This document shows, one piece after another, positions 1 to 64,000 of a stretch of 64,000 bases of DNA. The stretch is from positions 13,728 through 77,727 of the forward strand of contig JAUSEN010000015.1 of NCBI GenBank assembly GCA_030650025.1, written 5' to 3'. The stretch is from Candidatus Magasanikiibacteriota bacterium (GTDB lineage: Bacteria > Patescibacteriota > Patescibacteriia > Magasanikbacterales > GWA2-37-8). Position 1 is the stretch's first letter; the number at the start of each line of letters is the position of its first letter. The translations under genes and the position numbers were made by a program. Under the pieces are notes generated by a model, which saw only the letters and a list, made by a program, of their open reading frames with translations, had not been told where the DNA came from and ran no database searches.

Positions 1-4
1 AGCG

Positions 5-598
5 ATGGGGCGGCCGAGCCAGTTGCTAGATTATTTTTTTCAAGCTAATGGCCTCACCATCACCCTTTCCGGCACTGATGTTGATTATGAGTTTTTGGAA
101 GCTGATCCCAAACTGGCCTGTTCCGAAAGCGAAGTGGCCAATATCTTAGCTTTTGTCAGCGGTCAAAATTCTGGCGTTAAAGATTCGAGCGCGTCAACTC
201 CCACTGCTAAGCCGCCAACGCCAAAAACAGAATCTGAAATCAACCCCACGGCCGCGGATTGTTGCGAAATCATTGTAGCTAGTGTGGTTGGCGCTATCGA
301 AACTAAATCCGGCCAGTCTATTGGCGTTGATGATCGCCTCCAAGTTGGAGACAAGCTTTACACGGTTGATGGCGAACTAGTAATCGGCGTCATTTGCGAC
401 GATGATCCAAATAACGTTAAGATTTTTGTAGTTTCAGCGAGCGAACCAACCGAAATATCTATCATAAAAGGAGCGGACGGCAAACCGGCTGTGAAAACTG
501 ATCCTGGTGAGGCCAAAACTTCCATAAAACAATTACCTCAATTCGCCACCGATTTCCAAGTCAGCACCCCGCGTTTGGTGTGCAGTGTGCGCGGCTAA
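5..598 (+). CDS. hypothetical protein (may continue upstream of window edge)
   Basis: 197-aa ORF starting 4 nt from the window edge; acidic, no recognisable catalytic motif; host-like codon usage. Confidence 0.4.
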   Translation: MGRPSQLLDYFFQANGLTITLSGTDVDYEFLEADPKLACSESEVANILAFVSGQNSGVKDSSASTPTAKPPTPKTESEINPTAADCCEIIVASVVGAIETKSGQSIGVDDRLQVGDKLYTVDGELVIGVICDDDPNNVKIFVVSASEPTEISIIKGADGKPAVKTDPGEAKTSIKQLPQFATDFQVSTPRLVCSVRG

Positions 599-1141
599 CT
601 AGCGTTTCATCTTGTTCAGGCTCACGCTCACGACGTATTGGTTAGCGCCTTCTTCGGTATTATCGCCGCAGGTAACCGTCAAACCAGCGTCGGATTTTGT
701 AAAACTCCTAATCATTACTTTTTCCACGTCCATCTCGTAACTATCGGATTTTTCCCAACCGGCTTTGGCCAAAAGTTCTAGTTGGGCCGCGCACACTGCC
801 TTATAATCATTACTCTCGACTTCATAAGAAAACAGGCCACTACCGCTCGAGCCCACCCAAAAAAAGTTTTTCGCGCTCGGGGTGCTGGGCAAATCAGCCG
901 GTGCGGATTCCGGCCGAGAGTTATTGCCGCCAACCGACAAAGAACCATCCTTGCCCTTAATTGTGACATTGCCTTGCCCATCCGTATTAAAATCAACTTT
1001 ATTGCCACTGGCCTTTTCAATGGCTTTTTCCGCGGCCCGCTCGGCCAGATTTTGTGTGGGGTTGCAACCGGCTCCGGTTAGTAAAATCATTATGGGCAGA
1101 GCCACTAACCCCACCCAAGCATTGCGAGAAAACTTGCTCAT
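599..1141 (-). CDS. hypothetical lipoprotein
   Basis: N-terminal signal peptide with lipobox LLTGAGC; Gly/Ser/Asn-rich mature region; no known domain recognised. Confidence 0.55.
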   Translation of the reverse strand: MSKFSRNAWVGLVALPIMILLTGAGCNPTQNLAERAAEKAIEKASGNKVDFNTDGQGNVTIKGKDGSLSVGGNNSRPESAPADLPSTPSAKNFFWVGSSGSGLFSYEVESNDYKAVCAAQLELLAKAGWEKSDSYEMDVEKVMIRSFTKSDAGLTVTCGDNTEEGANQYVVSVSLNKMKR

Positions 1142-1183
1142 AAATTCAACTTAAATAATAAAACAAACTTAGTTAGTAATAAT

Positions 1184-1669
1184 TTATTTGTAGTAAGATT
1201 TAATTTGAAAGAGGAAATAAAGCGAAATGAGCCCGCTTAGCACGGCGCTAATAAGATTACCTCCGATGAGATTACTTACTAGTTGCAATAAGACAGCGTA
1301 AAAAATCAGCCGCCAAGCTTTTAGGCTTCTTTTAAATAAACCGGGGATAGCCACTGCTTCGAGGGCGATAGTCGCGGCCGCGACCACTAAGCCTAAGTAG
1401 TACCAGCTTCCCGTATAGGCCATACCGCCGAATGAATACATAAAACTCCCTAAGCCCAAGAATATCAAGATAACCGGGAGCGCAATAATAATGCCGAGCA
1501 CCGAAAGCCACGGCGCGATTTTAACGAGCAACTCCTTAATATTAGCCGGCAGACTAAACGGAGCCTTAGTTACTAAATATTGTTCCAAGATGCCCTCGAG
1601 CGATTTTACTCCCGAACCAGATAGTGGGGGAGTGGGGGCGCTTGGCGGGGTGTTGGCTACTGGATCCAT
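1184..1669 (-). CDS. hypothetical integral membrane protein
   Basis: Pro/Ser-rich N-terminus followed by about 4 hydrophobic helices; 161 aa. Confidence 0.5.
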   Translation of the reverse strand: MDPVANTPPSAPTPPLSGSGVKSLEGILEQYLVTKAPFSLPANIKELLVKIAPWLSVLGIIIALPVILIFLGLGSFMYSFGGMAYTGSWYYLGLVVAAATIALEAVAIPGLFKRSLKAWRLIFYAVLLQLVSNLIGGNLISAVLSGLISLYFLFQIKSYYK

Positions 1670-1783
1670 ATGATTTTCTTAATGAATTAATAACTTAATT
1701 ATAATAAATTACCACTAAGAGTGCAAGTGGTATTTTATAAAAGAAGGCTTTGTTTAGATCGCGAAGCGTTAGGCCAAGAATTG

Positions 1784-1856
1784 TGGGACGGCTGGGGTTC
1801 GAACCCAGGACCTTATCCTTAAAAGGGATCTGCTCTACCAGCTGAGCTACCGTCCC
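1784..1856 (-). tRNA. tRNA-Lys (anticodon UUU)
   Basis: Cloverleaf read on minus strand: acceptor GGGACGG/CCGTCCC, D-arm GCTCAGCTGGTAGAGC, anticodon loop CUUUUAA, T-arm CTGGG-TTCGAAC-CCCAG; CCA not encoded. Confidence 0.9.
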
Positions 1857-2011
1857 GATAAATTACACTGACGATTAACTTAAACTTACTAAAAAAACTG
1901 TAATTTTCCTATTTAATAAGTAGACTTTTAATGCTCTAGATGATATACTAAAGCCACTAAAAATGCAAGAGCTTATTTAAGGCGCTTGAGTTATTTAATT
2001 ATAGCAAATAT

Positions 2012-2584
2012 ATGTTAAATAAGAAATATTTCACGACTATCCGTCAAGATCTGTTAGCGTACGCCGAAAAAAGGCGCGAAGTGATTAAAGCCGCGGGGGA
2101 TGCCCAGCATGCCGCCAAAAAGACGATTTTTGCCTTGCAAAGAGATGATCTTAAGGCTGGTACTGAATCTTTAGAGTACGCCAGGGAGAAGCTAACTGGT
2201 TTATACAAAAAATACCAATCCGAGCCCGATTTATTTGCCGAAGGGTCTTACCGCGCTGGTCTCGAAGAATTTGTGGAAGCGACGCTGTTTCAGCAATTTC
2301 TCGATAAGAAAAATTTAGACCAAATTAAAGGCTTGCCGATTGACAGTGACTTATTTGTTTCCGGGCTTTGCGATTTACCGGGCGAAATTTTGCGTTATGC
2401 TATTAAATTAGCCACCGCCAGAAAGCACTCTGATGTTAAAAATTGTCTTGGCGCGGTTCAGGAAATTATTAGCGAGTTAGTAGACATGGATTTAACCGGC
2501 TACAATCGCCAAAAGTTTGACCAAGCCAAGCAAGCTCTTAACAAACTAGAACAAGTTGTTTACGAGCTTAGTCTCAAACCGTAA
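2012..2584 (+). CDS. translin-family protein (putative nucleic-acid binding)
   Basis: 190 aa; conserved blocks ALQRDDL, YRAGLEEFVEA, GLCDLPGEILRYA and C-terminal helix pattern typical of archaeal/bacterial translin-like proteins (by recall, not searched). Confidence 0.45.
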   Translation: MLNKKYFTTIRQDLLAYAEKRREVIKAAGDAQHAAKKTIFALQRDDLKAGTESLEYAREKLTGLYKKYQSEPDLFAEGSYRAGLEEFVEATLFQQFLDKKNLDQIKGLPIDSDLFVSGLCDLPGEILRYAIKLATARKHSDVKNCLGAVQEIISELVDMDLTGYNRQKFDQAKQALNKLEQVVYELSLKP

Positions 2585-2597
2585 TATTGCGTTTAGT

Positions 2598-3914
2598 ATG
2601 TTGACCAAACTCAAGCGCCTTGGGCATTGGTTTATTGCCATTGGCGCCTATTGGTTTTATGGCCGCCCTTCGCGCCACCTGGTTGTTATTGGCGTGACTG
2701 GCACTAAAGGCAAGTCTTCCACCTGTAGTTTTATTGCCTCGGTTTTAAAAGCCGGCGGTTTTAAAGTCGGCCTGCTTTCCACCATTGAAATTGAGATCAA
2801 TAATGAAATAATACGAAATAAAAATCAGATGACCATGCTGGGCCGCGGCCAGATTCAAAAATATTTGGCGCGGATGCTTAAGGCCGGTTGCCAATATGCT
2901 GTGATCGAAACTTCGTCCGAGGGCATATTACAGCATCGGCATCTTGGCCTTAATTATGACATCGTTGTGTTTACGAACCTTGGCTCCGAGCATCACGAGC
3001 GCCACGGTGGTTTCCTTAATTTGAAGCGTGACAAGGGCAAAATTTTTGCTGGCCTCGAGCGCTCATTCCCAAAAATTCTGGGCGGTCGCCGGGTTAAAAA
3101 GACCATTATTGCCAATGTGGATAGCTCGGACGCGGAATATTTTCTTAAGTTTTCCGCCGCTGTTAAGCTTGGTTTTTCCATAAAAAATGCCAACCCCGGA
3201 GCCAGCGCCCTGTGTTCTCAAGTATTTACTGCCAAAAATATTAGTAGCCACGACGCGGGCGCTGACTTCGAAGTTTTTGGGAACCGCTATCATCTCGAAA
3301 TGCTTGGCGAATTTAATATTTATAACGCTCTCCCGGCCATTGCGATTGGCGACGCGATAGGGCTCGCTCCTGAACAAATTAAATTGGGGTTAAACAGCGT
3401 CAAACAAATTCTCGGACGCTTACAATTTATTAACGTTGGCCAGCCATTTTCTTTTGTGGTTGATTATGCTCACGAAGTCATAAGTTTAACCGCGCTGTTT
3501 AACGCTCTGCGCCCGCTGGTTAAGCCGCCCGGGAAGCTCATCGGCATAATCGGTTCTGATGGCGGTGGCCGTGATAAATCCAAACGTTTTAACATGGGCG
3601 CTGTCGCGGGAGAGCTTTGTGATTATGTTATCATCACAGATGTCAACCCCTGGGACGAAGATTCAGAGGAAATTGCTCAGATGTTAGCGGCCGGAGTGAG
3701 AAGTTCTGGCCAGGTGGATAATAAAAATTTGCATATAATTATTGATCGGCGTGCGGCAATCAAGGAGTCTTTTAATTTGGCTGGAGTCGGTGGCGTAGTC
3801 GCGCTCACCGCTAAAGGCACTGAAACCGCGATTATTGGTAAAAACGGCCAGCGCCTGGCTTGGGATGATGCTGGTATTGCCACTGAACTCCTGCGTCGTT
3901 TTTTAAACAATTAA
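2598..3914 (+). CDS. Mur ligase family protein (MurE/MurT/CapB-like ATP-dependent amide ligase)
   Basis: P-loop GVTGTKGKSST after an N-terminal hydrophobic segment; central and C-terminal Mur-ligase-like regions; start moved to ATG 2598 to remove overlap with upstream gene. Confidence 0.7.
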   Translation: MLTKLKRLGHWFIAIGAYWFYGRPSRHLVVIGVTGTKGKSSTCSFIASVLKAGGFKVGLLSTIEIEINNEIIRNKNQMTMLGRGQIQKYLARMLKAGCQYAVIETSSEGILQHRHLGLNYDIVVFTNLGSEHHERHGGFLNLKRDKGKIFAGLERSFPKILGGRRVKKTIIANVDSSDAEYFLKFSAAVKLGFSIKNANPGASALCSQVFTAKNISSHDAGADFEVFGNRYHLEMLGEFNIYNALPAIAIGDAIGLAPEQIKLGLNSVKQILGRLQFINVGQPFSFVVDYAHEVISLTALFNALRPLVKPPGKLIGIIGSDGGGRDKSKRFNMGAVAGELCDYVIITDVNPWDEDSEEIAQMLAAGVRSSGQVDNKNLHIIIDRRAAIKESFNLAGVGGVVALTAKGTETAIIGKNGQRLAWDDAGIATELLRRFLNN

Positions 3915-3939
3915 ATTAGCGTTAATGGCATTTTTAGTG

Positions 3940-3945
3940 TATAAT
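3940..3945 (+). promoter_or_regulatory. candidate -10 box (TATAAT) 8 nt before ATG of FtsB-like gene (possible leaderless transcript)
   Basis: gtgTATAATatt immediately upstream of start codon at 3953. Confidence 0.3.
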
Positions 3946-3952
3946 ATTATTT

Positions 3953-4360
3953 ATGCCAATGGGGGAAAAACGACAAACCAAAAATTGGCTGTTAACGCCC
4001 TGGTTTTTAGGCGGGGCGGTTGTGGTTTTTATTTTTTTGGCGATCGGTTTTGGCCGCGCTTGGTATGAACAAAAACAAATTCGCGACGCGATTGCTTCTC
4101 TCGAGCAAGAAGCCGCGCGCCTCGAATCCAAAAAAATTAAAACTCTCGAAGCGCTCAAGTTTTCGGAGTCGGATGATTTTATTGAAGCCAAAGCGCGTCT
4201 CGATCTTGATCTCGTTAAGCCCGGCGAACAAACCGCCATTATTACGCCGCGCGCTGAACCAAGTAACGCCGCGGCGTCTAGACAGAGCGGCCAAAACATG
4301 GTAAACTCTGCTGACCATAAATCCAACCTTTATTTATGGTGGCAGTATTTTTTTAAGTAA
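3953..4360 (+). CDS. septum formation initiator (FtsB/DivIC-like)
   Basis: 135 aa; single N-terminal TM helix followed by coiled-coil (LEQEAARLESKKIKTLEALK), typical architecture and size. Confidence 0.55.
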   Translation: MPMGEKRQTKNWLLTPWFLGGAVVVFIFLAIGFGRAWYEQKQIRDAIASLEQEAARLESKKIKTLEALKFSESDDFIEAKARLDLDLVKPGEQTAIITPRAEPSNAAASRQSGQNMVNSADHKSNLYLWWQYFFK

Positions 4361-4381
4361 TTAATTATTAAAAACAAGAAT

Positions 4382-5374
4382 ATGGATAATCACGTCGTTA
4401 AATCGAATTTAAAAATATTTTTAACTGGTTTTCTTGGCTTTATTGCCGTGGCCGCAGTTTTAGCCGTTGGTTATTTGGCGTTTAGCGCCTACCGTGCCGC
4501 CCCTACTACTGGCGCCGCCGCCTCTGTGGCCAGTTTTCTCAATTTACCGGCTCTAAGCGTCAATGGCCAGTCTGTTTCTTATCGTGATTACATCTCTGAT
4601 ATGAAGGCCATCAGAATGTTTCAAGCCTTTAGCCAAAGCTCCGGCAGCCCCCTTCCGAGTTACACCGATGAGCAATTATCCGACCAAGTTATTAGCCGTT
4701 TAGCGGGCAATGTGGTTATTGAGCAAACCGCGGCTCGGCTCGTGGCTAGTGTCGCCCCCGAGGAAGTAGCCGCTTTAAAAGCCCAGCTTTTGGAAGAATA
4801 CAAAACAGTTGACGCTGTTAACGCCGAACTTATTAAGCGCTATGGTTGGGATTTAAAAACCTACGAACGCAAAGTAATGAATTCTTATCTTTTACAGCAA
4901 AGCGTAGCCGAAAAAATTTCGACTGACCCGGCCGCGCGCTCTAGCTTACTCTCTCAAGCCGAGTCAGTTTTAAAACAAATTAAAGATGGTGCTGATTTTG
5001 CGCTTTTGGCTAAGCAGTATGGCACGGATGCCACTAAAGATCAGGGTGGGGACTTAGGCTGGTTTAAAACCGGGGATATGGTGCCCCAATTCGAAACGGC
5101 GGCCTTTGCCTTGAAACTTAACCAAGTAACCGACCAACCCGTGGAATCGTCTTACGGCTTCCATTTAATAAAATTAACTGGCCGCAAGACTACCACGAGC
5201 AAAGGCGCGGACGGCAAATTAGTCGCGGCCGAAGAGATTCGCGCTAGCCACATCCTGTTTCCGTTTCCGACTTTAGAAAAATATTTAGCCAACGCTCTGA
5301 AGGACGCTAAAATTAAACTTTACATCAAGGTTCACAATCCATTTTTGAGTGTCGCCACTTCCACCCCAGTCTAG
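4382..5374 (+). CDS. membrane-anchored parvulin-type peptidyl-prolyl cis-trans isomerase (SurA/PrsA-like)
   Basis: N-terminal TM helix; PpiC rotamase domain with GGDLGWF and SSYGFHLIKL motifs. Confidence 0.75.
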   Translation: MDNHVVKSNLKIFLTGFLGFIAVAAVLAVGYLAFSAYRAAPTTGAAASVASFLNLPALSVNGQSVSYRDYISDMKAIRMFQAFSQSSGSPLPSYTDEQLSDQVISRLAGNVVIEQTAARLVASVAPEEVAALKAQLLEEYKTVDAVNAELIKRYGWDLKTYERKVMNSYLLQQSVAEKISTDPAARSSLLSQAESVLKQIKDGADFALLAKQYGTDATKDQGGDLGWFKTGDMVPQFETAAFALKLNQVTDQPVESSYGFHLIKLTGRKTTTSKGADGKLVAAEEIRASHILFPFPTLEKYLANALKDAKIKLYIKVHNPFLSVATSTPV

Positions 5375-5382
5375 GGGTGTTT

Positions 5383-5453
5383 GCGGGATTAGTACAGTGG
5401 TAGTATGCTTGCTTCCCAAGCAAGAGAGGCGAGTTCGATTCTCGTATCCCGCT
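5383..5453 (+). tRNA. tRNA-Gly (anticodon CCC)
   Basis: Acceptor GCGGGAT/ATCCCGC, anticodon stem CTTGC/GCAAG with loop TTCCCAA, T-arm GCGAG-TTCGATT-CTCGT. Confidence 0.9.
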
Positions 5454-5454
5454 C

Positions 5455-6054
5455 ATGAAAAATACTAAACCGCTAAAACTTCTTTCCTTTGCGCCGCTCC
5501 CCACCAAGTTCGGCGCTTTTCAAATATACGTCTTTTTAAGTAAAGATAAATTAGAACACGTGGCGTTGGTTCATGGGAAACCTCGTCAAGAGCCGGCAGT
5601 GGTGCGTGTGCATTCGCAGTGCTTAACCGGCGACACTTTTCAGTCGCGTCGGTGTGACTGTGGTTCGCAGTTAACCACCAGTTTAAAAATATTGGGCCAA
5701 TCAAAATACGGCGTCTTATTATATTTAAATCAAGAAGGGCGGGGGATCGGTCTTGCCAATAAAATCAAAACTTACAATTTGCAAGATCAAGGTTTCGACA
5801 CCGCGGACGCTAATATCAAACTTGGTTTTCCGGCCGATGCGCGCCGCTACGATATTGCCGCCGCCATGCTTAACTACCTAAAAATAAATAAAATTCTTCT
5901 CCTCACCAATAATCCGGACAAAGAATGTCAGCTTTTTTCTGCGGGCATTAAGATAGCCGGCACTTTGCCTCTCGAAATAAAACCAAACCGCGTAAACAAA
6001 AAATATCTCCAAACTAAAAAACATCGTTTTGGCCACAAACTTCGTTTGGTTTAG
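5455..6054 (+). CDS. ribA: GTP cyclohydrolase II
   Basis: RVHSQCLTGD and RRCDCGSQL zinc/GTP-binding signature of RibA; 199 aa. Confidence 0.85.
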   Translation: MKNTKPLKLLSFAPLPTKFGAFQIYVFLSKDKLEHVALVHGKPRQEPAVVRVHSQCLTGDTFQSRRCDCGSQLTTSLKILGQSKYGVLLYLNQEGRGIGLANKIKTYNLQDQGFDTADANIKLGFPADARRYDIAAAMLNYLKINKILLLTNNPDKECQLFSAGIKIAGTLPLEIKPNRVNKKYLQTKKHRFGHKLRLV

Positions 6055-6055
6055 T

Positions 6056-7150
6056 ATGTCCAAAATAACCTCAACAGATTTTAAGCTTCTTTTAGAAACC
6101 CTGGAATTGGCCAAACGGGGCCAAGGTTTCGCTAATCCTAACCCCATGGTTGGCGCCGTGGTTGTGAAGCAGGGTAAAATTATTAGCACTGGATATTTTC
6201 ATGGTATTGGCAAACCTCACGCTGAAATAGAGGCTTTAAAAAATTCTAGGCAAAATGTGGCTGGCGCTACTCTCTATGTAAATATGGAGCCGCACTGTTT
6301 TTACGGCCGCACGCCGCCTTGCACTACCGCCATTATTCGTTCAAAAATTAAGCGTGTAGTTTGTATCACCGCTGATCCCAATCCGAGAGTTACTCGCCGT
6401 GGTTTTAAGGAGCTCCGCGCCGCCGGGATTAAGGTTGATATTGGTGGGCCTATTGCCGAGGCTAATAATTTAAATGAAGCTTATTTTAAGTATTTTGCGA
6501 AAAACAGGCCATTTATAGCGCTTAAGTGGGCGCAAAGCCTGGACGGTAAAATTGCCACTCGGACCCACGATTCTAAGTGGATTTCCAACGATCAATCCAG
6601 GCAATACGCGCACGTGCTGCGCGGTCAATATCAAGCCATTTTAGTCGGGAGCAATACTTTGCGTCAAGACAATCCGCATTTGGGAGCTCGCCACAAAAAA
6701 TTTCCCGATCCAGTGCGAATAATTTTAGACAGCCAATTATCTTTATCGCTTCAGGCTAGAGTATTGCGCGACAAAAATGTTATTATCGCGGCTGGAAGTT
6801 CGGCGGATAAAAATAAAGCCAGATTATTATTAAAAAAAGGATTTACACTCTGGAGTTTTTCTTCAAAACATATTCCCCTTAAACAACTTTTTAAAAAACT
6901 GTATCAAGCAAAAATTTTGAGCGTTTTAGTCGAAGGTGGCGGCGAGGTGCTCGGTTCATTCGTAGATCAAAAGTTATTTGATAAAATTCATGTTTTCGTG
7001 GCTCCCAAAATAATTGGCGGCCGGGCCGCCATCGGCAGTATTGGTGGTACAGGAGTCGCGGAGGTGAAGTTGGCTCCACAGATTAAAAATATATCTTTTA
7101 AAAATTTTAGAGATAATTTTTTAATAGAAGGCTATGCTGAAACCATCTAA
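6056..7150 (+). CDS. ribD: bifunctional riboflavin biosynthesis deaminase/reductase
   Basis: CMP/dCMP-type deaminase zinc motif HAEIEAL...HCFYGRTPPC followed by RibD reductase domain (VLVEGGGEV); start moved to ATG 6056. Confidence 0.85.
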   Translation: MSKITSTDFKLLLETLELAKRGQGFANPNPMVGAVVVKQGKIISTGYFHGIGKPHAEIEALKNSRQNVAGATLYVNMEPHCFYGRTPPCTTAIIRSKIKRVVCITADPNPRVTRRGFKELRAAGIKVDIGGPIAEANNLNEAYFKYFAKNRPFIALKWAQSLDGKIATRTHDSKWISNDQSRQYAHVLRGQYQAILVGSNTLRQDNPHLGARHKKFPDPVRIILDSQLSLSLQARVLRDKNVIIAAGSSADKNKARLLLKKGFTLWSFSSKHIPLKQLFKKLYQAKILSVLVEGGGEVLGSFVDQKLFDKIHVFVAPKIIGGRAAIGSIGGTGVAEVKLAPQIKNISFKNFRDNFLIEGYAETI

Positions 7151-7466
7151 ATTTTTTAAAATTCGTTTTTATGTTCCTCTCGCGCATGCCGAGGTCGTGC
7201 GCTCCGCTCTCTTTGCCGCTGGCGCTGGGCAAATAGGTAATTATTCCGGGTGTAGCGCGTCCTGGCGAGCGACCGGGCGCTTTACTCCGGAATCGGGTGC
7301 CACGCCTTTTGTTGGTAAAGTTGGGCGGGAAGAAGTTGTCGAAGAAGAAGTTGTGGAAATGCTTTGCCACGAAGATATTTTGCCCCGTGCCATCAGTGTC
7401 CTAAAAAAAGCCCATCCTTATGAATCTCCGGCCATTGACATTATGCCAAGATTCGAGATAGAATAG
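7134..7466 (+). CDS. small PII-like protein resembling the insert domain of NIF3/YqfO-family proteins
   Basis: 110 aa; blocks KIRFYVPLAHAEVV, AAGAGQIGNYSGCS, HPYESPAIDI match my recollection of the NIF3-family inserted domain. Confidence 0.4.
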   Translation: MLKPSKFFKIRFYVPLAHAEVVRSALFAAGAGQIGNYSGCSASWRATGRFTPESGATPFVGKVGREEVVEEEVVEMLCHEDILPRAISVLKKAHPYESPAIDIMPRFEIE

Positions 7467-7476
7467 CGCTCGCTAC

Positions 7477-7552
7477 GCCGACTTAGCTCAGCTGGTAGAG
7501 CGACGGTATCGTAAACCGTAGGTCCGGGGTTCGATTCCCCGAGTCGGCTCCA
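7477..7552 (+). tRNA. tRNA-Thr (anticodon CGU), CCA encoded
   Basis: Acceptor GCCGACT/AGTCGGC, D-arm GCTCAGCTGGTAGAGC, anticodon stem ACGGT/ACCGT with loop ATCGTAA, T-arm CGGGG-TTCGATT-CCCCG, 3' TCCA. Confidence 0.92.
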
Positions 7553-7561
7553 GTTTATTCA

Positions 7562-7590
7562 CACCCCTCGATATTGCTCGGGGTGTTTTT
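7562..7590 (+). terminator. rho-independent terminator after tRNA-Thr
   Basis: Stem CACCCC / GGGGTG with 12-nt loop followed by TTTTT. Confidence 0.6.
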
Positions 7591-7602
7591 AATTTCCTGA
7601 TG

Positions 7603-7611
7603 TGCTATAAT
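7603..7611 (+). promoter_or_regulatory. extended -10 promoter element for ftsEX
   Basis: TGcTATAAT (TGn + TATAAT) 17 nt upstream of the ftsE ATG. Confidence 0.5.
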
Positions 7612-7628
7612 AAACGCACCAAGATACT

Positions 7629-8312
7629 ATGATAAAATTAGAAGGGCTGAATAAACATTACCTAACCGGCAATAACCCCGCTCTGATTGATATAAATCTC
7701 CAGGTAGAGCCCGGAGAGTTTGTTTGTATTGTGGGTCAAAGCGGCGCCGGCAAAACCACCCTGGTTAAACTTTTAATTGCTGAAGAAAGACCCACGCGTG
7801 GGAAAGTGCAAATTGGTGATTGGGATATCACCAACATCGCTTCTAATGTCGTACCATATTTGCGCCGTCAAATCGGCGTGATTTTCCAAGATTTTAAACT
7901 TTTACCCAAAAAAACCGTTTTTGAAAACGTGGCTTTTGCTTTGGAAGTAGCCGGGGAATCTGGTTCCAGAATTCGATCAGTGGTGCCTCAAGTTCTCGGC
8001 ATCGTTGGGCTCGACAACAAAAAATATCGCTATCCGGGGCAACTTTCGGGCGGCGAACAACAGCGCGTAGTTATCGCTCGTTCTCTGGTTCACCGCCCGA
8101 AGCTTATCATTGCCGATGAACCGACCGGTAACTTGGACTCAATCAACACTGCCGAAATTATTGAAATATTCAAAAAAATTAATGAATTTGGCACCACGGT
8201 TTTGCTCGTCACCCATAACCGCGAAGTTGTTAATGCTCTGCGTCGCCGCGTCGTCACTTTAGCTGATGGCCGTATTATTAACGACGAACATCAAGGCAAG
8301 TATATTATTTAA
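7629..8312 (+). CDS. ftsE: cell division ATP-binding protein FtsE
   Basis: Walker A GQSGAGKTT, ABC signature LSGGEQQRVVIARSL, Walker B LIIADEPTGNLD; paired with downstream FtsX-like permease. Confidence 0.9.
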   Translation: MIKLEGLNKHYLTGNNPALIDINLQVEPGEFVCIVGQSGAGKTTLVKLLIAEERPTRGKVQIGDWDITNIASNVVPYLRRQIGVIFQDFKLLPKKTVFENVAFALEVAGESGSRIRSVVPQVLGIVGLDNKKYRYPGQLSGGEQQRVVIARSLVHRPKLIIADEPTGNLDSINTAEIIEIFKKINEFGTTVLLVTHNREVVNALRRRVVTLADGRIINDEHQGKYII

Positions 8313-8314
8313 TT

Positions 8315-9226
8315 ATGGCTCTTGGCATTCTTCGTATCATCAAATTTTCGCTTCAAGATATTGCCCGCAATATTGGCTTGTCATTCATGACAGTTTTGAT
8401 TTTAATTTTAACGCTTTTGTCGGTAAACGCTTTGTGGTCGCTCGATATTCTGACGCGCCAGGCAGTCCTGCTCACCAAAAAACAGGTTTCTCTTAGCTTA
8501 TACCTCGTGCCGGATGTAACCGACAAGCAAGTTAAGGAACTAGAGGCTTATTTAAAAAATATTAAACCAGTTTTGGCCGTTAACCTCGTGAGCCGGAGCG
8601 ATGTTTTAAAAAGTTTTCAGGATCGCCATCGCCTCACCCCGGAAATCATCGAGGCGCTCTCCGAGCTTGGCACCAACCCGTTTGGCCCTACGATTATCGT
8701 GCAAGCGGCCGAGCCTACGGATTATAAAATGATTATGGATTCTCTCAATGTGCCGGAATACGCCCGCGTCATCGAGAGCAAAAGTTTTGCCGAGCACGAG
8801 GACGCGCTCGAGCGCCTGCAAAATATTACTAACCGCGTGGAACGAGTAGGTTACAGCCTGACGGTTTTGTTTGCGATTATATCATTTCTTATTATCTTCA
8901 ACACCATTCGCGTCGCCATTTACACCCACCGCGTTGAAATTAGCATTAAACGATTAGTAGGGGCGAATAATTGGTTTATCCGGGGGCCCTATATTGTGGA
9001 GTCGTTTATCTTCACCATTATTAGCGTGGCGGCCACAATGGGGCTAGTTTACCTCGCCCTACAGTGGCTTGATCCTTATTTAAGTGTTATTTTTCCGGAC
9101 AATTTCTCCTTGACAAATTACTATTCTTCTCATAAACTCTCTTTGTTTGGCGCCCAGTCTTTGGCTGTCCTCATTCTGACTCTAGTCTCGAGCAGCCTCG
9201 CCATGCGCAAAGAATTAAAGGTGTAA
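8315..9226 (+). CDS. ftsX: cell division permease FtsX
   Basis: N-terminal TM, large periplasmic loop, three C-terminal TM helices; immediately follows ftsE. Confidence 0.8.
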   Translation: MALGILRIIKFSLQDIARNIGLSFMTVLILILTLLSVNALWSLDILTRQAVLLTKKQVSLSLYLVPDVTDKQVKELEAYLKNIKPVLAVNLVSRSDVLKSFQDRHRLTPEIIEALSELGTNPFGPTIIVQAAEPTDYKMIMDSLNVPEYARVIESKSFAEHEDALERLQNITNRVERVGYSLTVLFAIISFLIIFNTIRVAIYTHRVEISIKRLVGANNWFIRGPYIVESFIFTIISVAATMGLVYLALQWLDPYLSVIFPDNFSLTNYYSSHKLSLFGAQSLAVLILTLVSSSLAMRKELKV

Positions 9227-9283
9227 GCTACAATGTTTAGGCCAACCAAACTGCCTTTAAATCAGGTAGCTCGGTTTATTTAT

Positions 9284-9354
9284 TCCGGGGTCGTCTAACG
9301 GTAGGACAGCAGCCTTTGAAGCTGTTTATCTTGGTTCGATTCCAAGCCCCGGAA
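9284..9354 (+). tRNA. tRNA-Gln (anticodon UUG)
   Basis: Acceptor TCCGGGG/CCCCGGA, D-arm GTCT-AACGGTA-GGAC, anticodon stem GCAGC/GCTGT with loop CTTTGAA, T-arm CTTGG-TTCGATT-CCAAG. Confidence 0.85.
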
Positions 9355-9355
9355 C

Positions 9356-10297
9356 ATGAAAAAAACAAATAATTTTAAAATTAAAAAAGACAGTCCTTCA
9401 TACCAGTTAAAATCCGGCTCACCTCGCCTTTGGCTTATCAAGGCGGGCCTCGCCCAAATGCTGAAGGGCGGGGTTATTATGGATGTGGTGAATGTTGAAC
9501 AGGCTAAGATCGCCGAAGCGGCGGGCGCCTGCGCTGTCATGGCCCTGGAAAGAGTGCCAGCGGATATTCGCGCCGCCGGCGGCGTGGCCCGCATGGCCGA
9601 CCCTGGCTTGATTATCGCAATTATGAAGGCAGTTTCTATCCCCGTGATGGCTAAATGCCGGATCGGTCATTTTGTGGAAGCCCAAATTTTAGAAGCCATA
9701 GAAGTGGACTATATCGACGAGTCCGAGGTTTTAACTCCGGCTGACGAAGAAGCGCATATTAATAAAACTAATTTTCAAGTTCCCTTTGTCTGTGGCTGTC
9801 GTAATTTGGGCGAGGCTCTGCGTCGCATCAACGAAGGCGCGGCCATGATTCGCACTAAAGGAGAGGCTGGCACGGGGAACGTGGTGGAAGCAGTGCGGCA
9901 TCAAAAAGCCCTCACGCGCGAAATCAAAAATTTGCAAAAGTTGCCTCTCTTAGCCTGCCAAAAAGTAGCTAAAGCCATGCGCGTTCCGCTTGCTCTAGTA
10001 TTAACCGTAAAAAAATTTGGCCGGCTTCCCGTAGTTAATTTTGCGGCTGGCGGTATTGCCACGCCCGCTGATGCCGCCCTCATGATGCAACTCGGGAGCG
10101 ATGGTGTGTTTGTGGGGTCAGGTATTTTTAAATCCAAGAATCCTGCCAAAACAGCGCGGGCCATTGTCGCGGCGGTCACGCATTATGATAATGCTAAAAT
10201 GCTGTCCAAAGTTTCAGCCAACTTAGGCGAGCCCATGGTAGGGCAAGACGTCCGCGCCATCTCTGAACCAGAAAAGTTGTCAGCTCGCGGTATATAA
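9356..10297 (+). CDS. pdxS: pyridoxal 5'-phosphate synthase lyase subunit PdxS
   Basis: [38 protein letters not shown], highly characteristic PdxS/SNZ sequence; N-terminal about 30-aa extension (start 1 nt after tRNA-Gln, true start may lie downstream). Confidence 0.92.
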
Positions 10298-10312
10298 CAA
10301 GAATCACGGAAT

Positions 10313-10921
10313 TTGATGTTTATGAGTGGAATAAAAAATATTACTATCGGCATACTCGCTCTCCAAGGCGATTTTTTTGAACATGCCCAAGTGCTTCGCA
10401 ATTTAGGCGTTAAAAATAAATATATTAAAACCGCCGATGATTTAAAAAATATTAATGGCCTCATTATCCCGGGAGGGGAGAGCACTGTAATGGCGCGGCT
10501 CTTAAAATTAACTGGTTTAGATAAAAAAATTGTTTTTTTAGCTAAGCGCGGCCTGCCCATTTGGGGCACTTGCGCTGGCTTGATTCTTCTCTCTAACCGC
10601 GTCCGGGGAGGTAATTTTAGACCTTTGCGTCTTCTCCCCATCTCTGTGAATCGCAACTCATATGGCCGGCAAATCAACAGCTTCAGCGAACCCTTGGTAG
10701 TCCCGGTGCTTGGCCAAAAATCAATGTACGCAGTTTATATTCGCGCTCCGCAAATTACTAATACCAACAAGAATGTAATTGTTTTAGCCAGGCGCTTAAA
10801 TAAACAAGCGGTGGCTGTTCAGTACCAAAATATTCTGGGCACGGCCTTTCATCCCGAATTAACCGCGGACAGCCGTTTCCATGGTTATTTCCTAGCTCTT
10901 GTTAGGAAAAACGCGTCCTAA
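10313..10921 (+). CDS. pdxT: pyridoxal 5'-phosphate synthase glutaminase subunit PdxT
   Basis: IGILALQGDFFEH N-terminus, class I glutamine amidotransferase Cys (GTCAG) and HPE triad elements; follows pdxS. Confidence 0.85.
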   Translation: MMFMSGIKNITIGILALQGDFFEHAQVLRNLGVKNKYIKTADDLKNINGLIIPGGESTVMARLLKLTGLDKKIVFLAKRGLPIWGTCAGLILLSNRVRGGNFRPLRLLPISVNRNSYGRQINSFSEPLVVPVLGQKSMYAVYIRAPQITNTNKNVIVLARRLNKQAVAVQYQNILGTAFHPELTADSRFHGYFLALVRKNAS

Positions 10922-10971
10922 GCCCGTTTAACTGGTTTTTTGTGCCTATTTTTGGTATCATATAGGCTGGA

Positions 10972-12396
10972 ATGACATACAGTATTACTCAAAACACCGT
11001 CTATTTAACTGTCGCTTCGGTATTACAAAAAGCGATTTCTTTTGTTTATTTTACCATTGTTGCTCGCATCATTGGAGTAGAAAATACCGGCCAATATTTT
11101 TTCGCCTTGGCTTTTGCCAGCGTTTTTGCCGTGGTCGCGGATTTTGGCATGGGGCCAATTTTAACGCGCGAAATGGCTCGCACTCCCGAGCGTTCCGAGC
11201 GCTATGTAAATAATTTGCTCTTATCCAAATTGCTTTTTGGCGCTGTCGCTTTTATTTTTATTATTGGTTTCGCCAATCTCCTTAACTATGGCAGCGCTCT
11301 CAAGCTTTTGATTTATATGGCCGGGGTGACTATGTTTTTCGATAATTTGCAAACCGTTTTTTATAGCACCTTTCGCGCTCATAAAAATTTAAAGGTGGAA
11401 GCGGTGGGTTTGGTAGTTTCTCAATTTTTGACGCTCTGTTTTGGCACCGTGGCGCTTCTAAGCCGCGCGCCGCTCGTTTATTTGATAGCCTCTTACACTG
11501 CCGCGAGTTTAATAATGGTCTGTTACGGCGCCTATATGGTTAAGACCAGGCTCCACCTCAAGCTTAATTTTGAATTTGACTGGTCCATTCTGCGCTTTTT
11601 TTTAAAATACTCTTGGGCTTTCGCGGCCGCGGCCATTCTTAGCCGTTTGTATGCCTACACTGATTCCATTTTTATTTCTAAGATTTTACCGCCCGCGCAT
11701 TTAGGTTGGTGGAGTGTTCCCTACAAAATTGCTTTTGCCTGGCAATTTATCCCCGTGGCCGTTGCCACCAGCCTTTATCCGGTATTCAGCCGCCACTTTA
11801 AAGATGTTGAGAAGATTAGAGAGACCTTTATCAAAGCTTGGCGTTATCTATTTATGGTGGTTTTCCCTCTCGCCCTAGGTATTATTGCCGTGGCGCGGCC
11901 TTTGGTTCTGAAGCTTTATGGCGCCGAATTTGAGCCATCTATTATTGTCCTGCAAGTCTTGATGTTAAGTCTTATTTTTGGCTTCTTGTCTTTTATATCT
12001 GGAGCCGTCTTGAACGCTTCCAACCGCCAAAACACGCAAACAGTTCTCATGGGTGTGGCCTTGATTGTCAATGTTATTTTAAATCTTCTCCTTTTACCTA
12101 GGTATGGATTAGTTGGCGCGGCTTGGGCCGCTTTGGCCACCAATATCATTCTTACGGTGGCAGGATTTATGATGTGCGATCGTTTCTTAAAATTTTCTTA
12201 CTTGGCGATATTTAAATTAGCCCTGCGTTACTTAATACCCGCGGTTATTATGAGTGTGTCTACCGCTAAACTTATCCCGGTTGTTACTATATTCCCCGCT
12301 ATTTTAATCTCCATATTGTTATATGGCCTTCTTATTTTGATAACGAGAGGCGTTCTTTTCAGCGAACTTAAAGAATTATATCAGCGTTTTACATAA
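10972..12396 (+). CDS. polysaccharide flippase (Wzx/MOP superfamily)
   Basis: 474 aa, about 12-14 TM helices, typical oligosaccharide flippase topology; first gene of glycan module. Confidence 0.7.
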   Translation: MTYSITQNTVYLTVASVLQKAISFVYFTIVARIIGVENTGQYFFALAFASVFAVVADFGMGPILTREMARTPERSERYVNNLLLSKLLFGAVAFIFIIGFANLLNYGSALKLLIYMAGVTMFFDNLQTVFYSTFRAHKNLKVEAVGLVVSQFLTLCFGTVALLSRAPLVYLIASYTAASLIMVCYGAYMVKTRLHLKLNFEFDWSILRFFLKYSWAFAAAAILSRLYAYTDSIFISKILPPAHLGWWSVPYKIAFAWQFIPVAVATSLYPVFSRHFKDVEKIRETFIKAWRYLFMVVFPLALGIIAVARPLVLKLYGAEFEPSIIVLQVLMLSLIFGFLSFISGAVLNASNRQNTQTVLMGVALIVNVILNLLLLPRYGLVGAAWAALATNIILTVAGFMMCDRFLKFSYLAIFKLALRYLIPAVIMSVSTAKLIPVVTIFPAILISILLYGLLILITRGVLFSELKELYQRFT

Positions 12397-12398
12397 AT

Positions 12399-13520
12399 AT
12401 GCCCAAAAGACTCCTCATTACACTGGAATATTTCCCGCAAATTGGAGGTATTGCTTCATATGTGCATAATTTTGCGAAGCATTTAAATAAAGAAGAAACA
12501 GTTCTGTACGCGCCCGCCTCTTCCGGAAGCGCTAAATTTGACGAGGCCTCTGGCCTGACAGTATATCGTCGTAGCCCGTTTTTTTTACTGTGGTGGCCGC
12601 GCTGGTTAAAACTGCTTTTCCAAGTTTGGTGGATTATCGCTAAAGAAACCATTACCGAGATTCATGTTCACCAAGCCTTGCCCGTTGGCTATATTGCTTT
12701 GTTTTTTAAAAAATTTAAAAACATTCCCTATGTTTTATTTTTACATGGGTCGGATTTAGAATATGGCCTGCGTCCGGCCAAGCGTTTTAAATTTAAACAC
12801 ATTTGCACAGAGGCCAATCGCCTCGTTGTTAATAGCGAATTTTTGCGCCACAAGTTAGAGAGTAAGATTGATAACCTGCCTACCATTCAGGTAATTTACC
12901 CCGGGCCGAGTGACGTTTTTTTTAAACCAGTGGAGCCAGTCAAGATTCAAACCTTAAAAAGTCGGCTGGGTCTGTCGGGCAAAAAAATTTTGCTGACTGT
13001 TTCTCGGCTGGTGGATGGCAAAGGTTTGCCGCAAATGCTAACCTGCCTTGCGAAGCTGGTCGCTCTTGATTCGCAAGTGGTTTGGGTGCTAGTCGGAACT
13101 GGCCCCAAAATGAGTATCTTGTCCGCCGCTGTGCAAAAATTAAACCTTCAGAATTCAGTGCGTTTTATTGGCGATGTCGCCAATTCCGAATTGCCTAATT
13201 TTTACCACCTGGCTGATATTTTTAGTTTGCTCACTCACCCCGATCTCGAAGCCGAGGAGGGTTGGGGCACAGTTTTTTTGGAAGCCAGCGCTAGTGGCCT
13301 TCCCATTGTGGCGGGGCGCGTTGGGGGCGTCGATGAATCAGTTATAAATGGTTTGACCGGGTTTGTAGTCGAAGCCAATAATACCACAGAAGTTTTTAAC
13401 GCTTTTACAGAGTTATTGTCCAATTTAGAGTTGCGCCATCAAATGGGAGAGGCTGGTAAACAGCGGGTTTATAACGAATTTCGTTGGGAAATACAAATTA
13501 ATAAATTTTTAGCTACCTAA
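12399..13520 (+). CDS. glycosyltransferase family 4 (GT-B)
   Basis: C-terminal motif EASASGLPIVAGRVGGVDESVINGLTGFVV typical of GT4 retaining glycosyltransferases. Confidence 0.8.
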   Translation: MPKRLLITLEYFPQIGGIASYVHNFAKHLNKEETVLYAPASSGSAKFDEASGLTVYRRSPFFLLWWPRWLKLLFQVWWIIAKETITEIHVHQALPVGYIALFFKKFKNIPYVLFLHGSDLEYGLRPAKRFKFKHICTEANRLVVNSEFLRHKLESKIDNLPTIQVIYPGPSDVFFKPVEPVKIQTLKSRLGLSGKKILLTVSRLVDGKGLPQMLTCLAKLVALDSQVVWVLVGTGPKMSILSAAVQKLNLQNSVRFIGDVANSELPNFYHLADIFSLLTHPDLEAEEGWGTVFLEASASGLPIVAGRVGGVDESVINGLTGFVVEANNTTEVFNAFTELLSNLELRHQMGEAGKQRVYNEFRWEIQINKFLAT

Positions 13521-13522
13521 TT

Positions 13523-14266
13523 TTGACTGTCTCAACCAAAATGCTGCCTTTAATTTCTGTCATAATTCCAGTTTATAATCACGCTAAGGCTTTGCGAAAG
13601 TCTCTGGTTTCTTTAGGCGCGCAAACTTATGATAATTTAGAAATAATTATTATTAACGATGGCAGTAATGACAATATTGATGAGGTAGTGACTAATTTTC
13701 AAAGAGATCATATTGTTAAATATATTGTTCAGCCTAATCAAGGCGCCAGCGCGGCTCGCAACAAAGGCTTTAGTTTGGCCAGAGGCGAATATATTATTTT
13801 TTGGGACGCGGATACTATTGCCCCTAAAATTTTTTTAGAAACATTACTTCATGCGCTGGCCACTTGGCCCAACGCCAGTTATGCCTACTGCTCTTATCGC
13901 TTTGGCCTAAAATTAATGTGTAGTCGCGAGTTTTCCAGTGAGGACTTGCGCCACACCAATTATATTGACACCACCTCTTTAATTCGTCGGTCGGCTTTAG
14001 TGGATTTGAGTGGGCCCTTTGATATCACCCTTAAGAGATTCCAAGATTGGGACTTATGGCTTACATTGCTTGCTAAAAATCGGATCGGAGTTTTTGTGCC
14101 ATCTCTAATTTTTAAAAAAATAACTCATGGCCGCTTGGGCATGAGCCAGTGGTGGCCGCGGATTTTTTTTAATTTGCCCTGGCAAATTCCCGCTGTCAAG
14201 AATTATCTTCTGGCTAAACGCGCGGTTGAGTTAAAACATGATCTTTTGAATAAAGCCAGGCGCTAA
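13523..14266 (+). CDS. glycosyltransferase family 2 (GT-A)
   Basis: VIIPVYNHAKALRKSL...IIINDGSND...DAD motifs of GT2. Confidence 0.8.
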   Translation: MTVSTKMLPLISVIIPVYNHAKALRKSLVSLGAQTYDNLEIIIINDGSNDNIDEVVTNFQRDHIVKYIVQPNQGASAARNKGFSLARGEYIIFWDADTIAPKIFLETLLHALATWPNASYAYCSYRFGLKLMCSREFSSEDLRHTNYIDTTSLIRRSALVDLSGPFDITLKRFQDWDLWLTLLAKNRIGVFVPSLIFKKITHGRLGMSQWWPRIFFNLPWQIPAVKNYLLAKRAVELKHDLLNKARR

Positions 14267-15626
14267 GACTAGTGAGAAGTACTATTCCTAAAACATGAAA
14301 TAAAGCCGGGGATGTTAAATTGACAACTAATAAAGCCGAGAGGATCGCCCACCACAATTTAAGTTCGTCTAACGCTCTTATTTTTTGTAATAATACCAGT
14401 AAATAAAATCCCCACGCGGCTAAGCCGAGTAGCCCCAGTTCGGCCCAAATTTCTAAGTATCCCCAATCAAAATGCGGAGTAGTAATATCTTCTTTAAAAA
14501 TTGGGCTGTACACTGTTACGGTATCGCCGAGGCCAGTGCCGATGAGGGGGTGAATCTTAATTTTATTCAAAATTTTCGGCAAGAGCAGTACGCGGCTCAA
14601 GGCGCTGTCCTCAATTTGTGGAGTGACTACGCTTTGGAGGCGGAGCCCAAACAGCTCGAAGCCGAGCGATCGCCCACGGCTGGCGCCGAGATGCAAAGTG
14701 GTAAAAATTAGCACCAATAACATAATCGTACCAATACTCCCGAACAGCCAGCGTTTAATAAATTGCCGGCTAAATAAAAATATTAACCCGACGCCGAGCG
14801 CTAAAATATAAATGCGCGTTAAATTGGTAGCTAGCACTATGAGGAGCGCGGGCACGGCCAGTTTATAGCGCGTGTCTTTGGATTTTTTTATCAAATTATT
14901 AACGTAATATAAAATTAGCGGCACGAGCAGTAAATGCTCGTTTAAAACTAAGCGGAAATAATTAAACGGCAAGGTGGTGATCTTGCCCAAAGCGACATCA
15001 CGCCACCAGTGGTAGTAGACATCTTGCAAGATAAACAAATTTGCCGAATATAACGCGAATGTCGCTAGCACAAAAAGCGCGTTTGCTAGCGCGGCGGCAA
15101 AACAGGCGTCTAAAACAAATAATTTAAATTTTTCATCGCGCCACCATTCTTGGAGCGGGAAAAAATACAGCAAAAATAAATAAGGGAGGAAGTCTGAAGC
15201 CACTAGGCCCGCGGCGTGCCAATTAAAATAGCCCCTGATAGCTCCAAACAGCCCTGCCAAGAGTAGCCCGCAGAGCGCCAGGCTAACAGGCCAAGCTTGG
15301 AAAAAAGTCTTTTTGAGGTTGGCTGGCAATAGTTTTTTCCCCAAGAAAATGCTAACAGTCAATATCAAAAACCAAGTGCGCAGCGACAGTCCGGCTAAAG
15401 CTAAAAACCCCCCGGCTCCTCCTAGAATAAATTCTCCGGCAATCAAGACAATCGCCGCTTTCTCATTATAACATAACCAGTATACTGCCAAGATTATTAT
15501 TAATAATGTTACCAAGCCATTAACTGGACTCGCTGGCCACAGAGGCGTTTCAGGATTAAAGCTAAAGGAAAACAAACGTAACGCGAAATAAGACAAAAAT
15601 AAATAACCAAATCTTTTGTTAAACAT
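14214..15626 (-). CDS. O-antigen ligase/polymerase-like membrane protein (Wzy/WaaL family)
   Basis: 470 aa polytopic membrane protein with a large external loop HPLIGTGLGDTVTVYS...WGYLEIWAELGLLGL typical of O-antigen ligase domain. Confidence 0.65.
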   Translation of the reverse strand: MFNKRFGYLFLSYFALRLFSFSFNPETPLWPASPVNGLVTLLIIILAVYWLCYNEKAAIVLIAGEFILGGAGGFLALAGLSLRTWFLILTVSIFLGKKLLPANLKKTFFQAWPVSLALCGLLLAGLFGAIRGYFNWHAAGLVASDFLPYLFLLYFFPLQEWWRDEKFKLFVLDACFAAALANALFVLATFALYSANLFILQDVYYHWWRDVALGKITTLPFNYFRLVLNEHLLLVPLILYYVNNLIKKSKDTRYKLAVPALLIVLATNLTRIYILALGVGLIFLFSRQFIKRWLFGSIGTIMLLVLIFTTLHLGASRGRSLGFELFGLRLQSVVTPQIEDSALSRVLLLPKILNKIKIHPLIGTGLGDTVTVYSPIFKEDITTPHFDWGYLEIWAELGLLGLAAWGFYLLVLLQKIRALDELKLWWAILSALLVVNLTSPALFHVLGIVLLTSLSAWLYSKDHVLTQPRV

Positions 15627-15628
15627 AT

Positions 15629-16564
15629 TTATTTAAGTATCGCGCCTGCTAGTTCTCGGTGCCCGGCTAAAAATTGTTCTGTTTTGAGAGGTTTTCCACC
15701 TTCAAGCTGTAGCTCGTGAACAGCGATACTTCCGGAAGCTGTGCCGATCTTTAGCAAATTGTTAATCAGATTTACTTGGGCAGGCTTAAGGACCAGCGTA
15801 GAAGTTTCGTTTTCGTCATAAGAAATTTTTAAAAACTTTAAACGTTTCTGGCCCCAGAAAGTAAATATGCCCGGCCATTTGTGATAGGCGCGATACTGGT
15901 TATAAATCTCTCGGGCCGGTTTTTGCCAATTAACGCGGCCCTGGTCTTTGGCAATTCGCTGGCAAAAAATTGCCACTGTCTCATTTTGCGCGGCCGGAAC
16001 AATTTTGCCATTATAAAAATCCCGGGCTGTAGGTATAAGTAATTTTGCGCCCGCTTCCGTAGCCCGCGCCTCCACCGTTTCGTAGAGCTCATCTTTTTGG
16101 AGCTCTAGCGTAGTTTGCGCTAAAATTGGCCCATGGTCCATTTTGGTATCCATGAGCATTATGCTTATGCCAATAGTTTCGTCGCCTCGTAAAATTGCCT
16201 CATGTAGCGGAGTCGCGCCGCGGTAGCGCGGCAAGGCCGACGGATGCAGATTAATTGCCCCTAATTTAGCTAAAGATAGCGTTGATTCAGGCATTATTAG
16301 CCCATACTGATAAACAATAAAAATATCCGGTCGGGGAATTTCGAGCGGCGGATTATAATCTAGCAAACTCTCTGGCTGTAGTACGCGGATTCCACGTTTT
16401 TCCGCCGCTACCTTAACCGCGCCAGCCTCTTTAATATGGCCTCGGCCGGTGGCTTTGTCCGGCTGTGCCACGACCGCTAAAATTTTAAAATCACCCGCCT
16501 CAAAAATTTGCGTTAAAATTTGCGCCGCGGGCTCGGGCGTGCCAAAAAACCAAACATTAATCAT
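15629..16564 (-). CDS. fmt: methionyl-tRNA formyltransferase
   Basis: N-terminal formyltransferase domain (FFGTPEPAAQIL, HPSALPRYRGATP) plus C-terminal Fmt domain; def-fmt synteny. Confidence 0.9.
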   Translation of the reverse strand: MINVWFFGTPEPAAQILTQIFEAGDFKILAVVAQPDKATGRGHIKEAGAVKVAAEKRGIRVLQPESLLDYNPPLEIPRPDIFIVYQYGLIMPESTLSLAKLGAINLHPSALPRYRGATPLHEAILRGDETIGISIMLMDTKMDHGPILAQTTLELQKDELYETVEARATEAGAKLLIPTARDFYNGKIVPAAQNETVAIFCQRIAKDQGRVNWQKPAREIYNQYRAYHKWPGIFTFWGQKRLKFLKISYDENETSTLVLKPAQVNLINNLLKIGTASGSIAVHELQLEGGKPLKTEQFLAGHRELAGAILK

Positions 16565-17075
16565 ACCGCTTATATTGGGAGTCAGGTTTTTTGGTTACGG
16601 CTTTATGTAAATCCTTGGCATTTTCTATGTATAAATGGCCTTGCAAGTGGTCGCATTCATGCTGGATAATCCGAGCAAAAAAATCTTCAGCCACAAAATT
16701 AATTTTTTCTCCTTTCGAACTTAGCGCCTTGACCCGAATTTTAGTGTAACGCTTAATTTTTCCATACATTCGAGGAACCGACAAGCACCCCTCCTCGTCC
16801 CACTCTTGATGGCGGTCAATCTTTTCCCAAGTAGGGTTTATTAAACATAAATCCTCCCGTGGATTCAGGGCATTGTAAGTTTTGATAATCGTACAAATTT
16901 GCTGGCCGACTCCTACTTGCACGGCCGCGAGCCCGACGCCGTCTTTGACATACATCGTTTCCACCATGTCTTTGATAAATTTTTGGATAGCTCTGGTTTT
17001 TACCTGATCTCCCGGTATCGGGAGAGCTCTGGCATGAAGAATGGGGTTGGGGTCAAATACTATGTCGTATATCAT
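16557..17075 (-). CDS. def: peptide deformylase
   Basis: Motifs GVGLAAVQVG, EGCLSVP, QHECDHLQG. Confidence 0.9.
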   Translation of the reverse strand: MIYDIVFDPNPILHARALPIPGDQVKTRAIQKFIKDMVETMYVKDGVGLAAVQVGVGQQICTIIKTYNALNPREDLCLINPTWEKIDRHQEWDEEGCLSVPRMYGKIKRYTKIRVKALSSKGEKINFVAEDFFARIIQHECDHLQGHLYIENAKDLHKAVTKKPDSQYKRYD

Positions 17076-17081
17076 AGTGGC

Positions 17082-18932
17082 TTAAAAAAATAAATTGTTA
17101 GGGTTAATATCAACTTTCCAGGGTTCGGGAAGAGTCTTTATAAGAATGGTAGCCATCTGCCAATCACTCGGCGGCTGAATTTTTATTATAAAAATAGCGC
17201 GCTGATTCGCTGTCGTGTTGTCTATTGTAATCCTAGAAGCGTCCATCGTCAATTCCCGCAGTTTAGCTTCCAGTTGCTCCGCGGCCGCGGCCGCGCTTAG
17301 AGGGTTTTTAAAATCAGCAAAAAACTTTAGTAAAATAGCAAAAGGCGGCCAGCGAAATTGCTCTCGCTCCGCTAGTTCAGCCTCATAAAATTTTTTAGGG
17401 TTGCCAAAAAATTTAAAAAAATTATGATCCGCGTAGCGCGTTTGGAGTAGAGGCGACAAAGCCAGGCGCAGGCCAGCCTCTCTTAAAGTATGCCAGAGCT
17501 CCATGGCTGCCTGCCAGCCTCCCCCGATGAGCGCTAAATCAGCGTCAAAAAATGCCAGGGCGCCAATTTTCTCCCCCGCGATTTTATTAAGGACAAAAGA
17601 TGTCCCCACCACGATACTGCCAGGCAAACCGGCTTCTAAATTATCCGGAAGCTTTTTAAACTTATCAACCACGAACACCGGGCGTTCAGGAAATCGGCGG
17701 CGGATTTCTCGAGCCACAAAATCTACCCCGAGGCCGGAATAAACCACCGTCAGCCCGCCACAGCGGCGGCAGCTGTTCCCCTGGGCGGGGATTTGGTTGC
17801 ATTTTGGGCAGAATAATTCTTTGCTAGCTGATTGCATTGCCAAATTGGCGCCGCATTTTAAACAGTCATAAGGCAAGGCGCAGTCTTGGCAAAAAATTAA
17901 ATGCGCTTCGCCGCGGCGGGCCACGATAAGTAAATTGAATTTTGTTTTATTATTACTAAATTGAGAAATCAAGCGTTCGGAAAAAATTGTCCGATTCCCG
18001 CCTTTTTTTTCATCACGCATATTCACAATTTCCGGCAAAATAACCGGCAGTTGGTCAAGAGCAGGGGGCGCGGAGCTTTGGATTTCATAATACAATTCCG
18101 CCGATGGGCTATGAGCGTAGTAGATAATTTTTGCCTGATGAGCGGTGGCTAAAAGCCGCGCCGCTTCGCGCGTAGTGTAGCGCGGCGCCATGTCAAAGCT
18201 TTTATAACTGGGGTTACCCTCATCCACCATATGAATTTGGGTAAGATCCTGGAAGGGTAAACTAAGCGCGCGCCGCGTGCCGCCTATTACCAAGTTTTTC
18301 CCGAGGAAAAGATCAAACCAAATATCTTTGTAATCACGAGTGCTGGTTTCTCCTGAAACGAACCGCGTGCGGTGCTTAATTTTTTTAGGCAACAATTTTT
18401 TAATCGCCAATAAATCCTGGGTTTCGGGTAATAAGATCAAGGTTTGACCGCGGCTCTCGAGGTGGTTAAAAATGTCGGTCAATACAACGCCCTCGTCTTT
18501 AAAGCTGGCAAAGTTAAGCCGAGTTTTAGCGCTAGCGGGTATAGCGAGCGGCAGTTGTTGGCTACGCGCCCGAGCGTTAGTGGCCGCTAATTTTTTTAAA
18601 AAACTTTTTGTTAAATTGGGCAAGGCAGATTTAATCAGCCAGCCGAGGGGCGCGCGGTAGCGTTCGGCAATTTGTTTAAACCAAAAAATTTGCGCACAGT
18701 TAATGAGAGCTGTTTCAGTAAGGACGCTTTCTATACTTTTAATTTTTTTACTCTCATCTAGGACGGATTTTTTTGCCAACGCTAAAATTATGGCTGGCTC
18801 CGTTTTTTCGCGGAAGGGGACGGCGACCATTTGGCCAACACACAGTTTGGTTTGGAGACTGTTTGGCGCTAGGTAGTCTAACCTGGCAATACTAAAAGGC
18901 AGCCGCCTTAATAAAGCTACCTCTACAATCAT
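17082..18932 (-). CDS. priA: primosomal protein N' (PriA) homolog lacking recognisable ATPase motifs
   Basis: Conserved priA-def-fmt synteny; C-terminal Cys-rich zinc-binding region (CQDC...CLKC...CPKC...CRRC); helicase motif II region reads MVDEGNPSYKS instead of DEEHD and no GxxGxGKT P-loop is present. Confidence 0.7.
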   Translation of the reverse strand: MIVEVALLRRLPFSIARLDYLAPNSLQTKLCVGQMVAVPFREKTEPAIILALAKKSVLDESKKIKSIESVLTETALINCAQIFWFKQIAERYRAPLGWLIKSALPNLTKSFLKKLAATNARARSQQLPLAIPASAKTRLNFASFKDEGVVLTDIFNHLESRGQTLILLPETQDLLAIKKLLPKKIKHRTRFVSGETSTRDYKDIWFDLFLGKNLVIGGTRRALSLPFQDLTQIHMVDEGNPSYKSFDMAPRYTTREAARLLATAHQAKIIYYAHSPSAELYYEIQSSAPPALDQLPVILPEIVNMRDEKKGGNRTIFSERLISQFSNNKTKFNLLIVARRGEAHLIFCQDCALPYDCLKCGANLAMQSASKELFCPKCNQIPAQGNSCRRCGGLTVVYSGLGVDFVAREIRRRFPERPVFVVDKFKKLPDNLEAGLPGSIVVGTSFVLNKIAGEKIGALAFFDADLALIGGGWQAAMELWHTLREAGLRLALSPLLQTRYADHNFFKFFGNPKKFYEAELAEREQFRWPPFAILLKFFADFKNPLSAAAAAEQLEAKLRELTMDASRITIDNTTANQRAIFIIKIQPPSDWQMATILIKTLPEPWKVDINPNNLFF

Positions 18933-18941
18933 AATCTTAAT

Positions 18942-19733
18942 TTAAAAAACAAAATTAGCGGTCAAATAACCGACGCCAAACGGCGCTTCGTAAGAATACT
19001 CTTGGAAGGAATAATTAATATCGCGCATCACCCCGAGCAAAATTAAAATTGAACGCAGTCCGCACTCGGCTCCAGCTTCGATTAGATTAGCATCTAAATT
19101 CACCACCCCGGCGCTATTACGCGTCTCTAAGAGCTGGCGCAGGGTAGCGTCAAATTCCGCGGCCCGAGGGTTAAAACCAGCTGGAGCATCGGTAGTTAAA
19201 GCATGAGAGAGGTCGCCCGAGGCAATAATGGCCACTCGTAAATTAGTATTAACAATAACCTCTTTTAAATAAGTGCCAAATTCAAAATGAGTTTTGGCGT
19301 CAAAGTCAGAAAACCCAATTGGCAAAATCGGCACCTCTTTCAAGTGGCGCAGTAAATAATAAAGCGGCACCACGCTGCCGTGGTCTAAAGTCGTTTCACT
19401 GATCAGCTTCGTTTTAAAATTAGTATGCCCGGTTCCGTGCCGGACAGCGTTAGCGAGCGTGGACCCACCTCTAAACTTCAGATTAGTCGTTAAATCGCCA
19501 AATTCGCGCAAGTCTGACCGGTACTCTTCGCAAAAATTAATTGTCAAAGCTTCTGGCAAGAAAGTGCCATGGGGCGAAATTATTACGACAGTATCGGGCC
19601 GCCGGGCGTAAAGATCCTCTTCCAGTTTAAGGAGCGCGCGTCTAGTTTTATCTACTTTTTTTATAATTCGTTTGCCAATTGTCGGAATTAAAAGGGGCGG
19701 GTGCGGTGTAATGGCGGCAAATACTAGGGCCAT
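18942..19733 (-). CDS. class III extradiol dioxygenase (LigB/DODA/Memo-like) family protein
   Basis: ITPHPPLL, VVIISPHG, LDHGSVVPL, ASGDLSHAL blocks resembling the LigB-type fold (by recall). Confidence 0.45.
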   Translation of the reverse strand: MALVFAAITPHPPLLIPTIGKRIIKKVDKTRRALLKLEEDLYARRPDTVVIISPHGTFLPEALTINFCEEYRSDLREFGDLTTNLKFRGGSTLANAVRHGTGHTNFKTKLISETTLDHGSVVPLYYLLRHLKEVPILPIGFSDFDAKTHFEFGTYLKEVIVNTNLRVAIIASGDLSHALTTDAPAGFNPRAAEFDATLRQLLETRNSAGVVNLDANLIEAGAECGLRSILILLGVMRDINYSFQEYSYEAPFGVGYLTANFVF

Positions 19734-19738
19734 AGGTT

Positions 19739-22003
19739 TTATTTAAAGTTGGCAATAGTTACTTTATCTTGCGCCGCCAGTTTGGCAATTTTATCAGCGG
19801 CGGCAAAGCGGTTGGTTTTGGCTAAGTTATTCAAAGTTATCACCACGTACTGTTTTTTGGTTTTTTTACTTTCTATTAGCATTACGAGCGTAGCGCCCCC
19901 TTCGTCCGTATAGCCGGTTTTACTGGACTTTACCGTGTAATATTTGTTTTTTAAGCGTAATAGTTGGTTGGTATTCAAAAGGTTCTGTATTCGTACTTTA
20001 CCACCAGTTTGTTTAATTGTCACGCGGTAATTTACCTGGCTCATGGCTTTACGCACCGTGTCATTTTTAGCAGTTTTTATAAAAATTTTTAAGAGATCGC
20101 GAGCCGTAGTTTGGTTATCCGCGCTTAAGCCGGTTGGTTCGACTATCGAGGTATTATCCGCGCCCCAGGACGCTAAGCGGTCATTGATTCTGGCTACAAA
20201 ATCTTGCTCGGTGCCGGCGGATAATCTGGCGATTATCTTCGCCGCCGCGTTTACGGACCCCACATACATGGCATTCCAAAGGTCGCCTCGGCTCATTGAG
20301 TCCCGCGCTGTTAATTTGAGAATATTATTTTCCGCGCTGTCGAGCTTTGTGTTATAAGTGATCATTTTTTTATCAGGCACAAAATCCTGCTCCAGCGCTT
20401 CATAGCCAGTTAAAATTTTAGTTATAGAGGCTAAGGGGTAGCGGATATCCACATTTTTACCAGCCAAAATTCTCCCGCTCGGATATTCCGCCAAGAGATA
20501 GCTGCCCGCGGTCGTGGAAATTGAATTTAAAATCGGGCCGCCCGCGTCCCCCAAATATTTATTTTTCGAAGACAAGAGCGCCGAATTAATGAAAATTCCT
20601 TCTCCAGAGGGGAGCGTCGCCAGCGTTAAATTATCGGTAAAAATTATATTTGAGCGCTTGTATCCGAGCGCCCTAAAAGTTTCATCATCCGCGATCCGCC
20701 GGCGTTTGCCCTTTTCTATCACGTAGACAACATTACTGCCTTTCACTTGCAACATAGTGCCATCGGGGAAGGGGAGGGGGAGAGCCGCGATTTCCAAATC
20801 AGCAATTTCGCTGGCTCGCCTTTTTTCCATGGGCACGCTTTTCAATTTCACTTCAAGCAGTACCTCATTGGTGATCGGATATAAAATATTATCTTTTATA
20901 AAATAATATTTCTTAATGTCAGTCACATTAAGAACTAACCCTTCCGGGGCAGTGGTAGAAACGGTGATAGGGGAGCCAATCATATACCCGGCAATGTCAG
21001 TGTCGCTAATCTCCACAATTTCTTGGGGGTTATAGCCGAGCGCCCGGACCACTGCTTCCGAGGCAAATGGCCGGAGCGTGTCATAATCTAAGAGATAGGT
21101 TGAAGTCGAAGTTTGAAGCAGAGAATAATTGGGGAATAATAAATCCACTCCAGTCGCGTACGCCGACAGGTCAGAGCTCGCGACTTCAATCGCGATCTTG
21201 GGGTTTAGGCGGCTGACTAAAGCGCCCATATTGGCAAATTTTCTTTTCACGCCGTCTTGCACTAGCCAGTAAGTATTATCGTCGAGCGACTTGAGGAGCG
21301 TGCCATTAGGGTAAAACATTTCAAACCAGGTGCTCCAAATACGCCAAAAATTTTGATTCCCATGAATATGTGGCGTGTAGGTGTACAAAAAAGCTGTCGC
21401 CCAACTTTGCGGCGTCACCGCTCGGTTGTCAATGACAATGGGAGCGTCTTTCTTTTTTACAACGGGGTGCGTTTGGTTATCATAATACCAGCGAATAATT
21501 CCCGCCGCGTTGTTCACTTGCCGCCCAAAGCCGCGGTATTTTTGAAGGCGACTTTCGTCCATACTACACGCGTCGCAAATGCCATAGCCCGCGGCCCAAT
21601 CCAATTGTTTTTGGGTAGGGGAATCGTCAGTAATTAAACTTTGTTCTTTTTGGAGCGTTACCAGAATATATTTAGGGTTAACCTGGTAGGTATTGGCGGC
21701 GTCGTAGATTATCTCGGCCGCGGTTTTGACAGCGCCGTTAAAATCAGGGCAAGAGTAACTCGCCAAAAAACTGCCGCGGCGCTCTAAAAAATCCTGAATA
21801 TCGCGCGTTGTCCAGTTAGTGGCATTTTGCATTTCTTGGTCCGAAATAATCAAGTGTGGGTTAAAATCCGCCTGTGCTAGGGACGCTAGAGGAACCAACG
21901 TCAGCGTTATAACGCCAATTACTAAACCAAAAATAGCGATGTTTTTGAAGATCGTTTTCATGAGTCTATTATAACATAGACTAAGCAAACAAAAAATAGA
22001 CAT
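19739..22003 (-). CDS. secreted D-alanyl-D-alanine carboxypeptidase (peptidase S11/PBP5-like) with about 480-aa N-terminal repeat-containing extension
   Basis: Signal/TM at N-terminus; C-terminal S11 motifs SITK (SxxK), SAEN-like region, KTGYT (KTG); N-terminal region with about 3 imperfect 40-50-aa repeats (WLVQDGVKRKF..., YYFIKDNILYPI..., VVYVIEKGKRRRI...). Confidence 0.7.
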   Translation of the reverse strand: MSIFCLLSLCYNRLMKTIFKNIAIFGLVIGVITLTLVPLASLAQADFNPHLIISDQEMQNATNWTTRDIQDFLERRGSFLASYSCPDFNGAVKTAAEIIYDAANTYQVNPKYILVTLQKEQSLITDDSPTQKQLDWAAGYGICDACSMDESRLQKYRGFGRQVNNAAGIIRWYYDNQTHPVVKKKDAPIVIDNRAVTPQSWATAFLYTYTPHIHGNQNFWRIWSTWFEMFYPNGTLLKSLDDNTYWLVQDGVKRKFANMGALVSRLNPKIAIEVASSDLSAYATGVDLLFPNYSLLQTSTSTYLLDYDTLRPFASEAVVRALGYNPQEIVEISDTDIAGYMIGSPITVSTTAPEGLVLNVTDIKKYYFIKDNILYPITNEVLLEVKLKSVPMEKRRASEIADLEIAALPLPFPDGTMLQVKGSNVVYVIEKGKRRRIADDETFRALGYKRSNIIFTDNLTLATLPSGEGIFINSALLSSKNKYLGDAGGPILNSISTTAGSYLLAEYPSGRILAGKNVDIRYPLASITKILTGYEALEQDFVPDKKMITYNTKLDSAENNILKLTARDSMSRGDLWNAMYVGSVNAAAKIIARLSAGTEQDFVARINDRLASWGADNTSIVEPTGLSADNQTTARDLLKIFIKTAKNDTVRKAMSQVNYRVTIKQTGGKVRIQNLLNTNQLLRLKNKYYTVKSSKTGYTDEGGATLVMLIESKKTKKQYVVITLNNLAKTNRFAAADKIAKLAAQDKVTIANFK

Positions 22004-22015
22004 AATAAGTTAAAA

Positions 22016-22033
22016 ATGCTAAAATTTTAGCAT
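22016..22033. promoter_or_regulatory. perfect 18-bp palindrome ATGCTAAAATTTTAGCAT overlapping arfB start codon (candidate operator)
   Basis: Read directly; located in divergent intergenic region between the S11 peptidase gene and arfB. Confidence 0.35.
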
Positions 22034-22424
22034 GATCAAAGAGAGCGAACTCAAAATTAATTTTGTCCGTTCCCCTGGCCCGGGCGGGCAGAATGTTAAC
22101 AAAACCTCAACCAAAGCTATGGTGCGCTGGGGAGTTGGCGCTTCGCGTTTTTTTAATAATGCCGAGAAAGCCAGAATCCGTCTTAAACTCGCTAATCGCC
22201 TTAATAGCGCCGACGAAATTATAGTTACTAGTTCTGCCGAGCGTTCCCAACTGCAAAATAAAAATAAAGCGATTTTGCGTTTAAATTTTTTAATAAGTAA
22301 TGCTTTAATCATACCCAAAACCCGCCGTGCCACCAAACCCACCCGCGCCTCGCGGCTTAAACGCCTAGAGCGCAAAACCAAGCGCTCGCTGGTTAAGCGC
22401 GCGCGGCGAATCATTCTCGATTGA
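22032..22424 (+). CDS. arfB: peptidyl-tRNA hydrolase ArfB (alternative ribosome rescue factor, RF-1 domain)
   Basis: GGQ motif SPGPGGQNVNKT plus basic C-terminal tail; about 130 aa as in ArfB/YaeJ. Confidence 0.75.
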   Translation: MIKESELKINFVRSPGPGGQNVNKTSTKAMVRWGVGASRFFNNAEKARIRLKLANRLNSADEIIVTSSAERSQLQNKNKAILRLNFLISNALIIPKTRRATKPTRASRLKRLERKTKRSLVKRARRIILD

Positions 22425-22430
22425 TTATTT

Positions 22431-25064
22431 TTATTTTATCACCACCTTGCCTTTTTCAGCCGAAATTAGAGCGGTGTCTCCGGGGTTAATACTGCCGCTG
22501 ATAATTTTTAAAGCCAGCGGGTCTAACATGTCGGTCTGAATCAAGCGCTTCAAGGGCCGCGCGCCATAATCAACATTAAAACCAGCCTTGGTTAAATATT
22601 TTTTGATAGCGGCGTCAAAGTTCAAAGTAATTTTTTGTTCTCCTAAACGCTTAGCGACTTCCGCGAGGCGCAGGTCCACAATTTGTTCAATGTCTTTTTC
22701 GCTCAAGGATTCAAAGACAATCGTCTCGTCCACGCGGTTAAGAAATTCCGGTTTAAAGGTTTCTTTAAGCACCTCCATAATTTGCGAGTTTATCAACTCG
22801 CGTTCTCTCTTACTTGATTTTGATTGGCCGTCCGCGAAACCAAATTCGCCTTTCTTGTGCCGGTCAAGAATTAAGTGGCTCCCCAAATTACTGGTCATAA
22901 TAATAATAGTATTTTTGAAATTTACTTTGCGACCCTTAGCGTCAGTTACATGGCCGTCGTCCAAAATTTGGAGTAGCACGTTAAATACATCCGGGTGCGC
23001 TTTTTCAATTTCGTCAAATAAAATAACCGCGTAAGGCCGGCGCCGCACAATCTCCGTCAGTTGGCCGCCTTCTTCATAGCCCACATACCCCGGGGGCGAG
23101 CCAATAATTTTGGAAACCGCGTGCTTTTCCATATACTCGCTCATATCCACCCGAACCAGAGCGTCTTCCGTGTCAAACATAAATTCCGCCAGTGTTTTCG
23201 CCAGTTCTGTTTTACCAACACCCGTTGGCCCGAGGAAAATAAACGAACCAATCGGGCGCTTCTCTTCGCCAATGCCCGCGCGCGAGCGGCGAATGGCGTT
23301 GGCTACTGCTCGGATCGCTTCCGTTTGCCCCACGACTCGTTTACTTAAAATATCTTCTAACTCTGTTAATTTTTGAGTTTCGGTTTTGAGCATTTTTTGC
23401 ACGGGTATGTGCGTCCAGCGCGCGACCACTCCGGCCACATCCTCATCCGTTACCTCTTCTTTTAAAATTCCATGGCTCTTTTGCATCTGGGTAAGCTTCA
23501 ATTCCGTGTCTTTGAGGTCTCGTAAAATATCGGGAATGCGGCCATAGCGGATCTCGGCCACTTTTTGCAAATCGCCTTTGCGCTCTTCAATCTCGGCCTG
23601 TTGTTTTAATTTGTCAACGTCTTTTTTAAAGGCATGAATTTTTGTGATTAACTCTTTCTCATTCTTCCACTTGGCTTCTAAGCCCAAACTGTTCTCCTGC
23701 AAATTAGCTAGTTCACTTTCGACTTTGGCTAAACGCTCTTTAGAATCCGGGTCAGTTTCTTTGGCCAGGGCGCGTTTTTCGATCTCGAGTTTAGTAGTGG
23801 CGCGCTTCATGCGGTCGAGGTCCTCGGGCATGGAATCAATCTGGAGGCGTAGCGCCGCCGCCGCTTCATCAATTAAATCAATGGCTTTATCCGGTAAAAA
23901 GCGGTCCGTGATATAGCGCTCCGAGAGTTTAACCGCCGCTAATATGGCCGCGTCCGTAATGCGGACGCCGTGGTGAACTTCGTACTTATCTTTAATCCCG
24001 CGTAAAATTGCCACGGTATCGTCGCTTGAGGGCTCGTTGACCATCACGGGCTGGAAGCGGCGCTCGAGCGCGGCGTCTTTTTCAATATGTTTCTGGTATT
24101 CTTTAAGAGTCGTGGCGCCAATCGTATGGAGTTCGCCGCGTGCCAGCATGGGTTTCAGCATGTTCGAGGCGTCAATCGCGCCTTCCGACGCTCCGGCTCC
24201 GACAATCGTATGAAGTTCGTCAATAAATAAAATAATCTTCCCGGCCGAATTATTAATTTCTTTTAAAACCGCCTTCAGGCGTTCTTCAAATTCGCCGCGA
24301 AATTTTGTGCCCGCCACCAAAGCGCCAACATCTAAGGTGATGACGTCTTTATTTTTGAGAGATTCCGGCACATCGCCATTAACAATCCGCTGGGCTAAAC
24401 CTTCCACGATCGCGGTTTTGCCTGTGCCCGGCTCACCAATTAAAACCGGATTATTCTTGGTGCGCCGCGAAAGAATTTGCATGACGCGGCGAATTTCTTC
24501 ATCGCGCCCAATGACCGGATCAATTTTTTCTTTGCGCGCCAGGTCTGTTAAATTTTTGCCATATTTTTCTAAAGCATTGTACTTGGCTTCGGGCTCTGGC
24601 GAATCGACTTTCTGTGACCCTCGGATCGTGGCTAAAATTTTTAGCGCCGCTTCATAATTTACCGCGTAAGTTTGGAGAATCTCGCTGATCGGATTTTTGC
24701 CAGTTAAAAATGCCAAGAGTAAATGTTCGACGCTAATATATTCGTCGCCCATTTTTTTAGCTTCCGCGGCCGCGGTTTGAAATACGTGTACCATTGGCTG
24801 CCCGAGCATTACTTGCCCCATGGCGCTTTGCGACCAACCTTGTTGTTTGGGGAGTTGATTAACGAGATTAGCCACCTGGCTTTCCAAAACTGGCAGGGGA
24901 GTGTTTAATTTTTGTAATAGCGACACCACCACGCTATCCTGATCCTTCAACAGCGCCAAAAATAAATGTGGCGGTTCAACTTGCTGTTGGCCGTTAGTAT
25001 TGGCAATACTGGCCGCGGTCTGAATCGCTTCTTGGGATTTATGCGTAAAATTTTGGGGGATCAT
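22431..25064 (-). CDS. clpB: ATP-dependent chaperone ClpB
   Basis: 877 aa; two AAA+ modules ([29 protein letters not shown]), coiled-coil middle domain, Clp N domain. Confidence 0.95.
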
Positions 25065-25079
25065 ACTTGTTTGTCACTT

Positions 25080-25106
25080 TAGCACTCACATAACTAGAGT
25101 GATAAT
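25080..25106. promoter_or_regulatory. CIRCE-like inverted repeat (putative HrcA operator) upstream of clpB
   Basis: TTAGCACTC-N9-GAGTGATAA, one mismatch from consensus TTAGCACTC-N9-GAGTGCTAA, 16 nt upstream of clpB start. Confidence 0.5.
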
Positions 25107-25141
25107 TTAGTATAGCAATACTTGTTTTTCTTGTCAAATAG

Positions 25142-25150
25142 TGCTAAAAT
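25142..25150 (+). promoter_or_regulatory. candidate extended -10 (TGcTAAAAT) for HAD-GT26 gene
   Basis: TGcTAAAAT about 34 nt upstream of ATG 25184. Confidence 0.3.
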
Positions 25151-25183
25151 AGCTTAAAATAAAAGATAAAATAAGGTAAAATT

Positions 25184-26632
25184 ATGATCAAAAACATCAT
25201 TTTCGACTGGTCTGGAGTCGTCAATAATAACTTCGCACAATCATGTGAAGCGGTTAATTATGTGTTGCGGCATTTTAACGTCCCTGCCATGACTCTCGAG
25301 GAAATCAAGGCCGACTGGATTCAGCCTTATATGCTGTTTTATTCGGCTCGCATTCCGCATTTAGATATCGAAAAAGAAAAAGAATTATTTTATCTTTCTT
25401 ACAACGAAGCTATTAAAACCACTCCCAATACGGCTTTTGCGGGCATGCCCGAGATGTTAAAACTTTTTCAAGCCGCCGGACTAAATATGATAATTATTTC
25501 GAGCGACCATCCGGGGACGCTGGCGGACGATCTCGACAAATTTGGCCTCAACGGGGTTTTTAACGAAGTATTTGCCGATGTTCATGATAAGCGCGTCGGG
25601 CTCCAAGATATAATGACCAAACACAATTTTAAAAATTCTGAAACTGTTTTTATCGGCGACTCGACGCACGAAGTTGAATCCGGCCAAAGCGCCAACATGT
25701 TAACTTGCGCCGTCACCTGGGGGTTCCAAAATAAAGATAAACTACTCGCCGCGCGCCCGGATTTTTTAGCTGAATCAGTCGCGGAATTAAAAAATATTAT
25801 TCTTCACCGCCACGCCCCGGCCACCAATGTTTTGGGTGTTCGCGTCAGCTTGCTCGATCAAACCACTGCTTTGCGGATAGCCAGCAATTATTTAAAATCT
25901 AACTACCAGTATCATATTTTTACCCCGAACCCTGAAATGCTCGTCAAAGCCGCCTCTGATCATTATTTTCGTGACATTCTCAACACCGGCAACCTGAATT
26001 TATGCGATGGCTTCGGCTTGTGGCTGGCGCTCAAGCTATCCTCGTTCAAATTGTCATTTCGACCGGAGTCCGGACAAAGTCCGGACGGAGTGGAGAAATC
26101 TAGTGCGCGTATCACCGGCGTCGATTTCATGTTCGACTTATGCGCTCTCGCCGCGCGCGAGAATAAAAAAATATTTTTACTTGGCTCTGGTAATAGGGAA
26201 GTGGCTAGTAAAACAAAAGACGCTCTGCAATCAAAATTCCCTAAACTTAATATTATTGGTGTTCATCCTTGGCTGACTATCACAGAAGATGTGGTAACTG
26301 GCAAATTGATCTTAAACGAACTCGAAAATACGCGCCTTCTTGAAGAAATCAAATCCGCCAGCCCGGACATTTTATTTGTCGCCTTTGGCATGGGCAAGCA
26401 AGAAAAATGGATTCACGAATATGCCACGCAAATACCAAGCCTTAAAATTGCCATGGGTGTGGGCGGGGCGTTTGATTATATCTCTGGCAAAATTCCCCGC
26501 GCGCCTAGACTAATGCGCAAAGTTGGGCTAGAATGGCTGTATCGTTTAATCCGCGAACCTCGCCGGGCAGGACGGATTTTTAACGCAACTATTAAATTTT
26601 TATACTATGTTGGAAAGGGATCCGGTAAATGA
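25184..26632 (+). CDS. fusion protein: HAD-superfamily hydrolase domain + WecG/TagA/CpsF (GT26) glycosyltransferase domain
   Basis: N-terminus IIFDWSGVV (HAD motif I with DxS), ...FIGDS motif; C-terminal GT26 region (VLGVRVSLLDQTTALRIA, NLCDGFGLWLALKL, IFLLGSGN, MGKQEKWI); contains a 20-aa insert encoded by palindromic element D. Confidence 0.7.
   Translation: MIKNIIFDWSGVVNNNFAQSCEAVNYVLRHFNVPAMTLEEIKADWIQPYMLFYSARIPHLDIEKEKELFYLSYNEAIKTTPNTAFAGMPEMLKLFQAAGLNMIIISSDHPGTLADDLDKFGLNGVFNEVFADVHDKRVGLQDIMTKHNFKNSETVFIGDSTHEVESGQSANMLTCAVTWGFQNKDKLLAARPDFLAESVAELKNIILHRHAPATNVLGVRVSLLDQTTALRIASNYLKSNYQYHIFTPNPEMLVKAASDHYFRDILNTGNLNLCDGFGLWLALKLSSFKLSFRPESGQSPDGVEKSSARITGVDFMFDLCALAARENKKIFLLGSGNREVASKTKDALQSKFPKLNIIGVHPWLTITEDVVTGKLILNELENTRLLEEIKSASPDILFVAFGMGKQEKWIHEYATQIPSLKIAMGVGGAFDYISGKIPRAPRLMRKVGLEWLYRLIREPRRAGRIFNATIKFLYYVGKGSGK
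26048..26103. repeat. palindromic element D (short member of TTGTCATT-terminated family) inserted in-frame in GT26 domain
   Basis: AAATTGTCATTTCGACC + GGAGTCCGGACAAAGTCCGGAC palindromes + GAGAAATCT; shares left terminus and AATCT motif with element A at 49268. Confidence 0.45.
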
Positions 26633-27173
26633 ACAACCAAAAAGACTCATTGTTGAAGTTGGGTCAGGAGGTGTCTCGGCGTTGAGTTTAGGAACACGGG
26701 GTAAAAAAGATGACGAAGTATTTGTTAGTCTTGATTTAGATCCAAATCAGGTTAGAGATGAAAAAGATGCCCATGTAATTGTAGCTGATGGGACAAACTT
26801 ACCGTTTGCCGATAAGTGTGTCGATGAATTAATTTATACTAATGTTTTTGGAGACCACCATCTTCAAAAGCCGGAGAAAATGTTAACAGAGGCGCAACGC
26901 GTGCTTAAACCAGAAGGATTTGTTTTTATTACTGAAACTTATACCCCGAAAAAAATGGCTCAAACACTCGGGGTCTCTTTACGGAGATCTGAATTGGAAA
27001 AACAAGGTCATATGAAATGGGAGTTAATAAAAGTAGACGATAGCGGTTTATTAGATTCTTCCGGATTCATTATTGATAGTTGGTCAGGCGCCCCAGACGA
27101 CGTGGCTCAATTTGAAAGATATTTCGGTAAACCATGGGGCGGTATTGCGATAAAACTAAAGAAAAAAAGTTAA
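26607..27173 (+). CDS. class I SAM-dependent methyltransferase (compositionally atypical)
   Basis: Motif I VEVGSGG, acidic loop, VADGTNLPFADKCVDELI (motif II/III region); lower GC and frequent AGA/GGA codons unlike neighbours; overlaps upstream gene by 26 nt. Confidence 0.6.
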   Translation: MLERDPVNEQPKRLIVEVGSGGVSALSLGTRGKKDDEVFVSLDLDPNQVRDEKDAHVIVADGTNLPFADKCVDELIYTNVFGDHHLQKPEKMLTEAQRVLKPEGFVFITETYTPKKMAQTLGVSLRRSELEKQGHMKWELIKVDDSGLLDSSGFIIDSWSGAPDDVAQFERYFGKPWGGIAIKLKKKS

Positions 27174-27189
27174 TGTATTGTAGTTGTGT

Positions 27190-27210
27190 ATGACCCGTAC
27201 CCGTTTTGCC
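27190..27210 (+). repeat. direct repeat copy 1: duplicated gltX 5' end (ATGACCCGTACCCGTTTTGCC)
   Basis: 19/21 identical to gltX start at 27661-27681; would encode MTRTRFA then diverges. Confidence 0.6.
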
Positions 27211-27213
27211 CTT

Positions 27214-27241
27214 AACCCCCATGGTCAAACCCCCATGGTCA
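27214..27241 (+). repeat. perfect 2 x 14-bp tandem repeat AACCCCCATGGTCA
   Basis: Read directly. Confidence 0.7.
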
Positions 27242-27307
27242 TCTGTACAAAATTTTTTAAGTTTGGTATACTTAAATTGCTGAAATAAGCCAAATAAAAT
27301 TATACAC

Positions 27308-27523
27308 ATGAACTATATTACCATCCCAAAAACCGAGTATCGACAGCTTAAACGGCATGCGAGCGCGTTTCGAAATTTATCGGCGCAAATTTTTAAATCT
27401 GCTCTACGCGACCCCATTGCGGACGTCGTGGAAGATTTTAAAAAGACTGAAAGTTACACGAAAGGGTTTTTACGAGACTTAGAAAGTGGTCTGCGCAAGT
27501 CTTCCTACGCCAAGCGCGTATGA
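27308..27523 (+). CDS. small hypothetical protein (possibly Phd/YefM-like antitoxin fold; weak)
   Basis: 71-aa ORF between the duplicated gltX 5' ends; basic C-terminus; no strong motif. Confidence 0.35.
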   Translation: MNYITIPKTEYRQLKRHASAFRNLSAQIFKSALRDPIADVVEDFKKTESYTKGFLRDLESGLRKSSYAKRV

Positions 27524-27565
27524 TTATTAAGCCGTTGCGCGCAGATTTAAAGGACGTTCTATCTC

Positions 27566-27602
27566 GACGCCAGTTAGAATCGAAATCGGGCGTTATTTTT
27601 TA
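27566..27602 (+). terminator. weak candidate terminator after small ORF
   Basis: GACGCC...GGCGT stem followed by TATTTTTTATT. Confidence 0.3.
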
Positions 27603-27660
27603 TTGATAATGGCATGGCTGAAGTTTTTCAAATCACGAATCACTATAAGCGTTAATAATT

Positions 27661-27681
27661 ATGATCCGTACCCGTTTTGCT
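27661..27681 (+). repeat. direct repeat copy 2 (authentic gltX 5' end ATGATCCGTACCCGTTTTGCT)
   Basis: See copy 1. Confidence 0.6.
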
Positions 27682-29151
27682 CCGAGCCCGACTGGTTGGT
27701 TGCATGTGGGAGGCCTCCGTACCGCCCTCTATGCTTATTTAATTGCCAAAAAACAGGGCGGGCAGTTTTTGGTGCGTATCGAGGACACAGACCGCGAACG
27801 ATTTGTAGAAACCGGCACGCTCAATATTTTAAAATCTCTCTCTTGGGCAGGGGTAGTTCCGGACGAAGGCGTAGTGCTTGATGCTGGCGGAAAAATCACT
27901 CAAAAAGGCGATTTAGGGCCGTATATACAGTCCGAACGTCTAGCCATATACAAAAAATACGCCGCCGAGCTCCTCGATAAAAAATCGGCTTATTATTGTT
28001 TTTGTACGAGCGAACGACTCGAAGAATTACGTAAGCAGCAAGAATTAAATAAATTGCCTGGCGGCTATGATGGCGAATGCTTAAAAAATTCTACTCCAGA
28101 AGACGCCAAGAAAAGGGTGGCGGCGGGTGAGAAGCATGTAGTGCGTCTCAAGATGCCTAAAGACGGAGAAACAGTGTGGCATGATTTAGTTCGCGGCGAA
28201 GTCAGTTTTAAGAATGCTCTAGTGGACGACCAAGTTTTAATTAAATCCGATGGTTTCCCCACGTATCACTTGGCGGTGGTTGTTGATGATCATGAGATGC
28301 GAATTACCCACGTTATTCGCGGTGAAGAATGGGTTTCGAGCACGCCCAAGCATATTCAGCTGTATAAATATTTTGGTTGGGAAATGCCGGAATTTGCCCA
28401 TTTGCCGCTTCTTCTTAACCCCGATAAATCCAAGTTAAGCAAGCGCCAGGGCGATGTCGCGGTGGAGGATTATAACAATAAAGGATACTTGCCCGAAGCC
28501 CTTATAAATTTCGTCGCCTTTTTAGGCTGGAACCCGGGTACGAATAAAGAAATATACTCACTATCAGAGTTAGTACAGGATTTTAGTTTAGAAAAAGTTA
28601 GTAAATCCGGGGCGGTGTTTAATCTGGAGAAATTAAATTGGTTTAATAAAGAGTATTTAAAAAATTATTCTGGAGAAAAATTAGCTGAATTAGTTCCAGA
28701 ATTTTTTGTTAACAACGATTTTTATCATGATTTTACAGAAAAGTTAGCTGATAAAAATTTTTTTGGCAAAATTCTTGATCTTGAAAAAGAACGAGTTACG
28801 ACGCTCGCGGAATTGCCCGCAGCCGTCAAGTTTATTTTTAAAATTCCGGAATATTTGCCAGAAATTTTAGTGTGGCGTAAAGGCACTCTGGACGAAGTAA
28901 AAATAATTTTACCAGAATTAAAAAATTACTTAGAGAATTTTGAAGTCGGGGAGTGGAATGAAAAAAATTTAGAAGCAAAAATAAAAATTTGGCTTGAATC
29001 CAAAAAATACTCTACCGGATCGGTTTTGTGGCCTCTGCGCGTAGCGCTTAGTGGCCAGCAGAACAGTCCCGGGCCATTTGAGATTGCCGCGGTATTAGGC
29101 AAGGCAGAATCACTGGCGCGTCTAGATTTAGCTATCAGAAAACTGAAATAA
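27661..29151 (+). CDS. gltX: glutamyl-tRNA synthetase
   Basis: Class I HIGH region RFAPSPTGWLHVGG, KMSKS equivalent KLSKRQG, anticodon-binding C-terminal domain. Confidence 0.92.
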   Translation: MIRTRFAPSPTGWLHVGGLRTALYAYLIAKKQGGQFLVRIEDTDRERFVETGTLNILKSLSWAGVVPDEGVVLDAGGKITQKGDLGPYIQSERLAIYKKYAAELLDKKSAYYCFCTSERLEELRKQQELNKLPGGYDGECLKNSTPEDAKKRVAAGEKHVVRLKMPKDGETVWHDLVRGEVSFKNALVDDQVLIKSDGFPTYHLAVVVDDHEMRITHVIRGEEWVSSTPKHIQLYKYFGWEMPEFAHLPLLLNPDKSKLSKRQGDVAVEDYNNKGYLPEALINFVAFLGWNPGTNKEIYSLSELVQDFSLEKVSKSGAVFNLEKLNWFNKEYLKNYSGEKLAELVPEFFVNNDFYHDFTEKLADKNFFGKILDLEKERVTTLAELPAAVKFIFKIPEYLPEILVWRKGTLDEVKIILPELKNYLENFEVGEWNEKNLEAKIKIWLESKKYSTGSVLWPLRVALSGQQNSPGPFEIAAVLGKAESLARLDLAIRKLK

Positions 29152-29170
29152 ACCTGATATTTTTAGTAGT

Positions 29171-29194
29171 AGGGGCATGATATATCATGCCCCT
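29171..29194. repeat. perfect 24-bp palindrome AGGGGCATGATATATCATGCCCCT downstream of gltX
   Basis: Read directly; preceded by ATATTTTTA; no clear U-tract on either side. Confidence 0.5.
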
Positions 29195-29238
29195 ACGGTA
29201 CGCTTTCAAGCCATAAAATATTATGCTATAATACCGCC

Positions 29239-30456
29239 ATGAATAAGCGGTATTTTTTTAGCATAATTGCGATACTCGCCGGTATTTTTTGTATACCGTT
29301 TTTTGCGTTGGCCGAACCCAGTGCTGGGCAACCGGAAATTGAAGTTTTAAATAAAGCCATTTCCGCTCGGCAGGACAAAATTAAGCAACTGGAAGATACT
29401 ATTTCTAAATACAAAAAAAATATTGCGGAAAAACAAAGCGAGGCGGTGTCACTCAAAAATCAGATGAGTATTCTCGATAATCATATCGCGCAAGCCCAAA
29501 CTGATATTGACCTAATAATAGAAAAAATTAAACAAGCGGCCCTCGAAATTGAAGCTTTGCAGATCGATATCAACGATAAACTAAATACTATCGCGCGGCA
29601 AAAACAAATTGTGGCAACTCTTGTTAAAAATATTCACGCTTCGGACCAAAAAAATTATTTAGAAATCATGTTGAGTTACCAATCGTTCGCGCAATTTTAC
29701 GACGAACTCAAGCAAACCGAAAATGTTTATACGGACGTTGGCCGCGCTTTAAAAAATGTGCGGCTCGCTAAAGAACAGCTGGAACGCAAGCGCGAACAAG
29801 TAGGGGCCAAACAAAACATGTATCAGGCGCTTCAAGATGAATTGCAAAATAAAAAAGATAATTTAACAAGCGAGAACACTTATAAACAAAAACTTTTAGC
29901 CGATACTAAAAATAAAGAAAGCATCTACCGCACCTTGCTCGAAAGCCAAAAACGCGAATATCAGGTAGTCGAGAGGGAGATTCGGACATTTGAGGACCAA
30001 GTGCGTAAAAAGTTAGCCGAGCAGGACAAAATTGCCGCCTCTGGGTTGGTGAGCATGATTTGGCCAACCCCGAGCCACATCATTAACGCGACTTTTCACG
30101 ACCCAGAATACCCGTTTCGGCGCGTTTTTGAGCATAGTGGTCTAGATCTAAAAGCCCCTCAAGGCACGCCCATTCGCGCGGCCGCGCCTGGGTTTATTGC
30201 TAAAGCTAGGCGTTGTTCCGTTGCCTCCTGCTACAGCTATATTTTACTAGTGCATACTGGCAACTTATCAACCCTGTACGGCCATTTAAGCAAAATTACA
30301 ATTAGCGACGACGAATTTATTAATCAAGGCGATGTGATTGGTTATTCTGGTGGCACCCCGGGGACAGTCGGCGCCGGTCCGTTTGTGACCGGCCCACATC
30401 TCCATTTTGAAGTGAGGTTAAATGGTATTCCGGTTGATCCGCTCGGTTATTTGTAA
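29239..30456 (+). CDS. secreted coiled-coil M23 family metallopeptidase (EnvC/LytM-like murein endopeptidase)
   Basis: Signal peptide, long coiled-coil, C-terminal LytM domain with HxxxD (HSGLD) and HLHFE (HxH) metal ligands intact. Confidence 0.8.
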   Translation: MNKRYFFSIIAILAGIFCIPFFALAEPSAGQPEIEVLNKAISARQDKIKQLEDTISKYKKNIAEKQSEAVSLKNQMSILDNHIAQAQTDIDLIIEKIKQAALEIEALQIDINDKLNTIARQKQIVATLVKNIHASDQKNYLEIMLSYQSFAQFYDELKQTENVYTDVGRALKNVRLAKEQLERKREQVGAKQNMYQALQDELQNKKDNLTSENTYKQKLLADTKNKESIYRTLLESQKREYQVVEREIRTFEDQVRKKLAEQDKIAASGLVSMIWPTPSHIINATFHDPEYPFRRVFEHSGLDLKAPQGTPIRAAAPGFIAKARRCSVASCYSYILLVHTGNLSTLYGHLSKITISDDEFINQGDVIGYSGGTPGTVGAGPFVTGPHLHFEVRLNGIPVDPLGYL

Positions 30457-30461
30457 TTTTT

Positions 30462-31241
30462 ATGACTGATTTTAATAATATTAGATCAGAACAAATTGTA
30501 ATTGACGGTCTCTTAACCAGTTTTATCGCTTCTAATAAAACTAGCACTAAGCCGCCCATTCTTTTTTTACACGGCTGGGGTTCTTCAAAAGAAGTGTGGA
30601 ATTTAGCCATGCAAACACTCGAATCTAAAGGCGTTGTTTCTTATGCTCTTGATTTGCCGGGGTTTGGCAAAACCGAAAAACCGCGTGAAGTTTGGAACGT
30701 TCATACTTATGTGGCTTTTATTTTGGAATTTCTTCGCAAGCTCGATATTAAAAAAGTTATCGTTGTCGGCCATTCATTTGGCGGGCGCCTGGCCCTGGTC
30801 TTGGCGGCGGAGAACCCGGCGCTAGTCTCAAAATTAGTCCTGGTCGATAGTGCCGGGGTTAGGACCAAGCCGGGGTTTAAAAAATTTCTGGCATCTGTCT
30901 CTAAACTCGCGCGCCCGCTCTTTCGCCTGCGCTGGACAAATCCGCTTCGCAAAAAAATTTATCGCTTGATTGACGCCGAGGATTATGTAGCCACTCCCGA
31001 GCTTAACAAAACTTTTGTGCAGGTAATTGGCGAAGATTTACAAAGTTATGCTCCGCGTATTTTGCAGCCCACGCTTATCGTGTGGGGCAAAAATGACATG
31101 GTAACGCCTATTTTTTTTGCCACTGAATTTAAGAATAAAATTCCGCGCTCTCGCCTGGTGGTGCTCTCGGGCGCCGGACATTATAGTTTTTTAGACCAAC
31201 CCGCGGAATTCATCGAGGCGCTCCAAAAATTTCTTAACTAA
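30462..31241 (+). CDS. alpha/beta-hydrolase fold protein
   Basis: LFLHGWGSS, nucleophile elbow GHSFGG, C-terminal His region. Confidence 0.7.
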   Translation: MTDFNNIRSEQIVIDGLLTSFIASNKTSTKPPILFLHGWGSSKEVWNLAMQTLESKGVVSYALDLPGFGKTEKPREVWNVHTYVAFILEFLRKLDIKKVIVVGHSFGGRLALVLAAENPALVSKLVLVDSAGVRTKPGFKKFLASVSKLARPLFRLRWTNPLRKKIYRLIDAEDYVATPELNKTFVQVIGEDLQSYAPRILQPTLIVWGKNDMVTPIFFATEFKNKIPRSRLVVLSGAGHYSFLDQPAEFIEALQKFLN

Positions 31242-31243
31242 GT

Positions 31244-32737
31244 ATGACCCATTTTAGTAATACCAATAAACCGAACAGAATACAAATATTTAAAGAAAGA
31301 CTGCGTAGCCTTTATCTTACGATTGGTTTTCACATTTATTTATTACAATTAGAAAATTACGAGTTAGGACGCTACTGGCGGGTGCTTTGGACGGCCCGCT
31401 ATTTTCCTCGCTCATACCCGTGGCGTAAATCAATTGTCTGGACGCCAAAATTATTTTTAATAGTTTTTCTCGCTGTCGCTGTCCATATCGCCTCGAGCAT
31501 CCTTTTTGCCTATTATGTTCCGTTTTTTAATGTGCCCTATGTCGGCTTAGTGATTTTTTGTATTGCTTACCCATTTTTTTTGAGTTTAGCCGTCGTACTA
31601 ATTTGGCCGCTTGATTGTATCGTGAAACAACGGCTCATTGGGCGCGCCGCCAGAAAAATTAACCGATTTAAAAACTTAAAAATTATTGCCATTGCCGGGA
31701 GTTTTGGCAAAACCACTGTCAAAGAAGTGGTGGCCGCGGTGCTCTCTCAAAATTACAAAATTTTAGTAACACCGGACAATATTAATACGCCCCTTGGCAT
31801 TGCCCGCTTAGTTTTAAAAGATCTAACCGCCAGCACCGAAATTTTGATAGTGGAAATGGGGGAGTATTATCGGGGTGACATTAAGAAAATTTGCGCCTTA
31901 ACGCCACCCGATATTAGCGTTGTCACCGGCATTAACGAAGCGCATCTAGAGCGCCTCAAAACCATTGAGAATACCGCGGCCACAATTTTTGAAGTAGTTC
32001 GCTTTGCCAAAACTGACGCTGTTTGTGTTTTAAACGCCGACGATCCTAATGTTTTACGTTACGCTCCGCTTTATGCCCGGAAGCACAAGGTGGCATGGTA
32101 TGGCAATCGCAATCAAAATAATAACGCTGTAAAAATTTCGGAAGTTAAATTCGATCAAAATTTGCTTCAGCAAACGGCCTTTGCCAGGTTAGACGCCGAG
32201 TCAGTCCAAATCGAAACTAAATTACTTGGTTCTTACGCTATTGGCAGTTGCGTGGCCGCTTTAACGGTGGGGAATATTTTGGGTTTAAAACTTAACGCCA
32301 TGGCCGCGCGCCTTTCTCAAGTAAAACCTGTTAAACATCGTTTAGAACCAATTAAAAGCGCTAGCAATGTCTTGGTTATCGACGACAGTTACAATGGCAA
32401 TCCCGCGGGCGTCTCTGAAGCCGTACATTTGCTAAACCAATTCGATCGCACCCGCCGCCGCATATTTTTAACCCCCGGGCTTGTGGAAATGGGGAACCAA
32501 ACGCGCTCTGTCCATAATCAAATTGGTCAGGATTTAGCCTCGGCGGTGGACCTCGCTATTCTTATCAAAAACAGCGCTACCCCCTTTATTGCCGAGGGTC
32601 TGCTAAAAGCCGGCTTTGCCAAAGACAAAATTATATGGTTTAATACTGCCCTCGAAGCTCACGCCGCTCTTAAAAACATTCTTAAACCGCATGATGTGAT
32701 ATTATTCCAGAACGACTGGGGCGATAATTATATATAA
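31244..32737 (+). CDS. murF: UDP-MurNAc-tripeptide--D-Ala-D-Ala ligase (MurF-like) with N-terminal membrane domain
   Basis: P-loop IAIAGSFGKTTVKE, Mur ligase central and C-terminal domains; murF-ddl synteny; first about 125 aa are 3-4 hydrophobic helices replacing the usual soluble N-domain. Confidence 0.75.
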   Translation: MTHFSNTNKPNRIQIFKERLRSLYLTIGFHIYLLQLENYELGRYWRVLWTARYFPRSYPWRKSIVWTPKLFLIVFLAVAVHIASSILFAYYVPFFNVPYVGLVIFCIAYPFFLSLAVVLIWPLDCIVKQRLIGRAARKINRFKNLKIIAIAGSFGKTTVKEVVAAVLSQNYKILVTPDNINTPLGIARLVLKDLTASTEILIVEMGEYYRGDIKKICALTPPDISVVTGINEAHLERLKTIENTAATIFEVVRFAKTDAVCVLNADDPNVLRYAPLYARKHKVAWYGNRNQNNNAVKISEVKFDQNLLQQTAFARLDAESVQIETKLLGSYAIGSCVAALTVGNILGLKLNAMAARLSQVKPVKHRLEPIKSASNVLVIDDSYNGNPAGVSEAVHLLNQFDRTRRRIFLTPGLVEMGNQTRSVHNQIGQDLASAVDLAILIKNSATPFIAEGLLKAGFAKDKIIWFNTALEAHAALKNILKPHDVILFQNDWGDNYI

Positions 32738-32746
32738 ATCATTAGT

Positions 32747-32842
32747 TGCTCAATTGGTTTGGTTTTGAGCGGGTTATTGAGCCGCAGCGAAATCCCCGAG
32801 GCCTCGCGGCCGAGGAAAGCGAAAAGCCAAACCAATTGAGCA
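32747..32842 (+). promoter_or_regulatory. long inverted repeat / structured RNA candidate in murF-ddl spacer
   Basis: TGCTCAATTGGTTTGGTTTT ... AAAAGCCAAACCAATTGAGCA (20-bp stem, one bulge) enclosing a 55-nt GC-rich loop with internal palindrome CGAGGCCTCG; 3' arm ends 12 nt before ddl ATG. Confidence 0.45.
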
Positions 32843-32854
32843 TGCCAGTTATCT

Positions 32855-34042
32855 ATGCAGACTATCGGCGTATTTTTTGGGAGCCGCTCTCCGGAGCACG
32901 ACATTTCCGTTATCACGGGAGTATTTATTATCGCGGAATTAAAAAAGTTAGGTTATTCAGTGGTGCCAGTGTATATCGGCAAAACAGGGGAGTGGTATAT
33001 TTCCGATACGGTCGGCTCTCTTAAATTTTTTACGCAGAAAAATTACGAGGCCGAGCTCGCTAAAAATAACTTTCAAAAATATTTTTTAGATCTCGAATCC
33101 TCGCGCGGAAAAATTGTTTTTAAGCGCAAGGGTTTGGCCGGCCGCGAGATAACTATTGATGTAGCTTTCCCAGCACTCCACGGTTCTTTTGGCGAGGACG
33201 GCACTATCCAGGGCCTTTTCGAAATGCTCGGTGTGCCCTATGTTGGTTGTGACGTAACCGCTTCGGCCGTTACTATGGACAAAGTATTAACAAAACTTTT
33301 GTACCAAAGCCTAGAGATCCCCACCACAAAATTTGTACACTTTACCAAAAACGACTGGGAGAACGATAAAAACAGCATTCTCAAAAGCATTAATCAAACC
33401 TTAACGTATCCCGTATTTGTTAAGCCCGCGCGCCTGGGCTCTTCTATTGGCATTGCTAAAGTTAGTAAGCCAGCTGTAATCAGTGATTTAGAGACCAAAA
33501 TCGAGGTGGCCCTCCACTATGATACTAAGGCTCTGGTTGAAGAAGGCGTGGATCCGGTTGTAGATTTAACCTGCGCGCTTATTGGTAATGAGTCTGTTAC
33601 CCCCTCGCTCCTTCAGGAGTCAGTTTTTGCTAGCGATTTATTTAATTTTGAAGAAAAGTACCTTACCGATGGCGGTACCCAGCTTGGGGCGTCCAAGCGG
33701 GGGATAGTGACCCCGGCTCGGCTCGAGAGCGATATTTCCGAGTCTATTCAGAACCTGGCTGTAAAGATTTATCGCGATTTTGGCTGCGCGGGAATCGCGC
33801 GCGTGGATTTTTTGTATAACCGTACCACGAAGCAGTTTTTTGCTAACGAAATTAATACTTTGCCCGGCACCCTCTACCACCACTTATGGAAGGCGAGCGG
33901 TAAAGAAATTAGCGTTGTTTTACAAGAACTTATTGCCCTGGCGCTTGAGCGCCAGGCCCAAGCCAAAACTCGAACCTTTACTTTTGCCTCCAGTGTTCTT
34001 GAACAAGCCGGCTCGCTTAAGATACCGGGCAATAAATTGTAA
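32855..34042 (+). CDS. ddl: D-alanine--D-alanine ligase
   Basis: IGVFFGSRSPEHDISVITG N-terminus, ATP-grasp motifs (ALHGSFGEDGTIQG, ...NEINTLPG). Confidence 0.9.
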   Translation: MQTIGVFFGSRSPEHDISVITGVFIIAELKKLGYSVVPVYIGKTGEWYISDTVGSLKFFTQKNYEAELAKNNFQKYFLDLESSRGKIVFKRKGLAGREITIDVAFPALHGSFGEDGTIQGLFEMLGVPYVGCDVTASAVTMDKVLTKLLYQSLEIPTTKFVHFTKNDWENDKNSILKSINQTLTYPVFVKPARLGSSIGIAKVSKPAVISDLETKIEVALHYDTKALVEEGVDPVVDLTCALIGNESVTPSLLQESVFASDLFNFEEKYLTDGGTQLGASKRGIVTPARLESDISESIQNLAVKIYRDFGCAGIARVDFLYNRTTKQFFANEINTLPGTLYHHLWKASGKEISVVLQELIALALERQAQAKTRTFTFASSVLEQAGSLKIPGNKL

Positions 34043-34086
34043 ATGGACGGCAACAGCTCTGAATAGCCTAAAAAATAACCTCCGCT

Positions 34087-35055
34087 TTATTTTCCGCCGC
34101 GATGAAATTTTTTGTGAATATCACGCAGTTTTTTATTGGTAACGTGAGTGTAAATTTGGGTAGTGGCAATGTTTTTGTGGCCGAGCAGTTCTTGCACCGA
34201 GCGCATGTCCGCGCCCTGATCTAATAAATCGGTAGCAAAACTGTGGCGGAGAGTGTGGGGGGTGGCATCCACTGGCAAGCCGGCCATCGTCGCATATTTA
34301 CGTACTAAACGTTCCACCGAACGAGGTGTTAAGCGATGTTCTTTATCTTCGGTGTTATTTTTTTGGTAATTAATAAAAAGCGGGGGATATAAATCATTTT
34401 TTCGTGTTTCTAGATATTTAGCCAACCAACCCAGGGCACGCTCGGAGAAATAAACTGTGCGGGTACTGCCGCCTTTACCGTTAATTGCGATTTCTAGATC
34501 TTTAATTTTTTTATTTATAATATTTTTTATGTCAAACGACCTTATATTAAGCGACGTTAATTCCGACACGCGCATGCCAGTAGAAAAGAGGGTTTCGAGT
34601 ATAGTTCGGTCTCGGAGACCGTCGGGAGTGGCCGTATCCGGCATATGCACAAGCTTTTCTACTTGATCAAAGCTCAAAAATTTGATAGTTTTGTCTTTGT
34701 CAGTTAGCTTCGGGAGCTTAATTTTGTCACTGGGAAGGCACTGGATATCGCGTTCTGTAAAGTATGCTAACAGGTTGCGCAGGGCTATCAAGTAGTAGTT
34801 CTGAGTCGTTTTTTTAATATAACGGCCTTTAGAGTCTTTTTTGCGAGAAAGATATAGGCGGTAGTTCCAAATCTGCTCCTGGGTCAATTCCTGGGGTTTT
34901 AGGCTCTCTAGGCGGTTATTTTTAAGCCAACCAGTAAACATCTTGAGAAAATTATCATAATTCCTGGAAGTTACCGGGCTTAAACCCTTCTCAACCTCGC
35001 AATAATCAAGAAAGTCCCGTATATGCTTAATGATTGTGGTATTGGAGCGTTTCAT
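34087..35055 (-). CDS. xerD: tyrosine site-specific recombinase XerC/XerD family
   Basis: Catalytic box HTLRHSFATDLLDQGADMRSVQELLGHKNIATTQIYTHV, R...K...HxxR...Y residues. Confidence 0.85.
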   Translation of the reverse strand: MKRSNTTIIKHIRDFLDYCEVEKGLSPVTSRNYDNFLKMFTGWLKNNRLESLKPQELTQEQIWNYRLYLSRKKDSKGRYIKKTTQNYYLIALRNLLAYFTERDIQCLPSDKIKLPKLTDKDKTIKFLSFDQVEKLVHMPDTATPDGLRDRTILETLFSTGMRVSELTSLNIRSFDIKNIINKKIKDLEIAINGKGGSTRTVYFSERALGWLAKYLETRKNDLYPPLFINYQKNNTEDKEHRLTPRSVERLVRKYATMAGLPVDATPHTLRHSFATDLLDQGADMRSVQELLGHKNIATTQIYTHVTNKKLRDIHKKFHRGGK

Positions 35056-35135
35056 AGTATTGCGTCGTTTAATCTATGTTATACGACGTTATTATTATAT
35101 TATAATATAGGGCGCTTTGTCCACCGCACTCTCGC

Positions 35136-36125
35136 CTATTTCCAATAAACCCTGTCTCCAAAACGCAGATCTATGTAGCTAGTAATTTTAGGATTTTGGG
35201 CTAGTAAAGTTAGTAAATGGTCAGCCTGTGTTTTTAAATCTTTTTTAAGATCCATGATTACAAACCAGCCCCGCGCCGTATTTAGCCTCACCACTCCCCC
35301 GTTCGACTCATCCCATTCTAAACTGCTGGCTTTGAGTCCTTCCGATTGGTTTACTAAATCAAAAGAATTTAATAAGTTGGAAAATTTAACAGAATCAATT
35401 GGATATTCAAACATTTTAAGTTCGGAACTTAAGGATATTATAACTGGGTAAGCCCCCCAGCGCTTGCGAAGCATTGTTGGGTCAGTCTTAATTTCATTCC
35501 CCCGCTCTCCGTTTAAAAGGGGCGGACTAGAGCTTGTGCTAGTAGAAAGTAATAAGACTTCTGACACTGTCTCCAAAATTTTTAAAATTTGGCCATTTTT
35601 ATCCGCGTACGCAGTATGCGCTTGACCCGCCACTATAGCCGCGGGGATTTTTTGAGTCGCCGTCAAAGCCAGAGAATTAGGAAATTTTTTTTGCACATCA
35701 ACGGCACTCAAAAATTGAAAATCTCGAGCCAGATTATCGGCAATTTTTTTGGTGTCAACAAAAAAATAATTATTTTTAGGAATTACCAGCCAGCCTTTAA
35801 TTTGATCTTTCACCGCTCCGACCAGTTCTTCTTTTTTAAAGAACTCTTCGCTGGTTTCTACTAAAATAGTAGTGATGCGGAAAAAAGGCAGGTATACCAT
35901 TAAAGTGACCCACAAAAAAAAGCAAGCGGCCAGGATATAGAAATATTTTTTCAAACCGATAACTTTGCTAGGAGTGCTGGTTAATTGCCGCCGACCATGC
36001 TGGCCAGCCAAAGTCTGGTGCAGTGACGCGATCTCTTGAGCCCGTTTTTTTCTAGCGCGGCGCTCTCGCCAGCCAAGTTTTGGTTTGTGTTTTTCGGCGG
36101 CGCGAGGAGAATAATCTCGAAGCAT
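35136..36125 (-). CDS. ftsQ: cell division protein FtsQ/DivIB-like (POTRA domain)
   Basis: Basic cytoplasmic N-terminus, single TM, POTRA-like region; neighbour of dcw genes. Confidence 0.6.
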   Translation of the reverse strand: MLRDYSPRAAEKHKPKLGWRERRARKKRAQEIASLHQTLAGQHGRRQLTSTPSKVIGLKKYFYILAACFFLWVTLMVYLPFFRITTILVETSEEFFKKEELVGAVKDQIKGWLVIPKNNYFFVDTKKIADNLARDFQFLSAVDVQKKFPNSLALTATQKIPAAIVAGQAHTAYADKNGQILKILETVSEVLLLSTSTSSSPPLLNGERGNEIKTDPTMLRKRWGAYPVIISLSSELKMFEYPIDSVKFSNLLNSFDLVNQSEGLKASSLEWDESNGGVVRLNTARGWFVIMDLKKDLKTQADHLLTLLAQNPKITSYIDLRFGDRVYWK

Positions 36126-36129
36126 GTTA

Positions 36130-37266
36130 TTAAAAAATAATTTCCCGGCGCAGGTGCCCTGGTATATGAACTAAAATTTCATAACTAATAGTGTCGCATT
36201 GCTTCGCCAAATTAGCCACGGAATTGAGGTCGTTTAGGTCGCGGCTGATAACTGTGGCTATTTGCCCTGGTTTTGCTTCCTTTACGCCGCTGACATCAAT
36301 AGACGTAATATTCATGCTTACGCGGCCAATTATCGGGCAAAATGCCGACCCCACTTTGACTATGCCCCGATTCGATAAACGTAAGTCCACGCCTTCAAAA
36401 TACCCTACTGGCAGGGTGGCAATAATCGCGTCAGACTGTGCTTCAAAAGTAAAATTATAACCAACATGCTCTGTCTTTTTGAGACTGCGCACTGACATAA
36501 TCTCCGCTTGCAGCTCTAAAGCTGGTTTTAAACCTGGCACAAAATGAGCCAGACCATAAAACCCTACCCCGACCCGAGCCACATTATCACCTAAATCGCC
36601 CTTCAGGCAAAAACCACTCGTGGCTCTGATGTGAATATATTTAATCGTGGAAAATTCCGCAGTTAGTCGCGTGCGCGCTTCCTGCCAACGAGGAATCTGA
36701 ATATCACTGGTTTCCCGAGGGCGATTAAGAGGATCAGCTAAATGCGAAAAAATCCCTATTACATTTAAATTACGATTTTTTTTGAGAAGTCTGGTGGCCT
36801 CTGGCAATTCTGCCAATTGTATCCCCTGCCGGTTCATGCCGGTGTCGACTTTAATATGAACATCAACTGGGCGAGTACACAAAATAGATAATTCTTTCAA
36901 CTGCGCGAGGTCAACCACCGCAAACATTATATTTTTTAACTTATTCTCCGCGATCACCCTGGGCTTAACGTAATTTAAAACCAAAATTTTTAGCTTAAAA
37001 TTATCGCGTCGTAACGCTTTGGCTTCAAAAACTGAATCCACGCATATAAATGGAACATTTGTGTGGTTTAAAATTTCAGCCACTTCTAACAAACCATGGC
37101 CATAGGCATTACTTTTTAAAACCGGCGCAATTTCTATCCCTGGTTTTAAAGAGCGAAAAATTTCTAAATTATTCAGCAAATTATCGCGGTATATTAAAAC
37201 CTTGACCAGCGGCTCTGGGCTAAAATGTTCTCGGTGCCACTGGCGCCAAGTACGCAAAAAACGCAT
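36130..37266 (-). CDS. alr: alanine racemase
   Basis: PLP-lysine motif APVLKSNAYGHG, typical length. Confidence 0.85.
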   Translation of the reverse strand: MRFLRTWRQWHREHFSPEPLVKVLIYRDNLLNNLEIFRSLKPGIEIAPVLKSNAYGHGLLEVAEILNHTNVPFICVDSVFEAKALRRDNFKLKILVLNYVKPRVIAENKLKNIMFAVVDLAQLKELSILCTRPVDVHIKVDTGMNRQGIQLAELPEATRLLKKNRNLNVIGIFSHLADPLNRPRETSDIQIPRWQEARTRLTAEFSTIKYIHIRATSGFCLKGDLGDNVARVGVGFYGLAHFVPGLKPALELQAEIMSVRSLKKTEHVGYNFTFEAQSDAIIATLPVGYFEGVDLRLSNRGIVKVGSAFCPIIGRVSMNITSIDVSGVKEAKPGQIATVISRDLNDLNSVANLAKQCDTISYEILVHIPGHLRREIIF

Positions 37267-37308
37267 AACCGCAAATGTTACTATTTGTAATTATTATATC
37301 AAAAAAAT

Positions 37309-38592
37309 CTAAATCAACTCAAAACCACAGTATTTAACTAGCGCTTCCGGAACCTTAATATGCCCATCTTGAGTCTGCCCATTTTCCATAATTGCAATTA
37401 AAGTCCGGCCGATGGCATAAGCCGTGGCGTCGTTCATATGCGCGTATTCAACTTCTCCAGTAGCGCGTTTAACTCTTGTTCCAAGTCTACGAGCTTGAAA
37501 ATCGGTCATATAATCAGCCGTATGCGTTTCGCGATATTTACCTTGGCCCGGCAGCCAGGATTCGATATCAAATTCTCGGTAGTCTGGCTGGCCCATATCG
37601 CCGGTGCATTTTAAAACCACTTGATAGGGCACGCCGAGAGACGCCATTAAATATTCTTGAATAGCCACAAAAAAATCCTGCTCGGCTTCGGAAATCTCCG
37701 GGGTAGTAAAAGACTCCATTTCGAGCTTATCAAACTGATGGACACGAAAAATACCTTTAGTATCTTTGCCGTAACTCCCGGCTTCGCGCCGGAAAGCCGT
37801 AGAAAAACCTAGTAAACGAATCGGCAGTTCCGATTCTTTAAGCGTTTTATTCATATAAATCGGTCCGAGGGTATGCTCGGCGCTCCCCACCAAGTAAACA
37901 TCATCGCTCGGGATATGGTAGCGTTCTTCTTTGGGTTCGAGGCGCCCCATTTTCTGCATCACGTCCGGCCTAATCATGACCGGGGGAATTATTAAAGTAA
38001 AAGGCTTGGCCGTCACCTTTAAATCGCGTTCCTTAATAATTTCTTGGAGTTTAGTCTCGTTTGTTAAAATAGAAATCGCGTGGTTAAGAAGCGCGAATTC
38101 TAATTGGGCTAACTTTCCTTTGATATAGGCGAATCTCGAACCACTGACTTCGGCGGCTGTTACTAAATCAATTATTTTTAAAGACTCACCGAGCTCAAAG
38201 TGCTCTTTAGGTTGCCAATTAAAAACTGGCGCTTCCCCAACCTTTTTCACAACTATGTTACCAGACTCGTCTTTTCCAACCGGCACGCTGCTATGCGTCC
38301 GGTTAGGCAGACGCAACAAAATTTCCGTGATGTCTTCATCTTTTTCTGCTAAAATATCTTCTAATTCCGCGATTTCCTCGCCCAGCTTACGCATTAAAGC
38401 AATTTCTTCCTCGGTTGGTTTGGTTTTAGAGCGTTTATTACGTTCGGCCCGGAGGCCCTCTACTTTGTGTTTAAATTCATTTCGTTCTTCGTCTAATTTG
38501 AATAATAATTCCAAATCAATTACCACCCCGCGGTTTTTATTGTTAGCCAACGTCTCGGTTTTATGTTCTTTTAGATATTTAATATCGAGCAT
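37309..38592 (-). CDS. serS: seryl-tRNA synthetase
   Basis: N-terminal coiled-coil arm, class II motifs (FRREAGS, GLGVPYQVV-like region). Confidence 0.92.
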   Translation of the reverse strand: MLDIKYLKEHKTETLANNKNRGVVIDLELLFKLDEERNEFKHKVEGLRAERNKRSKTKPTEEEIALMRKLGEEIAELEDILAEKDEDITEILLRLPNRTHSSVPVGKDESGNIVVKKVGEAPVFNWQPKEHFELGESLKIIDLVTAAEVSGSRFAYIKGKLAQLEFALLNHAISILTNETKLQEIIKERDLKVTAKPFTLIIPPVMIRPDVMQKMGRLEPKEERYHIPSDDVYLVGSAEHTLGPIYMNKTLKESELPIRLLGFSTAFRREAGSYGKDTKGIFRVHQFDKLEMESFTTPEISEAEQDFFVAIQEYLMASLGVPYQVVLKCTGDMGQPDYREFDIESWLPGQGKYRETHTADYMTDFQARRLGTRVKRATGEVEYAHMNDATAYAIGRTLIAIMENGQTQDGHIKVPEALVKYCGFELI

Positions 38593-38602
38593 AGCGCCTC
38601 AT

Positions 38603-39442
38603 TTAAAATTTCGCCAAAAGCTTGGTGATTAATATCCGATTATTTTTGAGAATTTTGGTAACCAAAGGGAAAGCTTGTTTCTCTTGGATCGCTTGGTTTA
38701 GCGACCGCCAGGCCATTTTTATCACTTCTTTGTTGTCGAGCTTGACCCTGCCGCTAACTATAGCACAAGCATAAATTTTAATAAAGATCTCATATGATCC
38801 CGGTTTTCTATAATTTCTGCGCTGTTCCTGATACCAACCAGGGCAAGGTTTAATGACTTTAATTTGGAGGCCGGTTTCCTCTTTAATTTCTCTGCTTAAG
38901 CATTCCTCCTCGCTCTCCCCCATTGCTAAACCACCGCCGGGCAATTCCCATAAATTGTTAAACTGCGGGCGGTAGTCGCGCCGGAGTTGCAGGTAGATTT
39001 TATTTTTGTTTAGTATGATTCCAAAAATCGCCACGAACCGGCGTTTTATTTTATTTTTTAATTTAGAACCTTTAAAAATGTTTGGATAATACGGTTTTAA
39101 TCTAATAATTTTAATTTTTCCGCCAAAGCGTTGTTTCAGGCCATTAACAAAAAATCTCTGGTCATAGCCGAGCGCGATAATATCCGGTTTAACCCGCTCA
39201 ATGATTTTAAATTTATCTCCCAAATTCCCCAAGCGCACCGCATCAGCTATTTTTAATTTGCGCACCCGCCGCGCTCGCGTTTGCTCTGTGTATTTAGCCC
39301 GTGTTTTTTTGTATTTAAGCACGGTTCGGTCGCGGCTGATGATCACTGTCAAATGTGATCCTAATTTTTTGGCGGCTTTTAAAGCGGCAATATGGCCGGC
39401 ATGTAAATAGTCAAAGGTACCAAATGCGATGACTCGGGTCAT
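38603..39442 (-). CDS. fusion: RibL-like (archaeal-type) FAD synthetase / cytidylyltransferase domain + NUDIX hydrolase domain
   Basis: N-terminus AFGTFDYLHAGH, VIISRDRTV, PDIIALGYDQ closely resembles RibL; C-terminus has canonical Nudix box GGGLAMGESEEECLSREIKEETGL. Confidence 0.7.
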   Translation of the reverse strand: MTRVIAFGTFDYLHAGHIAALKAAKKLGSHLTVIISRDRTVLKYKKTRAKYTEQTRARRVRKLKIADAVRLGNLGDKFKIIERVKPDIIALGYDQRFFVNGLKQRFGGKIKIIRLKPYYPNIFKGSKLKNKIKRRFVAIFGIILNKNKIYLQLRRDYRPQFNNLWELPGGGLAMGESEEECLSREIKEETGLQIKVIKPCPGWYQEQRRNYRKPGSYEIFIKIYACAIVSGRVKLDNKEVIKMAWRSLNQAIQEKQAFPLVTKILKNNRILITKLLAKF

Positions 39443-39456
39443 ATTAAATTTAAAGC

Positions 39457-41646
39457 TTACGGCGCTAATTCCACCTCGGTGGCAATGGATTTTATAGCAT
39501 CGATGGCGAGCTGTAAGAATTCTTCCAGACTCAAACCCAGATGCTCACATTCTTTAATAACTGAACGGTTAACCGTAGCCGCGAAACTTGAGTCTTTAAA
39601 TTTTTTGAGTAGCGATTTAACTTCGAGTGAAGCAATTTTATCAGGCCGGAGCCTGGCCGCGGCGTGCACGAGCCCGGTAACGGTTTCGCCAGCGGCAAGC
39701 GCAAATTCGATGTCCCTTGTTCGGACTTGATCTATTAAGCCAGCGCATTCACAGCCATAGCCATGCGAGAGCATTACCTCGATAAAATAATCAGGAAAGC
39801 CCGCGTCTTTCAAGAGTTTAGGAGCCAGTGTTAAGTGGTTTTTTGGTGTCTCATACGTTAAGTCCCAATCAATGTCATGAAGCAACCCGGCTGTCCCCCA
39901 CCAATCTTCATCTTTCCCCAGGCGCTTGGCCAGCGCGCGCATAACCGCTTCGGACTCTAAATAGTGATTAAAACTAGCGGGCCGATGGTTATATTTTTTC
40001 AAAAGCTCTAACGCGCCCGCGCGGTCCATTGGTAGCAGTGGTAAATTATCATGTGCAGGCTTTGTTATTGCGGTATTGTGAGTAGCGTTAGAAGTCGGAC
40101 TGATCGTTTTTTGATACTCTGGCCGGAGGGTCGGAAATAAAATAACCTCTTTTAAATTTTCTGCGTTTGCTAAAAGCTTAACCAGGCGGTCTATCCCCAT
40201 GCCAAACCCAGCGGTTGGTGGCATACCATGTTTCAAGGCAGTCACAAAATCCTCATCAAACGGCATGCTCTCTTCATTGCCGCGCGCTTCGTTCTCTGCC
40301 TGCTCTCTAAAGCGCGCTTCTTGGTCCAGCGGATCGTTAAGCTCGGTAAAGGCATTACAGAGCTCGTTGCCGCCAATACACAGCAGTTGGAAACGCTCTA
40401 CATACGAAGGGTCGGCCGCCTTTTTTTTAGCGAGTGGAGACAATTCCACCGGGTGATCAATCATAAAAATCGGGTTCACAATGTGTGGCCGCACGTATTT
40501 TTTATAAATATCGTCGATTAGTTTACCGCGATCAGCGGTGGTATCTACCTCATTGCCGAGTAATTTTTTGGCCGCGCCAAGCATCGCGTCGCGGCTTGGG
40601 AAGTCTTCAATATCAAGCTTAGCATGTTTTTTTATCAGATCACGCATTGAAATACGTGGGTATGGCGGCGTAAAATCCACTGCCACATCACCAGTTTTAA
40701 ATTTAAGTGGGAGCCCAGCAGATTTAATAATCTTCGGCAAAAGATCCTCGGTCAAATTCATGAGGTCATTGTAGTCTGCATATGCAGAGTAAAATTCAAT
40801 TTGGGTAAATTCTGGGTTATGGTTATAATCAATGCCCTCGTTACGAAAACATTTGGCGATTTCATATACTTTCTCAAACCCCCCCACGATTAAGCGCTTT
40901 AAATATAACTCTGGAGCAATTCGTAAGTACAGCGGAATATCAAGAGCATTATGATGCGTAACAAAAGGCTTGGCGAGCGCGCCGCCGTATAATGTTTGGA
41001 GTATTGGCGTTTCCACCTCATAAAAACCGTGCGCGTCAAAATAATTACGCATCTCCCTCACGAGCAAACTGCGCATTTTGGCAATACGCATTGACTCGTT
41101 ATTCGCGATTAAATCAAGATACCGGCGGCGATAACGCTGTTCAATATCAGTTAAGCCATGCCATTTTTCTGGCAATGGCAAAAGCGCTTTAGCAAGCACT
41201 GTGTACTCCCCTACTAATAAACTGGTTTCCCCCGTGCGCGTGGCAAACAAAAATCCCGTGCTTTGCAGAAAATCACCAACATCAATATACTTAGCTACAA
41301 ATTTAAACTTATCCTCTCCGAGGTGCGCTTCGGTAAAAACCAGTTGCAGTTCTCCGGAGCCGTCTCGTAATTTACAAAAAATAAGCTTGCCGATATCACG
41401 CTTCGCGACAATTCGCCCCACCACCTCGATACTGCTTTTAACTGCCGACTTAGGCACGGGTTTTGTTAAGTCGAGCTCCTGAACCGGCGTAATTACAGCG
41501 GTAGCCAAATCAACCCGTCCGGTTTTAAACACTACGCGTGCCGGGAATGGGTCAATATTATTTTTACGCAACTCGTCTAGATGCTCTAAACGGATAACGT
41601 CTTCTTTAAGAAGTTTAGGGTCAATTTTTGGCTCTGGTTTCTCCAT
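39457..41646 (-). CDS. lysS: lysyl-tRNA synthetase (class II) with C-terminal HD-domain phosphohydrolase extension
   Basis: OB-fold anticodon domain, class II motifs; about 230 extra C-terminal residues after a low-complexity linker containing H...HD...H...D pattern (GLLHDIDWDL). Confidence 0.85.
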   Translation of the reverse strand: MEKPEPKIDPKLLKEDVIRLEHLDELRKNNIDPFPARVVFKTGRVDLATAVITPVQELDLTKPVPKSAVKSSIEVVGRIVAKRDIGKLIFCKLRDGSGELQLVFTEAHLGEDKFKFVAKYIDVGDFLQSTGFLFATRTGETSLLVGEYTVLAKALLPLPEKWHGLTDIEQRYRRRYLDLIANNESMRIAKMRSLLVREMRNYFDAHGFYEVETPILQTLYGGALAKPFVTHHNALDIPLYLRIAPELYLKRLIVGGFEKVYEIAKCFRNEGIDYNHNPEFTQIEFYSAYADYNDLMNLTEDLLPKIIKSAGLPLKFKTGDVAVDFTPPYPRISMRDLIKKHAKLDIEDFPSRDAMLGAAKKLLGNEVDTTADRGKLIDDIYKKYVRPHIVNPIFMIDHPVELSPLAKKKAADPSYVERFQLLCIGGNELCNAFTELNDPLDQEARFREQAENEARGNEESMPFDEDFVTALKHGMPPTAGFGMGIDRLVKLLANAENLKEVILFPTLRPEYQKTISPTSNATHNTAITKPAHDNLPLLPMDRAGALELLKKYNHRPASFNHYLESEAVMRALAKRLGKDEDWWGTAGLLHDIDWDLTYETPKNHLTLAPKLLKDAGFPDYFIEVMLSHGYGCECAGLIDQVRTRDIEFALAAGETVTGLVHAAARLRPDKIASLEVKSLLKKFKDSSFAATVNRSVIKECEHLGLSLEEFLQLAIDAIKSIATEVELAP

Positions 41647-41682
41647 AGATAGGGTTTATTATAGCGCACTTTTAATTAAGCG

Positions 41683-41715
41683 TCAAAAATAAAAACTGGC
41701 CGCCTCTGCAGCCAG
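41683..41715 (-). terminator. rho-independent terminator after greA
   Basis: Minus-strand hairpin CTGGCTGCAGAGGCGGCCAG followed by TTTTTATTTTT. Confidence 0.55.
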
Positions 41716-41730
41716 TTGGTCGCAAGTTAC

Positions 41731-42192
41731 TTAACTAATCTCTAGAATCTGGTAAACAGCCTCTCCGGACGGCACCTTGACTGTGACTTGGTCGCCCTTT
41801 TTATGCCCTAAAAAGGCCTCGCCGAGAGGCGATTCATTGGAAATAAGCCCTTTACTAGGGTTTATCTCTTGCGGGCCTACAATCGTATATGACTTTTTTT
41901 GCCCGTTTACTTTAACCAGTAGTTGGCTGCCAATCCCGACTAAACCAGCCACTGTTCGGGTTATCACTTGAGCCGTGTTAATGATTTGTTCGAGTTCTCG
42001 CATTCTCCCCTGCGCCCAGGACATATCCTCGCGCGCCTGGTGGTATTCGGCATTCTCTGACAAATCACCCTGCTGTTTAGCTTCGTCAATGCGTTTGGCA
42101 ATTTCGGGAATCTTGGCATCCTTTAAATTCCCGAGCTCTTGCTTGAGAGCGGCCAAACTCTCGGCCGAAAGATATTGAATTGGTTCATCCAT
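41731..42192 (-). CDS. greA: transcription elongation factor GreA
   Basis: N-terminal coiled-coil with acidic tip (DLSENAEY), C-terminal FKBP-like domain. Confidence 0.85.
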   Translation of the reverse strand: MDEPIQYLSAESLAALKQELGNLKDAKIPEIAKRIDEAKQQGDLSENAEYHQAREDMSWAQGRMRELEQIINTAQVITRTVAGLVGIGSQLLVKVNGQKKSYTIVGPQEINPSKGLISNESPLGEAFLGHKKGDQVTVKVPSGEAVYQILEIS

Positions 42193-42239
42193 AAAATTTA
42201 ATTTTCTATATTATAACAGGACACCTAAAATTGTGTCAA

Positions 42240-44222
42240 CTAATTTTCACCCTGTTTAAACCACCAACTTAAAAAATCTCTGGCTATTGGCATGGCAATG
42301 GCCGCGCCCTCCCCGCCCTCTTCCGCCAAAACAGTCACCACAATTTTAGGGTTTTCAAACGGAGCGAAAGCCGTGAACCAGGCGTGGGTTGGTTTCGTGG
42401 CGCTCCACTGGGCTGTTCCGGTCTTTCCGGCCGAGGCCAAGGGCAGGGTTTTAAGCAATTGGCAACTCCCACTTACCACGCACGCCCGCATCCCCCGCCT
42501 GACAATTGCCATGGTAGCAGGCGAAATATCTTTAATTTTTTCCGTAGCAAATGTCAAAGGCTGTTCTAATTTTGAAGTGGGGTCGATAATCTTTTCTGCC
42601 AAATGCGGCGTTACTAGTAAGCCACCGTTAGCTACCGCCGCTGTGTAGCGCGCCACTTGAAGCGGCGTCACTAATAAATCCCCCTGGCCAATAGAAATAT
42701 TATAAGTGTCACCCACAAACCAGCGTTCGCCTTTATTGGCTAATTTCCACTCGGGCGTAGGAATAAAACCGGTCGCTTCGGCCGGCAAATCTATCCCGGT
42801 TGGTTGGTTAATCTTGAAAGCCGCCAAATACTTGTAAAGCCGGGTTAAGCCTAAGCCAGCAAAATTCTTGTAACCGCCCCCGACATAGTAAAAATAAGTA
42901 TTTACCGACCAAGCTAAAGCGCGCGTGATGTTCGTAAAACCATGGCCGCCCGCTTTCCAATCCTTAAAAAACCAACGACCTACTTCTAGCCCCCCCGTAC
43001 TGTTAAAACCAGTCGTTTCATTCACGACGCCCTCTTCTAAAGCCGCCGCCGCCACCATGAGCTTCGCCGTGGAACCAGGGGGGTATAAACCGGTAATAGC
43101 TCGATTAAACAAGGGATTGTTTGGGTCTGATCTGTAACGATCGAATTGTTGCGTAGAAATTCCCCCGGAAAAATCATTGTTGTCATAAGCTGGCCAGCTC
43201 ACCAAGGCTATAATTTTACCAGTATTTGGTTCCAGCGCAATCGCGCCAAATTTTTTTTTGCCTGTTCTTTTGGCTGTGGTGGCGACCAATTTTTCTAAAT
43301 AACGCTGGGCCGGTAAATCCAAGGTTAGATACAAATCAGACCCCGGAGCGGGCGGATCCACGGCTAAAACCGCGCGTTCTTTGCCAATGGCGTCCACCTC
43401 AATTTTGTTTCTGCCGACTGTGCCTCGGAGAATATTTTCGTATTGCTTTTCTAATCCCGCTTTCCCAATTTCGTCTGGTAAATTATAACTATTCGATAAT
43501 TTGGCATATTCCTCGGCGGTTAATTTACCTAAATATCCTAAAATGTGCGACAGGCTATCCGTGCTCGTAACAGCGCTCGCGCCATCTGTAAATTTTTGAG
43601 CGTACCAGCGTTTCATGCCGCTCTCTACGGCCACGCCCGCTAAATCAGTATGTTGGATATAAAGTCGCAGCGCTGTCTTATAGTCAAGGTTATCTTTAAT
43701 AACGAGCCGGTCGATTTTAAATGAACGATAATGATTGATGGCGTCTTCAATCGCGGGTACGTCTAAACCGCTTTCCTTAGCTACAATTTCCAGTGTTTCT
43801 AGGCGGGCATTTTCCGCGCGCGGCAAATCTTGCAGGGACAGCACCAAACTAAAAGCCGGGACGTTTAAGACCAACTGCTCCCCACTTCGGTCATAAATAA
43901 TTCCTCTTTCGGCTATAATCGGCTTAATACGAATTCGATTACCCTCGGCGGTGGCGCGATAAGTCGATCCCTGCCAAAGCTGTAAACGAATTAGCTGGAC
44001 AATAATTAAGCTAAGCGCCAAAGTAATAATAAAAAACAAACGATTAGCTTTAAATTGATATATGGCCGTTCCTAAAAAACGCTCCGCCCCTTCGGAAGAT
44101 GCTGGCGGGTCCTTAATCTGGACGCTTTCTTCAATCCAGGAATGACGAAATTTTCCCTTGAGCTTCAATCGATTCGTGTCCGACTCTGGCCAGAATTTAA
44201 ATTGGCGGTCTTCAGGGGACAT
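42240..44222 (-). CDS. mrdA: penicillin-binding protein 2 (elongasome transpeptidase)
   Basis: TM anchor, dimerisation domain, transpeptidase motifs STAK (SxxK), SWN/SVN (SxN), KTGTA; follows mreBCD. Confidence 0.85.
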   Translation of the reverse strand: MSPEDRQFKFWPESDTNRLKLKGKFRHSWIEESVQIKDPPASSEGAERFLGTAIYQFKANRLFFIITLALSLIIVQLIRLQLWQGSTYRATAEGNRIRIKPIIAERGIIYDRSGEQLVLNVPAFSLVLSLQDLPRAENARLETLEIVAKESGLDVPAIEDAINHYRSFKIDRLVIKDNLDYKTALRLYIQHTDLAGVAVESGMKRWYAQKFTDGASAVTSTDSLSHILGYLGKLTAEEYAKLSNSYNLPDEIGKAGLEKQYENILRGTVGRNKIEVDAIGKERAVLAVDPPAPGSDLYLTLDLPAQRYLEKLVATTAKRTGKKKFGAIALEPNTGKIIALVSWPAYDNNDFSGGISTQQFDRYRSDPNNPLFNRAITGLYPPGSTAKLMVAAAALEEGVVNETTGFNSTGGLEVGRWFFKDWKAGGHGFTNITRALAWSVNTYFYYVGGGYKNFAGLGLTRLYKYLAAFKINQPTGIDLPAEATGFIPTPEWKLANKGERWFVGDTYNISIGQGDLLVTPLQVARYTAAVANGGLLVTPHLAEKIIDPTSKLEQPLTFATEKIKDISPATMAIVRRGMRACVVSGSCQLLKTLPLASAGKTGTAQWSATKPTHAWFTAFAPFENPKIVVTVLAEEGGEGAAIAMPIARDFLSWWFKQGEN

Positions 44223-44225
44223 AAA

Positions 44226-44768
44226 CTATTGTTTCACATCCAAAATATACGCCGGGTTTACTCTCCTAATAAAAATTGCAATCACAAAATAAATAATAAT
44301 GCCTGCCCCTAGGGAGACGGACGCGCTGGTGATAATAAACCACGCTTGATTAATTATCACTAGATCACTTGAAGGGAAAAATAATGATGCCACTACCACA
44401 TAGACGGTTCGTGCCAGGTGGAAACAAAGGATTGCCACACTCAGCAAAAAAATTACTGCCGGAGTTGAACGGTTCGTAATAACTCGACTTATTAAAACCG
44501 CTACTAAAAAATATTCCGCCAAGAGCGCGATTAAAATTGATCCGGGCAAACTACTACTGATTAGTTCCGCAAAAATTCCGGTTCCCAAAATCAGCCCAAA
44601 AACACTTAGTTTGTCAGTGAGGTAAATTTGTAACCAAACCGGAAAAATAACAATTAACAAGATTGCTTTAAACGGCGCGGGCGCGAGCAATACCAGCCAT
44701 TCTTGAATAAAGACCAGCCCATAAGCCGCCAGCAAAACCACCAAAAATTTTATTAGCCCTTTCAGCAT
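44226..44768 (-). CDS. mreD: rod shape-determining protein MreD
   Basis: 180-aa polytopic membrane protein in the mreB-mreC-mreD-mrdA position. Confidence 0.55.
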   Translation of the reverse strand: MLKGLIKFLVVLLAAYGLVFIQEWLVLLAPAPFKAILLIVIFPVWLQIYLTDKLSVFGLILGTGIFAELISSSLPGSILIALLAEYFLVAVLISRVITNRSTPAVIFLLSVAILCFHLARTVYVVVASLFFPSSDLVIINQAWFIITSASVSLGAGIIIYFVIAIFIRRVNPAYILDVKQ

Positions 44769-45541
44769 TAGTAATCAACAATTATATTTAACTGTTTAAC
44801 TTGAGCCAAAGGCGCCGGGGGAATCAAAACAGCTTGTTGAAAAGGCTGATACGCTTCATTCTCAATAATCGCCACCGTGCCAATTAATAAACCAGCTGGC
44901 AAACCATCTTCTAACCCCGAGGATATTACTCTTTGCCCCACCGATACTATATCATTGCGCGGTATGAATTTCATCCGGAGGCTAAGTCCAAAACCGCCGT
45001 CTACCACCCCTTCACTGTTGGTTTCGTTTTGGATTCTGGCGCCGACGCTACTCCTAGTGTCGGACATTAATCTCACCCAAGCGACGGTACGGCTTGTTTT
45101 GATTACTTTCCCGATCAATACCCCTTCATGAGAGATGGCGGCGTTGCCAACCTTAACACCGTCATCTTGCCCGCGATTAACTAAAAGAACTTCGGCCGCC
45201 GCGTCTAAATCCCTCCCCACAACATCAACGCCGATAGTAGTTAATTGACGTTTTATTTTAAAATTAAGTTGCTTGCGGAGTTCGGTATTTTCATTTTTGA
45301 GGCTGCTCAATTCTGTTTCCGTTACTTGACCAATTAGTAATTTTGATCGGCATTCCAACAAATTGGCGGTTAGTTCATCGGCAGAATTAAAATTTTTAAA
45401 AATATAACGAATCGGAGCGGTAAAATTAGTTCGTAAAAAGGTTACTATAGCGCTAAACCAAGACAATTGAAACAAAATCAAAACCAGCACCGCTCCGGTG
45501 CCAGCCAAAATAAAATTTTTGGTTGTTTTAAATTTCGCCAT
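44768..45541 (-). CDS. mreC: rod shape-determining protein MreC
   Basis: TM + coiled-coil + beta-rich C-terminal domain; follows mreB. Confidence 0.75.
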   Translation of the reverse strand: MAKFKTTKNFILAGTGAVLVLILFQLSWFSAIVTFLRTNFTAPIRYIFKNFNSADELTANLLECRSKLLIGQVTETELSSLKNENTELRKQLNFKIKRQLTTIGVDVVGRDLDAAAEVLLVNRGQDDGVKVGNAAISHEGVLIGKVIKTSRTVAWVRLMSDTRSSVGARIQNETNSEGVVDGGFGLSLRMKFIPRNDIVSVGQRVISSGLEDGLPAGLLIGTVAIIENEAYQPFQQAVLIPPAPLAQVKQLNIIVDY

Positions 45542-45548
45542 AAAGAGG

Positions 45549-46592
45549 CTACATATTATTAGGCCCGTTAACCGCCACTTCTTTCAAGAGATCCTCTTCA
45601 TCTAAAAGCACTCCCGTACCGCGCACTACGGCTGTCAGGGGGTCGTCGGCAATTCTCACGGGAATTTCTAAAGCGCGCTGAATAAGTTGATCAATGCCTC
45701 GGAGTAGCGAACCTCCGCCGGAAATAAGCAACCCCCGTTCGTGAATGTCGGCCACCAATTCGGGAGGCGTAATTTCTAAAATTGATTTTATACTATCCAC
45801 CATCGTCCGCAAAGACTTGATAATCGCTTCGCGCACCTGGGAGTCATTAATCATTACTTCCCTCGGCAGACCGGTTAATAAATCGCGCCCGCGCATGGGA
45901 AACTGGATAGTGTCCGTAAGTTCCACCGCCGAACCAACGCGAATTTTAATCTCCTCGGCCTGGCGTTCCCCGAGCAGCAAATTAAACACGTCGCGCGCGT
46001 ACTGAATAATATTCCGGTTTAATTCATCGCCCGCCACTGTTATTGACTTGCTTGTGGTAATGCCGCTTAAGGATATTACGGCGATTTCACAAGTGCCTCC
46101 ACCCATTTCCACAATTAAATTGCCGATTGGTTCTCGGACCGGCAGGCGGAGCCCAATCGCCGCGGCCATTGGTTCTTCCACAATCCAAACTTCGTGGGCG
46201 CCGGCATTTAACACGGCATCACCAATCGCGCGCCTTTCTACTTCCGTAATGTTTACGGGCGCGCCAATTACCACGCGCGGACGAGACAAAAACGCTCGCC
46301 CCGAATTTTCCTTGACTTTATCTATAAAATAGCGCAGCATTTTTTCGGCCACTTCAAAATCCGATATGATGCCGCTGGTGAGTGGCTTGGTGGTAATGAT
46401 ATGAGGAGGAGTTTTCCCGAGCATTTCCTTAGCTTCGTGGCCAACCGCTAAAATTTGCTCGGTGCGCGTATTTACCGCGACCACGCTTGGTTCGTTTATG
46501 ACTACTCCCCGGCCTTTAACATAAACTAAAGTATTGGCCGTTCCAAGGTCAATACCAAGCTCCGTTCTAAATTTATTCAACCATTTAAACAT
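45549..46592 (-). CDS. mreB: rod shape-determining protein MreB
   Basis: Actin-like ATPase motifs (IDLGTANTLVYV, GGGTCEIAVISL, LISGGGSLLRGI). Confidence 0.92.
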   Translation of the reverse strand: MFKWLNKFRTELGIDLGTANTLVYVKGRGVVINEPSVVAVNTRTEQILAVGHEAKEMLGKTPPHIITTKPLTSGIISDFEVAEKMLRYFIDKVKENSGRAFLSRPRVVIGAPVNITEVERRAIGDAVLNAGAHEVWIVEEPMAAAIGLRLPVREPIGNLIVEMGGGTCEIAVISLSGITTSKSITVAGDELNRNIIQYARDVFNLLLGERQAEEIKIRVGSAVELTDTIQFPMRGRDLLTGLPREVMINDSQVREAIIKSLRTMVDSIKSILEITPPELVADIHERGLLISGGGSLLRGIDQLIQRALEIPVRIADDPLTAVVRGTGVLLDEEDLLKEVAVNGPNNM

Positions 46593-46983
46593 AAGGAGAA
46601 TTGCGGAATTTTCGTTTTGTAAAAAATGTCGCTTCTAAAAAAATTAAAAATAGAATATAAAGGGGGGCGTTCCACCAAGTTAGGAGGGACTGCCCCAGCA
46701 AAATAAAAATTCCTACCAAACCGACCCCTATTAGCACGGATTGCCGAAAAGCATTTTTAACGTGGCGAAAGACCAGCTCGTCATTGCGAATAAAATACCG
46801 CCGCACTATGATCCCCAAAACAGAACCAGAGCCAATCAACGCTAAAAATAAACTGATATAGAAAAAAGACATCTCCAGAGCCGAAGCGGCTAAGGGATTA
46901 ACTAAAAAAAGAGTAAAACCCCAGCCCAGCCAACAAATCGCTGTTCCGAGTACCATCAGTAAGAGATATTGTTTAAGAGTCAT
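46585..46983 (-). CDS. hypothetical small membrane protein
   Basis: 132 aa, 4 predicted TM helices. Confidence 0.4.
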   Translation of the reverse strand: MTLKQYLLLMVLGTAICWLGWGFTLFLVNPLAASALEMSFFYISLFLALIGSGSVLGIIVRRYFIRNDELVFRHVKNAFRQSVLIGVGLVGIFILLGQSLLTWWNAPLYILFLIFLEATFFTKRKFRNSPYV

Positions 46984-47035
46984 AACTTCGTTATGTTAGC
47001 CTATTATTAGACGAAAAGCAAGCTTAAACCAGAGT

Positions 47036-47359
47036 TTAAAAAATTGGCTGCAGTGGAGCAAATTTTATATCTAAAACAATTCTCGTACCGAGGGCCTGTT
47101 CCAACTCGTTTAAAATTTGCTTTTTCTTGAGACGAATTTCCGCTGCCACCGCCGGTGAGGCCACACCCACTAATAGGACGCTGTTTTTAAAACAGATAAT
47201 ATTTAAATAATCTGGAATCAACTTGGGAAAATAATTTTCCAAAATTTGGTTAGCCTTCTCTACTACTAAGGCCGCTGTTACCTGGCGCGCCAAGGGTCTT
47301 TGGCCTTGCGAGCGGTCTTCTAAAATTTTTCTAATAGTCAAAAAACTCATACGCGCCAT
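47036..47359 (-). CDS. DUF721/DciA-like small protein
   Basis: 107 aa; pattern ...AALVVEKANQIL...NSVLLVGVASPAVAAEI... resembles DUF721 (by recall); overlaps start of helicase gene by 13 nt. Confidence 0.45.
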   Translation of the reverse strand: MARMSFLTIRKILEDRSQGQRPLARQVTAALVVEKANQILENYFPKLIPDYLNIICFKNSVLLVGVASPAVAAEIRLKKKQILNELEQALGTRIVLDIKFAPLQPIF

Positions 47360-50300
47360 TCACAAATATCCCGCCAATCGCAACGCGCGCAAACAAACTG
47401 GCTCGGCGTGGCCGTAAAATCACCCGTCATAATCTGGCTAATAGTCCCGGCTAATTTGGCTTTTAATTTCTCTAAATCTTTTGACTCGCCAATAAACGAC
47501 TGCTTAATTTCGTCATTTAAATAATAAAATGTTAATTTGCTCGGCTTACCAATATTTTTAAATTCAGAAATTTCGCCGACCGCAATTTGGTAGAGCAAAA
47601 GTTGTTCTTTGTCATCGCTCGTTAATTTGTCCTTGCTCTGGCCGGTTTTGTAATCAATAATTTCAATAGTGCCATCCGGCAGCTGGTCCAGCCGGTCGAT
47701 ACGACCATTCATCACATACTCCCCCACTTTAATTTTGAACCAGCTTTCAAGACCAATTGGGATGTTCCAATTGCCTTCCTCTGCACTATAAAAAACTTTA
47801 AGAATATCTTTGCCTTTTTTATACATATCTTCACGTTGGCGCTTGTTTTGGTACCAATCACTAATCCATTTGGCATCGTAGATTTTGAGAAGTTCGGCAA
47901 ATTCTGGGGCCTTAATAAGGCCATCTTTTTTGGCCACCGCTCGAGGCGGGGTATCAAATAAAGACACTTGTGAAGCGCTATTAAGCTCTTTTATTCGCTC
48001 ATAAAACGCCTGAAGAGTACTGTGCAGGCTAAGGCCAAAACTAAAACTGGCACTTCCCTTCATGGGAATACGGAGGATATGCGCGAGTTTATATTGATAC
48101 GGGCAGGTTTCGTAAGAGCGGAGCTGTGAGAAAGAAAAAGTTTTTGGCATTTCGTATTCGCCCGGCGCGGCCGGTTTAGCGCGTTCGGTTTTTTTAGGCA
48201 GTTCTATTTTTTTCTTGGCTTTATTTTCTGGCGCCACCAAACCAATCTCATCTAAAAAACGGCTGATTTTTTTAGCCCGAACGCCGCCGTAGTCAAAAGC
48301 ACTCGTAAAATAAAGGCGTTCTTTGGCGCGGGTCATGGCAACATAAAATAAACGTCGTTCTTCTTGCAGATGGCTGTCGCCCTCGGGGAGCTGTTCTTTT
48401 ACCAGGGGGTCGGGAATTTGCAAAGCTTCCGAGCGGCTCCGGGCCGGGAAACGGTCCTCGACTAGGTTTACCACAAATACATAGCGCCATTCTAGGCCTT
48501 TAGCCGCGTGCACCGTTAAAATATTAATCGACTCCGGTGTGTCGCTCGGCTGGTACAGACTACCTTTGTCGCCGGCTGCGACCACCATTAAAAAGTGCTC
48601 GATAAAATTATTAACGTGCGCGTCGGGCGTTATTGCCTCGTACTCCGCAATATAGTCAAAAAATTGTTTTAAATAGCGAATTTGGCGAATAACAGCGCCC
48701 ACCCCTTTGTTTTCTTGGTGCGTTAAGTATGTGAGATAGCCGCTATTTTCTAGGAAGTTATAGAGCACCACCGAAGGCTTGTCCGCGCGCGTAGCCTGAA
48801 GACCGGCGTGGATAATATCGATAAGTTTATTGCCAACCGCAACACCCGCTGGCGAAACGCCAAATTCGGCCGCGCGCTTAAGCGCCTCGTAGTAGGAAAT
48901 ACTTTTACGTTTTGCGCCACTAGTGATTTTTTGTAAATCATTTTCTTTAAATTCCAAAAATGGCAGGCAAAGCAGGCGGTATATGGCGCTCGACTCGTGG
49001 AAATTACTAAGCACTTTAAAAAAATTGACGCAATCAAGAATAATCGCCTGGCGATACAAGCCCGACGACGCCAAAAACTCGTAGGGAATGCCGCGGCTTT
49101 CAAAACCGTTAATAAACGCGTCCGCGTGGCTATTGGCGCGCACCAGAATCGCAAAATCGTCCCAGGTTATGTCTTCATTGGCATCTTTCAAACGCACGAT
49201 TTCTGTGAGCACGGCCGTGACTTCTTCTTCGGCAGTGGCTTTGTGTATGTGTGTTACCGTTCCCAAATTGTCATTCCGACCCGCCCTGGGCGGGGAGGAA
49301 TCTCTGTCCGTTCGCGGTCGCGAACGAGATTTCTCCCCGCCCGCCTGACTTGCATCAGCGTGTCGGGCAGGCTTCGTCGTCGAAATGACAGTTTTTTTAG
49401 CTATCAGTTTTTTATCGATTTTAAGTTTAACCTCCAGGCGGTCCGGGTTATTATTTTGAATGGACTTGTATGCAACATCAAGAATAGCTTGACCCGAGCG
49501 AAAGTTTTCCGAGAGCACCACTTCTTTAGCGTCTTGGTAATCGTCTTTAAAGCGCAGAATATTACTGACGCTGGCGCCGCGGAACGCGTAAATACTCTGG
49601 TCATCGTCCCCGACTACGGTGAGCTGCGATTTTTCGTCAGCCAGAAGCTTGATCAGCTCGTATTGCGCGTAGTTCACATCCTGGAACTCATCAACCAAAA
49701 TATATTTATACTTATTTTGGAATAGTTTTAAAATATTTGGCCGTTCGCGAAAAAGTTTAACCGTGTAAGAAAGCAAATCGCCAAAATCCATAAGCGCGCT
49801 ATCTCGGAGGAGCTGATTGTAAGTGTGGTACGCTAGAGCGAGCTCGGTCAGGCGATTCTTTTCTTCCCCGCCCAGGGCGCCGTTCTGATCTTTTTTGGTT
49901 CCCTCGGCATATTCCAGATATTCCTCGGGCGTAATCAGTTCGTCTTTGCACTTAGAGAAGTGCTTTAAAAATTCATGGATGTGTTTAGTAGGGTTACCGA
50001 GCGGGCGGTAATAATTTAAGTTAAATTTATCGAGGTTCTTCTGGATTAATATCCAACCGGCTGTGTCGGTTAAAAGCTTAAACGAATTGCTCAAACCAAT
50101 ATCAATGGCGTGATGCTCAAGAATTTTTTGGCAAAACGCGTGAAAAGTGGAGATGTGCAAATCCGCGTAGCCAACATTCGTAATTTCGTCCACCCGGGTC
50201 TGCATTTCCTCGGCGGCTTGGTCGGTAAATGTTAGAGCCAAAACTTCTTCGGGCTTGGCCAATTTCTCTTCAAGCAAACGGCAAATTTTGCTGGTGATAA

Positions 50301-50427
50301 CCGTCGTCTTCCCCGTGCCCGCGCCTGCCACAATCAAAAGCGGGCCGGCGACATATTCCACGGCTTCGCGCTGCGCTTTGTTTAATTTAAAATCCGGCAT
50401 ATATTTATCTCCCTTAATTTTTACCAT
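47347..50427 (-). CDS. UvrD/PcrA-type SF1 helicase with C-terminal PD-(D/E)xK (RecB-family) nuclease and Cys cluster
   Basis: Walker A AGAGTGKTTVI, UvrD motifs; C-terminal RIDRLDQLPDGTIEIIDYKTG nuclease motif and CARCDWRDIC; contains in-frame insert encoded by element A. Confidence 0.8.
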   Translation of the reverse strand: MVKIKGDKYMPDFKLNKAQREAVEYVAGPLLIVAGAGTGKTTVITSKICRLLEEKLAKPEEVLALTFTDQAAEEMQTRVDEITNVGYADLHISTFHAFCQKILEHHAIDIGLSNSFKLLTDTAGWILIQKNLDKFNLNYYRPLGNPTKHIHEFLKHFSKCKDELITPEEYLEYAEGTKKDQNGALGGEEKNRLTELALAYHTYNQLLRDSALMDFGDLLSYTVKLFRERPNILKLFQNKYKYILVDEFQDVNYAQYELIKLLADEKSQLTVVGDDDQSIYAFRGASVSNILRFKDDYQDAKEVVLSENFRSGQAILDVAYKSIQNNNPDRLEVKLKIDKKLIAKKTVISTTKPARHADASQAGGEKSRSRPRTDRDSSPPRAGRNDNLGTVTHIHKATAEEEVTAVLTEIVRLKDANEDITWDDFAILVRANSHADAFINGFESRGIPYEFLASSGLYRQAIILDCVNFFKVLSNFHESSAIYRLLCLPFLEFKENDLQKITSGAKRKSISYYEALKRAAEFGVSPAGVAVGNKLIDIIHAGLQATRADKPSVVLYNFLENSGYLTYLTHQENKGVGAVIRQIRYLKQFFDYIAEYEAITPDAHVNNFIEHFLMVVAAGDKGSLYQPSDTPESINILTVHAAKGLEWRYVFVVNLVEDRFPARSRSEALQIPDPLVKEQLPEGDSHLQEERRLFYVAMTRAKERLYFTSAFDYGGVRAKKISRFLDEIGLVAPENKAKKKIELPKKTERAKPAAPGEYEMPKTFSFSQLRSYETCPYQYKLAHILRIPMKGSASFSFGLSLHSTLQAFYERIKELNSASQVSLFDTPPRAVAKKDGLIKAPEFAELLKIYDAKWISDWYQNKRQREDMYKKGKDILKVFYSAEEGNWNIPIGLESWFKIKVGEYVMNGRIDRLDQLPDGTIEIIDYKTGQSKDKLTSDDKEQLLLYQIAVGEISEFKNIGKPSKLTFYYLNDEIKQSFIGESKDLEKLKAKLAGTISQIMTGDFTATPSQFVCARCDWRDICEWRV
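49268..49391. repeat. GC-rich nested-palindrome element A (MITE/RPE-like) inserted in-frame in helicase-nuclease gene
   Basis: Termini AATTGTCATTCCGAC / GTCGAAATGACAG (imperfect TIR); internal IRs CCCGCCC-tgg-GGGCGGG, GGCGGGGAGGAATCTC/GAGATTTCTCCCCGCC, GTTCGCGgtCGCGAAC; encodes low-complexity RHADASQAGGEKSRSRPRTDRDSSPPRAGRND. Confidence 0.5.
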
Positions 50428-50452
50428 ATTTTGCGCGCTCTGTCTAATAGCA

Positions 50453-50488
50453 AAAACCGCCGAGAGGTTAAACTATCCCAGCGGTTTT
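50453..50488 (-). terminator. candidate terminator after ABC exporter gene
   Basis: AAAACCGC ... GCGGTTTT stem (20-nt loop) with flanking A/T runs. Confidence 0.4.
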
Positions 50489-50505
50489 AAAGCTAAACTT
50501 TTATT

Positions 50506-52314
50506 TTACGGCGTCGCTCCATCAACCAGAAAACCTCCGGCTTGGCGCCGCCACAAATCACCGTATAAAGATTTTTCTTTCTTCAGGAGCTCGGCGTGAG
50601 TCCCCTCTTCGATTACAATGCCGTTGTTTACTACGATGATTCGATCCATTTTCATGATTGTAGACAACCGATGGGCAACCACAAGCACGGTCTTGTTCTT
50701 CATTAGCGTATTCAGAGCGTCCTGAATCAGGCTCTCGGACTCCGAATCCAAGCTAGAAGTGGCTTCATCCAAAATTAAAATTGGCGTATTACGTAAGATC
50801 GCTCGGGCAATCGCGACGCGCTGGCGTTCGCCGCCGGAAAGCTTCACCCCGCGTTCGCCCACAAATGTCTTATAGCCCTCGGGGAAACCCGAGATAAATT
50901 CGTCGCAGTGCGCGAGTTTTGCCGCCACCACCACCTCTTCGTCGCTCGCCTCTGATTTACCATAGCGAATATTTTCCAGGAGTGATCGGTGAAACAAAAT
51001 TGGGTCTTGCGGGACCAAGCTGACGCTCAACCACAAACTCTCTTGGGTCACTTGGTCTATTCTTTGCCCATCAATAGTAATGGTTCCGCCGGCAATATCA
51101 TGCTGGCGCAGAAGCAATTTAACGACGGTGGATTTCCCAGCGCCGCTCGGGCCGACCAAAGCAATTTTTTCGTGCGGCTTAACGCTTAAATTAAAGCGCG
51201 AAAAAATTTTACGCGTCTCGTGATAATAAAAATCCACCTCTTTAAATTTAATTTCGCCCTTATTAACCTCCAATTTTTTAGCCATGGCACTGTCAACAAT
51301 TTCATGCGGCGTGTCGAGAATCTGGGTCATTTCCGCGGCATCGGCCAAATCCGTGTAAACATGGCGAATTAAACGCCCAAAACTCCACACCCGGCCAACG
51401 ATTATCATCACATAAGACTGAATCAAAACAAAGTCACCAATCGTCACCAGCCCCTTTTGCCATAAGCGAATCGCTATGTAGAGGAGCAGGATATCAATCG
51501 TCGCGGACAAGGCCGCTTGAATGCTTTCAAATATGTTATCCAGATTCCAGGTAAATTTGCGTAATTTTCTTACGATATCAATCAATTCGGAAAAAGCACT
51601 AACTTCTCGACGATAACCCACAAACAATTTAACGTTGCTGTTGTTTGTTATGGTATCGGCCAAATGTGCCGTGGATTTAGTCTCGGCCGCGCTGCGCTTA
51701 AGGTCAAATTTAATTTTATAAGTGGAGAATATCCAATTAAACGAGATAAACACCACCACCCACACGGCCGCGGCTAACCCCAAATAAAAATTTAAACGCC
51801 ACAGCACCACCATCACAAACAGCATTTCCACGAGGAGTGGCACCAGATCCCAAGTAACGCGGTCGCAGATATTTTCGAACGCTCTGGTAAAATAATTCAC
51901 CCGTTTAACCAAGGATCCGACAAAATTATTATTAAAAAACTTAAAGGAGTGCCGGTGCAAGTAGCGATAGCAAGTATTCGTTAAGTTGGCCATCGAGCGG
52001 CTAAAAAATTCATTGGCACAAAAAAAAGCTAAACGCCAAAAAACCCAGCGCCCGGCCTCAAACAAGGCCAAAATAACCAGGATATAAAATAATTTTTGGA
52101 CTATAATGCTTTCTGATTCCGGAGAGGCTAAAATATCAAAAAACTGCTTATAATAAAGCGGCATGATAACGCCCATGAGCGTTGCCAAAATTGAGCCAAG
52201 CAGCATAAAACTACCCGCCTTTTTATTGCGGCGAGCTTCTTGCCAATATTTGGCTAGGGTCGATAAAATGTGAGTTTTTGGATTGGACATAACAAAATAC
52301 TGCATTTTAAGCAC
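50506..52314 (-). CDS. ABC exporter, fused permease/ATP-binding (MsbA/LmrA-like)
   Basis: 6 TM helices then NBD with GPSGAGKSTV, LSGGERQRVAIARAIL, ILILDEATS. Confidence 0.85.
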   Translation of the reverse strand: MLKMQYFVMSNPKTHILSTLAKYWQEARRNKKAGSFMLLGSILATLMGVIMPLYYKQFFDILASPESESIIVQKLFYILVILALFEAGRWVFWRLAFFCANEFFSRSMANLTNTCYRYLHRHSFKFFNNNFVGSLVKRVNYFTRAFENICDRVTWDLVPLLVEMLFVMVVLWRLNFYLGLAAAVWVVVFISFNWIFSTYKIKFDLKRSAAETKSTAHLADTITNNSNVKLFVGYRREVSAFSELIDIVRKLRKFTWNLDNIFESIQAALSATIDILLLYIAIRLWQKGLVTIGDFVLIQSYVMIIVGRVWSFGRLIRHVYTDLADAAEMTQILDTPHEIVDSAMAKKLEVNKGEIKFKEVDFYYHETRKIFSRFNLSVKPHEKIALVGPSGAGKSTVVKLLLRQHDIAGGTITIDGQRIDQVTQESLWLSVSLVPQDPILFHRSLLENIRYGKSEASDEEVVVAAKLAHCDEFISGFPEGYKTFVGERGVKLSGGERQRVAIARAILRNTPILILDEATSSLDSESESLIQDALNTLMKNKTVLVVAHRLSTIMKMDRIIVVNNGIVIEEGTHAELLKKEKSLYGDLWRRQAGGFLVDGATP

Positions 52315-52396
52315 AAAAACAGCCTGCCCTTATGCAGTTCTACAATAGAAGACGTAAAAATCTCTGATTTATTACATCACCAGAAAAACCCCATTA

Positions 52397-52831
52397 TTAT
52401 TTAGAAGAAGATATTTTTCGATATTTATTGCCAACCCGTAATCTCGACAACGCTTTTTCCATACTGGCTTGCAAAGTTACGTATTCCACGTCGTCTTTAA
52501 AACGGGCTGAAGACATTAAACTGGCGGCTTTCGCTCTCGCCTCTTCCGCGCGCGCCAAATCAATCTCGGTGGCGTGTTCAGCCGTATCCGCTAAAATAAC
52601 CACTTCACTTTTCGGTTTCACTTCAATAAACCCAGTGGAAACCGCGATCAGCTTCTCCTCTCCATTTTTAACATAGCGCAACTCACCAGGCTGCATTAAG
52701 CTCACCAGCGGAATATGATGAGGCAAAATTGTGATTTCGCCGGTTTTAGTCATAACTGTAATCTGGGAGACTTCATCGCTAAAAACCACGCGCTCGGGAG
52801 TAATAATTTTAAATTTGATTAAATCAGCCAT
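52397..52831 (-). CDS. atpC: F1 ATP synthase epsilon subunit
   Basis: N-terminal beta-sandwich KFKIITPERVVF...GEITILPHHIPL, C-terminal helices; last gene of atp operon. Confidence 0.85.
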   Translation of the reverse strand: MADLIKFKIITPERVVFSDEVSQITVMTKTGEITILPHHIPLVSLMQPGELRYVKNGEEKLIAVSTGFIEVKPKSEVVILADTAEHATEIDLARAEEARAKAASLMSSARFKDDVEYVTLQASMEKALSRLRVGNKYRKISSSK

Positions 52832-52840
52832 AAAAACAAA

Positions 52841-53089
52841 TTATTGATATTTAACCGTCTCATCAAAATCTATTATGTGTTCTCCGGTCTCCAAATCAAA
52901 ACTTAACCTGCAGTGCCACTGCTGGTTCCTTTCATCAAATTTATTTCCAATATAAACACAAGTTTTTCCAGCATCCTGCATTTCATCTTTTAGATAAGTA
53001 AAACCTCGTTCAGATAAAATAGATTTTGCTTTTATTCTGCAACTTTCTCTATTAAGTTCTCTCGTTTTCTCAATAGTTAATTCCGACAT
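52841..53089 (-). CDS. hypothetical small protein, AT-rich, inserted between atpD and atpC
   Basis: 82-aa ORF with markedly lower GC and AGA/ATA-rich codon usage than flanking atp genes; three Cys and several His; no recognised domain. Confidence 0.45.
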   Translation of the reverse strand: MSELTIEKTRELNRESCRIKAKSILSERGFTYLKDEMQDAGKTCVYIGNKFDERNQQWHCRLSFDLETGEHIIDFDETVKYQ

Positions 53090-53095
53090 AAAAAA

Positions 53096-55398
<2,303 letters not shown>

Positions 55399-55404
55399 AT
55401 AAAA

Positions 55405-58140
55405 TTAAGCCCGCGCCTGGCGCCGAGACAATAATCTGCTAATTAATACTTTGGCAATTTCCAAAACAATTACTACCGTCAATGCCACCGGTAAAATAAT
55501 AAAATAATCATTAAGCGCTAAGGAAAAAGTGTTAAAAGGTTTGTGGAGAATTGGCCAATACACCACCGCCCCAAGTAAAAGCAACTCCCACAAGACGGCG
55601 CGATTGAGCCACTTATTACTAAAGAAATTACGGAACATTGTAATTGATTCCGAACGAAACGCGTACGCTTTAATAAATTCAACCAACACCAAATTGACAA
55701 ATATTATTGTCATGACCTCACTCTCTGGCCTACCTTGGCCAAGCAAAAATATAAATAAAGCGATATTGATTACCATGGACCAAACGCCCCCGGTTAACAT
55801 TAAAGCCACAACCGGCTTCGTAAAAATGCCGGTTTTAAGATTGCGGGGCTTTTCGGACATCAAATTCTTGCGCGGCGGGTCTACGGCCAAAGCCAAAGCC
55901 GGGAGCCCATCGGTCGCGAGGTTAACATACAAAATCTGCACCGCCGTGAGCGGCAACGGGAGGCCTATTACCGTCGCGCCGACCATGATGCCAATTTCAC
56001 CGATATTGCTAGACAAAAGATAAGTTAAATATTTTTTAATGTTTCCAAAAATAATTCTCCCTTCTTCAATCGCGGCCACGATGGAAGCAAAATTGTCATC
56101 AAGGAGAAGCATATCCGCGGCTTCTTTAGCCACGTCCGTGCCGGTAATACCCATGGCAATGCCAATGTCGGCTTTTTTAAGAGCCGGAGCGTCATTAACG
56201 CCATCTCCTGTCATCGCGACCACGTGCCCGCGCGCTTGCAGGGCCGTTACCACGCGTAATTTATGCTCGGGAGAAACGCGCGCGCAAACATCGACCGACT
56301 CAATTTTATTCTCCAATTCTAACGCTGACATTTTTTCTAGTTCCGGGCCTGTTACTACTACGCCCGTCGCATTAATTAAACCCAGTTCGCGCGCAATGGC
56401 TTCGGCTGTAATGGGGTGGTCGCCGGTAATCATCATCACTTTGATTCCGGCGGCGCGACTGGTGGCAATAGCCTCGGCCGCTTCTAAGCGCGGCGGGTCA
56501 ATCATGGCCGCTAGTCCCAAAAACACCAATTCACTAGGCTTAGTGCCAAGCGCCCCGCTCTCTTTGGAAGCTATCGCGATTACCCGGAGCGCTAATTTGG
56601 AAAAATCTTCGACTTGGTTTTGTATCATACGCCGGTAGTCGTCTGTTAAGGGCGAGAAACCGCTGCCAGTCGCGATCTGGGTGCAAAAACCGAGCACGAT
56701 CTCGGCCGCGCCTTTAGCATACTGAATCTCGTAGTCAGAAGTTTTGTGAGCCGTGGCCATAAACTTATCTTCGCTACTAAAAGGAATTTCTGCGACTCGC
56801 GAGTATTCGCTGTCCAGCTCGGTTTTAATCAAACCGGCCTTAGCCGCCGCGACTACCAAGGCCCCTTCAGTGGGGTCGCCTTTAATATCCCACTGTTTGG
56901 CTTCATTCTCAATTAAATGCGCGTCCGAGCAAAGCGCGCCGGCCTTCAAAAACTCCAAAAAGCCGCCCTCGACCAAAACCGGTTTATCGCTAGCCAAAAA
57001 ATCACCCTCTGGTTCATACCCCGCGCCAGTTACATCAATAATCGGTCGCCCCGGCAAATAGATCTTGCGCACCGTCATTTCATCTTTTGTGAGAGTGCCG
57101 GTTTTATCCGTGCAAATTACGGTGGTCGCGCCGAGAGTCTCTACGGCCGGCAACCGCCGAACCAAGGCGTTTCTCTTAACCATTCTTTGTACGCCAATAG
57201 ACAAGGAAATTGTCACCACGGCCGGCAGCGCCTCTGGTACCACGGCCACGGCTAAAGCCACGCCAAACAATAATATTTCCACGAGTGGCGAGCCCCGAAA
57301 CAGACCAACCCCAACAATCACCGCTACGATTACAAACGCCGCCTGCGCCAAGCGCTTACCTACCACTGCCAAATTCTTTTGCAAAGGCGTGACCATGGAA
57401 ACGACCTCCTGAAGCATTCCGGCGATCTTACCAATTTCTGTATTCATTCCCGTCGCGACCACGACCGCGAGGCCTCGGCCATAACTGATATTAGTAGAGG
57501 CAAATACCATATTTTTGCGATCGCCCAAGGCCGCGTCTCTCGCCGCGATTGCTTCGGAGTGCTTTTCCACGGGTACAGATTCACCTGTCAAAGACGCTTC
57601 CTCGGCCTTCATATTAACCGACTCGATAATTCTGGCATCCGCCGCGATTCTATCGCCAGCCCCTAAAACTAAAATATCGCCGGGCACAATCTCTTCGGCC
57701 AAAATTTCGACCTCTTGCCCGCCGCGTAAAATGGTGGCGATTGGCGCCGCCATTTTTTTCAAAGCTTCCATGGCCTTTTCCGCCCGAAATTCTTGAACAA
57801 AACCCAAAATAACGGCAAACAAAACAATTACGCCAATCGCAATAGCTTCTACCGCGTGGCCAAGAAACCCGGACAACGCCACGCCCAAAAGCAAAATAAT
57901 AACTAAAATATTTTTAAACTGGCCTAAAAATACAGCGAAGGGAGAGATGCTTTTAGTCACAGCTAACCGGTTCAACCCAAATTGCGCCAGGCTGTGCTGG
58001 GCTTGTTCCACAGTTAATCCGCGGGTGCTCTCTGACCCGAGACTTTTTAGCACTGCCTCGCTGGTTTTAGAGTGCCATGGCTCTTGGCTAGAATCTGTCA
58101 TGATAAAAACTCTGTTAAATGGATTTTTTAAATTGCTCAA
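55405..58140 (-). CDS. P-type cation-transporting ATPase (type IIA/IIB Ca2+/Mg2+-like) embedded in atp operon
   Basis: Phosphorylation motif [13 protein letters not shown]-like actuator (TGESVPVEK), [30 protein letters not shown], 10 TM helices; an alternative ATG at 58101 would remove the 26-nt overlap with atpA. Confidence 0.9.
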
Positions 58141-59644
58141 TCGCGTCTTGCAAATCTTTGGCCACTGACTCGTCCCAAATACCAGAAGCGATTTTAGTTA
58201 ACAGCCCGCTCTGGCTCTGGTTTAAATAAGCCTGCAATTTATCCTCCCAATCTCTGATATTTTTTACGTCCACGTTATTAGCCAAACCATTCGTAATCGC
58301 GTAAATAATCGCCACTTGGTTAGCTACTGGCATCGGCTGATACTGCGGTTGTTTTAGAACTTCTACCAAACGCTGGCCCAAATCAATTTGTTTCTTGGTC
58401 TCCGGGTCAAGATCACTAGAAAATTGGGCGAAAGCTTCGAGCTCACGAAATTGCGCTAACTGTAATTTGATTTTTCCGGCCACTTTTTTCATGGGTTTAA
58501 TTTGGGCGTTAGAGCCGACCCGCGAAACCGAAATGCCCACGTTCACCGCCGGGCGAATACCGCGGTAAAATAAATCTGCTTCCAAAAATATCTGCCCATC
58601 GGTAATGGAAATTACGTTAGTTGGAATATAAGCCGTTACGTCTCCAGCTTGCGTCTCAATAATGGGCAGAGCCGTAATTGAGCCTCCCCCGGCTTCTTTA
58701 TTCCGCCGGCAGGCGCGCTCTAATAATCGTGAGTGTAGGTAAAAAACGTCTCCCGGGTAAGCTTCGCGGCCCGGCGGACGACGGAGCAAGAGCGACACTT
58801 CGCGGTAAGCCCAAGCCTGCTTGCTTAAATCATCATAAATCACCAGGACATCTTTGCCCTGGTCCATAAAATATTCAGCGATAGAAACACCGGCGTAAGG
58901 CGCGATAAACAAGAGCGCGGCCGAGTCCGAAGCGCCTGCGGAAACTACGACTGTGTAGTCCATCGCTCCGGCTTCTTTTAATTTAGCAACCAAACGGGCA
59001 ACTTTGGATTCTTTTTGGCCAATCGCTACATACACGCAAATCATATTCTGATCCTTCTGATTGATGATAGTGTCGATGGCGAGAGACGTTTTACCAGTTT
59101 GCCTGTCGCCAATAATAAGCTCGCGCTGGCCGCGCCCGATTGGAATCATAGCATCGATTGCTTTGATTCCGGTTTGCACCGGCTCCGAGACTGGCTCGCG
59201 AGTCATAACCCCGGGAGCGATTCTTTCAATCGGGTAAAACTTCTTAGTGGTAAAAGCGCGGCCGCCATCAATTGGGCTACCGAGCGGGTTCACTACCCGG
59301 CCAATCAATTCTTCGCCGACCGGCACGGACAGAATGCGACCGGTGCGCTTGGCAGTATCGCCCTCTTTAATATGTTTAAATTCGCCCAAAATTACCACCC
59401 CCACGGTTTCTTCTTCTAAATTTAAGGCTACTCCGTAAGTGACCTGACTGGCCCCGTCATTCGACGGGGTTTTCATTTCACTCAAAAATTCAATCATCTC
59501 GTTAGCTTGGCATTTAGTTAAGCCACTCAATCGAGCGATGCCATCCCCAATCTCTTCCACTTTCCCGATTTCGGCGACGGCTACTTGCTGTTCAAAATCA
59601 GCAATGTGTTTTTTTAACTCGGCAATAATCGAATTAGTAGACAT
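58115..59644 (-). CDS. atpA: F1 ATP synthase alpha subunit
   Basis: P-loop [18 protein letters not shown]. Confidence 0.95.
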
Positions 59645-59650
59645 ATTGAT

Positions 59651-60040
59651 TTAATTTACAAGCTTAATTTTTAAATTTTTTAACTGCGTTTTTACGGTCG
59701 CGTCAAAAATCAAATCCCCGCTCGCCACCAAAAATCCTCCGAGTATCTCGGCGTTCACCAAAACTTTAGATTCAATTTTCTTGCCAAAAGCTTTGGTAAT
59801 ATTATGGAGCGCTTTCTCATCAAGCTCCCGAGCCGTGGTCACTGTAACCTCTTTAATTCCGGCTTGAGCCTTGCTGATGCGTTCAAACTGCTCCAAAATT
59901 TGCGGCGCTTTCTTTAGCAATCTTTTATTTGCCAAATAACCCACAAATTTTTTGGCGATGCCGGAGACCGCGCTCGCGGGCGCGGTGCTGATCACTTCAT
60001 AAAACGCCTGGGCTAATTTTTGTGGGCTATTAACGGCCAT
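59651..60040 (-). CDS. atpH: ATP synthase delta (OSCP) subunit, short form
   Basis: 129 aa; C-terminal GGFLVASGDLIFDATVKTQLKNL matches the OSCP C-terminal signature; N-terminal helical bundle shortened. Confidence 0.65.
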   Translation of the reverse strand: MAVNSPQKLAQAFYEVISTAPASAVSGIAKKFVGYLANKRLLKKAPQILEQFERISKAQAGIKEVTVTTARELDEKALHNITKAFGKKIESKVLVNAEILGGFLVASGDLIFDATVKTQLKNLKIKLVN

Positions 60041-60042
60041 AA

Positions 60043-60606
60043 TTATTTGTTAACGTCAATCTTTTTAGCTAAATCACTAATCAAAACTTTGTCTTTTTCG
60101 CTGGTTAATTTTTCTTTAATAATTTTTTCGGTTATCATCGTAACTAATTCAACCGTCTGCAATTTTAATTCGGCCATCATACTGCTTCGCTCTTCAGCTA
60201 GGCCGCGCTTGGCCTGAAGAGCAAGAGCTTCAATTTCTGCTTTGGCTTTGGCGCGCACTTGGTTGGCTGCCACCACTGCTTCTCCGGTTGATTTTTCGAT
60301 AATTTTTGAGGCTTCGGCTTTGGCCTCATCAATTTTAGCTTGATATTTCTGTTCGCTGTGTCGCAAATTTTCGTCTATCTTCTTGGCATTCTCTAAACTG
60401 TCATCAATCAAATTCTGCCGTTCTGTCATTTTTTTAGTGAGCGGTTTCAAAATCAGCCACCAAATCACGGCCGCTATTATGGCAAAGTTAATAAATTGAG
60501 AAATAAGCATGCCCCCGTTAATTCCGAGGTCCCCGAGCACCCCACCAGAGGATTCGGCCGCCCCCGCCCCAATTTCGGACGCGTAGGCAATATCAATAAA
60601 GTTCAT
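60043..60606 (-). CDS. atpF: ATP synthase Fo subunit b
   Basis: N-terminal TM helix then long charged coiled-coil; operon position. Confidence 0.7.
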   Translation of the reverse strand: MNFIDIAYASEIGAGAAESSGGVLGDLGINGGMLISQFINFAIIAAVIWWLILKPLTKKMTERQNLIDDSLENAKKIDENLRHSEQKYQAKIDEAKAEASKIIEKSTGEAVVAANQVRAKAKAEIEALALQAKRGLAEERSSMMAELKLQTVELVTMITEKIIKEKLTSEKDKVLISDLAKKIDVNK

Positions 60607-60642
60607 ATTTATTTTTGTAAAAATTTTCTAAATAATTTTGGC

Positions 60643-60671
60643 TAGAAGAAGAGCTGGAGACTCTTCTTCTA
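60643..60671 (-). promoter_or_regulatory. intercistronic stem-loop between atpE and atpF
   Basis: TAGAAGAAGAG-ctggaga-CTCTTCTTCTA perfect 11-bp stem. Confidence 0.4.
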
Positions 60672-60677
60672 AACAAA

Positions 60678-60980
<303 letters not shown>

Positions 60981-61041
60981 TCAGGGCCTAACTCCAGAAT
61001 TAAGAATAAAAAAGAAATTATTTAAAACTTCTTTCTTGCCC

Positions 61042-61824
61042 CTAATGCTCGGCACCGTGCGGTTCACTGCTCGCGATCGTCATATAAACAATAGTTAACA
61101 TCGCGAACACACTGGCCTGAATAATGCCCACCAGTAATTCTAAAAGCATGAATGGCGTTGGCACTAAAACTGAAACTAAACTAAGCATCACCATCATCAA
61201 GACTTCACCCGCGAAAATATTGCCAAATAAACGTAGCGACAGCGATAAAACCTTGGCTAATTCACTGACAATCTCGAGTAACCCCACCGCGAATTCCACC
61301 AAAGCCGTCAAAACAGCAACCGGCCCCTTTTTTAAGCTCTTGATTACCGAACCGATTTGCACAAACTTATTAAGATGAGTAAAAATTCCCACACTTAAAA
61401 AACCAAACACATGCGAAGAGACCACGGCCACGAGCGCCATAGCTACTGTTAAGTTTAGATCCGTATTGGCCGGCCGAAGAATCGGTTCCCCCTGCCAAGT
61501 CAGGCTACCCGTACCAGGAATTAAACCCAGCCAGTTCGAAAATAATATAAAGAAAAATACCGACCCTACTATTGGCAAAAATTTAAGAGTGGTTTGCCGG
61601 CTTTGAGTGACTTGGTCAAAATATCCAAGCAAAATTTCTAAAAAATATTCGCACCAATTTTGCAATCTACCAGGGCGGAGAGCGGCTTTTTTAGAGATGA
61701 AGTACCCCAAAATTAAAAACCCTACCAGAGCCAGCCAAGTATTAATCATGGTATTAGAAACCGCCACGGGCCCAACGTGGAAGAGAGTTTCGGCGGCTAG
61801 TGGTGGAATGTGAGGCGCGGCCAT
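61042..61824 (-). CDS. atpB: ATP synthase Fo subunit a
   Basis: Signature LSLRLFGNIFAGEVLM with essential Arg. Confidence 0.85.
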   Translation of the reverse strand: MAAPHIPPLAAETLFHVGPVAVSNTMINTWLALVGFLILGYFISKKAALRPGRLQNWCEYFLEILLGYFDQVTQSRQTTLKFLPIVGSVFFFILFSNWLGLIPGTGSLTWQGEPILRPANTDLNLTVAMALVAVVSSHVFGFLSVGIFTHLNKFVQIGSVIKSLKKGPVAVLTALVEFAVGLLEIVSELAKVLSLSLRLFGNIFAGEVLMMVMLSLVSVLVPTPFMLLELLVGIIQASVFAMLTIVYMTIASSEPHGAEH

Positions 61825-61842
61825 GCGGAAAGTTTAAAAAAA

Positions 61843-62139
61843 TTATTTTTTGCCAGCACTTTTACTATCAGACATTTTTTGATATTCCTGCCCGTATATT
61901 TTAGCCTTGCGATAAATTAATTTAGCCGAAAGTATCGCCGCCAGCACAAAGCCTATGATCAAATACCGTGGCTCGGTACCCTGCCGATTATCCAACCACT
62001 GCCCCAAAAGCGCCAATATTACAATCGGGACTGCAATCGAAGCGCCAAAGTCCCCTACAATCCGAAGCGCGAACATATAATACGCTCTGTCCCCTCCTGT
62101 TCGCGGCGGCAAGGAATTTTTTTGGCTTAAATCAGGCAT
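61843..62139 (-). CDS. AtpZ/AtpI-like small membrane protein of atp operon
   Basis: 98 aa, two TM helices, position immediately upstream of atpB. Confidence 0.5.
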   Translation of the reverse strand: MPDLSQKNSLPPRTGGDRAYYMFALRIVGDFGASIAVPIVILALLGQWLDNRQGTEPRYLIIGFVLAAILSAKLIYRKAKIYGQEYQKMSDSKSAGKK

Positions 62140-62213
62140 AAAACAACGCGCATAGTATATCGGTTTTGCTCGATAAGGTCAAGCATTTTTTTATTTAAAC
62201 TGTGAATAAACAT

Positions 62214-62414
62214 TTAATCAAATAATACGGCTTGGTATAAAGAAAAACCAGTAATTACTACCAACCCCAAAAACACCATTGTTGGTAGCCATCGCGAACG
62301 CTTCCTAAAACGATGCATTATATCGTCAATAAGCAAAAAAATAAAGAACCACAATCCGGCAAACTGGAAAAAAAATAATAAAAATATGCCCATTATTTCC
62401 AACAATCTAGTCAT
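62214..62414 (-). CDS. hypothetical small membrane protein
   Basis: 66 aa, two hydrophobic helices; overlaps tatD start by 8 nt. Confidence 0.35.
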   Translation of the reverse strand: MTRLLEIMGIFLLFFFQFAGLWFFIFLLIDDIMHRFRKRSRWLPTMVFLGLVVITGFSLYQAVLFD

Positions 62415-63345
62415 TTAACTTAATTTTATTGAATAAATATAGGGCATTTTGCGTAGTGGCCTTAACAACTTCATCATAAGAAACACCGCGAATCTCCGCA
62501 ATTTTTCTGGCGGTAAACTCTACCATCCACGGCTCGCCTCGCTTTCCGCGATGAGGCACGGGTGACAGATACGGGCAATCAGTCTCAAGCAAGATTCTCT
62601 CGAGCGGCATTTTCGCCACCACTTCTAGTAAATCTGCTTGCGCTTGTGGATTTTTTTTAAGCGGCGGAAAGGTGATCACGCCAGTAAAACCAATATAAAA
62701 CCCCATCGCTAAATACTTTTGCGCGTTTTCCCAATTGCTCGTATAGCAGTGAATCGTGCCGGTAAGCGGTGAGACCCCACCCTCGCCCTCCCCTTTGCGA
62801 AGGGGAGGGGAATCGTCGTCCCCCCTCCTTTGCAAAGGAGGGGGGAGGGGGAGGTCTCGCGTCGCATCTTGTAAAATTTCGATCAACTCCTCATGCGCCT
62901 CGCGGCAATGTATCACCATTGGTAAGTTTGTTTCTTTGGCAAGCCTAATATGCTCTAAAAAAACCTGCCTTTGCTTGGGTAGCATTTGCTCTTTACTTAG
63001 GCCCTCGGGAATTCGATAAAAATCCAAGCCGCATTCCCCTATCCCGATTACTTTCTCGCTCGCGCAAAGTTTTTTATAATATTCAAAATTAAATTCTTCT
63101 TCTCTTGATAAAAATGAAGTTTCTTCTTCATCCACAAACTTGCTAAACAAATGCTCGGGGTGGAGCCCAACGCTCGCAAAGACATTTTTAAAGCGCTCGG
63201 CCACTTCCACGGCCCTCTTACTAGTATCACTCTGGGTGCCGACCAAATTTATCACCACATTTTTGGATAAACTGCGTTTAATAACCTCGTCTGAATCAGC
63301 CTGATAGGCATTAAAATGCGCGTGGGCATGAGTGTCAAAAAGCAT
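62407..63345 (-). CDS. tatD: TatD-family metal-dependent hydrolase/DNase with in-frame low-complexity insert
   Basis: MLFDTHAHAHF N-terminus, GECGLDF, VIHCREAHE, IHCYTSNW, ETDCPYL motifs; about 30-aa Pro/Gly-rich insert encoded by element B. Confidence 0.85.
   Translation of the reverse strand: MLFDTHAHAHFNAYQADSDEVIKRSLSKNVVINLVGTQSDTSKRAVEVAERFKNVFASVGLHPEHLFSKFVDEEETSFLSREEEFNFEYYKKLCASEKVIGIGECGLDFYRIPEGLSKEQMLPKQRQVFLEHIRLAKETNLPMVIHCREAHEELIEILQDATRDLPLPPPLQRRGDDDSPPLRKGEGEGGVSPLTGTIHCYTSNWENAQKYLAMGFYIGFTGVITFPPLKKNPQAQADLLEVVAKMPLERILLETDCPYLSPVPHRGKRGEPWMVEFTARKIAEIRGVSYDEVVKATTQNALYLFNKIKLND
62771..62858. repeat. GC-rich nested-palindrome element B inserted in-frame in tatD
   Basis: Hairpins CCCTCCCCTT-tgcg-AAGGGGAGGG and CCCCCCTCCTTT-gc-AAAGGAGGGGGG flanked by GAGACC...GGTCTC; encodes DLPLPPPLQRRGDDDSPPLRKGEGEGGVSP. 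Confidence 0.45.
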
Positions 63346-63352
63346 AATTATT

Positions 63353-63427
63353 CTGTCATCTTGAGCGTAGCGAAAGATCTAAGCGAAACGCTTGCCTTAG
63401 ATTCTTCGCTCCGCTCAGAATGACAAT
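63353..63427. repeat. intergenic palindromic element C (TTGTCAT...ATGACAA family member)
   Basis: CTGTCATCTTGAGCGTAGCGAAAGATCTAAG ... CTTAGATTCTTCGCTCCGCTCAGAATGACAATT imperfect 30-bp inverted repeat between cvpA-like gene and tatD. Confidence 0.45.
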
Positions 63428-63433
63428 TAAAAA

Positions 63434-63961
63434 TCAAGGCAAAACTTTATTAAAATTGTCACGGAGCATCTGTAATGCCTGAGGCACGAGCGGCCACAGC
63501 ACGGCCGCCACCCCCATAGTAAGAGGCGCGAGCGCAGAATTTGCCAAATAACCCATGAATCTAGGGCTAAGCGGATATATTTGCATAAAATTAAAGATTA
63601 TCCCTAAAACCAACACCCCCTCCAATAATCCAAAAACTAAACCCAAAATTTTATTCAATCCATTTAAAAAAGGTAAACGCGTCACTACGGAAAGCAACCG
63701 ATCCACCACCCAAAACAACAGCCCCACCAAGCGGTTTATAATTATAAACGCCAATATAAACATTATGACTTTAGGAAAATTTCCGGCCCAACCAGTAATG
63801 CCAGTAAGCCAATTGGCCAGCGGCTCATAAAAGCGGCTCGCCAAGAAAACCCCCAGCACCGTCCCCACCAATGAACCAAGCGTATGAATTAAACCAAACC
63901 ACAGGCCAAACAACCCAAACCCACCAATAATTATAGCCAAAATTAAGTCAAAAAAAGACAT
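63434..63961 (-). CDS. cvpA: CvpA-family membrane protein
   Basis: 175 aa, 4 TM helices, N-terminal MSFFDLILAIIIGGFGLFG pattern typical of CvpA. Confidence 0.6.
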   Translation of the reverse strand: MSFFDLILAIIIGGFGLFGLWFGLIHTLGSLVGTVLGVFLASRFYEPLANWLTGITGWAGNFPKVIMFILAFIIINRLVGLLFWVVDRLLSVVTRLPFLNGLNKILGLVFGLLEGVLVLGIIFNFMQIYPLSPRFMGYLANSALAPLTMGVAAVLWPLVPQALQMLRDNFNKVLP

Positions 63962-64000
63962 ATGATTTATTCGAAATCATGCCGCGCGACGTCCATTGAA

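Follow-up and report, generated by a model that had tools for sequence, protein, structure and literature searches.

Several small proteins or domains are known as accessories of ATP synthase, including the epsilon C-terminal domain, the alphaproteobacterial zeta subunit, cyanobacterial AtpTheta and mitochondrial IF1, all four of which are regulators, as well as AtpI/AtpZ. Taxonomically restricted ORFans are short, AT-rich and lineage-specific and are thought to be derived from phage or mobile DNA. Small size, acidity, a high AT content and taxonomic uniqueness are also typical of immunity and anti-defence proteins. A search of the literature on genes located between atpD and atpC, and on the atp operons of Patescibacteria, returned nothing relevant. 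The gene described here, ORF82, was found in a metagenome-assembled Candidatus Magasanikbacteria genome (NCBI tag Q7K39_02860), within a stretch of 64,000 nucleotides that is referred to below as the window. With moderate confidence, we propose that ORF82 is an expressed, lineage-specific orphan passenger gene that came with, or itself constitutes, an AT-rich insertion.

Position of ORF82 and the ancestral atpD–atpC junction

ORF82 starts with ATG, ends with TAA and fills the junction between the genes for F1 beta (atpD) and F1 epsilon (atpC). It lies on the same strand as both, 6 nt past the atpD stop codon and 9 nt ahead of the atpC ATG (Table 1). An 82-residue ORF wedged between these two genes was noted in a first-pass annotation of the window, and its coordinates and quoted sequence agree with those reported here. 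All three genes (52397..54466) share one reading frame, the insert being 3 × 86 nt in length; this common frame is probably fortuitous, being expected by chance in about 1 case in 9.

Elsewhere in the operon, the P-type cation ATPase gene located between atpA and atpG is full-length, with E1-E2_ATPase, Cation_ATPase_N and Cation_ATPase_C domains. The TTG listed as its start gives an overlap with the end of atpA, and the Logan gene call is 898 aa. The gene is found at the same position in locus L091 and not in L002–L015 or L094–L097. Two small ORFs resembling membrane proteins lie just upstream of atpB, at 61843..62139 (minus strand, 98 aa) and 62214..62414 (minus strand, 66 aa), and may be AtpI/AtpZ-like leader genes of the operon.

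Table 1. Features of the atp operon in the window and small ORFs at atp junctions of comparison loci; positions refer to the sequence named in the first column.
Sequence	Feature	Position	Strand	atpD identity	Remarks
Window	atpB	61042..61824	-		Operon member, first in order
Window	atpE	60678..60899	-		Operon member
Window	atpF	60043..60606	-		Operon member
Window	atpH	59651..60040	-		Operon member
Window	atpA	58115..59644	-		Operon member
Window	P-type cation ATPase	55405..58140	-		Between atpA and atpG
Window	atpG	54475..55398	-		Operon member, followed by atpD, ORF82 and atpC
Window	atpD (F1 beta)	53096..54466	-		Pfam; upstream neighbour of ORF82
Window	ORF82	52841..53089	-		82 aa, ATG start, TAA stop
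Window	atpC (F1 epsilon)	52397..52831	-		Pfam; downstream neighbour of ORF82, final operon gene
Window	Insert (ORF82 and 9-nt spacer TTTGTTTTT)	52832..53089	-		258 bp, AT-rich, missing in closest relatives
Window	Left junction, 6-nt spacer TTTTTT after atpD TAA	53090..53095	-		Identical to the atpD–atpC spacer of L090 and L091; here ahead of the ORF82 ATG
Window	Right junction, 9-nt spacer TTTGTTTTT from ORF82 TAA to atpC ATG	52832..52840	-		TAA–T-rich–ATG regenerated before atpC
Window	Imperfect direct repeat, left copy AATAATTT(---)TTTATGnCnGAnTTAA	53077..53103	-		Covers stop, spacer and ORF82 start
Window	Imperfect direct repeat, right copy	52819..52848	-		ORF82/atpC junction; start-to-start spacing 258 and 255 bp
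L096	Two 23S_rRNA_IVP ORFs	806..1198, 2630..2956		88.6%	108-aa protein between atpD and atpC; second between atpG and atpD
L093	23S_rRNA_IVP ORF	1..159			Directly upstream of atpC; contig ends before atpD, outside the gap survey
L042	PDDEXK_3 GxxExxY protein	5620..6048		68%	142 aa, E = 2.5e-24, between atpD and atpC
L083	Unrelated ORF	1457..1798		83%	∼110 aa
L004	Membrane ORF	5465..5788		74%	107 aa
L020	Unannotated ORF	5360..5811		73%	
L025	Unannotated ORF	5363..5904		73%	
L050	Unannotated ORF	4695..4913		73%	
L009	Three opposite-strand genes			73%	1.25-kb atpD–atpC gap; genes of 120, 122 and 128 aa

The closest relatives, which were found via epsilon homologues, allow the ancestral junction to be known to the base. 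In the syntenic loci L090, L091 and L092 (atpD ∼84–90% identical), atpD is followed by TAA, 6 nt and the ATG of atpC, with no ORF between; the spacer is TTTTTT in L090 and L091 and TTCTGT in L092. The junction is tight in L094 and L097 too, as it is in L002, the nearest GTDB representative (atpD 82%). It is at this position that the window holds 258 extra bases. The gene order in L091, a 41-kb Logan contig, is atpA, P-type ATPase, atpG, atpD, atpC, ABC transporter, UvrD and DciA, as in the window, with identities of 89.5% for atpD, 72% for atpC and 69% for atpG, and its junction reads ...GTT AAA TAA TTTTTT ATG GAA CTC... (GTTAAATAATTTTTTATGGAACTC). L091 has a 182-aa ORF between the ABC transporter and UvrD genes, which the window does not have.

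ORF82 is, as the first-pass annotation had supposed, an insertion at a conserved junction; it is specific to one lineage and is not a conserved subunit. Its absence from the closest relatives points to a recent passenger gene rather than a new ATP-synthase subunit. The annotation had further described the gene as stably maintained, a description that does not hold for a gene known from a single genome in two assemblies, the NCBI MAG record and the Logan assembly of run SRR13727527. The latter, possibly the source run of the MAG itself, is 100% identical to the window over 7.8 kb.

Coding potential, composition and predicted product

Judged from its sequence, ORF82 is probably a real, translatable gene. 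The frame in the operon sense is open for 81 codons, which has a probability of P = 0.0003 in dinucleotide-preserving shuffles, and in a codon model trained on the genes of the window it scores best of the six frames (−0.33, compared with −0.83 to −1.77). The start context is T-rich and lacks a Shine-Dalgarno motif, like those of the native genes, and the ATG comes right after the ancestral spacer. The order GC1 > GC2 > GC3 and the identity of the Logan assembly to the window also count in favor of a gene. The alternative is that the insert is junk or remnant DNA, such as the decayed stump of a larger gene, and that ORF82 is a non-functional open frame whose translation is a by-product. In its favor, 4.4% of the shuffles contain 82 or more codons without a stop in some frame, native small genes score +0.1 to +0.4 in the codon model, where ORF82 is negative, and no homologue was found from which purifying selection could be read. 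Against it stand the openness and top rank of the operon-sense frame, the placement of the ORF between the ancestral spacer and a stop 9 nt before atpC, its lack of likeness to the families that occupy the junction in related loci and the structure prediction described below. We therefore consider a non-functional open frame rather unlikely.

Across the whole window, gene starts follow T/A-rich runs (e.g. TAA TTTTT ATG) and lack Shine-Dalgarno motifs, with many neighboring genes only 2–10 nt apart, which suggests a mode of initiation or coupling independent of the Shine-Dalgarno sequence. No RNA element beyond chance was detected at ORF82, the folding z-score being −1.22 relative to shuffles. 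The sole Rfam match was to a snoRNA model, and its 26.5 bits lie below the gathering score of 70 (E = 0.31).

The predicted product is acidic (pI 5.35) and hydrophilic (GRAVY −0.87), with no predicted membrane segment. The best single-sequence AlphaFold2 model (pLDDT 77.9, pTM 0.58) is comprised of a helix (residues 4-28) followed by a four-stranded β-meander (strands 31-38, 43-51, 57-65, and 71-76). This model is far above that of a length-matched control, an 82-aa antisense ORF within atpC whose best model reached a pLDDT of 44.8 and a pTM of 0.25, although the contrast is between one confident model of five, the other four having a pLDDT of 40–56, and a single negative control; the four low-confidence models count in favor of a non-functional frame. 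The first-pass annotation had counted three cysteines together with histidines, and these were located at Cys17, Cys44, Cys60, His59, and His71. The zinc-ribbon-like fold that it had envisaged is not what the structure prediction gave: there are no CxxC or CxxH pairs and no paired cysteine knuckles, and in the predicted model the Cys and His residues are located in the helix and on different strands, so that a zinc ribbon or finger was rejected.

In composition, ORF82 stands apart from the rest of the window. Its GC content of 0.325 (GC1 0.398 > GC2 0.325 > GC3 0.253) is the lowest of any gene in the window, ∼4 S.D. below the mean of the 58 genes (mean GC 0.447, S.D. 0.031; mean GC3 0.457, S.D. 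0.051), and when the other genes were sampled in in-frame 83-codon windows, GC or GC3 was as low in only 0.5% of these, nearly all from two genes. The lower GC reported for ORF82 relative to the flanking atp genes was thus reproduced. The different codon preference reported alongside it was reproduced in part: the lean toward AGA, AAA and ATA is as described (AGA/AGG for 5 of 6 Arg, AAA for 7 of 7 Lys, ATA for 3 of 6 Ile), but a CAI-like index places the gene only at the 12th percentile, so that it is chiefly in base composition that the gene deviates. Moreover, the GC content of ORF82 falls inside the range of the AT-rich intergenic spacers of the genome itself (0.25–0.52). Consequently, low GC is no proof of foreign origin, and this overlap is also a point for the reading of the insert as non-functional DNA. 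The only other coding stretches as AT-rich as ORF82 are at 26607..27173 (GC3 0.296) and 27661..29151 (low-GC part 28463..28999), which may together form another compositionally atypical segment.

Relatives of ORF82 and the origin of the insert

No relative of ORF82 was detected in any of the collections searched. A word-indexed search of 5.8 billion clusters matched only ORF82 itself, and phmmer against 1.84 billion representatives (∼15 billion proteins) returned the self-match and one spurious protein, P0002, a repeat protein with C2H2 fingers (WHCRLCxKxAxxEHI). The E-value of the latter (1e-4) is inflated by four repeats matching 24 residues, and the alignment pairs WHCRLS of ORF82 with WHCRLC, placing Ser at the position of the second Cys of the motif. 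There was no match, at permissive thresholds, in Pfam (E up to 1), PHROGs, NCBIfam, or PADLOC (E up to 10), nor any in phage and plasmid collections searched as protein and as DNA, or in IMG/VR viral and JGI metagenome contigs, and the best match among PDB sequences had E = 1. Foldseek comparison of the predicted model with the PDB and BFVD gave no match below E = 0.03, the top matches covering a generic four-stranded β-meander, namely single blades of β-propellers. Two further candidates were rejected. A GerMN ("Germane") domain was suggested by a pairwise E-value of 0.001 against L096:6003-6446, but this rose to 2.8 when the 755-kb locus set was searched, and with no Pfam match the similarity was taken as chance; a PepSY-like fold was dismissed, YpmB ranking no higher than 40th (E = 0.41) and a PepSY protein 48th in BFVD. 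The first-pass annotation had recognized no domain in the protein, and the empty Pfam, NCBIfam, and PHROGs searches accord with this. It had also named ordinary composition, or homologues in atp operons across the phylum, as observations that would speak against its reading; the composition proved atypical, and no homologue was found in any atp operon or elsewhere among the sequences searched.

A partial tandem duplication, in which ORF82 would be a diverged copy of the 3′ end of atpD or the 5′ end of atpC together with the junction, would account for the insert from local sequence. An imperfect direct repeat of ∼27 nt, also given as AATAATTT(GTT)TTTATGnCnGAnTTAA, flanks the 258-bp unit and extends into the first codons (MSEL compared with MADL), and by eye the C terminus of ORF82 (...TVKYQ*) is faintly like that of atpD (...EVK*). 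However, an unrelated gene start at 30462 fits the atpC start better than that of ORF82 does (16/19 compared with 15/19 positions). The repeat thus reflects the common context of stop codon, T-run, ATG and AT-rich codons and is not evidence of duplication, and a target-site or tandem duplication read from it was rejected.

Similarity at the protein level was equally lacking. For atpC, BLASTP gave no match, and hhalign against the epsilon profile returned a probability of 0.6%, pairing residues 15–52 of ORF82 with the C-terminal helix of epsilon. For atpD, BLASTP gave E-values of 0.29–0.53, and alignment scores compared with shuffles gave P = 0.09 (local, whole atpD) and 0.39 (global, last 75 residues). 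The C-terminal 85 residues of atpD gave P = 0.016 (local) and 0.02 (semi-global), values that are not convincing as the segment was chosen post hoc. A copy of the atpD 3′ end that includes the DELSEED region, suggested by the likeness by eye of MSELTIEK, was rejected as the shuffle tests were not significant. DNA local alignments to the flanks were no better than those of codon shuffles (P = 0.87 and 0.34), and Pfam gave no match of ORF82 to ATP-synt_DE_N, ATP-synt_DE, or beta. Taken together, these sequence comparisons largely refute an origin by duplication, which we regard as very improbable.

Derivation from the gene families found at atp junctions in relatives was also considered. A degraded GxxExxY (PDDEXK_3) gene was suggested by apparent "RES...L...G" and "VY.G" motifs, but profile tests were negative: hhalign against a 30-sequence PDDEXK_3 profile returned a probability of 0.15%, and hmmsearch --max scored ORF82 at −1.4 bits, where the shuffle mean was −1.3 and 81% of shuffles scored at least as well. 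For 23S_rRNA_IVP (PF05635), there was no Pfam match at E up to 1 and no tblastn similarity to the ORFs of L096 and L093, and the four β-strands predicted for ORF82 are unlike the all-helical four-helix bundle of that family.

Hallmarks of a mobile element were likewise sought in the window: the ends of the insert carry no terminal inverted repeats, neither an integrase nor a transposase lies in the vicinity, and ORF82 is present in a single copy, with no paralogue or repeat copy in the 64 kb. Two GC-rich (0.62–0.65), hairpin-forming stretches of ∼120 bp were seen elsewhere, one at ∼49248..49368, in frame in a UvrD-like helicase gene (peptide ARHADASQAGGEKSRSRPRTDRDSSPPRAGRNDN), and the other at ∼62739..62859, in frame in TatD (peptide RDLPLPPPLQRRGDDDSPPLRKGEGEGGVSPL). 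Their sequences have the look of palindromic repeats that have entered coding sequence, and no similarity between the two was found by blastn-short.

The absence of such hallmarks also bears on the suggestion, made in the first-pass annotation, of a selfish cargo of the addiction or defence type. In this explanation, ORF82 would be an orphan immunity or antitoxin-like protein, or an anti-defence protein, which came from a phage or mobile element and was kept because it is protective. Its small size, acidity, AT-richness and taxonomic uniqueness fit such a protein, and a CdiI immunity protein and uncharacterized phage proteins are among the weak, non-significant fold matches. However, all fold matches have E ≥ 0.03 and are mostly generic β-meanders, neither PADLOC nor PHROGs gave a match, and no toxin or partner gene adjoins ORF82, whose neighbors are beta and epsilon. 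The suggestion thus found no backing, and we consider it distinctly unlikely.

The explanation that we favor is that of a passenger gene. A 258-bp AT-rich fragment, whose source would probably be mobile or phage DNA that has not been sampled, was inserted between the atpD–atpC spacer and the ATG of atpC. The ancestral TAA-TTTTTT-ATG was thereby kept before ORF82, and a similar TAA-TTTGTTTTT-ATG made before atpC. A scan of the insert found no tandem repeat and no terminator on the minus (coding) strand. With native-type junctions on both sides and no terminator, it appears likely that epsilon expression is preserved and that ORF82 is co-transcribed and translated. The sequence context indicates that ORF82 is most likely part of the atp polycistronic mRNA and is translated like its neighbors, to yield a small acidic cytoplasmic protein with a predicted α+β fold. 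The passenger would ride on expression of the operon; it is not taken to be a component of ATP synthase, and its function is most likely unrelated to ATP synthesis.

Small ORFs at atp junctions and likeness to known systems

In Patescibacteria, unrelated small ORFs are tolerated between atpD and atpC and also at other junctions of the atp genes. Among 88 comparison loci with both atpD and atpC, the median gap between the two genes is ∼22 bp, and eight have a gap of 200 bp or more, not counting L001, a ninth, which is the sequence of the window itself. These eight all belong to the loci with ATP-synthase genes most like those of the window, and they are mostly of Patescibacteria type. The contents of the gaps are unrelated to one another (Table 1), and none of the junction inserts of other loci is like ORF82. 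Pfam gave no significant match for the spacer ORFs of L004, L020, L025, and L050. The ORF of L095, at 182..481, is another of the unannotated small ORFs found in atpD–atpC or atpA–atpG spacers.

With the window counted, three loci whose atpD genes are at least 83% identical to that of the window hold three different inserts at this one junction, which indicates that a tolerant site has received insertions repeatedly and independently. That the inserts are unrelated argues against a site-specific function, and the position of ORF82 consequently carries little information on what the protein does.

Position is, however, the sole evidence for the "novel accessory factor" of ATP synthase put forward in the first-pass annotation. 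A newly recruited modulator of F1Fo, such as an inhibitor directed at beta, gamma or epsilon, would have its level tied to that of beta and epsilon by position, and ORF82 does lie within the operon, with junctions like the coupled atpD–atpC junction. Against this, ORF82 is absent from L090, L091, L092, L094, L097, and L002, although the operons of the closest relatives are otherwise identical; it has no detected homologues and no similarity to epsilon or beta; and elsewhere the same junction holds plainly unrelated genes, including those for a nuclease and a 23S_rRNA_IVP protein. A role as modulator is therefore very unlikely. We give hardly any credence to the specific case in which one Patescibacteria lineage has lately captured a small protein that binds to F1 (beta, gamma or epsilon) and adjusts ATP-synthase activity. 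Were it so, a regulator of a core enzyme would have been caught at birth, and atp junctions in reduced genomes would be entry points for trying out new accessory proteins.

Orphan small genes are common in metagenome-assembled Patescibacteria genomes, and ORF82 alone matters little. The locus is of interest as a clean case of before and after, in which a foreign-looking gene has entered an essential operon at a translationally coupled junction, and the junction has been regenerated on both sides. The recurrence of unrelated small ORFs at atpD–atpC in several related lineages is a pattern that can be surveyed, and it suggests that, in these reduced genomes, the junctions of strongly expressed operons are sites at which incoming small genes are readily accommodated.

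Of the known systems, the small regulators of ATP synthase resemble ORF82 in being small and genetically linked to ATP-synthase genes; ORF82 differs in having no similarity to epsilon or beta and in not being conserved in close relatives. The ORFs of the 23S rRNA IVS type (23S_rRNA_IVP and PDDEXK_3 GxxExxY) are closer in setting. Like ORF82, they are found at atpD–atpC or other atp junctions (L096, L093, and L042), and each is a lone small ORF on the same strand, with mobility genes not evident. However, both families are very widespread, whereas ORF82 is present in one genome and has no sequence similarity to either, and 23S_rRNA_IVP forms a four-helix bundle, whereas ORF82 is predicted to contain a β-sheet. 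ORFans differ from ORF82 in that it sits at a junction of a tightly coupled core bioenergetic operon and not in a genomic island, with no donor identifiable. In other respects the likeness is close, ORF82 being short, much more AT-rich than the host genome and restricted to one lineage, with no homologues. Collectively, these comparisons lead us to regard ORF82 as the one member of a new protein family whose kind is familiar, namely an ORFan that is short, AT-rich and restricted to a lineage.

Follow-up and report, generated by a model that had tools for sequence, protein, structure and literature searches.

A P2A-type cation pump gene between atpA and atpG in the F1Fo ATP synthase operon of a Magasanikbacteria sub-lineage

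In the window, by which we mean the whole 64-kb stretch of DNA that was analysed, a gene for a P-type ATPase lies on the minus strand between atpA and atpG, within the operon for the rotary F1Fo ATP synthase. An earlier note on this DNA had drawn attention to the placement, and had proposed that an ion pump was here coupled to ATP synthase expression. The locus raises the questions of whether the arrangement is real, what kind of pump the gene encodes, how it came to lie where it does, and whether the two ATPases share anything beyond a transcript.

Given that the source is a metagenome-assembled genome, it was reasonable to consider that the pump had been mis-joined into the atp operon during assembly or binning, a possibility that the earlier note had itself raised. 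However, an independent Logan assembly of run SRR13727527 (L001) is 100% identical to the window over 7,840 nt, with both junctions covered, and diverged loci from other sequencing runs (L002, L003/L004 and L090, located in SRR22387922, SRR21621037/35 and SRR23702482) likewise carry the pump directly upstream of atpG. The pump is 80, 69 and 68% identical to those of these three diverged lineages, and its identity falls in step with that of atpG (100/80/69% each). Among the diverged loci atpA was seen directly upstream of the pump only in L003/L004; in L002 the gene upstream is a fragment, and the L090 sequence breaks off within the pump, the gene upstream of its atpG being the C-terminal half of the pump by tblastn. 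Flanking synteny is conserved in L003. A chimera is ruled out by the identical independent assembly together with the equivalent arrangement in diverged loci, leaving it a negligible chance, and the arrangement is real, neither an accident of the data nor a misassembly.

The arrangement is also unusual, as the note had held. It is rare among the matches listed, a judgement of lower confidence; our literature search found no description of a P-type ATPase gene between atpA and atpG, and nothing relevant under the sample accessions, and the arrangement is apparently undescribed so far. A search of JGI metagenomes with a clade-specific degenerate DNA pattern returned no further members of the clade. 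With similarly lower confidence, the view being limited to 64 kb of the genome, the pump is the only P-type ATPase.

Open reading frames together with Pfam and NCBIfam matches bore out the operon order and the position and strand of the pump as first read, namely an atpZ/I-like gene, atpB, atpE, atpF, atpH, atpA, the P-type ATPase, atpG, atpD, an 82-aa ORF and atpC, all on the minus strand. The first of these (61843–62139) encodes a small membrane protein with a predicted function in the AtpZ/AtpI family (PF09527 ATPase_gene1, E = 9.6e-12, 45.2 bits against a gathering cut-off of 26.6), and lies 18 nt upstream of atpB; PF09527 was also found in the orthologues of L003 and of two related loci that lack the pump, L086 and L088. 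Pfam words this family as a "putative F0F1-ATPase subunit Ca2+/Mg2+ transporter", and its presence at the head of the operon leaves room for a theme of cation homeostasis. The Fo genes follow as atpB (subunit a, 61042–61824; PF00119, E = 4.8e-40), atpE (subunit c, 60678–60899; PF00137, E = 4.2e-17) and atpF (subunit b, 60043–60606; PF00430, E = 2.8e-21). Next is atpH (delta/OSCP, 59651–60040; PF00213, E = 2.2e-23) in a short form of 129 aa that matches profile positions 45–172 only; its orthologues are likewise short, at 128–129 aa. The F1 alpha gene atpA (58115–59644) was identified by its Pfam domains and by TIGR00962 (777.9 bits against a cut-off of 484). On the far side of the pump lie atpG (F1 gamma, 54475–55398, MDO8626373.1; TIGR01146, 290 bits against 194), atpD (F1 beta, 53096–54466; PF00006, PF02874 and PF22919), the 82-aa ORF (52841–53089) and atpC (F1 epsilon, 52397–52831; PF02823 and PF00401).

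Subunits a, c, b, delta, alpha, gamma, beta and epsilon are thus encoded on one strand in the canonical order, with the pump (between alpha and gamma) and the 82-aa ORF (between beta and epsilon) as extras, and scores against the alt_F1F0 exception models of the alternate N-type operon fell below their cut-offs (gamma 74.9 against 282, alpha 642.6 against 750.5). The 82-aa ORF has no assigned function and no match in Pfam or NCBIfam, is a compositional outlier (GC 0.325, GC3 0.253), and has no separately called counterpart between atpD and atpC in L003 or L090; it probably either arrived in a later insertion of its own or is no genuine gene.

The longest ORF for the pump (55405–58140) begins at a TTG, encodes 911 aa and overlaps atpA by 26 nt. 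This start was rejected, given that orthologues begin MTD... or MPA... at the position of the ATG at 58101, and that the NCBI and Logan gene calls give 898 aa. The true start is most likely this ATG, which would place the gene (55405–58101, MDO8626374.1) 13 nt past the atpA stop. The 911 aa given in the earlier note therefore become 898, and of the "26-nt overlap or small gap" that it had allowed at the atpA junction the small gap stands, the overlap being an artefact of the longest-ORF rule; its 6-nt gap to atpG is exact, the pump TAA (55407–55405) being followed by 6 nt (55399–55404) and then the atpG ATG (55398). The atpA–pump spacer (58102–58114), which runs from the atpA stop TAA (58117–58115) to the pump ATG, resembles the other junctions of the operon in being short, AT-rich and without a Shine-Dalgarno sequence.

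In the orthologues the corresponding junctions are a 2-nt atpA–pump gap in L003, and pump–atpG gaps of 2 nt in L002 and 1 nt in L003, with an 11-nt overlap in L090. Spacers as short as those of the window and of L003, and the overlap in L090, leave no space for a promoter or terminator, such that the pump appears to be co-transcribed with the F1Fo genes, the only reasonable reading of this anatomy and the one that the note had reached. Tight same-strand packing is the default in this genome, in which the co-directional array extends over ~30 kb. A candidate operon promoter, TTGACC-17-TATACT (62154–62182, minus strand), lies 15 nt ahead of where the atpZ/I-like gene starts, with 10 of 12 consensus matches; its hexamers are identical at the orthologous position of L003 (2976–3004) despite saturated synonymous sites between the loci, and as a consensus match it has a putative function. 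Comparison of the window with L003 revealed no conserved promoter-like site inside the operon. An internal promoter for atpG in the 3' end of the pump was considered and set aside: the weak TTGCCA-18-TATTGT of the window was undetected in L003, and its conserved bases are those of LEIAK codons.

The pump carries PF00690, PF00122, PF13246, PF00702 and PF00689 in canonical order across residues 22–899 with full coverage, and possesses the catalytic motifs DKTGTLT, TGES and MITGD and a further one of ten residues; DKTGT, TGES and GDGxNDxP are conserved in the pumps P0001–P0003. Membership of the P-type superfamily is clear from TIGR01494 (HAD-IC; 312.9 bits against a cut-off of 62.3), and among the NCBIfam class models the ranking was IIA2 723, IIA1 638, IIC 475, IIB 443, IIIB 432, IIIA 424 and IB 230 bits. 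The best matches among solved structures were SPCA1 (615 bits), LMCA1 (600) and SERCA (486). No equivalog cut-off was reached, whether for the PMR1/SPCA type (TIGR01522, 723.5 bits against 798.3, with Glu, not Ala, at the E771 position), the SERCA type (TIGR01116, 638.5 against 703.4) or the MgtA/MgtB P3B type (TIGR01524, 431.8 against 610.75; NF011702, 385.7 against 975). Domain architecture and a greater similarity to P2A than to other classes place the protein in the P2A group, and by sequence it is an intact SERCA/SPCA/LMCA1-like P2A cation pump. The description "Ca2+/Mg2+-type" in the earlier note thus holds on the side of the Ca2+ pumps, with PMR1- and SERCA-like scores, and fails on the other, a Mg-type pump being rejected by ~432 bits against the MgtA-type model when P2A models score higher.

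Each of the three full-length members of the clade retains the MITGD motif and the equivalents of SERCA E309, N768, E771, N796, T799 and D800, and the Ca2+ site II ligands E290, N727 and D731 (SERCA E309, N796 and D800) are invariant in 120/120 homologues. E702 aligns with the Ala of SPCA1 at the SERCA Glu771 position, and E808 with the Asp of SPCA1 at the Glu908 position (equivalences from bioRxiv 10.1101/2020.06.23.166462); both site-I carboxylates are therefore present, and a pump that keeps them probably exports Ca2+. At position 808 the clade has E, vs Q in 104/120 relatives, and 7 of the 21 clade-specific substitutions fall within residues 746–818, around the site-I helix, a cluster that was spotted post hoc.

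A synteny comparison, which the note had suggested as a check, separated four lineages with the pump from sister loci without it. A neighbour-joining tree of atpG and atpD groups the four loci that carry the pump as one clade (199/200 bootstraps), the pumps P0001–P0003 are monophyletic too, and the sister loci L086, L088 and L008 share these flanks, with atpA adjoining atpG and the pump absent. Monophyly of the pump-bearing loci together with pump-less sisters of identical flanking order points to one ancestral insertion, and the substitution data to its retention under purifying selection: pump pN values of 0.136 and 0.240 are comparable to those of atpG (0.130 and 0.210), pN and pS being given in place of dN/dS because synonymous sites are saturated (pS 0.75–0.80). 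The GC3 of the pump, 0.54, is inside the range of its neighbours. A possible signature of relocation, the NTP-transferase gene that two further CPR genomes have 5' of the pump, was absent within the 64-kb window. As a separate observation, retention in all four known lineages and a gamma-like substitution rate equally fit selection for position, and such selection would speak for functional coupling.

The earlier note had regarded the gene order as almost invariant in bacteria, and in this part of the CPR that generalization fails. Related Patescibacteria have assorted small genes at the atpA/atpG, atpG/atpD and atpF/atpH junctions, including PF05635 (23S-rRNA-IVS protein), GIY-YIG, Gp49/HTH toxin-antitoxin and Bro-N genes as well as ORFs with no function assigned. 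Related pumps had atp genes beside them in 0/80 of the metagenome loci listed, and three other CPR pumps are located elsewhere with no atp neighbours; among the matches listed, P2A pumps of this kind have no general affinity for atp genes. The closest relatives of the pump outside the clade, at ~61–63% identity, are spread over several phyla.

The account that we consider probable is that a housekeeping-type P2A pump was inserted once into the atp operon, and has since been vertically inherited and co-transcribed without becoming an F1Fo subunit. A complete gene for a cation-exporting ATPase would have entered the short atpA–atpG spacer in an ancestor shared by one narrow sub-lineage of Magasanikbacteria, which belong to the ultra-small bacteria of the CPR. 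Having neither promoter nor terminator of its own, it would be read within the atp polycistron, from the promoter ahead of the atpZ/I-like gene, and would probably be translationally coupled to its neighbours. The product would be a stand-alone membrane protein, most likely exchanging Ca2+ out for H+ in at the cost of ATP, rather than an added subunit of the rotary complex, to which it would have no direct mechanistic link. A compact, regulator-poor genome would in this way gain constitutive co-expression of cation extrusion and its main membrane ATPase, and in a lineage whose atp operons tolerate insertions this one may have persisted because its cargo was useful. Of the coupling that the note had proposed, the shared transcript is supported by the junction anatomy, and nothing beyond it by any result; any functional tie between the two ATPases is unproven.

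On the other hand, the position itself may have been selected because the Ca2+/H+ exchange of the pump is physiologically tied to F1Fo, an idea that we consider unlikely. The pump could keep cytoplasmic Ca2+ low, so that F1 can use Mg-ATP, and offset divalent entry through the AtpZ/I-like protein; or it could return H+ and compensate charge while F1Fo hydrolyses ATP to pump protons in a fermentative cell of the CPR with no respiratory chain. The retention of the pump in all four known lineages, behind very tight or overlapping junctions, is in keeping with such a tie, as is a first operon gene from a putative Ca2+/Mg2+ transporter family, AtpZ being implicated in divalent-cation (Mg2+) homeostasis and in Mg2+ acquisition in Bacillus pseudofirmus according to a passage of PMC4453477 that cites Hicks 2003. 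P2A Ca2+ pumps also counter-transport H+, LMCA1 has been tied to alkaline-pH tolerance (bioRxiv 10.1101/2020.06.23.166462), and how CPR bacteria generate and use proton-motive force is an open question (PMC9166423). The substitutions at residues 746–818, with E for Q at 808, would fit as well, but that cluster was a post hoc find. The nearest sisters, moreover, have the same operon, including the AtpZ-like gene, and yet no pump; 0/83 other contexts of the family adjoin atp genes among the matches listed; the atpA/atpG junction takes unrelated ORFs in relatives; and a needed gene that lacks its own promoter is hard to remove, such that retention calls for no coupling. More doubtful still is the fuller version, in which the pump is an integrated F1Fo accessory, placed so that Ca2+/H+ exchange and rotary H+ translocation are made together, and forms with the AtpZ/I-like protein a three-part "divalent cation plus proton" module. 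Were it true, the module would protect Mg-dependent F1 coupling, or balance membrane potential and pH during F1Fo hydrolysis in a respiration-less cell.

It is improbable, and slightly more so, that the pump moves some other cation (Na+, K+, Mn2+ or H+) as a second primary pump, setting a gradient used by or shared with F1Fo. Scores below both Ca2+-pump equivalog cut-offs are compatible with this, there is no characterised member of its bacterial family among the matches, and both site-I carboxylates are kept, unlike in the single-site Ca2+ pumps LMCA1, SPCA and PMCA. Na,K-type P2C pumps also carry acidic residues at the E771 and E908 positions. However, 6/6 canonical SERCA Ca2+-site residues and the E908 equivalent are present, Ca2+ pumps outscore Na,K-, H+- and Mg-types by a wide margin, databases name the relatives Ca2+-transporting ATPases (as annotations only), and an ATP-driven pump feeding an ATP synthase would be energetically futile. 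A recent horizontal arrival on a mobile element, bound for loss like the small selfish inserts, might be suggested by the GIY-YIG, toxin-antitoxin and 23S-rRNA-IVS-type genes of related operons, and by nearest outside relatives from several phyla, but we hold it very improbable: the flanks of the pump contain neither mobile-element genes nor repeats, the spacers are just 6–13 nt, GC and GC3 match those of host genes, and the insertion is older than the split of four lineages with saturated synonymous sites.

On the plain reading, that of a single insertion vertically inherited, the locus would illustrate cleanly how a core operon in nature can take in a large housekeeping gene that is afterwards held in place, and it indicates that atp gene order in CPR bacteria is much less rigid than textbook comparisons suggest. 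For annotation, it points to a bacterial P2A subfamily with both SERCA-type site-I carboxylates that is covered by no NCBIfam equivalog. If the pump is more than a tolerated hitch-hiker, it would provide a testable handle on the role of the near-universal F-type ATPase, and on proton and cation balance, in respiration-less CPR/Patescibacteria (PMC9166423).

The pump resembles SPCA1 (8iwp), LMCA1 (6zhf) and SERCA1a/2 in full-length architecture, catalytic motifs and site-II residues, and by homology to P2A Ca2+-ATPases an E1/E2 phospho-enzyme cycle with Ca2+ export and H+ counter-transport would be expected of it. Like two-site SERCA it has Glu at both the E771 and E908 positions, where LMCA1 has Ala and Arg, SPCA Ala and Asp, and PMCA Ala and Gln. 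PEGLP is the usual motif; the pump has PEALP where SPCA1 has PEGLP, and PEALP is family-wide. It further differs from these enzymes in scoring below the NCBIfam PMR1-type and SERCA-type cut-offs, and in an atp-operon position that has no counterpart among SPCA1, LMCA1 and SERCA. As a non-structural membrane-protein gene within an atp operon it is comparable to atpI and atpZ of Bacillus pseudofirmus OF4 and orfX of Nonomuraea, which are in, and co-transcribed with, their operons; those genes, however, encode small proteins of roughly 70–130 aa and are found at the 5' end, ahead of atpB or beside it, whereas the pump is an ATP-driven protein of 898 aa encoded between F1 alpha and gamma. The small selfish inserts of CPR atp operons occupy junctions such as atpA/atpG, as the pump does, and show that the operon tolerates insertion. 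They are short, patchy and variable between genomes, in contrast to the pump, which is a large, housekeeping-type transporter kept in four diverged lineages under purifying selection.

The F1Fo operon lies on the minus strand of the window, where ORF listing and family scans place an atpZ/atpI-like gene (61843-62139; PF09527), atpB (61042-61824), atpE (60678-60899), atpF (60043-60606), atpH (59651-60040), atpA (58115-59644), the P-type ATPase or pump (55405-58101), atpG (54475-55398), atpD (53096-54466) and atpC (52397-52831), followed on the same strand by an ABC transporter and an AddA-like helicase. The same-strand P-type ATPase between atpA and atpG described in an earlier note was thus confirmed. 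The 911-aa product and 26-nt overlap with atpA given there stem from a TTG start that is merely the mechanical longest ORF, and we rejected it: orthologues and public gene calls place the start at ATG 58101 (898 aa), and the pump therefore begins 13 nt past the atpA stop without overlap. Its own stop is 6 nt from the atpG ATG. At 2-13 nt, the junctions from atpF to atpC are all short; their leaders are AT-rich and lack a Shine-Dalgarno sequence. The pump junctions are indistinguishable from the native ones. Comparison of the window with L003, a relative's locus with the same gene order, revealed no conserved promoter-like or terminator-like site flanking the pump. Just upstream of the atpZ-like gene is a TTGACC-17-TATACT site (62154-62182, minus strand), a likely candidate for the operon promoter; the same hexamers occupy the orthologous place in L003 (2976-3004, plus strand), and synonymous sites are saturated between the two lineages. 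Across about 30 kb (~34087-63961) all ORFs of at least 200 aa are minus-strand and separated by short gaps; in this genome, close packing on one strand is therefore by itself weak evidence that a gene belongs to an operon.

Several further features of the region were recorded. An 82-aa ORF between atpD and atpC (52841-53089, minus strand) has no family assignment (0 Pfam or NCBIfam matches) and deviates strongly in composition (GC 0.325 and GC3 0.253, vs ~0.43-0.50 in its neighbours). No separate gene is called at that position in L003 or in L090, another pump-bearing locus, and the ORF is either a small insert of recent date or no real gene. The delta/OSCP subunit (atpH) has only 129 aa and matches its Pfam profile at positions 45-172 only; since delta is also short (128-129 aa) in L003 and in the pump-free loci L086 and L088, N-terminal truncation seems normal for the lineage. 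A GC-rich nested palindrome (62781-62854; arms 62786-62811 and 62819-62844), present once in the window, lies inside a TatD-like ORF (62407-63345, minus strand) and is translated in frame as PLPPPLQRRGDDDSPPLRKGEGEGG, so that TatD reaches 312 aa vs 282-284 aa in L003, L086 and L088. It resembles a small palindromic element that has inserted in frame.

The pump carries Pfam domains in canonical P2 order across residues 22-899, and its catalytic motifs are all intact. The note had called it a Ca2+/Mg2+-type pump; the scores narrow this to a P2A pump, PMR1-type (723 bits) and SERCA-type (638 bits) models ranking first in NCBIfam, both below their equivalog cut-offs, whereas the MgtA-type model reached only 432 bits. 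The best solved structures were human SPCA1 (615 bits), Listeria LMCA1 (600) and SERCA (486). Equivalents of SERCA E309, N768, E771, N796, T799 and D800 are all present. Using the SPCA1 alignment and the position equivalences from the LMCA1 structure paper (bioRxiv 10.1101/2020.06.23.166462), we mapped E702 to the Glu771 position and E808 to the Glu908 position of site I. According to that paper, the single-site pumps LMCA1, SPCA and PMCA have Ala at the former, and Arg, Asp and Gln, respectively, at the latter. Unlike them the pump keeps Glu at both, so that its ion sites are composed as in two-site SERCA. Position 808 is E in the operon-embedded clade and Q in 104 of 120 relatives. Residues 746-818 (window ~55648-55866, minus strand; hypergeometric P 8e-4 for a stretch chosen post hoc) contain seven of the 21 clade-specific substitutions. 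All seven are kept in L090, and they may point to an altered site I or altered proton handling. Export of Ca2+ with H+ counter-transport is our best inference from the sequence.

As sampled, the arrangement is rare. Among GTDB species representatives, the 80 best atpG loci all have atp operons without a pump, and we found no description of the arrangement in the literature, in keeping with the note's view of it as unusual. No atp genes occur in the flanks (up to 6 kb) of 57-62% identical pumps at the 80 metagenome loci listed, and a clade-specific DNA pattern retrieved no further clade members from JGI metagenomes; this sampling is not exhaustive. Three other Patescibacteria pumps are located elsewhere. 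Two of them (61-63% identical), in L005 (8870-12703) and L093 (513-4361), sit directly 3' of a 360-aa NTP-transferase gene, the two transferase genes being 61% identical to each other, and this site may be where the pump was located earlier in CPR. To call alpha-gamma-beta order almost invariant, as the note does, proved too strong for this lineage, since related CPR operons hold inserts: a PF05635 '23S rRNA IVS' protein between atpG and atpD (L006 5024-5410; L008) or after atpF (L024 6428-6778), a GIY-YIG nuclease (L022 11089-11385), a Bro-N protein with a Gp49/HTH toxin-antitoxin pair (L013 5918-7481), and unrelated 95-148-aa ORFs exactly at the atpA/atpG junction (L008, whose two inserts span 11057-11443 and 9657-9998; L011 9706-9993; L017 9541-9987). 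In related Patescibacteria the operon is an insertion hotspot. Six third-party MAGs (L006, L008, L009, L011, L017, L018) are titled 'uncultured Gammaproteobacteria bacterium'; their atp operons are closest to, and cluster in the atpG+atpD tree with, Magasanikbacteria or other Patescibacteria, and the labels are probably wrong.

The window derives from a Candidatus Magasanikbacteria MAG (pump MDO8626374.1, gamma MDO8626373.1). That the arrangement is an assembly chimera is scarcely credible: a separate Logan assembly of SRR13727527 matches the window at 100% identity over 7,840 nt across both pump junctions, and diverged loci from other sequencing runs also carry the pump directly upstream of atpG. 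In L003/L004 (SRR21621037/35; pump 69% identical) the full atpA-pump-atpG order is preserved within the same wider flanks (CvpA, TatD, atpZ ... atpC, ABC, AddA-like helicase, DciA, MreB). In L002 (SRR22387922; 80%) the pump directly precedes atpG, and the gene upstream of the pump is an unassigned fragment. In L090 (SRR23702482; 68%) the contig breaks off within the pump, which tblastn identified upstream of atpG and whose stop overlaps the atpG ATG by 11 nt. The four loci that bear the pump group as one clade (199/200 bootstraps) nested in Magasanikbacteria in an atpG+atpD neighbour-joining tree; sister loci L008, L086 and L088 share the flanking synteny, but there atpA adjoins atpG directly. 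The three full-length pumps are monophyletic among 120 homologues, pump and gamma identities run parallel (100, 80 and 69% in both), and pump pN (0.136 and 0.240) is comparable to that of gamma (0.130 and 0.210), with synonymous sites saturated between lineages (pS 0.75-0.80). Pump GC3 (0.54) lies inside its neighbours' range. A recent mobile acquisition is very improbable; one old insertion, then vertical descent under purifying selection, is the parsimonious account.

We consider it probable that the atp operon captured the gene as a stand-alone cation exporter, which would be transcribed from the operon promoter, translated from a short, native-looking spacer, and retained both by the cell's need for it and by its lack of a promoter of its own, without which it could not readily leave. 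A pump substrate other than Ca2+ seems improbable. The main rival, a real physiological linkage between pump and F1Fo, is unlikely, if less so. It draws on the operon's first gene, of the AtpZ/AtpI family, labelled a putative Ca2+/Mg2+ transporter in Pfam; on AtpZ assisting Mg2+ acquisition in Bacillus pseudofirmus (PMC4453477); on P2A pumps taking H+ in as Ca2+ moves out (bioRxiv 10.1101/2020.06.23.166462); and on the question of what purpose the F-type ATPase serves in CPR cells with no respiratory chain (PMC9166423). Against it, the same operon is present but lacks the pump in sister lineages, pumps of this family were not seen near atp genes elsewhere, and the same junction takes unrelated ORFs in relatives.

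The note's observation therefore stands, and its interpretation is supported in part only. No new mechanism is demonstrated, and the significance of the finding is moderate to low unless co-expression is functionally required. The arrangement belongs to a known class, atp operons with an accessory gene; in this case the gene is undescribed, unusually large and at an unusual position, in a narrow CPR clade. What sets it apart is that the cargo is a large housekeeping transporter and has long been retained.

Follow-up and report, generated by a model that had tools for sequence, protein, structure and literature searches.

The best-known repeats of this kind are the RPEs, short palindromic repeats that occur in frame in unrelated housekeeping genes of Rickettsia, where they are translated at positions compatible with the protein fold (Ogata et al., 2000, 2002; PMC10969869), with 44 insertions in Rickettsia conorii (PMC10969869). 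Likewise, intragenic dimers of REPs encode 20–30 amino acids, often within genes of DNA metabolism, and REPs of the CGTC type have no associated transposase (Di Nocera et al., 2013, PMC3733652); this work, together with that of Bertels and Rainey (2011, PMC3116915), served here for the comparison with REPINs. Bacterial MITEs (Correia, ERIC, BOX) are small, non-coding and non-autonomous, and occasionally form in-frame fusions with host ORFs (reviewed in PMC10969869), while mitochondrial genes of Nematomorpha contain coding palindromes, as GC-rich or perfect hairpins in which both arms encode conserved protein (PMC6649704).

We describe a palindromic element found within tatD of a Candidatus Magasanikbacteria genome, in a stretch of DNA of 64 kb that was analyzed as a whole (the window). 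By analogy, its behavior matches that of the RPEs and the intragenic REP dimers, its closest analogues; nevertheless, it fails the sequence definitions of RPE and REP, and should not be filed under either of them or under the MITEs. A full-text literature search for such elements in CPR/Patescibacteria retrieved no report. The element extends the "protein-coding palindromes", best known from Rickettsia, to the CPR, another lineage with small, reduced genomes, and its family is now defined by its ends, a consensus structure and a covariance model, which make it testable.

A double hairpin in the coding sequence of tatD

The host gene codes for a TatD-family nuclease (Table 1) that matches solved TatD structures, with a best E value of 1e-43, and is identical to P0001, a GenBank MAG protein from a 117.6-kb contig of Candidatus Magasanikbacteria. 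The invariant columns of a TatD alignment include H6, H8, E104, H146, H199 and D256, which we take to be the metal ligands of TatD and which, being invariant, make the gene look functional as far as its sequence goes.

Table 1. Coordinates of the double-hairpin element and its parts, its host gene, the TGTCAT-type elements of the window, and the other full copies of the family.
Feature	Sequence	Position	Strand	Details
Host gene tatD	window	62407..63345	-	TatD-family metal-dependent nuclease, 312 aa; Pfam TatD_DNase PF01026, E=4e-72
Complete palindromic element	window	62770..62859	-	coding-strand reading CGAGACCTC...GGGGTCTCA; full-length covariance-model match, 90.2 bits
Terminal inverted repeat GAGGTCTCG	window	62851..62859	+	coding-strand 5' end, CGAGACCTC; identical 9-mer in other copies
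Other terminal repeat, slightly decayed	window	62770..62778	+	TGAGACCCC vs. family consensus CGAGACCTC, from the alignment of copies
Hairpin 1	window	62786..62809	.	CCCTCCCCTT-TGCG-AAGGGGAGGG; perfect 10-bp stem, pyrimidine arm and purine arm; arms CCCTCCCCTT at 62786–62795 and AAGGGGAGGG at 62800–62809, loop TGCG
Spacer between hairpins	window	62810..62818	.	GAATCGTCG; CGTCGTC run at 62814–62820 abuts hairpin 2
Hairpin 2	window	62819..62846	.	TCCCCCCTCCTT-TGCA-AAGGAGGGGGGA; perfect 28-nt palindrome (14+14 nt)
TGTCAT-type element A, copies	window	49270–49389 and 63355–63424		
Copy in tatD of a second genome (P0002)	L001	5493–5587		109 bits; same ends CGAGACCTC...GAGGTCTCG and two-hairpin layout
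Copy in smc, another Magasanikbacteria MAG	L043	2255–2339		hairpin-pattern genome scan, among the matches listed
Copy in sucD-like CoA-ligase gene	L063	1768–1858		hairpin-pattern genome scan, among the matches listed; same assembly as L008
Copy in M24 peptidase gene (P0121)	L129	70–164		peptide search

The element comprises 90 nt, exactly 30 codons, with 68–70% GC, and consists of two perfect hairpins within an outer stem. The sequence-only reading had placed hairpins with stems of 10 and 12 bp between GAGACC (62771–62776) and GGTCTC (62853–62858), at 62771–62858; both hairpins are present, and comparison with other copies and with empty-site orthologs extends the element by one base at either end, to 62770–62859. 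Hairpin 2 is equivalent to a 12-bp stem with the loop TGCA, and contains CCTCCTT and AAGGAGG in its arms. The terminal repeats pair with each other in the consensus structure, and the outer arms (62771–62795 vs. 62834–62858) are 76% complementary. Additionally, the two hairpin units are inverted repeats of one another, 81% complementary, that fold into one long hairpin, a likeness to REPINs.

The local composition stands well apart from that of the gene, as the same reading had indicated: in a GC-window scan, the best 80-nt window at the element has a GC content of 0.70, vs. 0.46 for the whole of tatD and a mean of 0.45 (SD 0.08) for the 64-kb window, of which it is the second-highest 80-nt peak. 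Shuffling the window 100 times gave an expected count of 0.00 for the hairpin motif. As DNA, the element folds into a three-way structure with a z-score of -5.1, and, as RNA, the z-score is -6.6 and the minimum-free-energy structure is a single long hairpin of -68 kcal/mol; in both cases, none of 200 shuffles folded as well. A scan of the window with Rfam at gathering thresholds retrieved only tRNAs and no match for the element, and a permissive scan of the locus retrieved only hairpins resembling microRNA precursors, with 29 bits at most vs. thresholds of 66–100.

The frame of tatD runs through the element as RDLPLPPPLQRRGDDDSPPLRKGEGEGGVS, between ...HCREAHEELIEILQDAT and PLTGTIHCYTSNW, which bears out the proposal of an in-frame insert of 30 amino acids between conserved TatD blocks. 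The insert corresponds to residues 163–192, rich in Pro, Gly, Asp and Arg, and lies between a helix (residues 151–162) and a strand (residues 196–199). In an AlphaFold2 model built with 38 homologs, the mean pLDDT is 91 and exceeds 90 in the rest of the barrel, whereas it falls below 50 for residues 172–188; the insert therefore appears as a low-confidence excursion from a confident TIM barrel, and the modeled loop is probably disordered. Solved TatD structures have only around six residues between the matched stretches at the insertion point. In TIM barrels, the alpha-to-beta loops lie on the other side of the barrel from the catalytic, C-terminal strand ends, and the model predicts that the insert occupies the alpha5-beta6 loop, on the barrel face away from the active site. 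Because its length is a multiple of three and there is no stop codon in the host frame, the gene should still yield a full-length enzyme with an additional 30-residue loop of Pro, Gly and charged residues. That the insert would be translated is the economical reading, since its removal at the RNA level would give no reason for the frame to be kept in every copy of the family; peptides spanning ...ILQDATRDLPLPPPLQR... in TatD would mark this translation.

Copies in unrelated genes and other genomes

From very large collections we recovered, among the matches listed, five full copies of 85–95 nt, including that of the window, and confirmed the identity of their host genes with Pfam. They share two hairpins with pyrimidine-only and purine-only arms, the loops TGCN and CGCA, and the ends CGAGACCTC/GAGGTCTCG; the L001 copy has the hairpin loops TGCC and AGCA and arms that are richer in T than those of the window copy. 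The spacer between hairpins differs in sequence and in length from copy to copy in the alignment of the five. An attempt to define the orientation of the element relative to the host gene was not robust, the element being near-symmetric and the loops TGCN and CGCA being reverse-complement classes. The L001 and L129 copies carry the identical terminal 9-mer at each end, and the L043 copy has it at one end.

The L001 and L129 copies, from tatD and the peptidase gene, are 94% identical over 95 nt within unrelated flanks. Their similarity is bounded exactly by the 9-bp terminal inverted repeats, which fixes the ends of the element. The loop of TatD varies in length and sequence among orthologs, so that a palindrome might conceivably arise there by template switching or slippage without ever having been mobile; near-identical copies with the same ends and unrelated flanks in the smc, sucD-like and M24 peptidase genes contradict such a local origin, which we regard as very improbable. 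We give even less credit to the idea that assembly or amplification produced a chimeric palindrome, or a similar artefact, in this metagenome-assembled contig. The exact TatD protein of the window comes from a single assembled contig, and some library preparations are known to fail by producing palindromes; against this, the insert is exactly 30 codons long, open in frame and with family-typical ends, the sister copy in P0002 was assembled independently (NCBI record and ENA record), and unrelated projects yielded other copies.

The sequence-only reading had left two options for the element, a second family or a degraded copy of the TGTCAT-type element A. The first is the one that stands, as the element has its own ends and layout and recurs in four other genes or genomes. 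Conversely, its covariance model found no match to either TGTCAT element of the window at E<=1 and the termini differ, indicating that the double-hairpin family is separate from element A. Both share the in-frame behavior that had been remarked on: element A (TGTCAT...ATGACA) lies in frame in a UvrD-like helicase gene (the copy at 49270–49389), and the double-hairpin element is in frame, and free of stop codons in the host frame, in all five copies. Nevertheless, they differ in their ends, composition and internal sequence, and element A has two to three open frames out of six, vs. four to six in each copy of the double-hairpin family.

Two reading frames are used among the five copies, giving peptides RDL... 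and ETS/QTS.... The 89-nt core of the window copy is open in all six frames, as are only 1.6% of composition-matched shuffles, and the same occurs with the L129 copy (0.1% of shuffles). As the arms are made only of pyrimidines or only of purines, stop codons are scarce whatever the frame or orientation, making read-through after insertion likely.

Searches with the peptides and with the DNA pattern delimited the family further. A word-indexed search of proteins, for which the element peptides of several frames were concatenated, retrieved four proteins, two of them already known and two, P0121 and P0122, new or confirmed, whereas an exhaustive HMMER search with the 30-aa peptide against 1.84 billion proteins produced only two chance TPR-like matches. 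Scanning metagenomes for the terminal repeat plus hairpin pattern led to four stretches, representing two distinct intergenic sequences, none with the two-hairpin layout of the family and none within a long ORF; the same pattern had no match in viral contigs. A plasmid BLAST search returned one partial hairpin match of 46 nt in a Photobacterium record, which we judged uninformative.

The hairpins themselves have a wider distribution. A scan of genome collections with the hairpin pattern CCYCYCCTTNGCNAAGGRGRGG retrieved more than 116 stretches from very diverse phyla, and the matches listed include Pontibacter, Hymenobacter, Acidobacteriota, Armatimonadota, Competibacteraceae, Geomonas, CPR and a Pacearchaeota MAG. 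Among these listed matches, most hairpins are intergenic, they usually adjoin AACCACCCC or GGGGTGGTT plus a second hairpin, and they often occur in several copies per genome. Some are nonetheless in frame within real genes, namely those for a Sua5/YrdC protein (L066), a nitrogenase component-1-type protein (L087) and a ComEC metallo-beta-lactamase domain (L056), and single-hairpin relatives exist in Magasanikbacteria loci, for instance in frame in trmD of L043. The tatD family may share ancestry with the CCCCTCCTT...AAGGAGGGG hairpins that have a GGGGTGGTT flank, or both may have converged on one kind of pyrimidine/purine hairpin. The CCCCTCCTT-NGCN-AAGGAGGGG hairpin, present in many phyla, resembles a Shine-Dalgarno/anti-Shine-Dalgarno pair.

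The consensus of the five copies is a three-way structure in which 91.5% of the cells are paired, vs. 54–71% when the partners are slid by 1–3 columns. Changes on both sides of a pair affect 9 of the 34 pairs, mostly from C-G to T-A, and none of 500 shuffles reached the observed values. The hairpins are thus kept by compensatory changes, which could mean that the structure itself is under selection and has a function. The element might then have been co-opted by its host, as an mRNA hairpin that slows ribosomes between the two halves of TatD, that stabilizes or processes the mRNA, or that masks AAGGAGG with CCTCCTT, or else through a role of the peptide. Besides the compensated stems, the great stability of the fold (around -68 kcal/mol as RNA), the Shine-Dalgarno-like AAGGAGG facing CCTCCTT in the hairpin arms and the recurrence of the hairpin module across many phyla would fit such a role. 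We still find it unlikely, as most close TatD orthologs are devoid of the insert and others carry unrelated palindromes at the same place. Moreover, the presence of the element in functionally unrelated genes and in different frames indicates that neither a peptide nor a gene-specific role is conserved, the insert peptide has no protein-level relatives, and there is no above-threshold match to an Rfam family. The symmetry of the arms of palindromic repeats, in turn, can persist without selection for function.

Comparison with described elements and proposed route of spread

With the RPEs, the family shares a palindromic repeat placed in frame in several unrelated genes (twice in tatD, and in the smc, sucD-like and M24 peptidase genes), the location of the window insert in what the AlphaFold2 model presents as a fold-compatible surface loop, short in solved structures, the lack of a transposase of its own, and hosts with small, reduced genomes. 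Unlike the RPEs, it inhabits the CPR and not the Alphaproteobacteria, its size of 85–95 nt contrasts with ~100–150 nt and sets it apart, by description, from RPE-1 to RPE-10, and the window element is GC-rich and has pyrimidine/purine hairpin arms. The apparent copy number is also much lower, with only one full copy found in the 64 kb of the window by motif and covariance-model searches. Known REP and RPE families number in the tens to hundreds within a genome; the scarcity here, with only five full copies recovered among the matches listed from very large collections, weighs against a mobile repeat.

REPs are mainly extragenic and abundant, whereas all five full copies found here are intragenic and have defined 9-bp terminal inverted repeats. 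GTAG is absent from either hairpin and from the termini, unlike in GTAG REPs. The CGTC-tagged REPs have a terminal CGTC (or TGTC/CCTC) tag, a stem of 8–9 bp, a loop of 4–5 nt and a 3-nt tail. In our family, a CGTC run adjoins hairpin 2 in three copies (window, L001 and L129) and is absent from L043 and L063; the loops are of 4 nt, the stems are longer, at 10–12 bp, and a CCA tail is lacking. The terminal inverted repeats CGAGACCTC/GAGGTCTCG, perfect in L001 and L129, and the strongly folding interior are reminiscent of MITEs; unlike in MITEs, we found neither a target-site duplication nor a parent insertion sequence. None of the five copies is flanked by a direct repeat, a comparison in which a duplication of 1–2 nt within the terminal CG would stay hidden, and pattern scans for a parent with matching ends retrieved short elements only. 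The coding palindromes of mitochondria are similar in being GC-rich or perfect hairpins within the coding sequence of a genome of lower GC, and differ in that they reside in organelles and are not known to form a dispersed family with terminal repeats.

We consider it probable that the element is a non-autonomous, selfish or neutral palindromic repeat, copied in trans, that persists in coding DNA only as an in-frame insertion within a permissive loop. According to this scheme, the family would be a repeat of 85–95 nt found in genomes of the Candidatus Magasanikbacteria type within the CPR, and an activity acting in trans would copy it to new sites. One copy came to lie among the codons for a surface loop of TatD; selection would retain only in-frame insertions in permissive loops, so that selfish or neutral DNA would be kept wherever the protein tolerates an extra loop. 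A Pfam scan of the 60 ORFs of the window revealed no transposase, nor, in particular, a gene for a RAYT (REP-associated, IS200/IS605-type tyrosine transposase), and the sole recombinase is a protein of the Phage_integrase family (tyrosine recombinase) at 34090–35055. With no transposase in the window and no visible target-site duplication, the mobility step stays an inference, as do the neutrality of the insert and its route of spread.

For genome annotation, inserts of this type make proteins longer, introduce spurious segments of low complexity and can interrupt domain matches.

The TatD loop among orthologs

The window and its orthologs share the gene order metG-cvpA-tatD-atpI-atpB. Within this order, L002, L004, L130 and L131 have an empty site, with a loop of 6–13 residues. 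Among 119 TatD homologs, the distance across the loop is of 17–25 residues in 89, and the loop is expanded by ~15–40 residues in 25. The double-hairpin type of insert occurs only in P0001 and P0002 among these 119; the insert is therefore not conserved at the protein level, in agreement with the earlier prediction, with P0002 as the only other ortholog that has it. About a fifth of the orthologs have an occupied loop, with at least four element types. TGTCAT...ATGACA inserts were seen as DNA in L006 and L132 and are present in many further proteins, with loop peptides such as VIPTE...EES...ARND or VIASEAKQS...APRND; L007 has a GGGGTGGTT-type element containing the hairpin CCCCTCCTT-TCC-AAGGAGGGG, and L008 a decayed insert form. 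The start of the insert shifts by several codons relative to the conserved helix among the homologs.

The two double-hairpin copies in tatD could derive from a single ancient insertion, vertically inherited in the lineages of the window and L001 and lost or replaced elsewhere, without recent mobility in the window lineage. Both copies are indeed in the same loop and the same frame, and the identity between the elements (69%) approximates that of the whole genes at the DNA level (68.6%). However, the two hosts fall apart in a neighbor-joining tree computed with the loop left out, each being nearer to empty or other-type relatives: the window TatD groups with P0011 and P0010, which have empty sites, and P0002 with P0004, a carrier of a TGTCAT-type insert, although these groupings have no bootstrap support and are not decisive. 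P0002 and P0004 differ in the type of insert despite being 81% identical over their full length, and, by our estimate, ~90% identical outside the loop. Additionally, the starts of the inserts in the window protein and in P0002 are offset by two codons relative to the conserved helix, and the element also stands, at 94% identity, in an unrelated gene, which shows that copying was recent in the L001 lineage. A single ancient insertion is thus doubtful in our opinion. The window copy is also more similar to the smc copy (76% identity) than to the other tatD copy (69%). Together with the grouping in the tree, the different inserts of P0002 and P0004 and the variation in the start of the inserts, this leads us to favor, on the basis of sequence comparisons, separate insertion events of this family in that one TatD loop, with turnover of elements there.

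The most interesting by-product of this analysis is that one TatD loop has been colonized repeatedly, which makes the loop a natural system in which to distinguish the build-up of in-frame repeats through selection on permissive loops from targeted insertion. Palindromic elements are sparse in the window, with approximately three in 64 kb, yet tatD accounts for two, the one within it and another immediately upstream (63355–63424), which hints at more than passive tolerance. Taken further, the codons of the alpha5-beta6 loop might be an active landing pad, where several unrelated palindromic families would home time and again, or replace each other, by a hairpin-targeting mechanism, with the CCCCTCCTT-NGCN-AAGGAGGGG hairpin as the substrate of a putative enzyme; this is a speculative proposal to which we assign a low probability. 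The families that it refers to are the double pyrimidine/purine hairpin, the TGTCAT types and the GGGGTGGTT type. We also considered a nested insertion at the loop of P0012 (L132), and its long insert proved to be a single long TGTCAT element rather than a composite.

The TatD loop as an insertion site

In TatD, the α5–β6 loop that receives the double-hairpin insert is longer by 15–40 residues in 25 of 119 homologs (proteins P0001–P0120; tatD loci L006, L007, L008, and L132), and at least four different types of palindromic element expand it. The TatD of locus L001 (P0002), with a double-hairpin insert, and P0004, with a TGTCAT-type insert, carry different element types in this loop and are 81% identical over their full length versus an estimated ~90% outside of it. 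The loop thus appears to be an insertion hotspot with turnover of elements.

Palindromic elements in the window and in trmD

The tatD locus holds two of the three palindromic elements of the window, since a TGTCAT-type palindrome also occupies the short spacer between cvpA (63434–63961) and the tatD start codon. The longer TGTCAT-type element lies in frame in a gene for a 1026-aa UvrD-helicase/PD-(D/E)XK nuclease (47347–50427, minus strand), contributing ~40 residues to the protein (...KPARHADASQAGGEKSRSRPRTDRDSSPPRAGRND...). Two separate in-frame inserts also occur in trmD from a Magasanikbacteria MAG (positions 26–943, minus strand, of L043, the locus with the smc copy).

Palindromic elements and inverted repeats in the window and in trmD of L043
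Feature	Length	Position	Characteristics
TGTCAT-type palindromic element	120 nt	window 49270–49389	fold −70.5 kcal/mol
TGTCAT-type palindrome	70 nt	window 63355–63424	cvpA–tatD spacer
Perfect palindrome	28 nt	window 29169–29196	GTAGGGGCATGATA/TATCATGCCCCTAC; ends GTAG...CTAC
Inverted repeat	20 nt	window 32747–32766 and 32823–32842	95% complementary; spaced 56 nt
trmD insert 1, TGTCAT-type element			peptide VILSKAKDP...RAQND
trmD insert 2, single pyrimidine/purine hairpin element		L043 154–206	FNPTLYPSPIRGGARGGVF

The perfect palindrome, present in one copy within the window between the genes for Glu-tRNA synthetase (end 29151) and an M23 peptidase (start 29239), looks like a REP sequence or a terminator. 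The 20-nt inverted repeat lies in the spacer that separates a Mur ligase gene from ddl.

The pyrimidine/purine hairpin beyond the double-hairpin family

The hairpin CCCCTCCTT-NGCN-AAGGAGGGG is a multi-copy repeat module found in many phyla (matches listed, L009–L124; e.g., L015, L020, L066, L087, and L097), and among these matches it usually adjoins AACCACCCC or GGGGTGGTT plus a second hairpin. Its arms are AAGGAGG, a Shine-Dalgarno sequence, and CCTCCTT, which is anti-Shine-Dalgarno-like; real genes sometimes hold the hairpin in frame, as occurs with those for Sua5/YrdC, a nitrogenase component-1-type protein, and ComEC.

Gene content of the window and the compared loci

A class II (Asp/Lys/Asn-type) tRNA synthetase ORF (window 39457–41646) encodes 729 aa; its Pfam catalytic domain stops at residue 507, and the C-terminal ~220 residues gave no Pfam domain match at E ≤ 1e-9. 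Within the F-type ATP synthase cluster of the window there is a P-type cation ATPase gene (911 aa, 55405–58140), flanked by the genes for the alpha (58115–59644) and gamma (54475–55398) subunits. Loci L002, L004, and L008, although syntenic, lack it at this position of the cluster.

The records of L008 and of the sucD-like copy L063 (assembly GCA_964533715.1) are titled "uncultured Gammaproteobacteria." The tatD/ATP-synthase gene order of this assembly and the similarity of its TatD to that of the window (66%) fit Magasanikbacteria-type CPR genomes, and the label is probably wrong.

The 23S_rRNA_IVP family (PF05635) is represented by small genes in L001 (1881–2246), L006 (383–790), and L008 (16556–16942). 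The position of these genes differs among otherwise syntenic loci, either in the interval between a methylase gene and metG or within the ATP synthase cluster, which suggests that they are small mobile genes.
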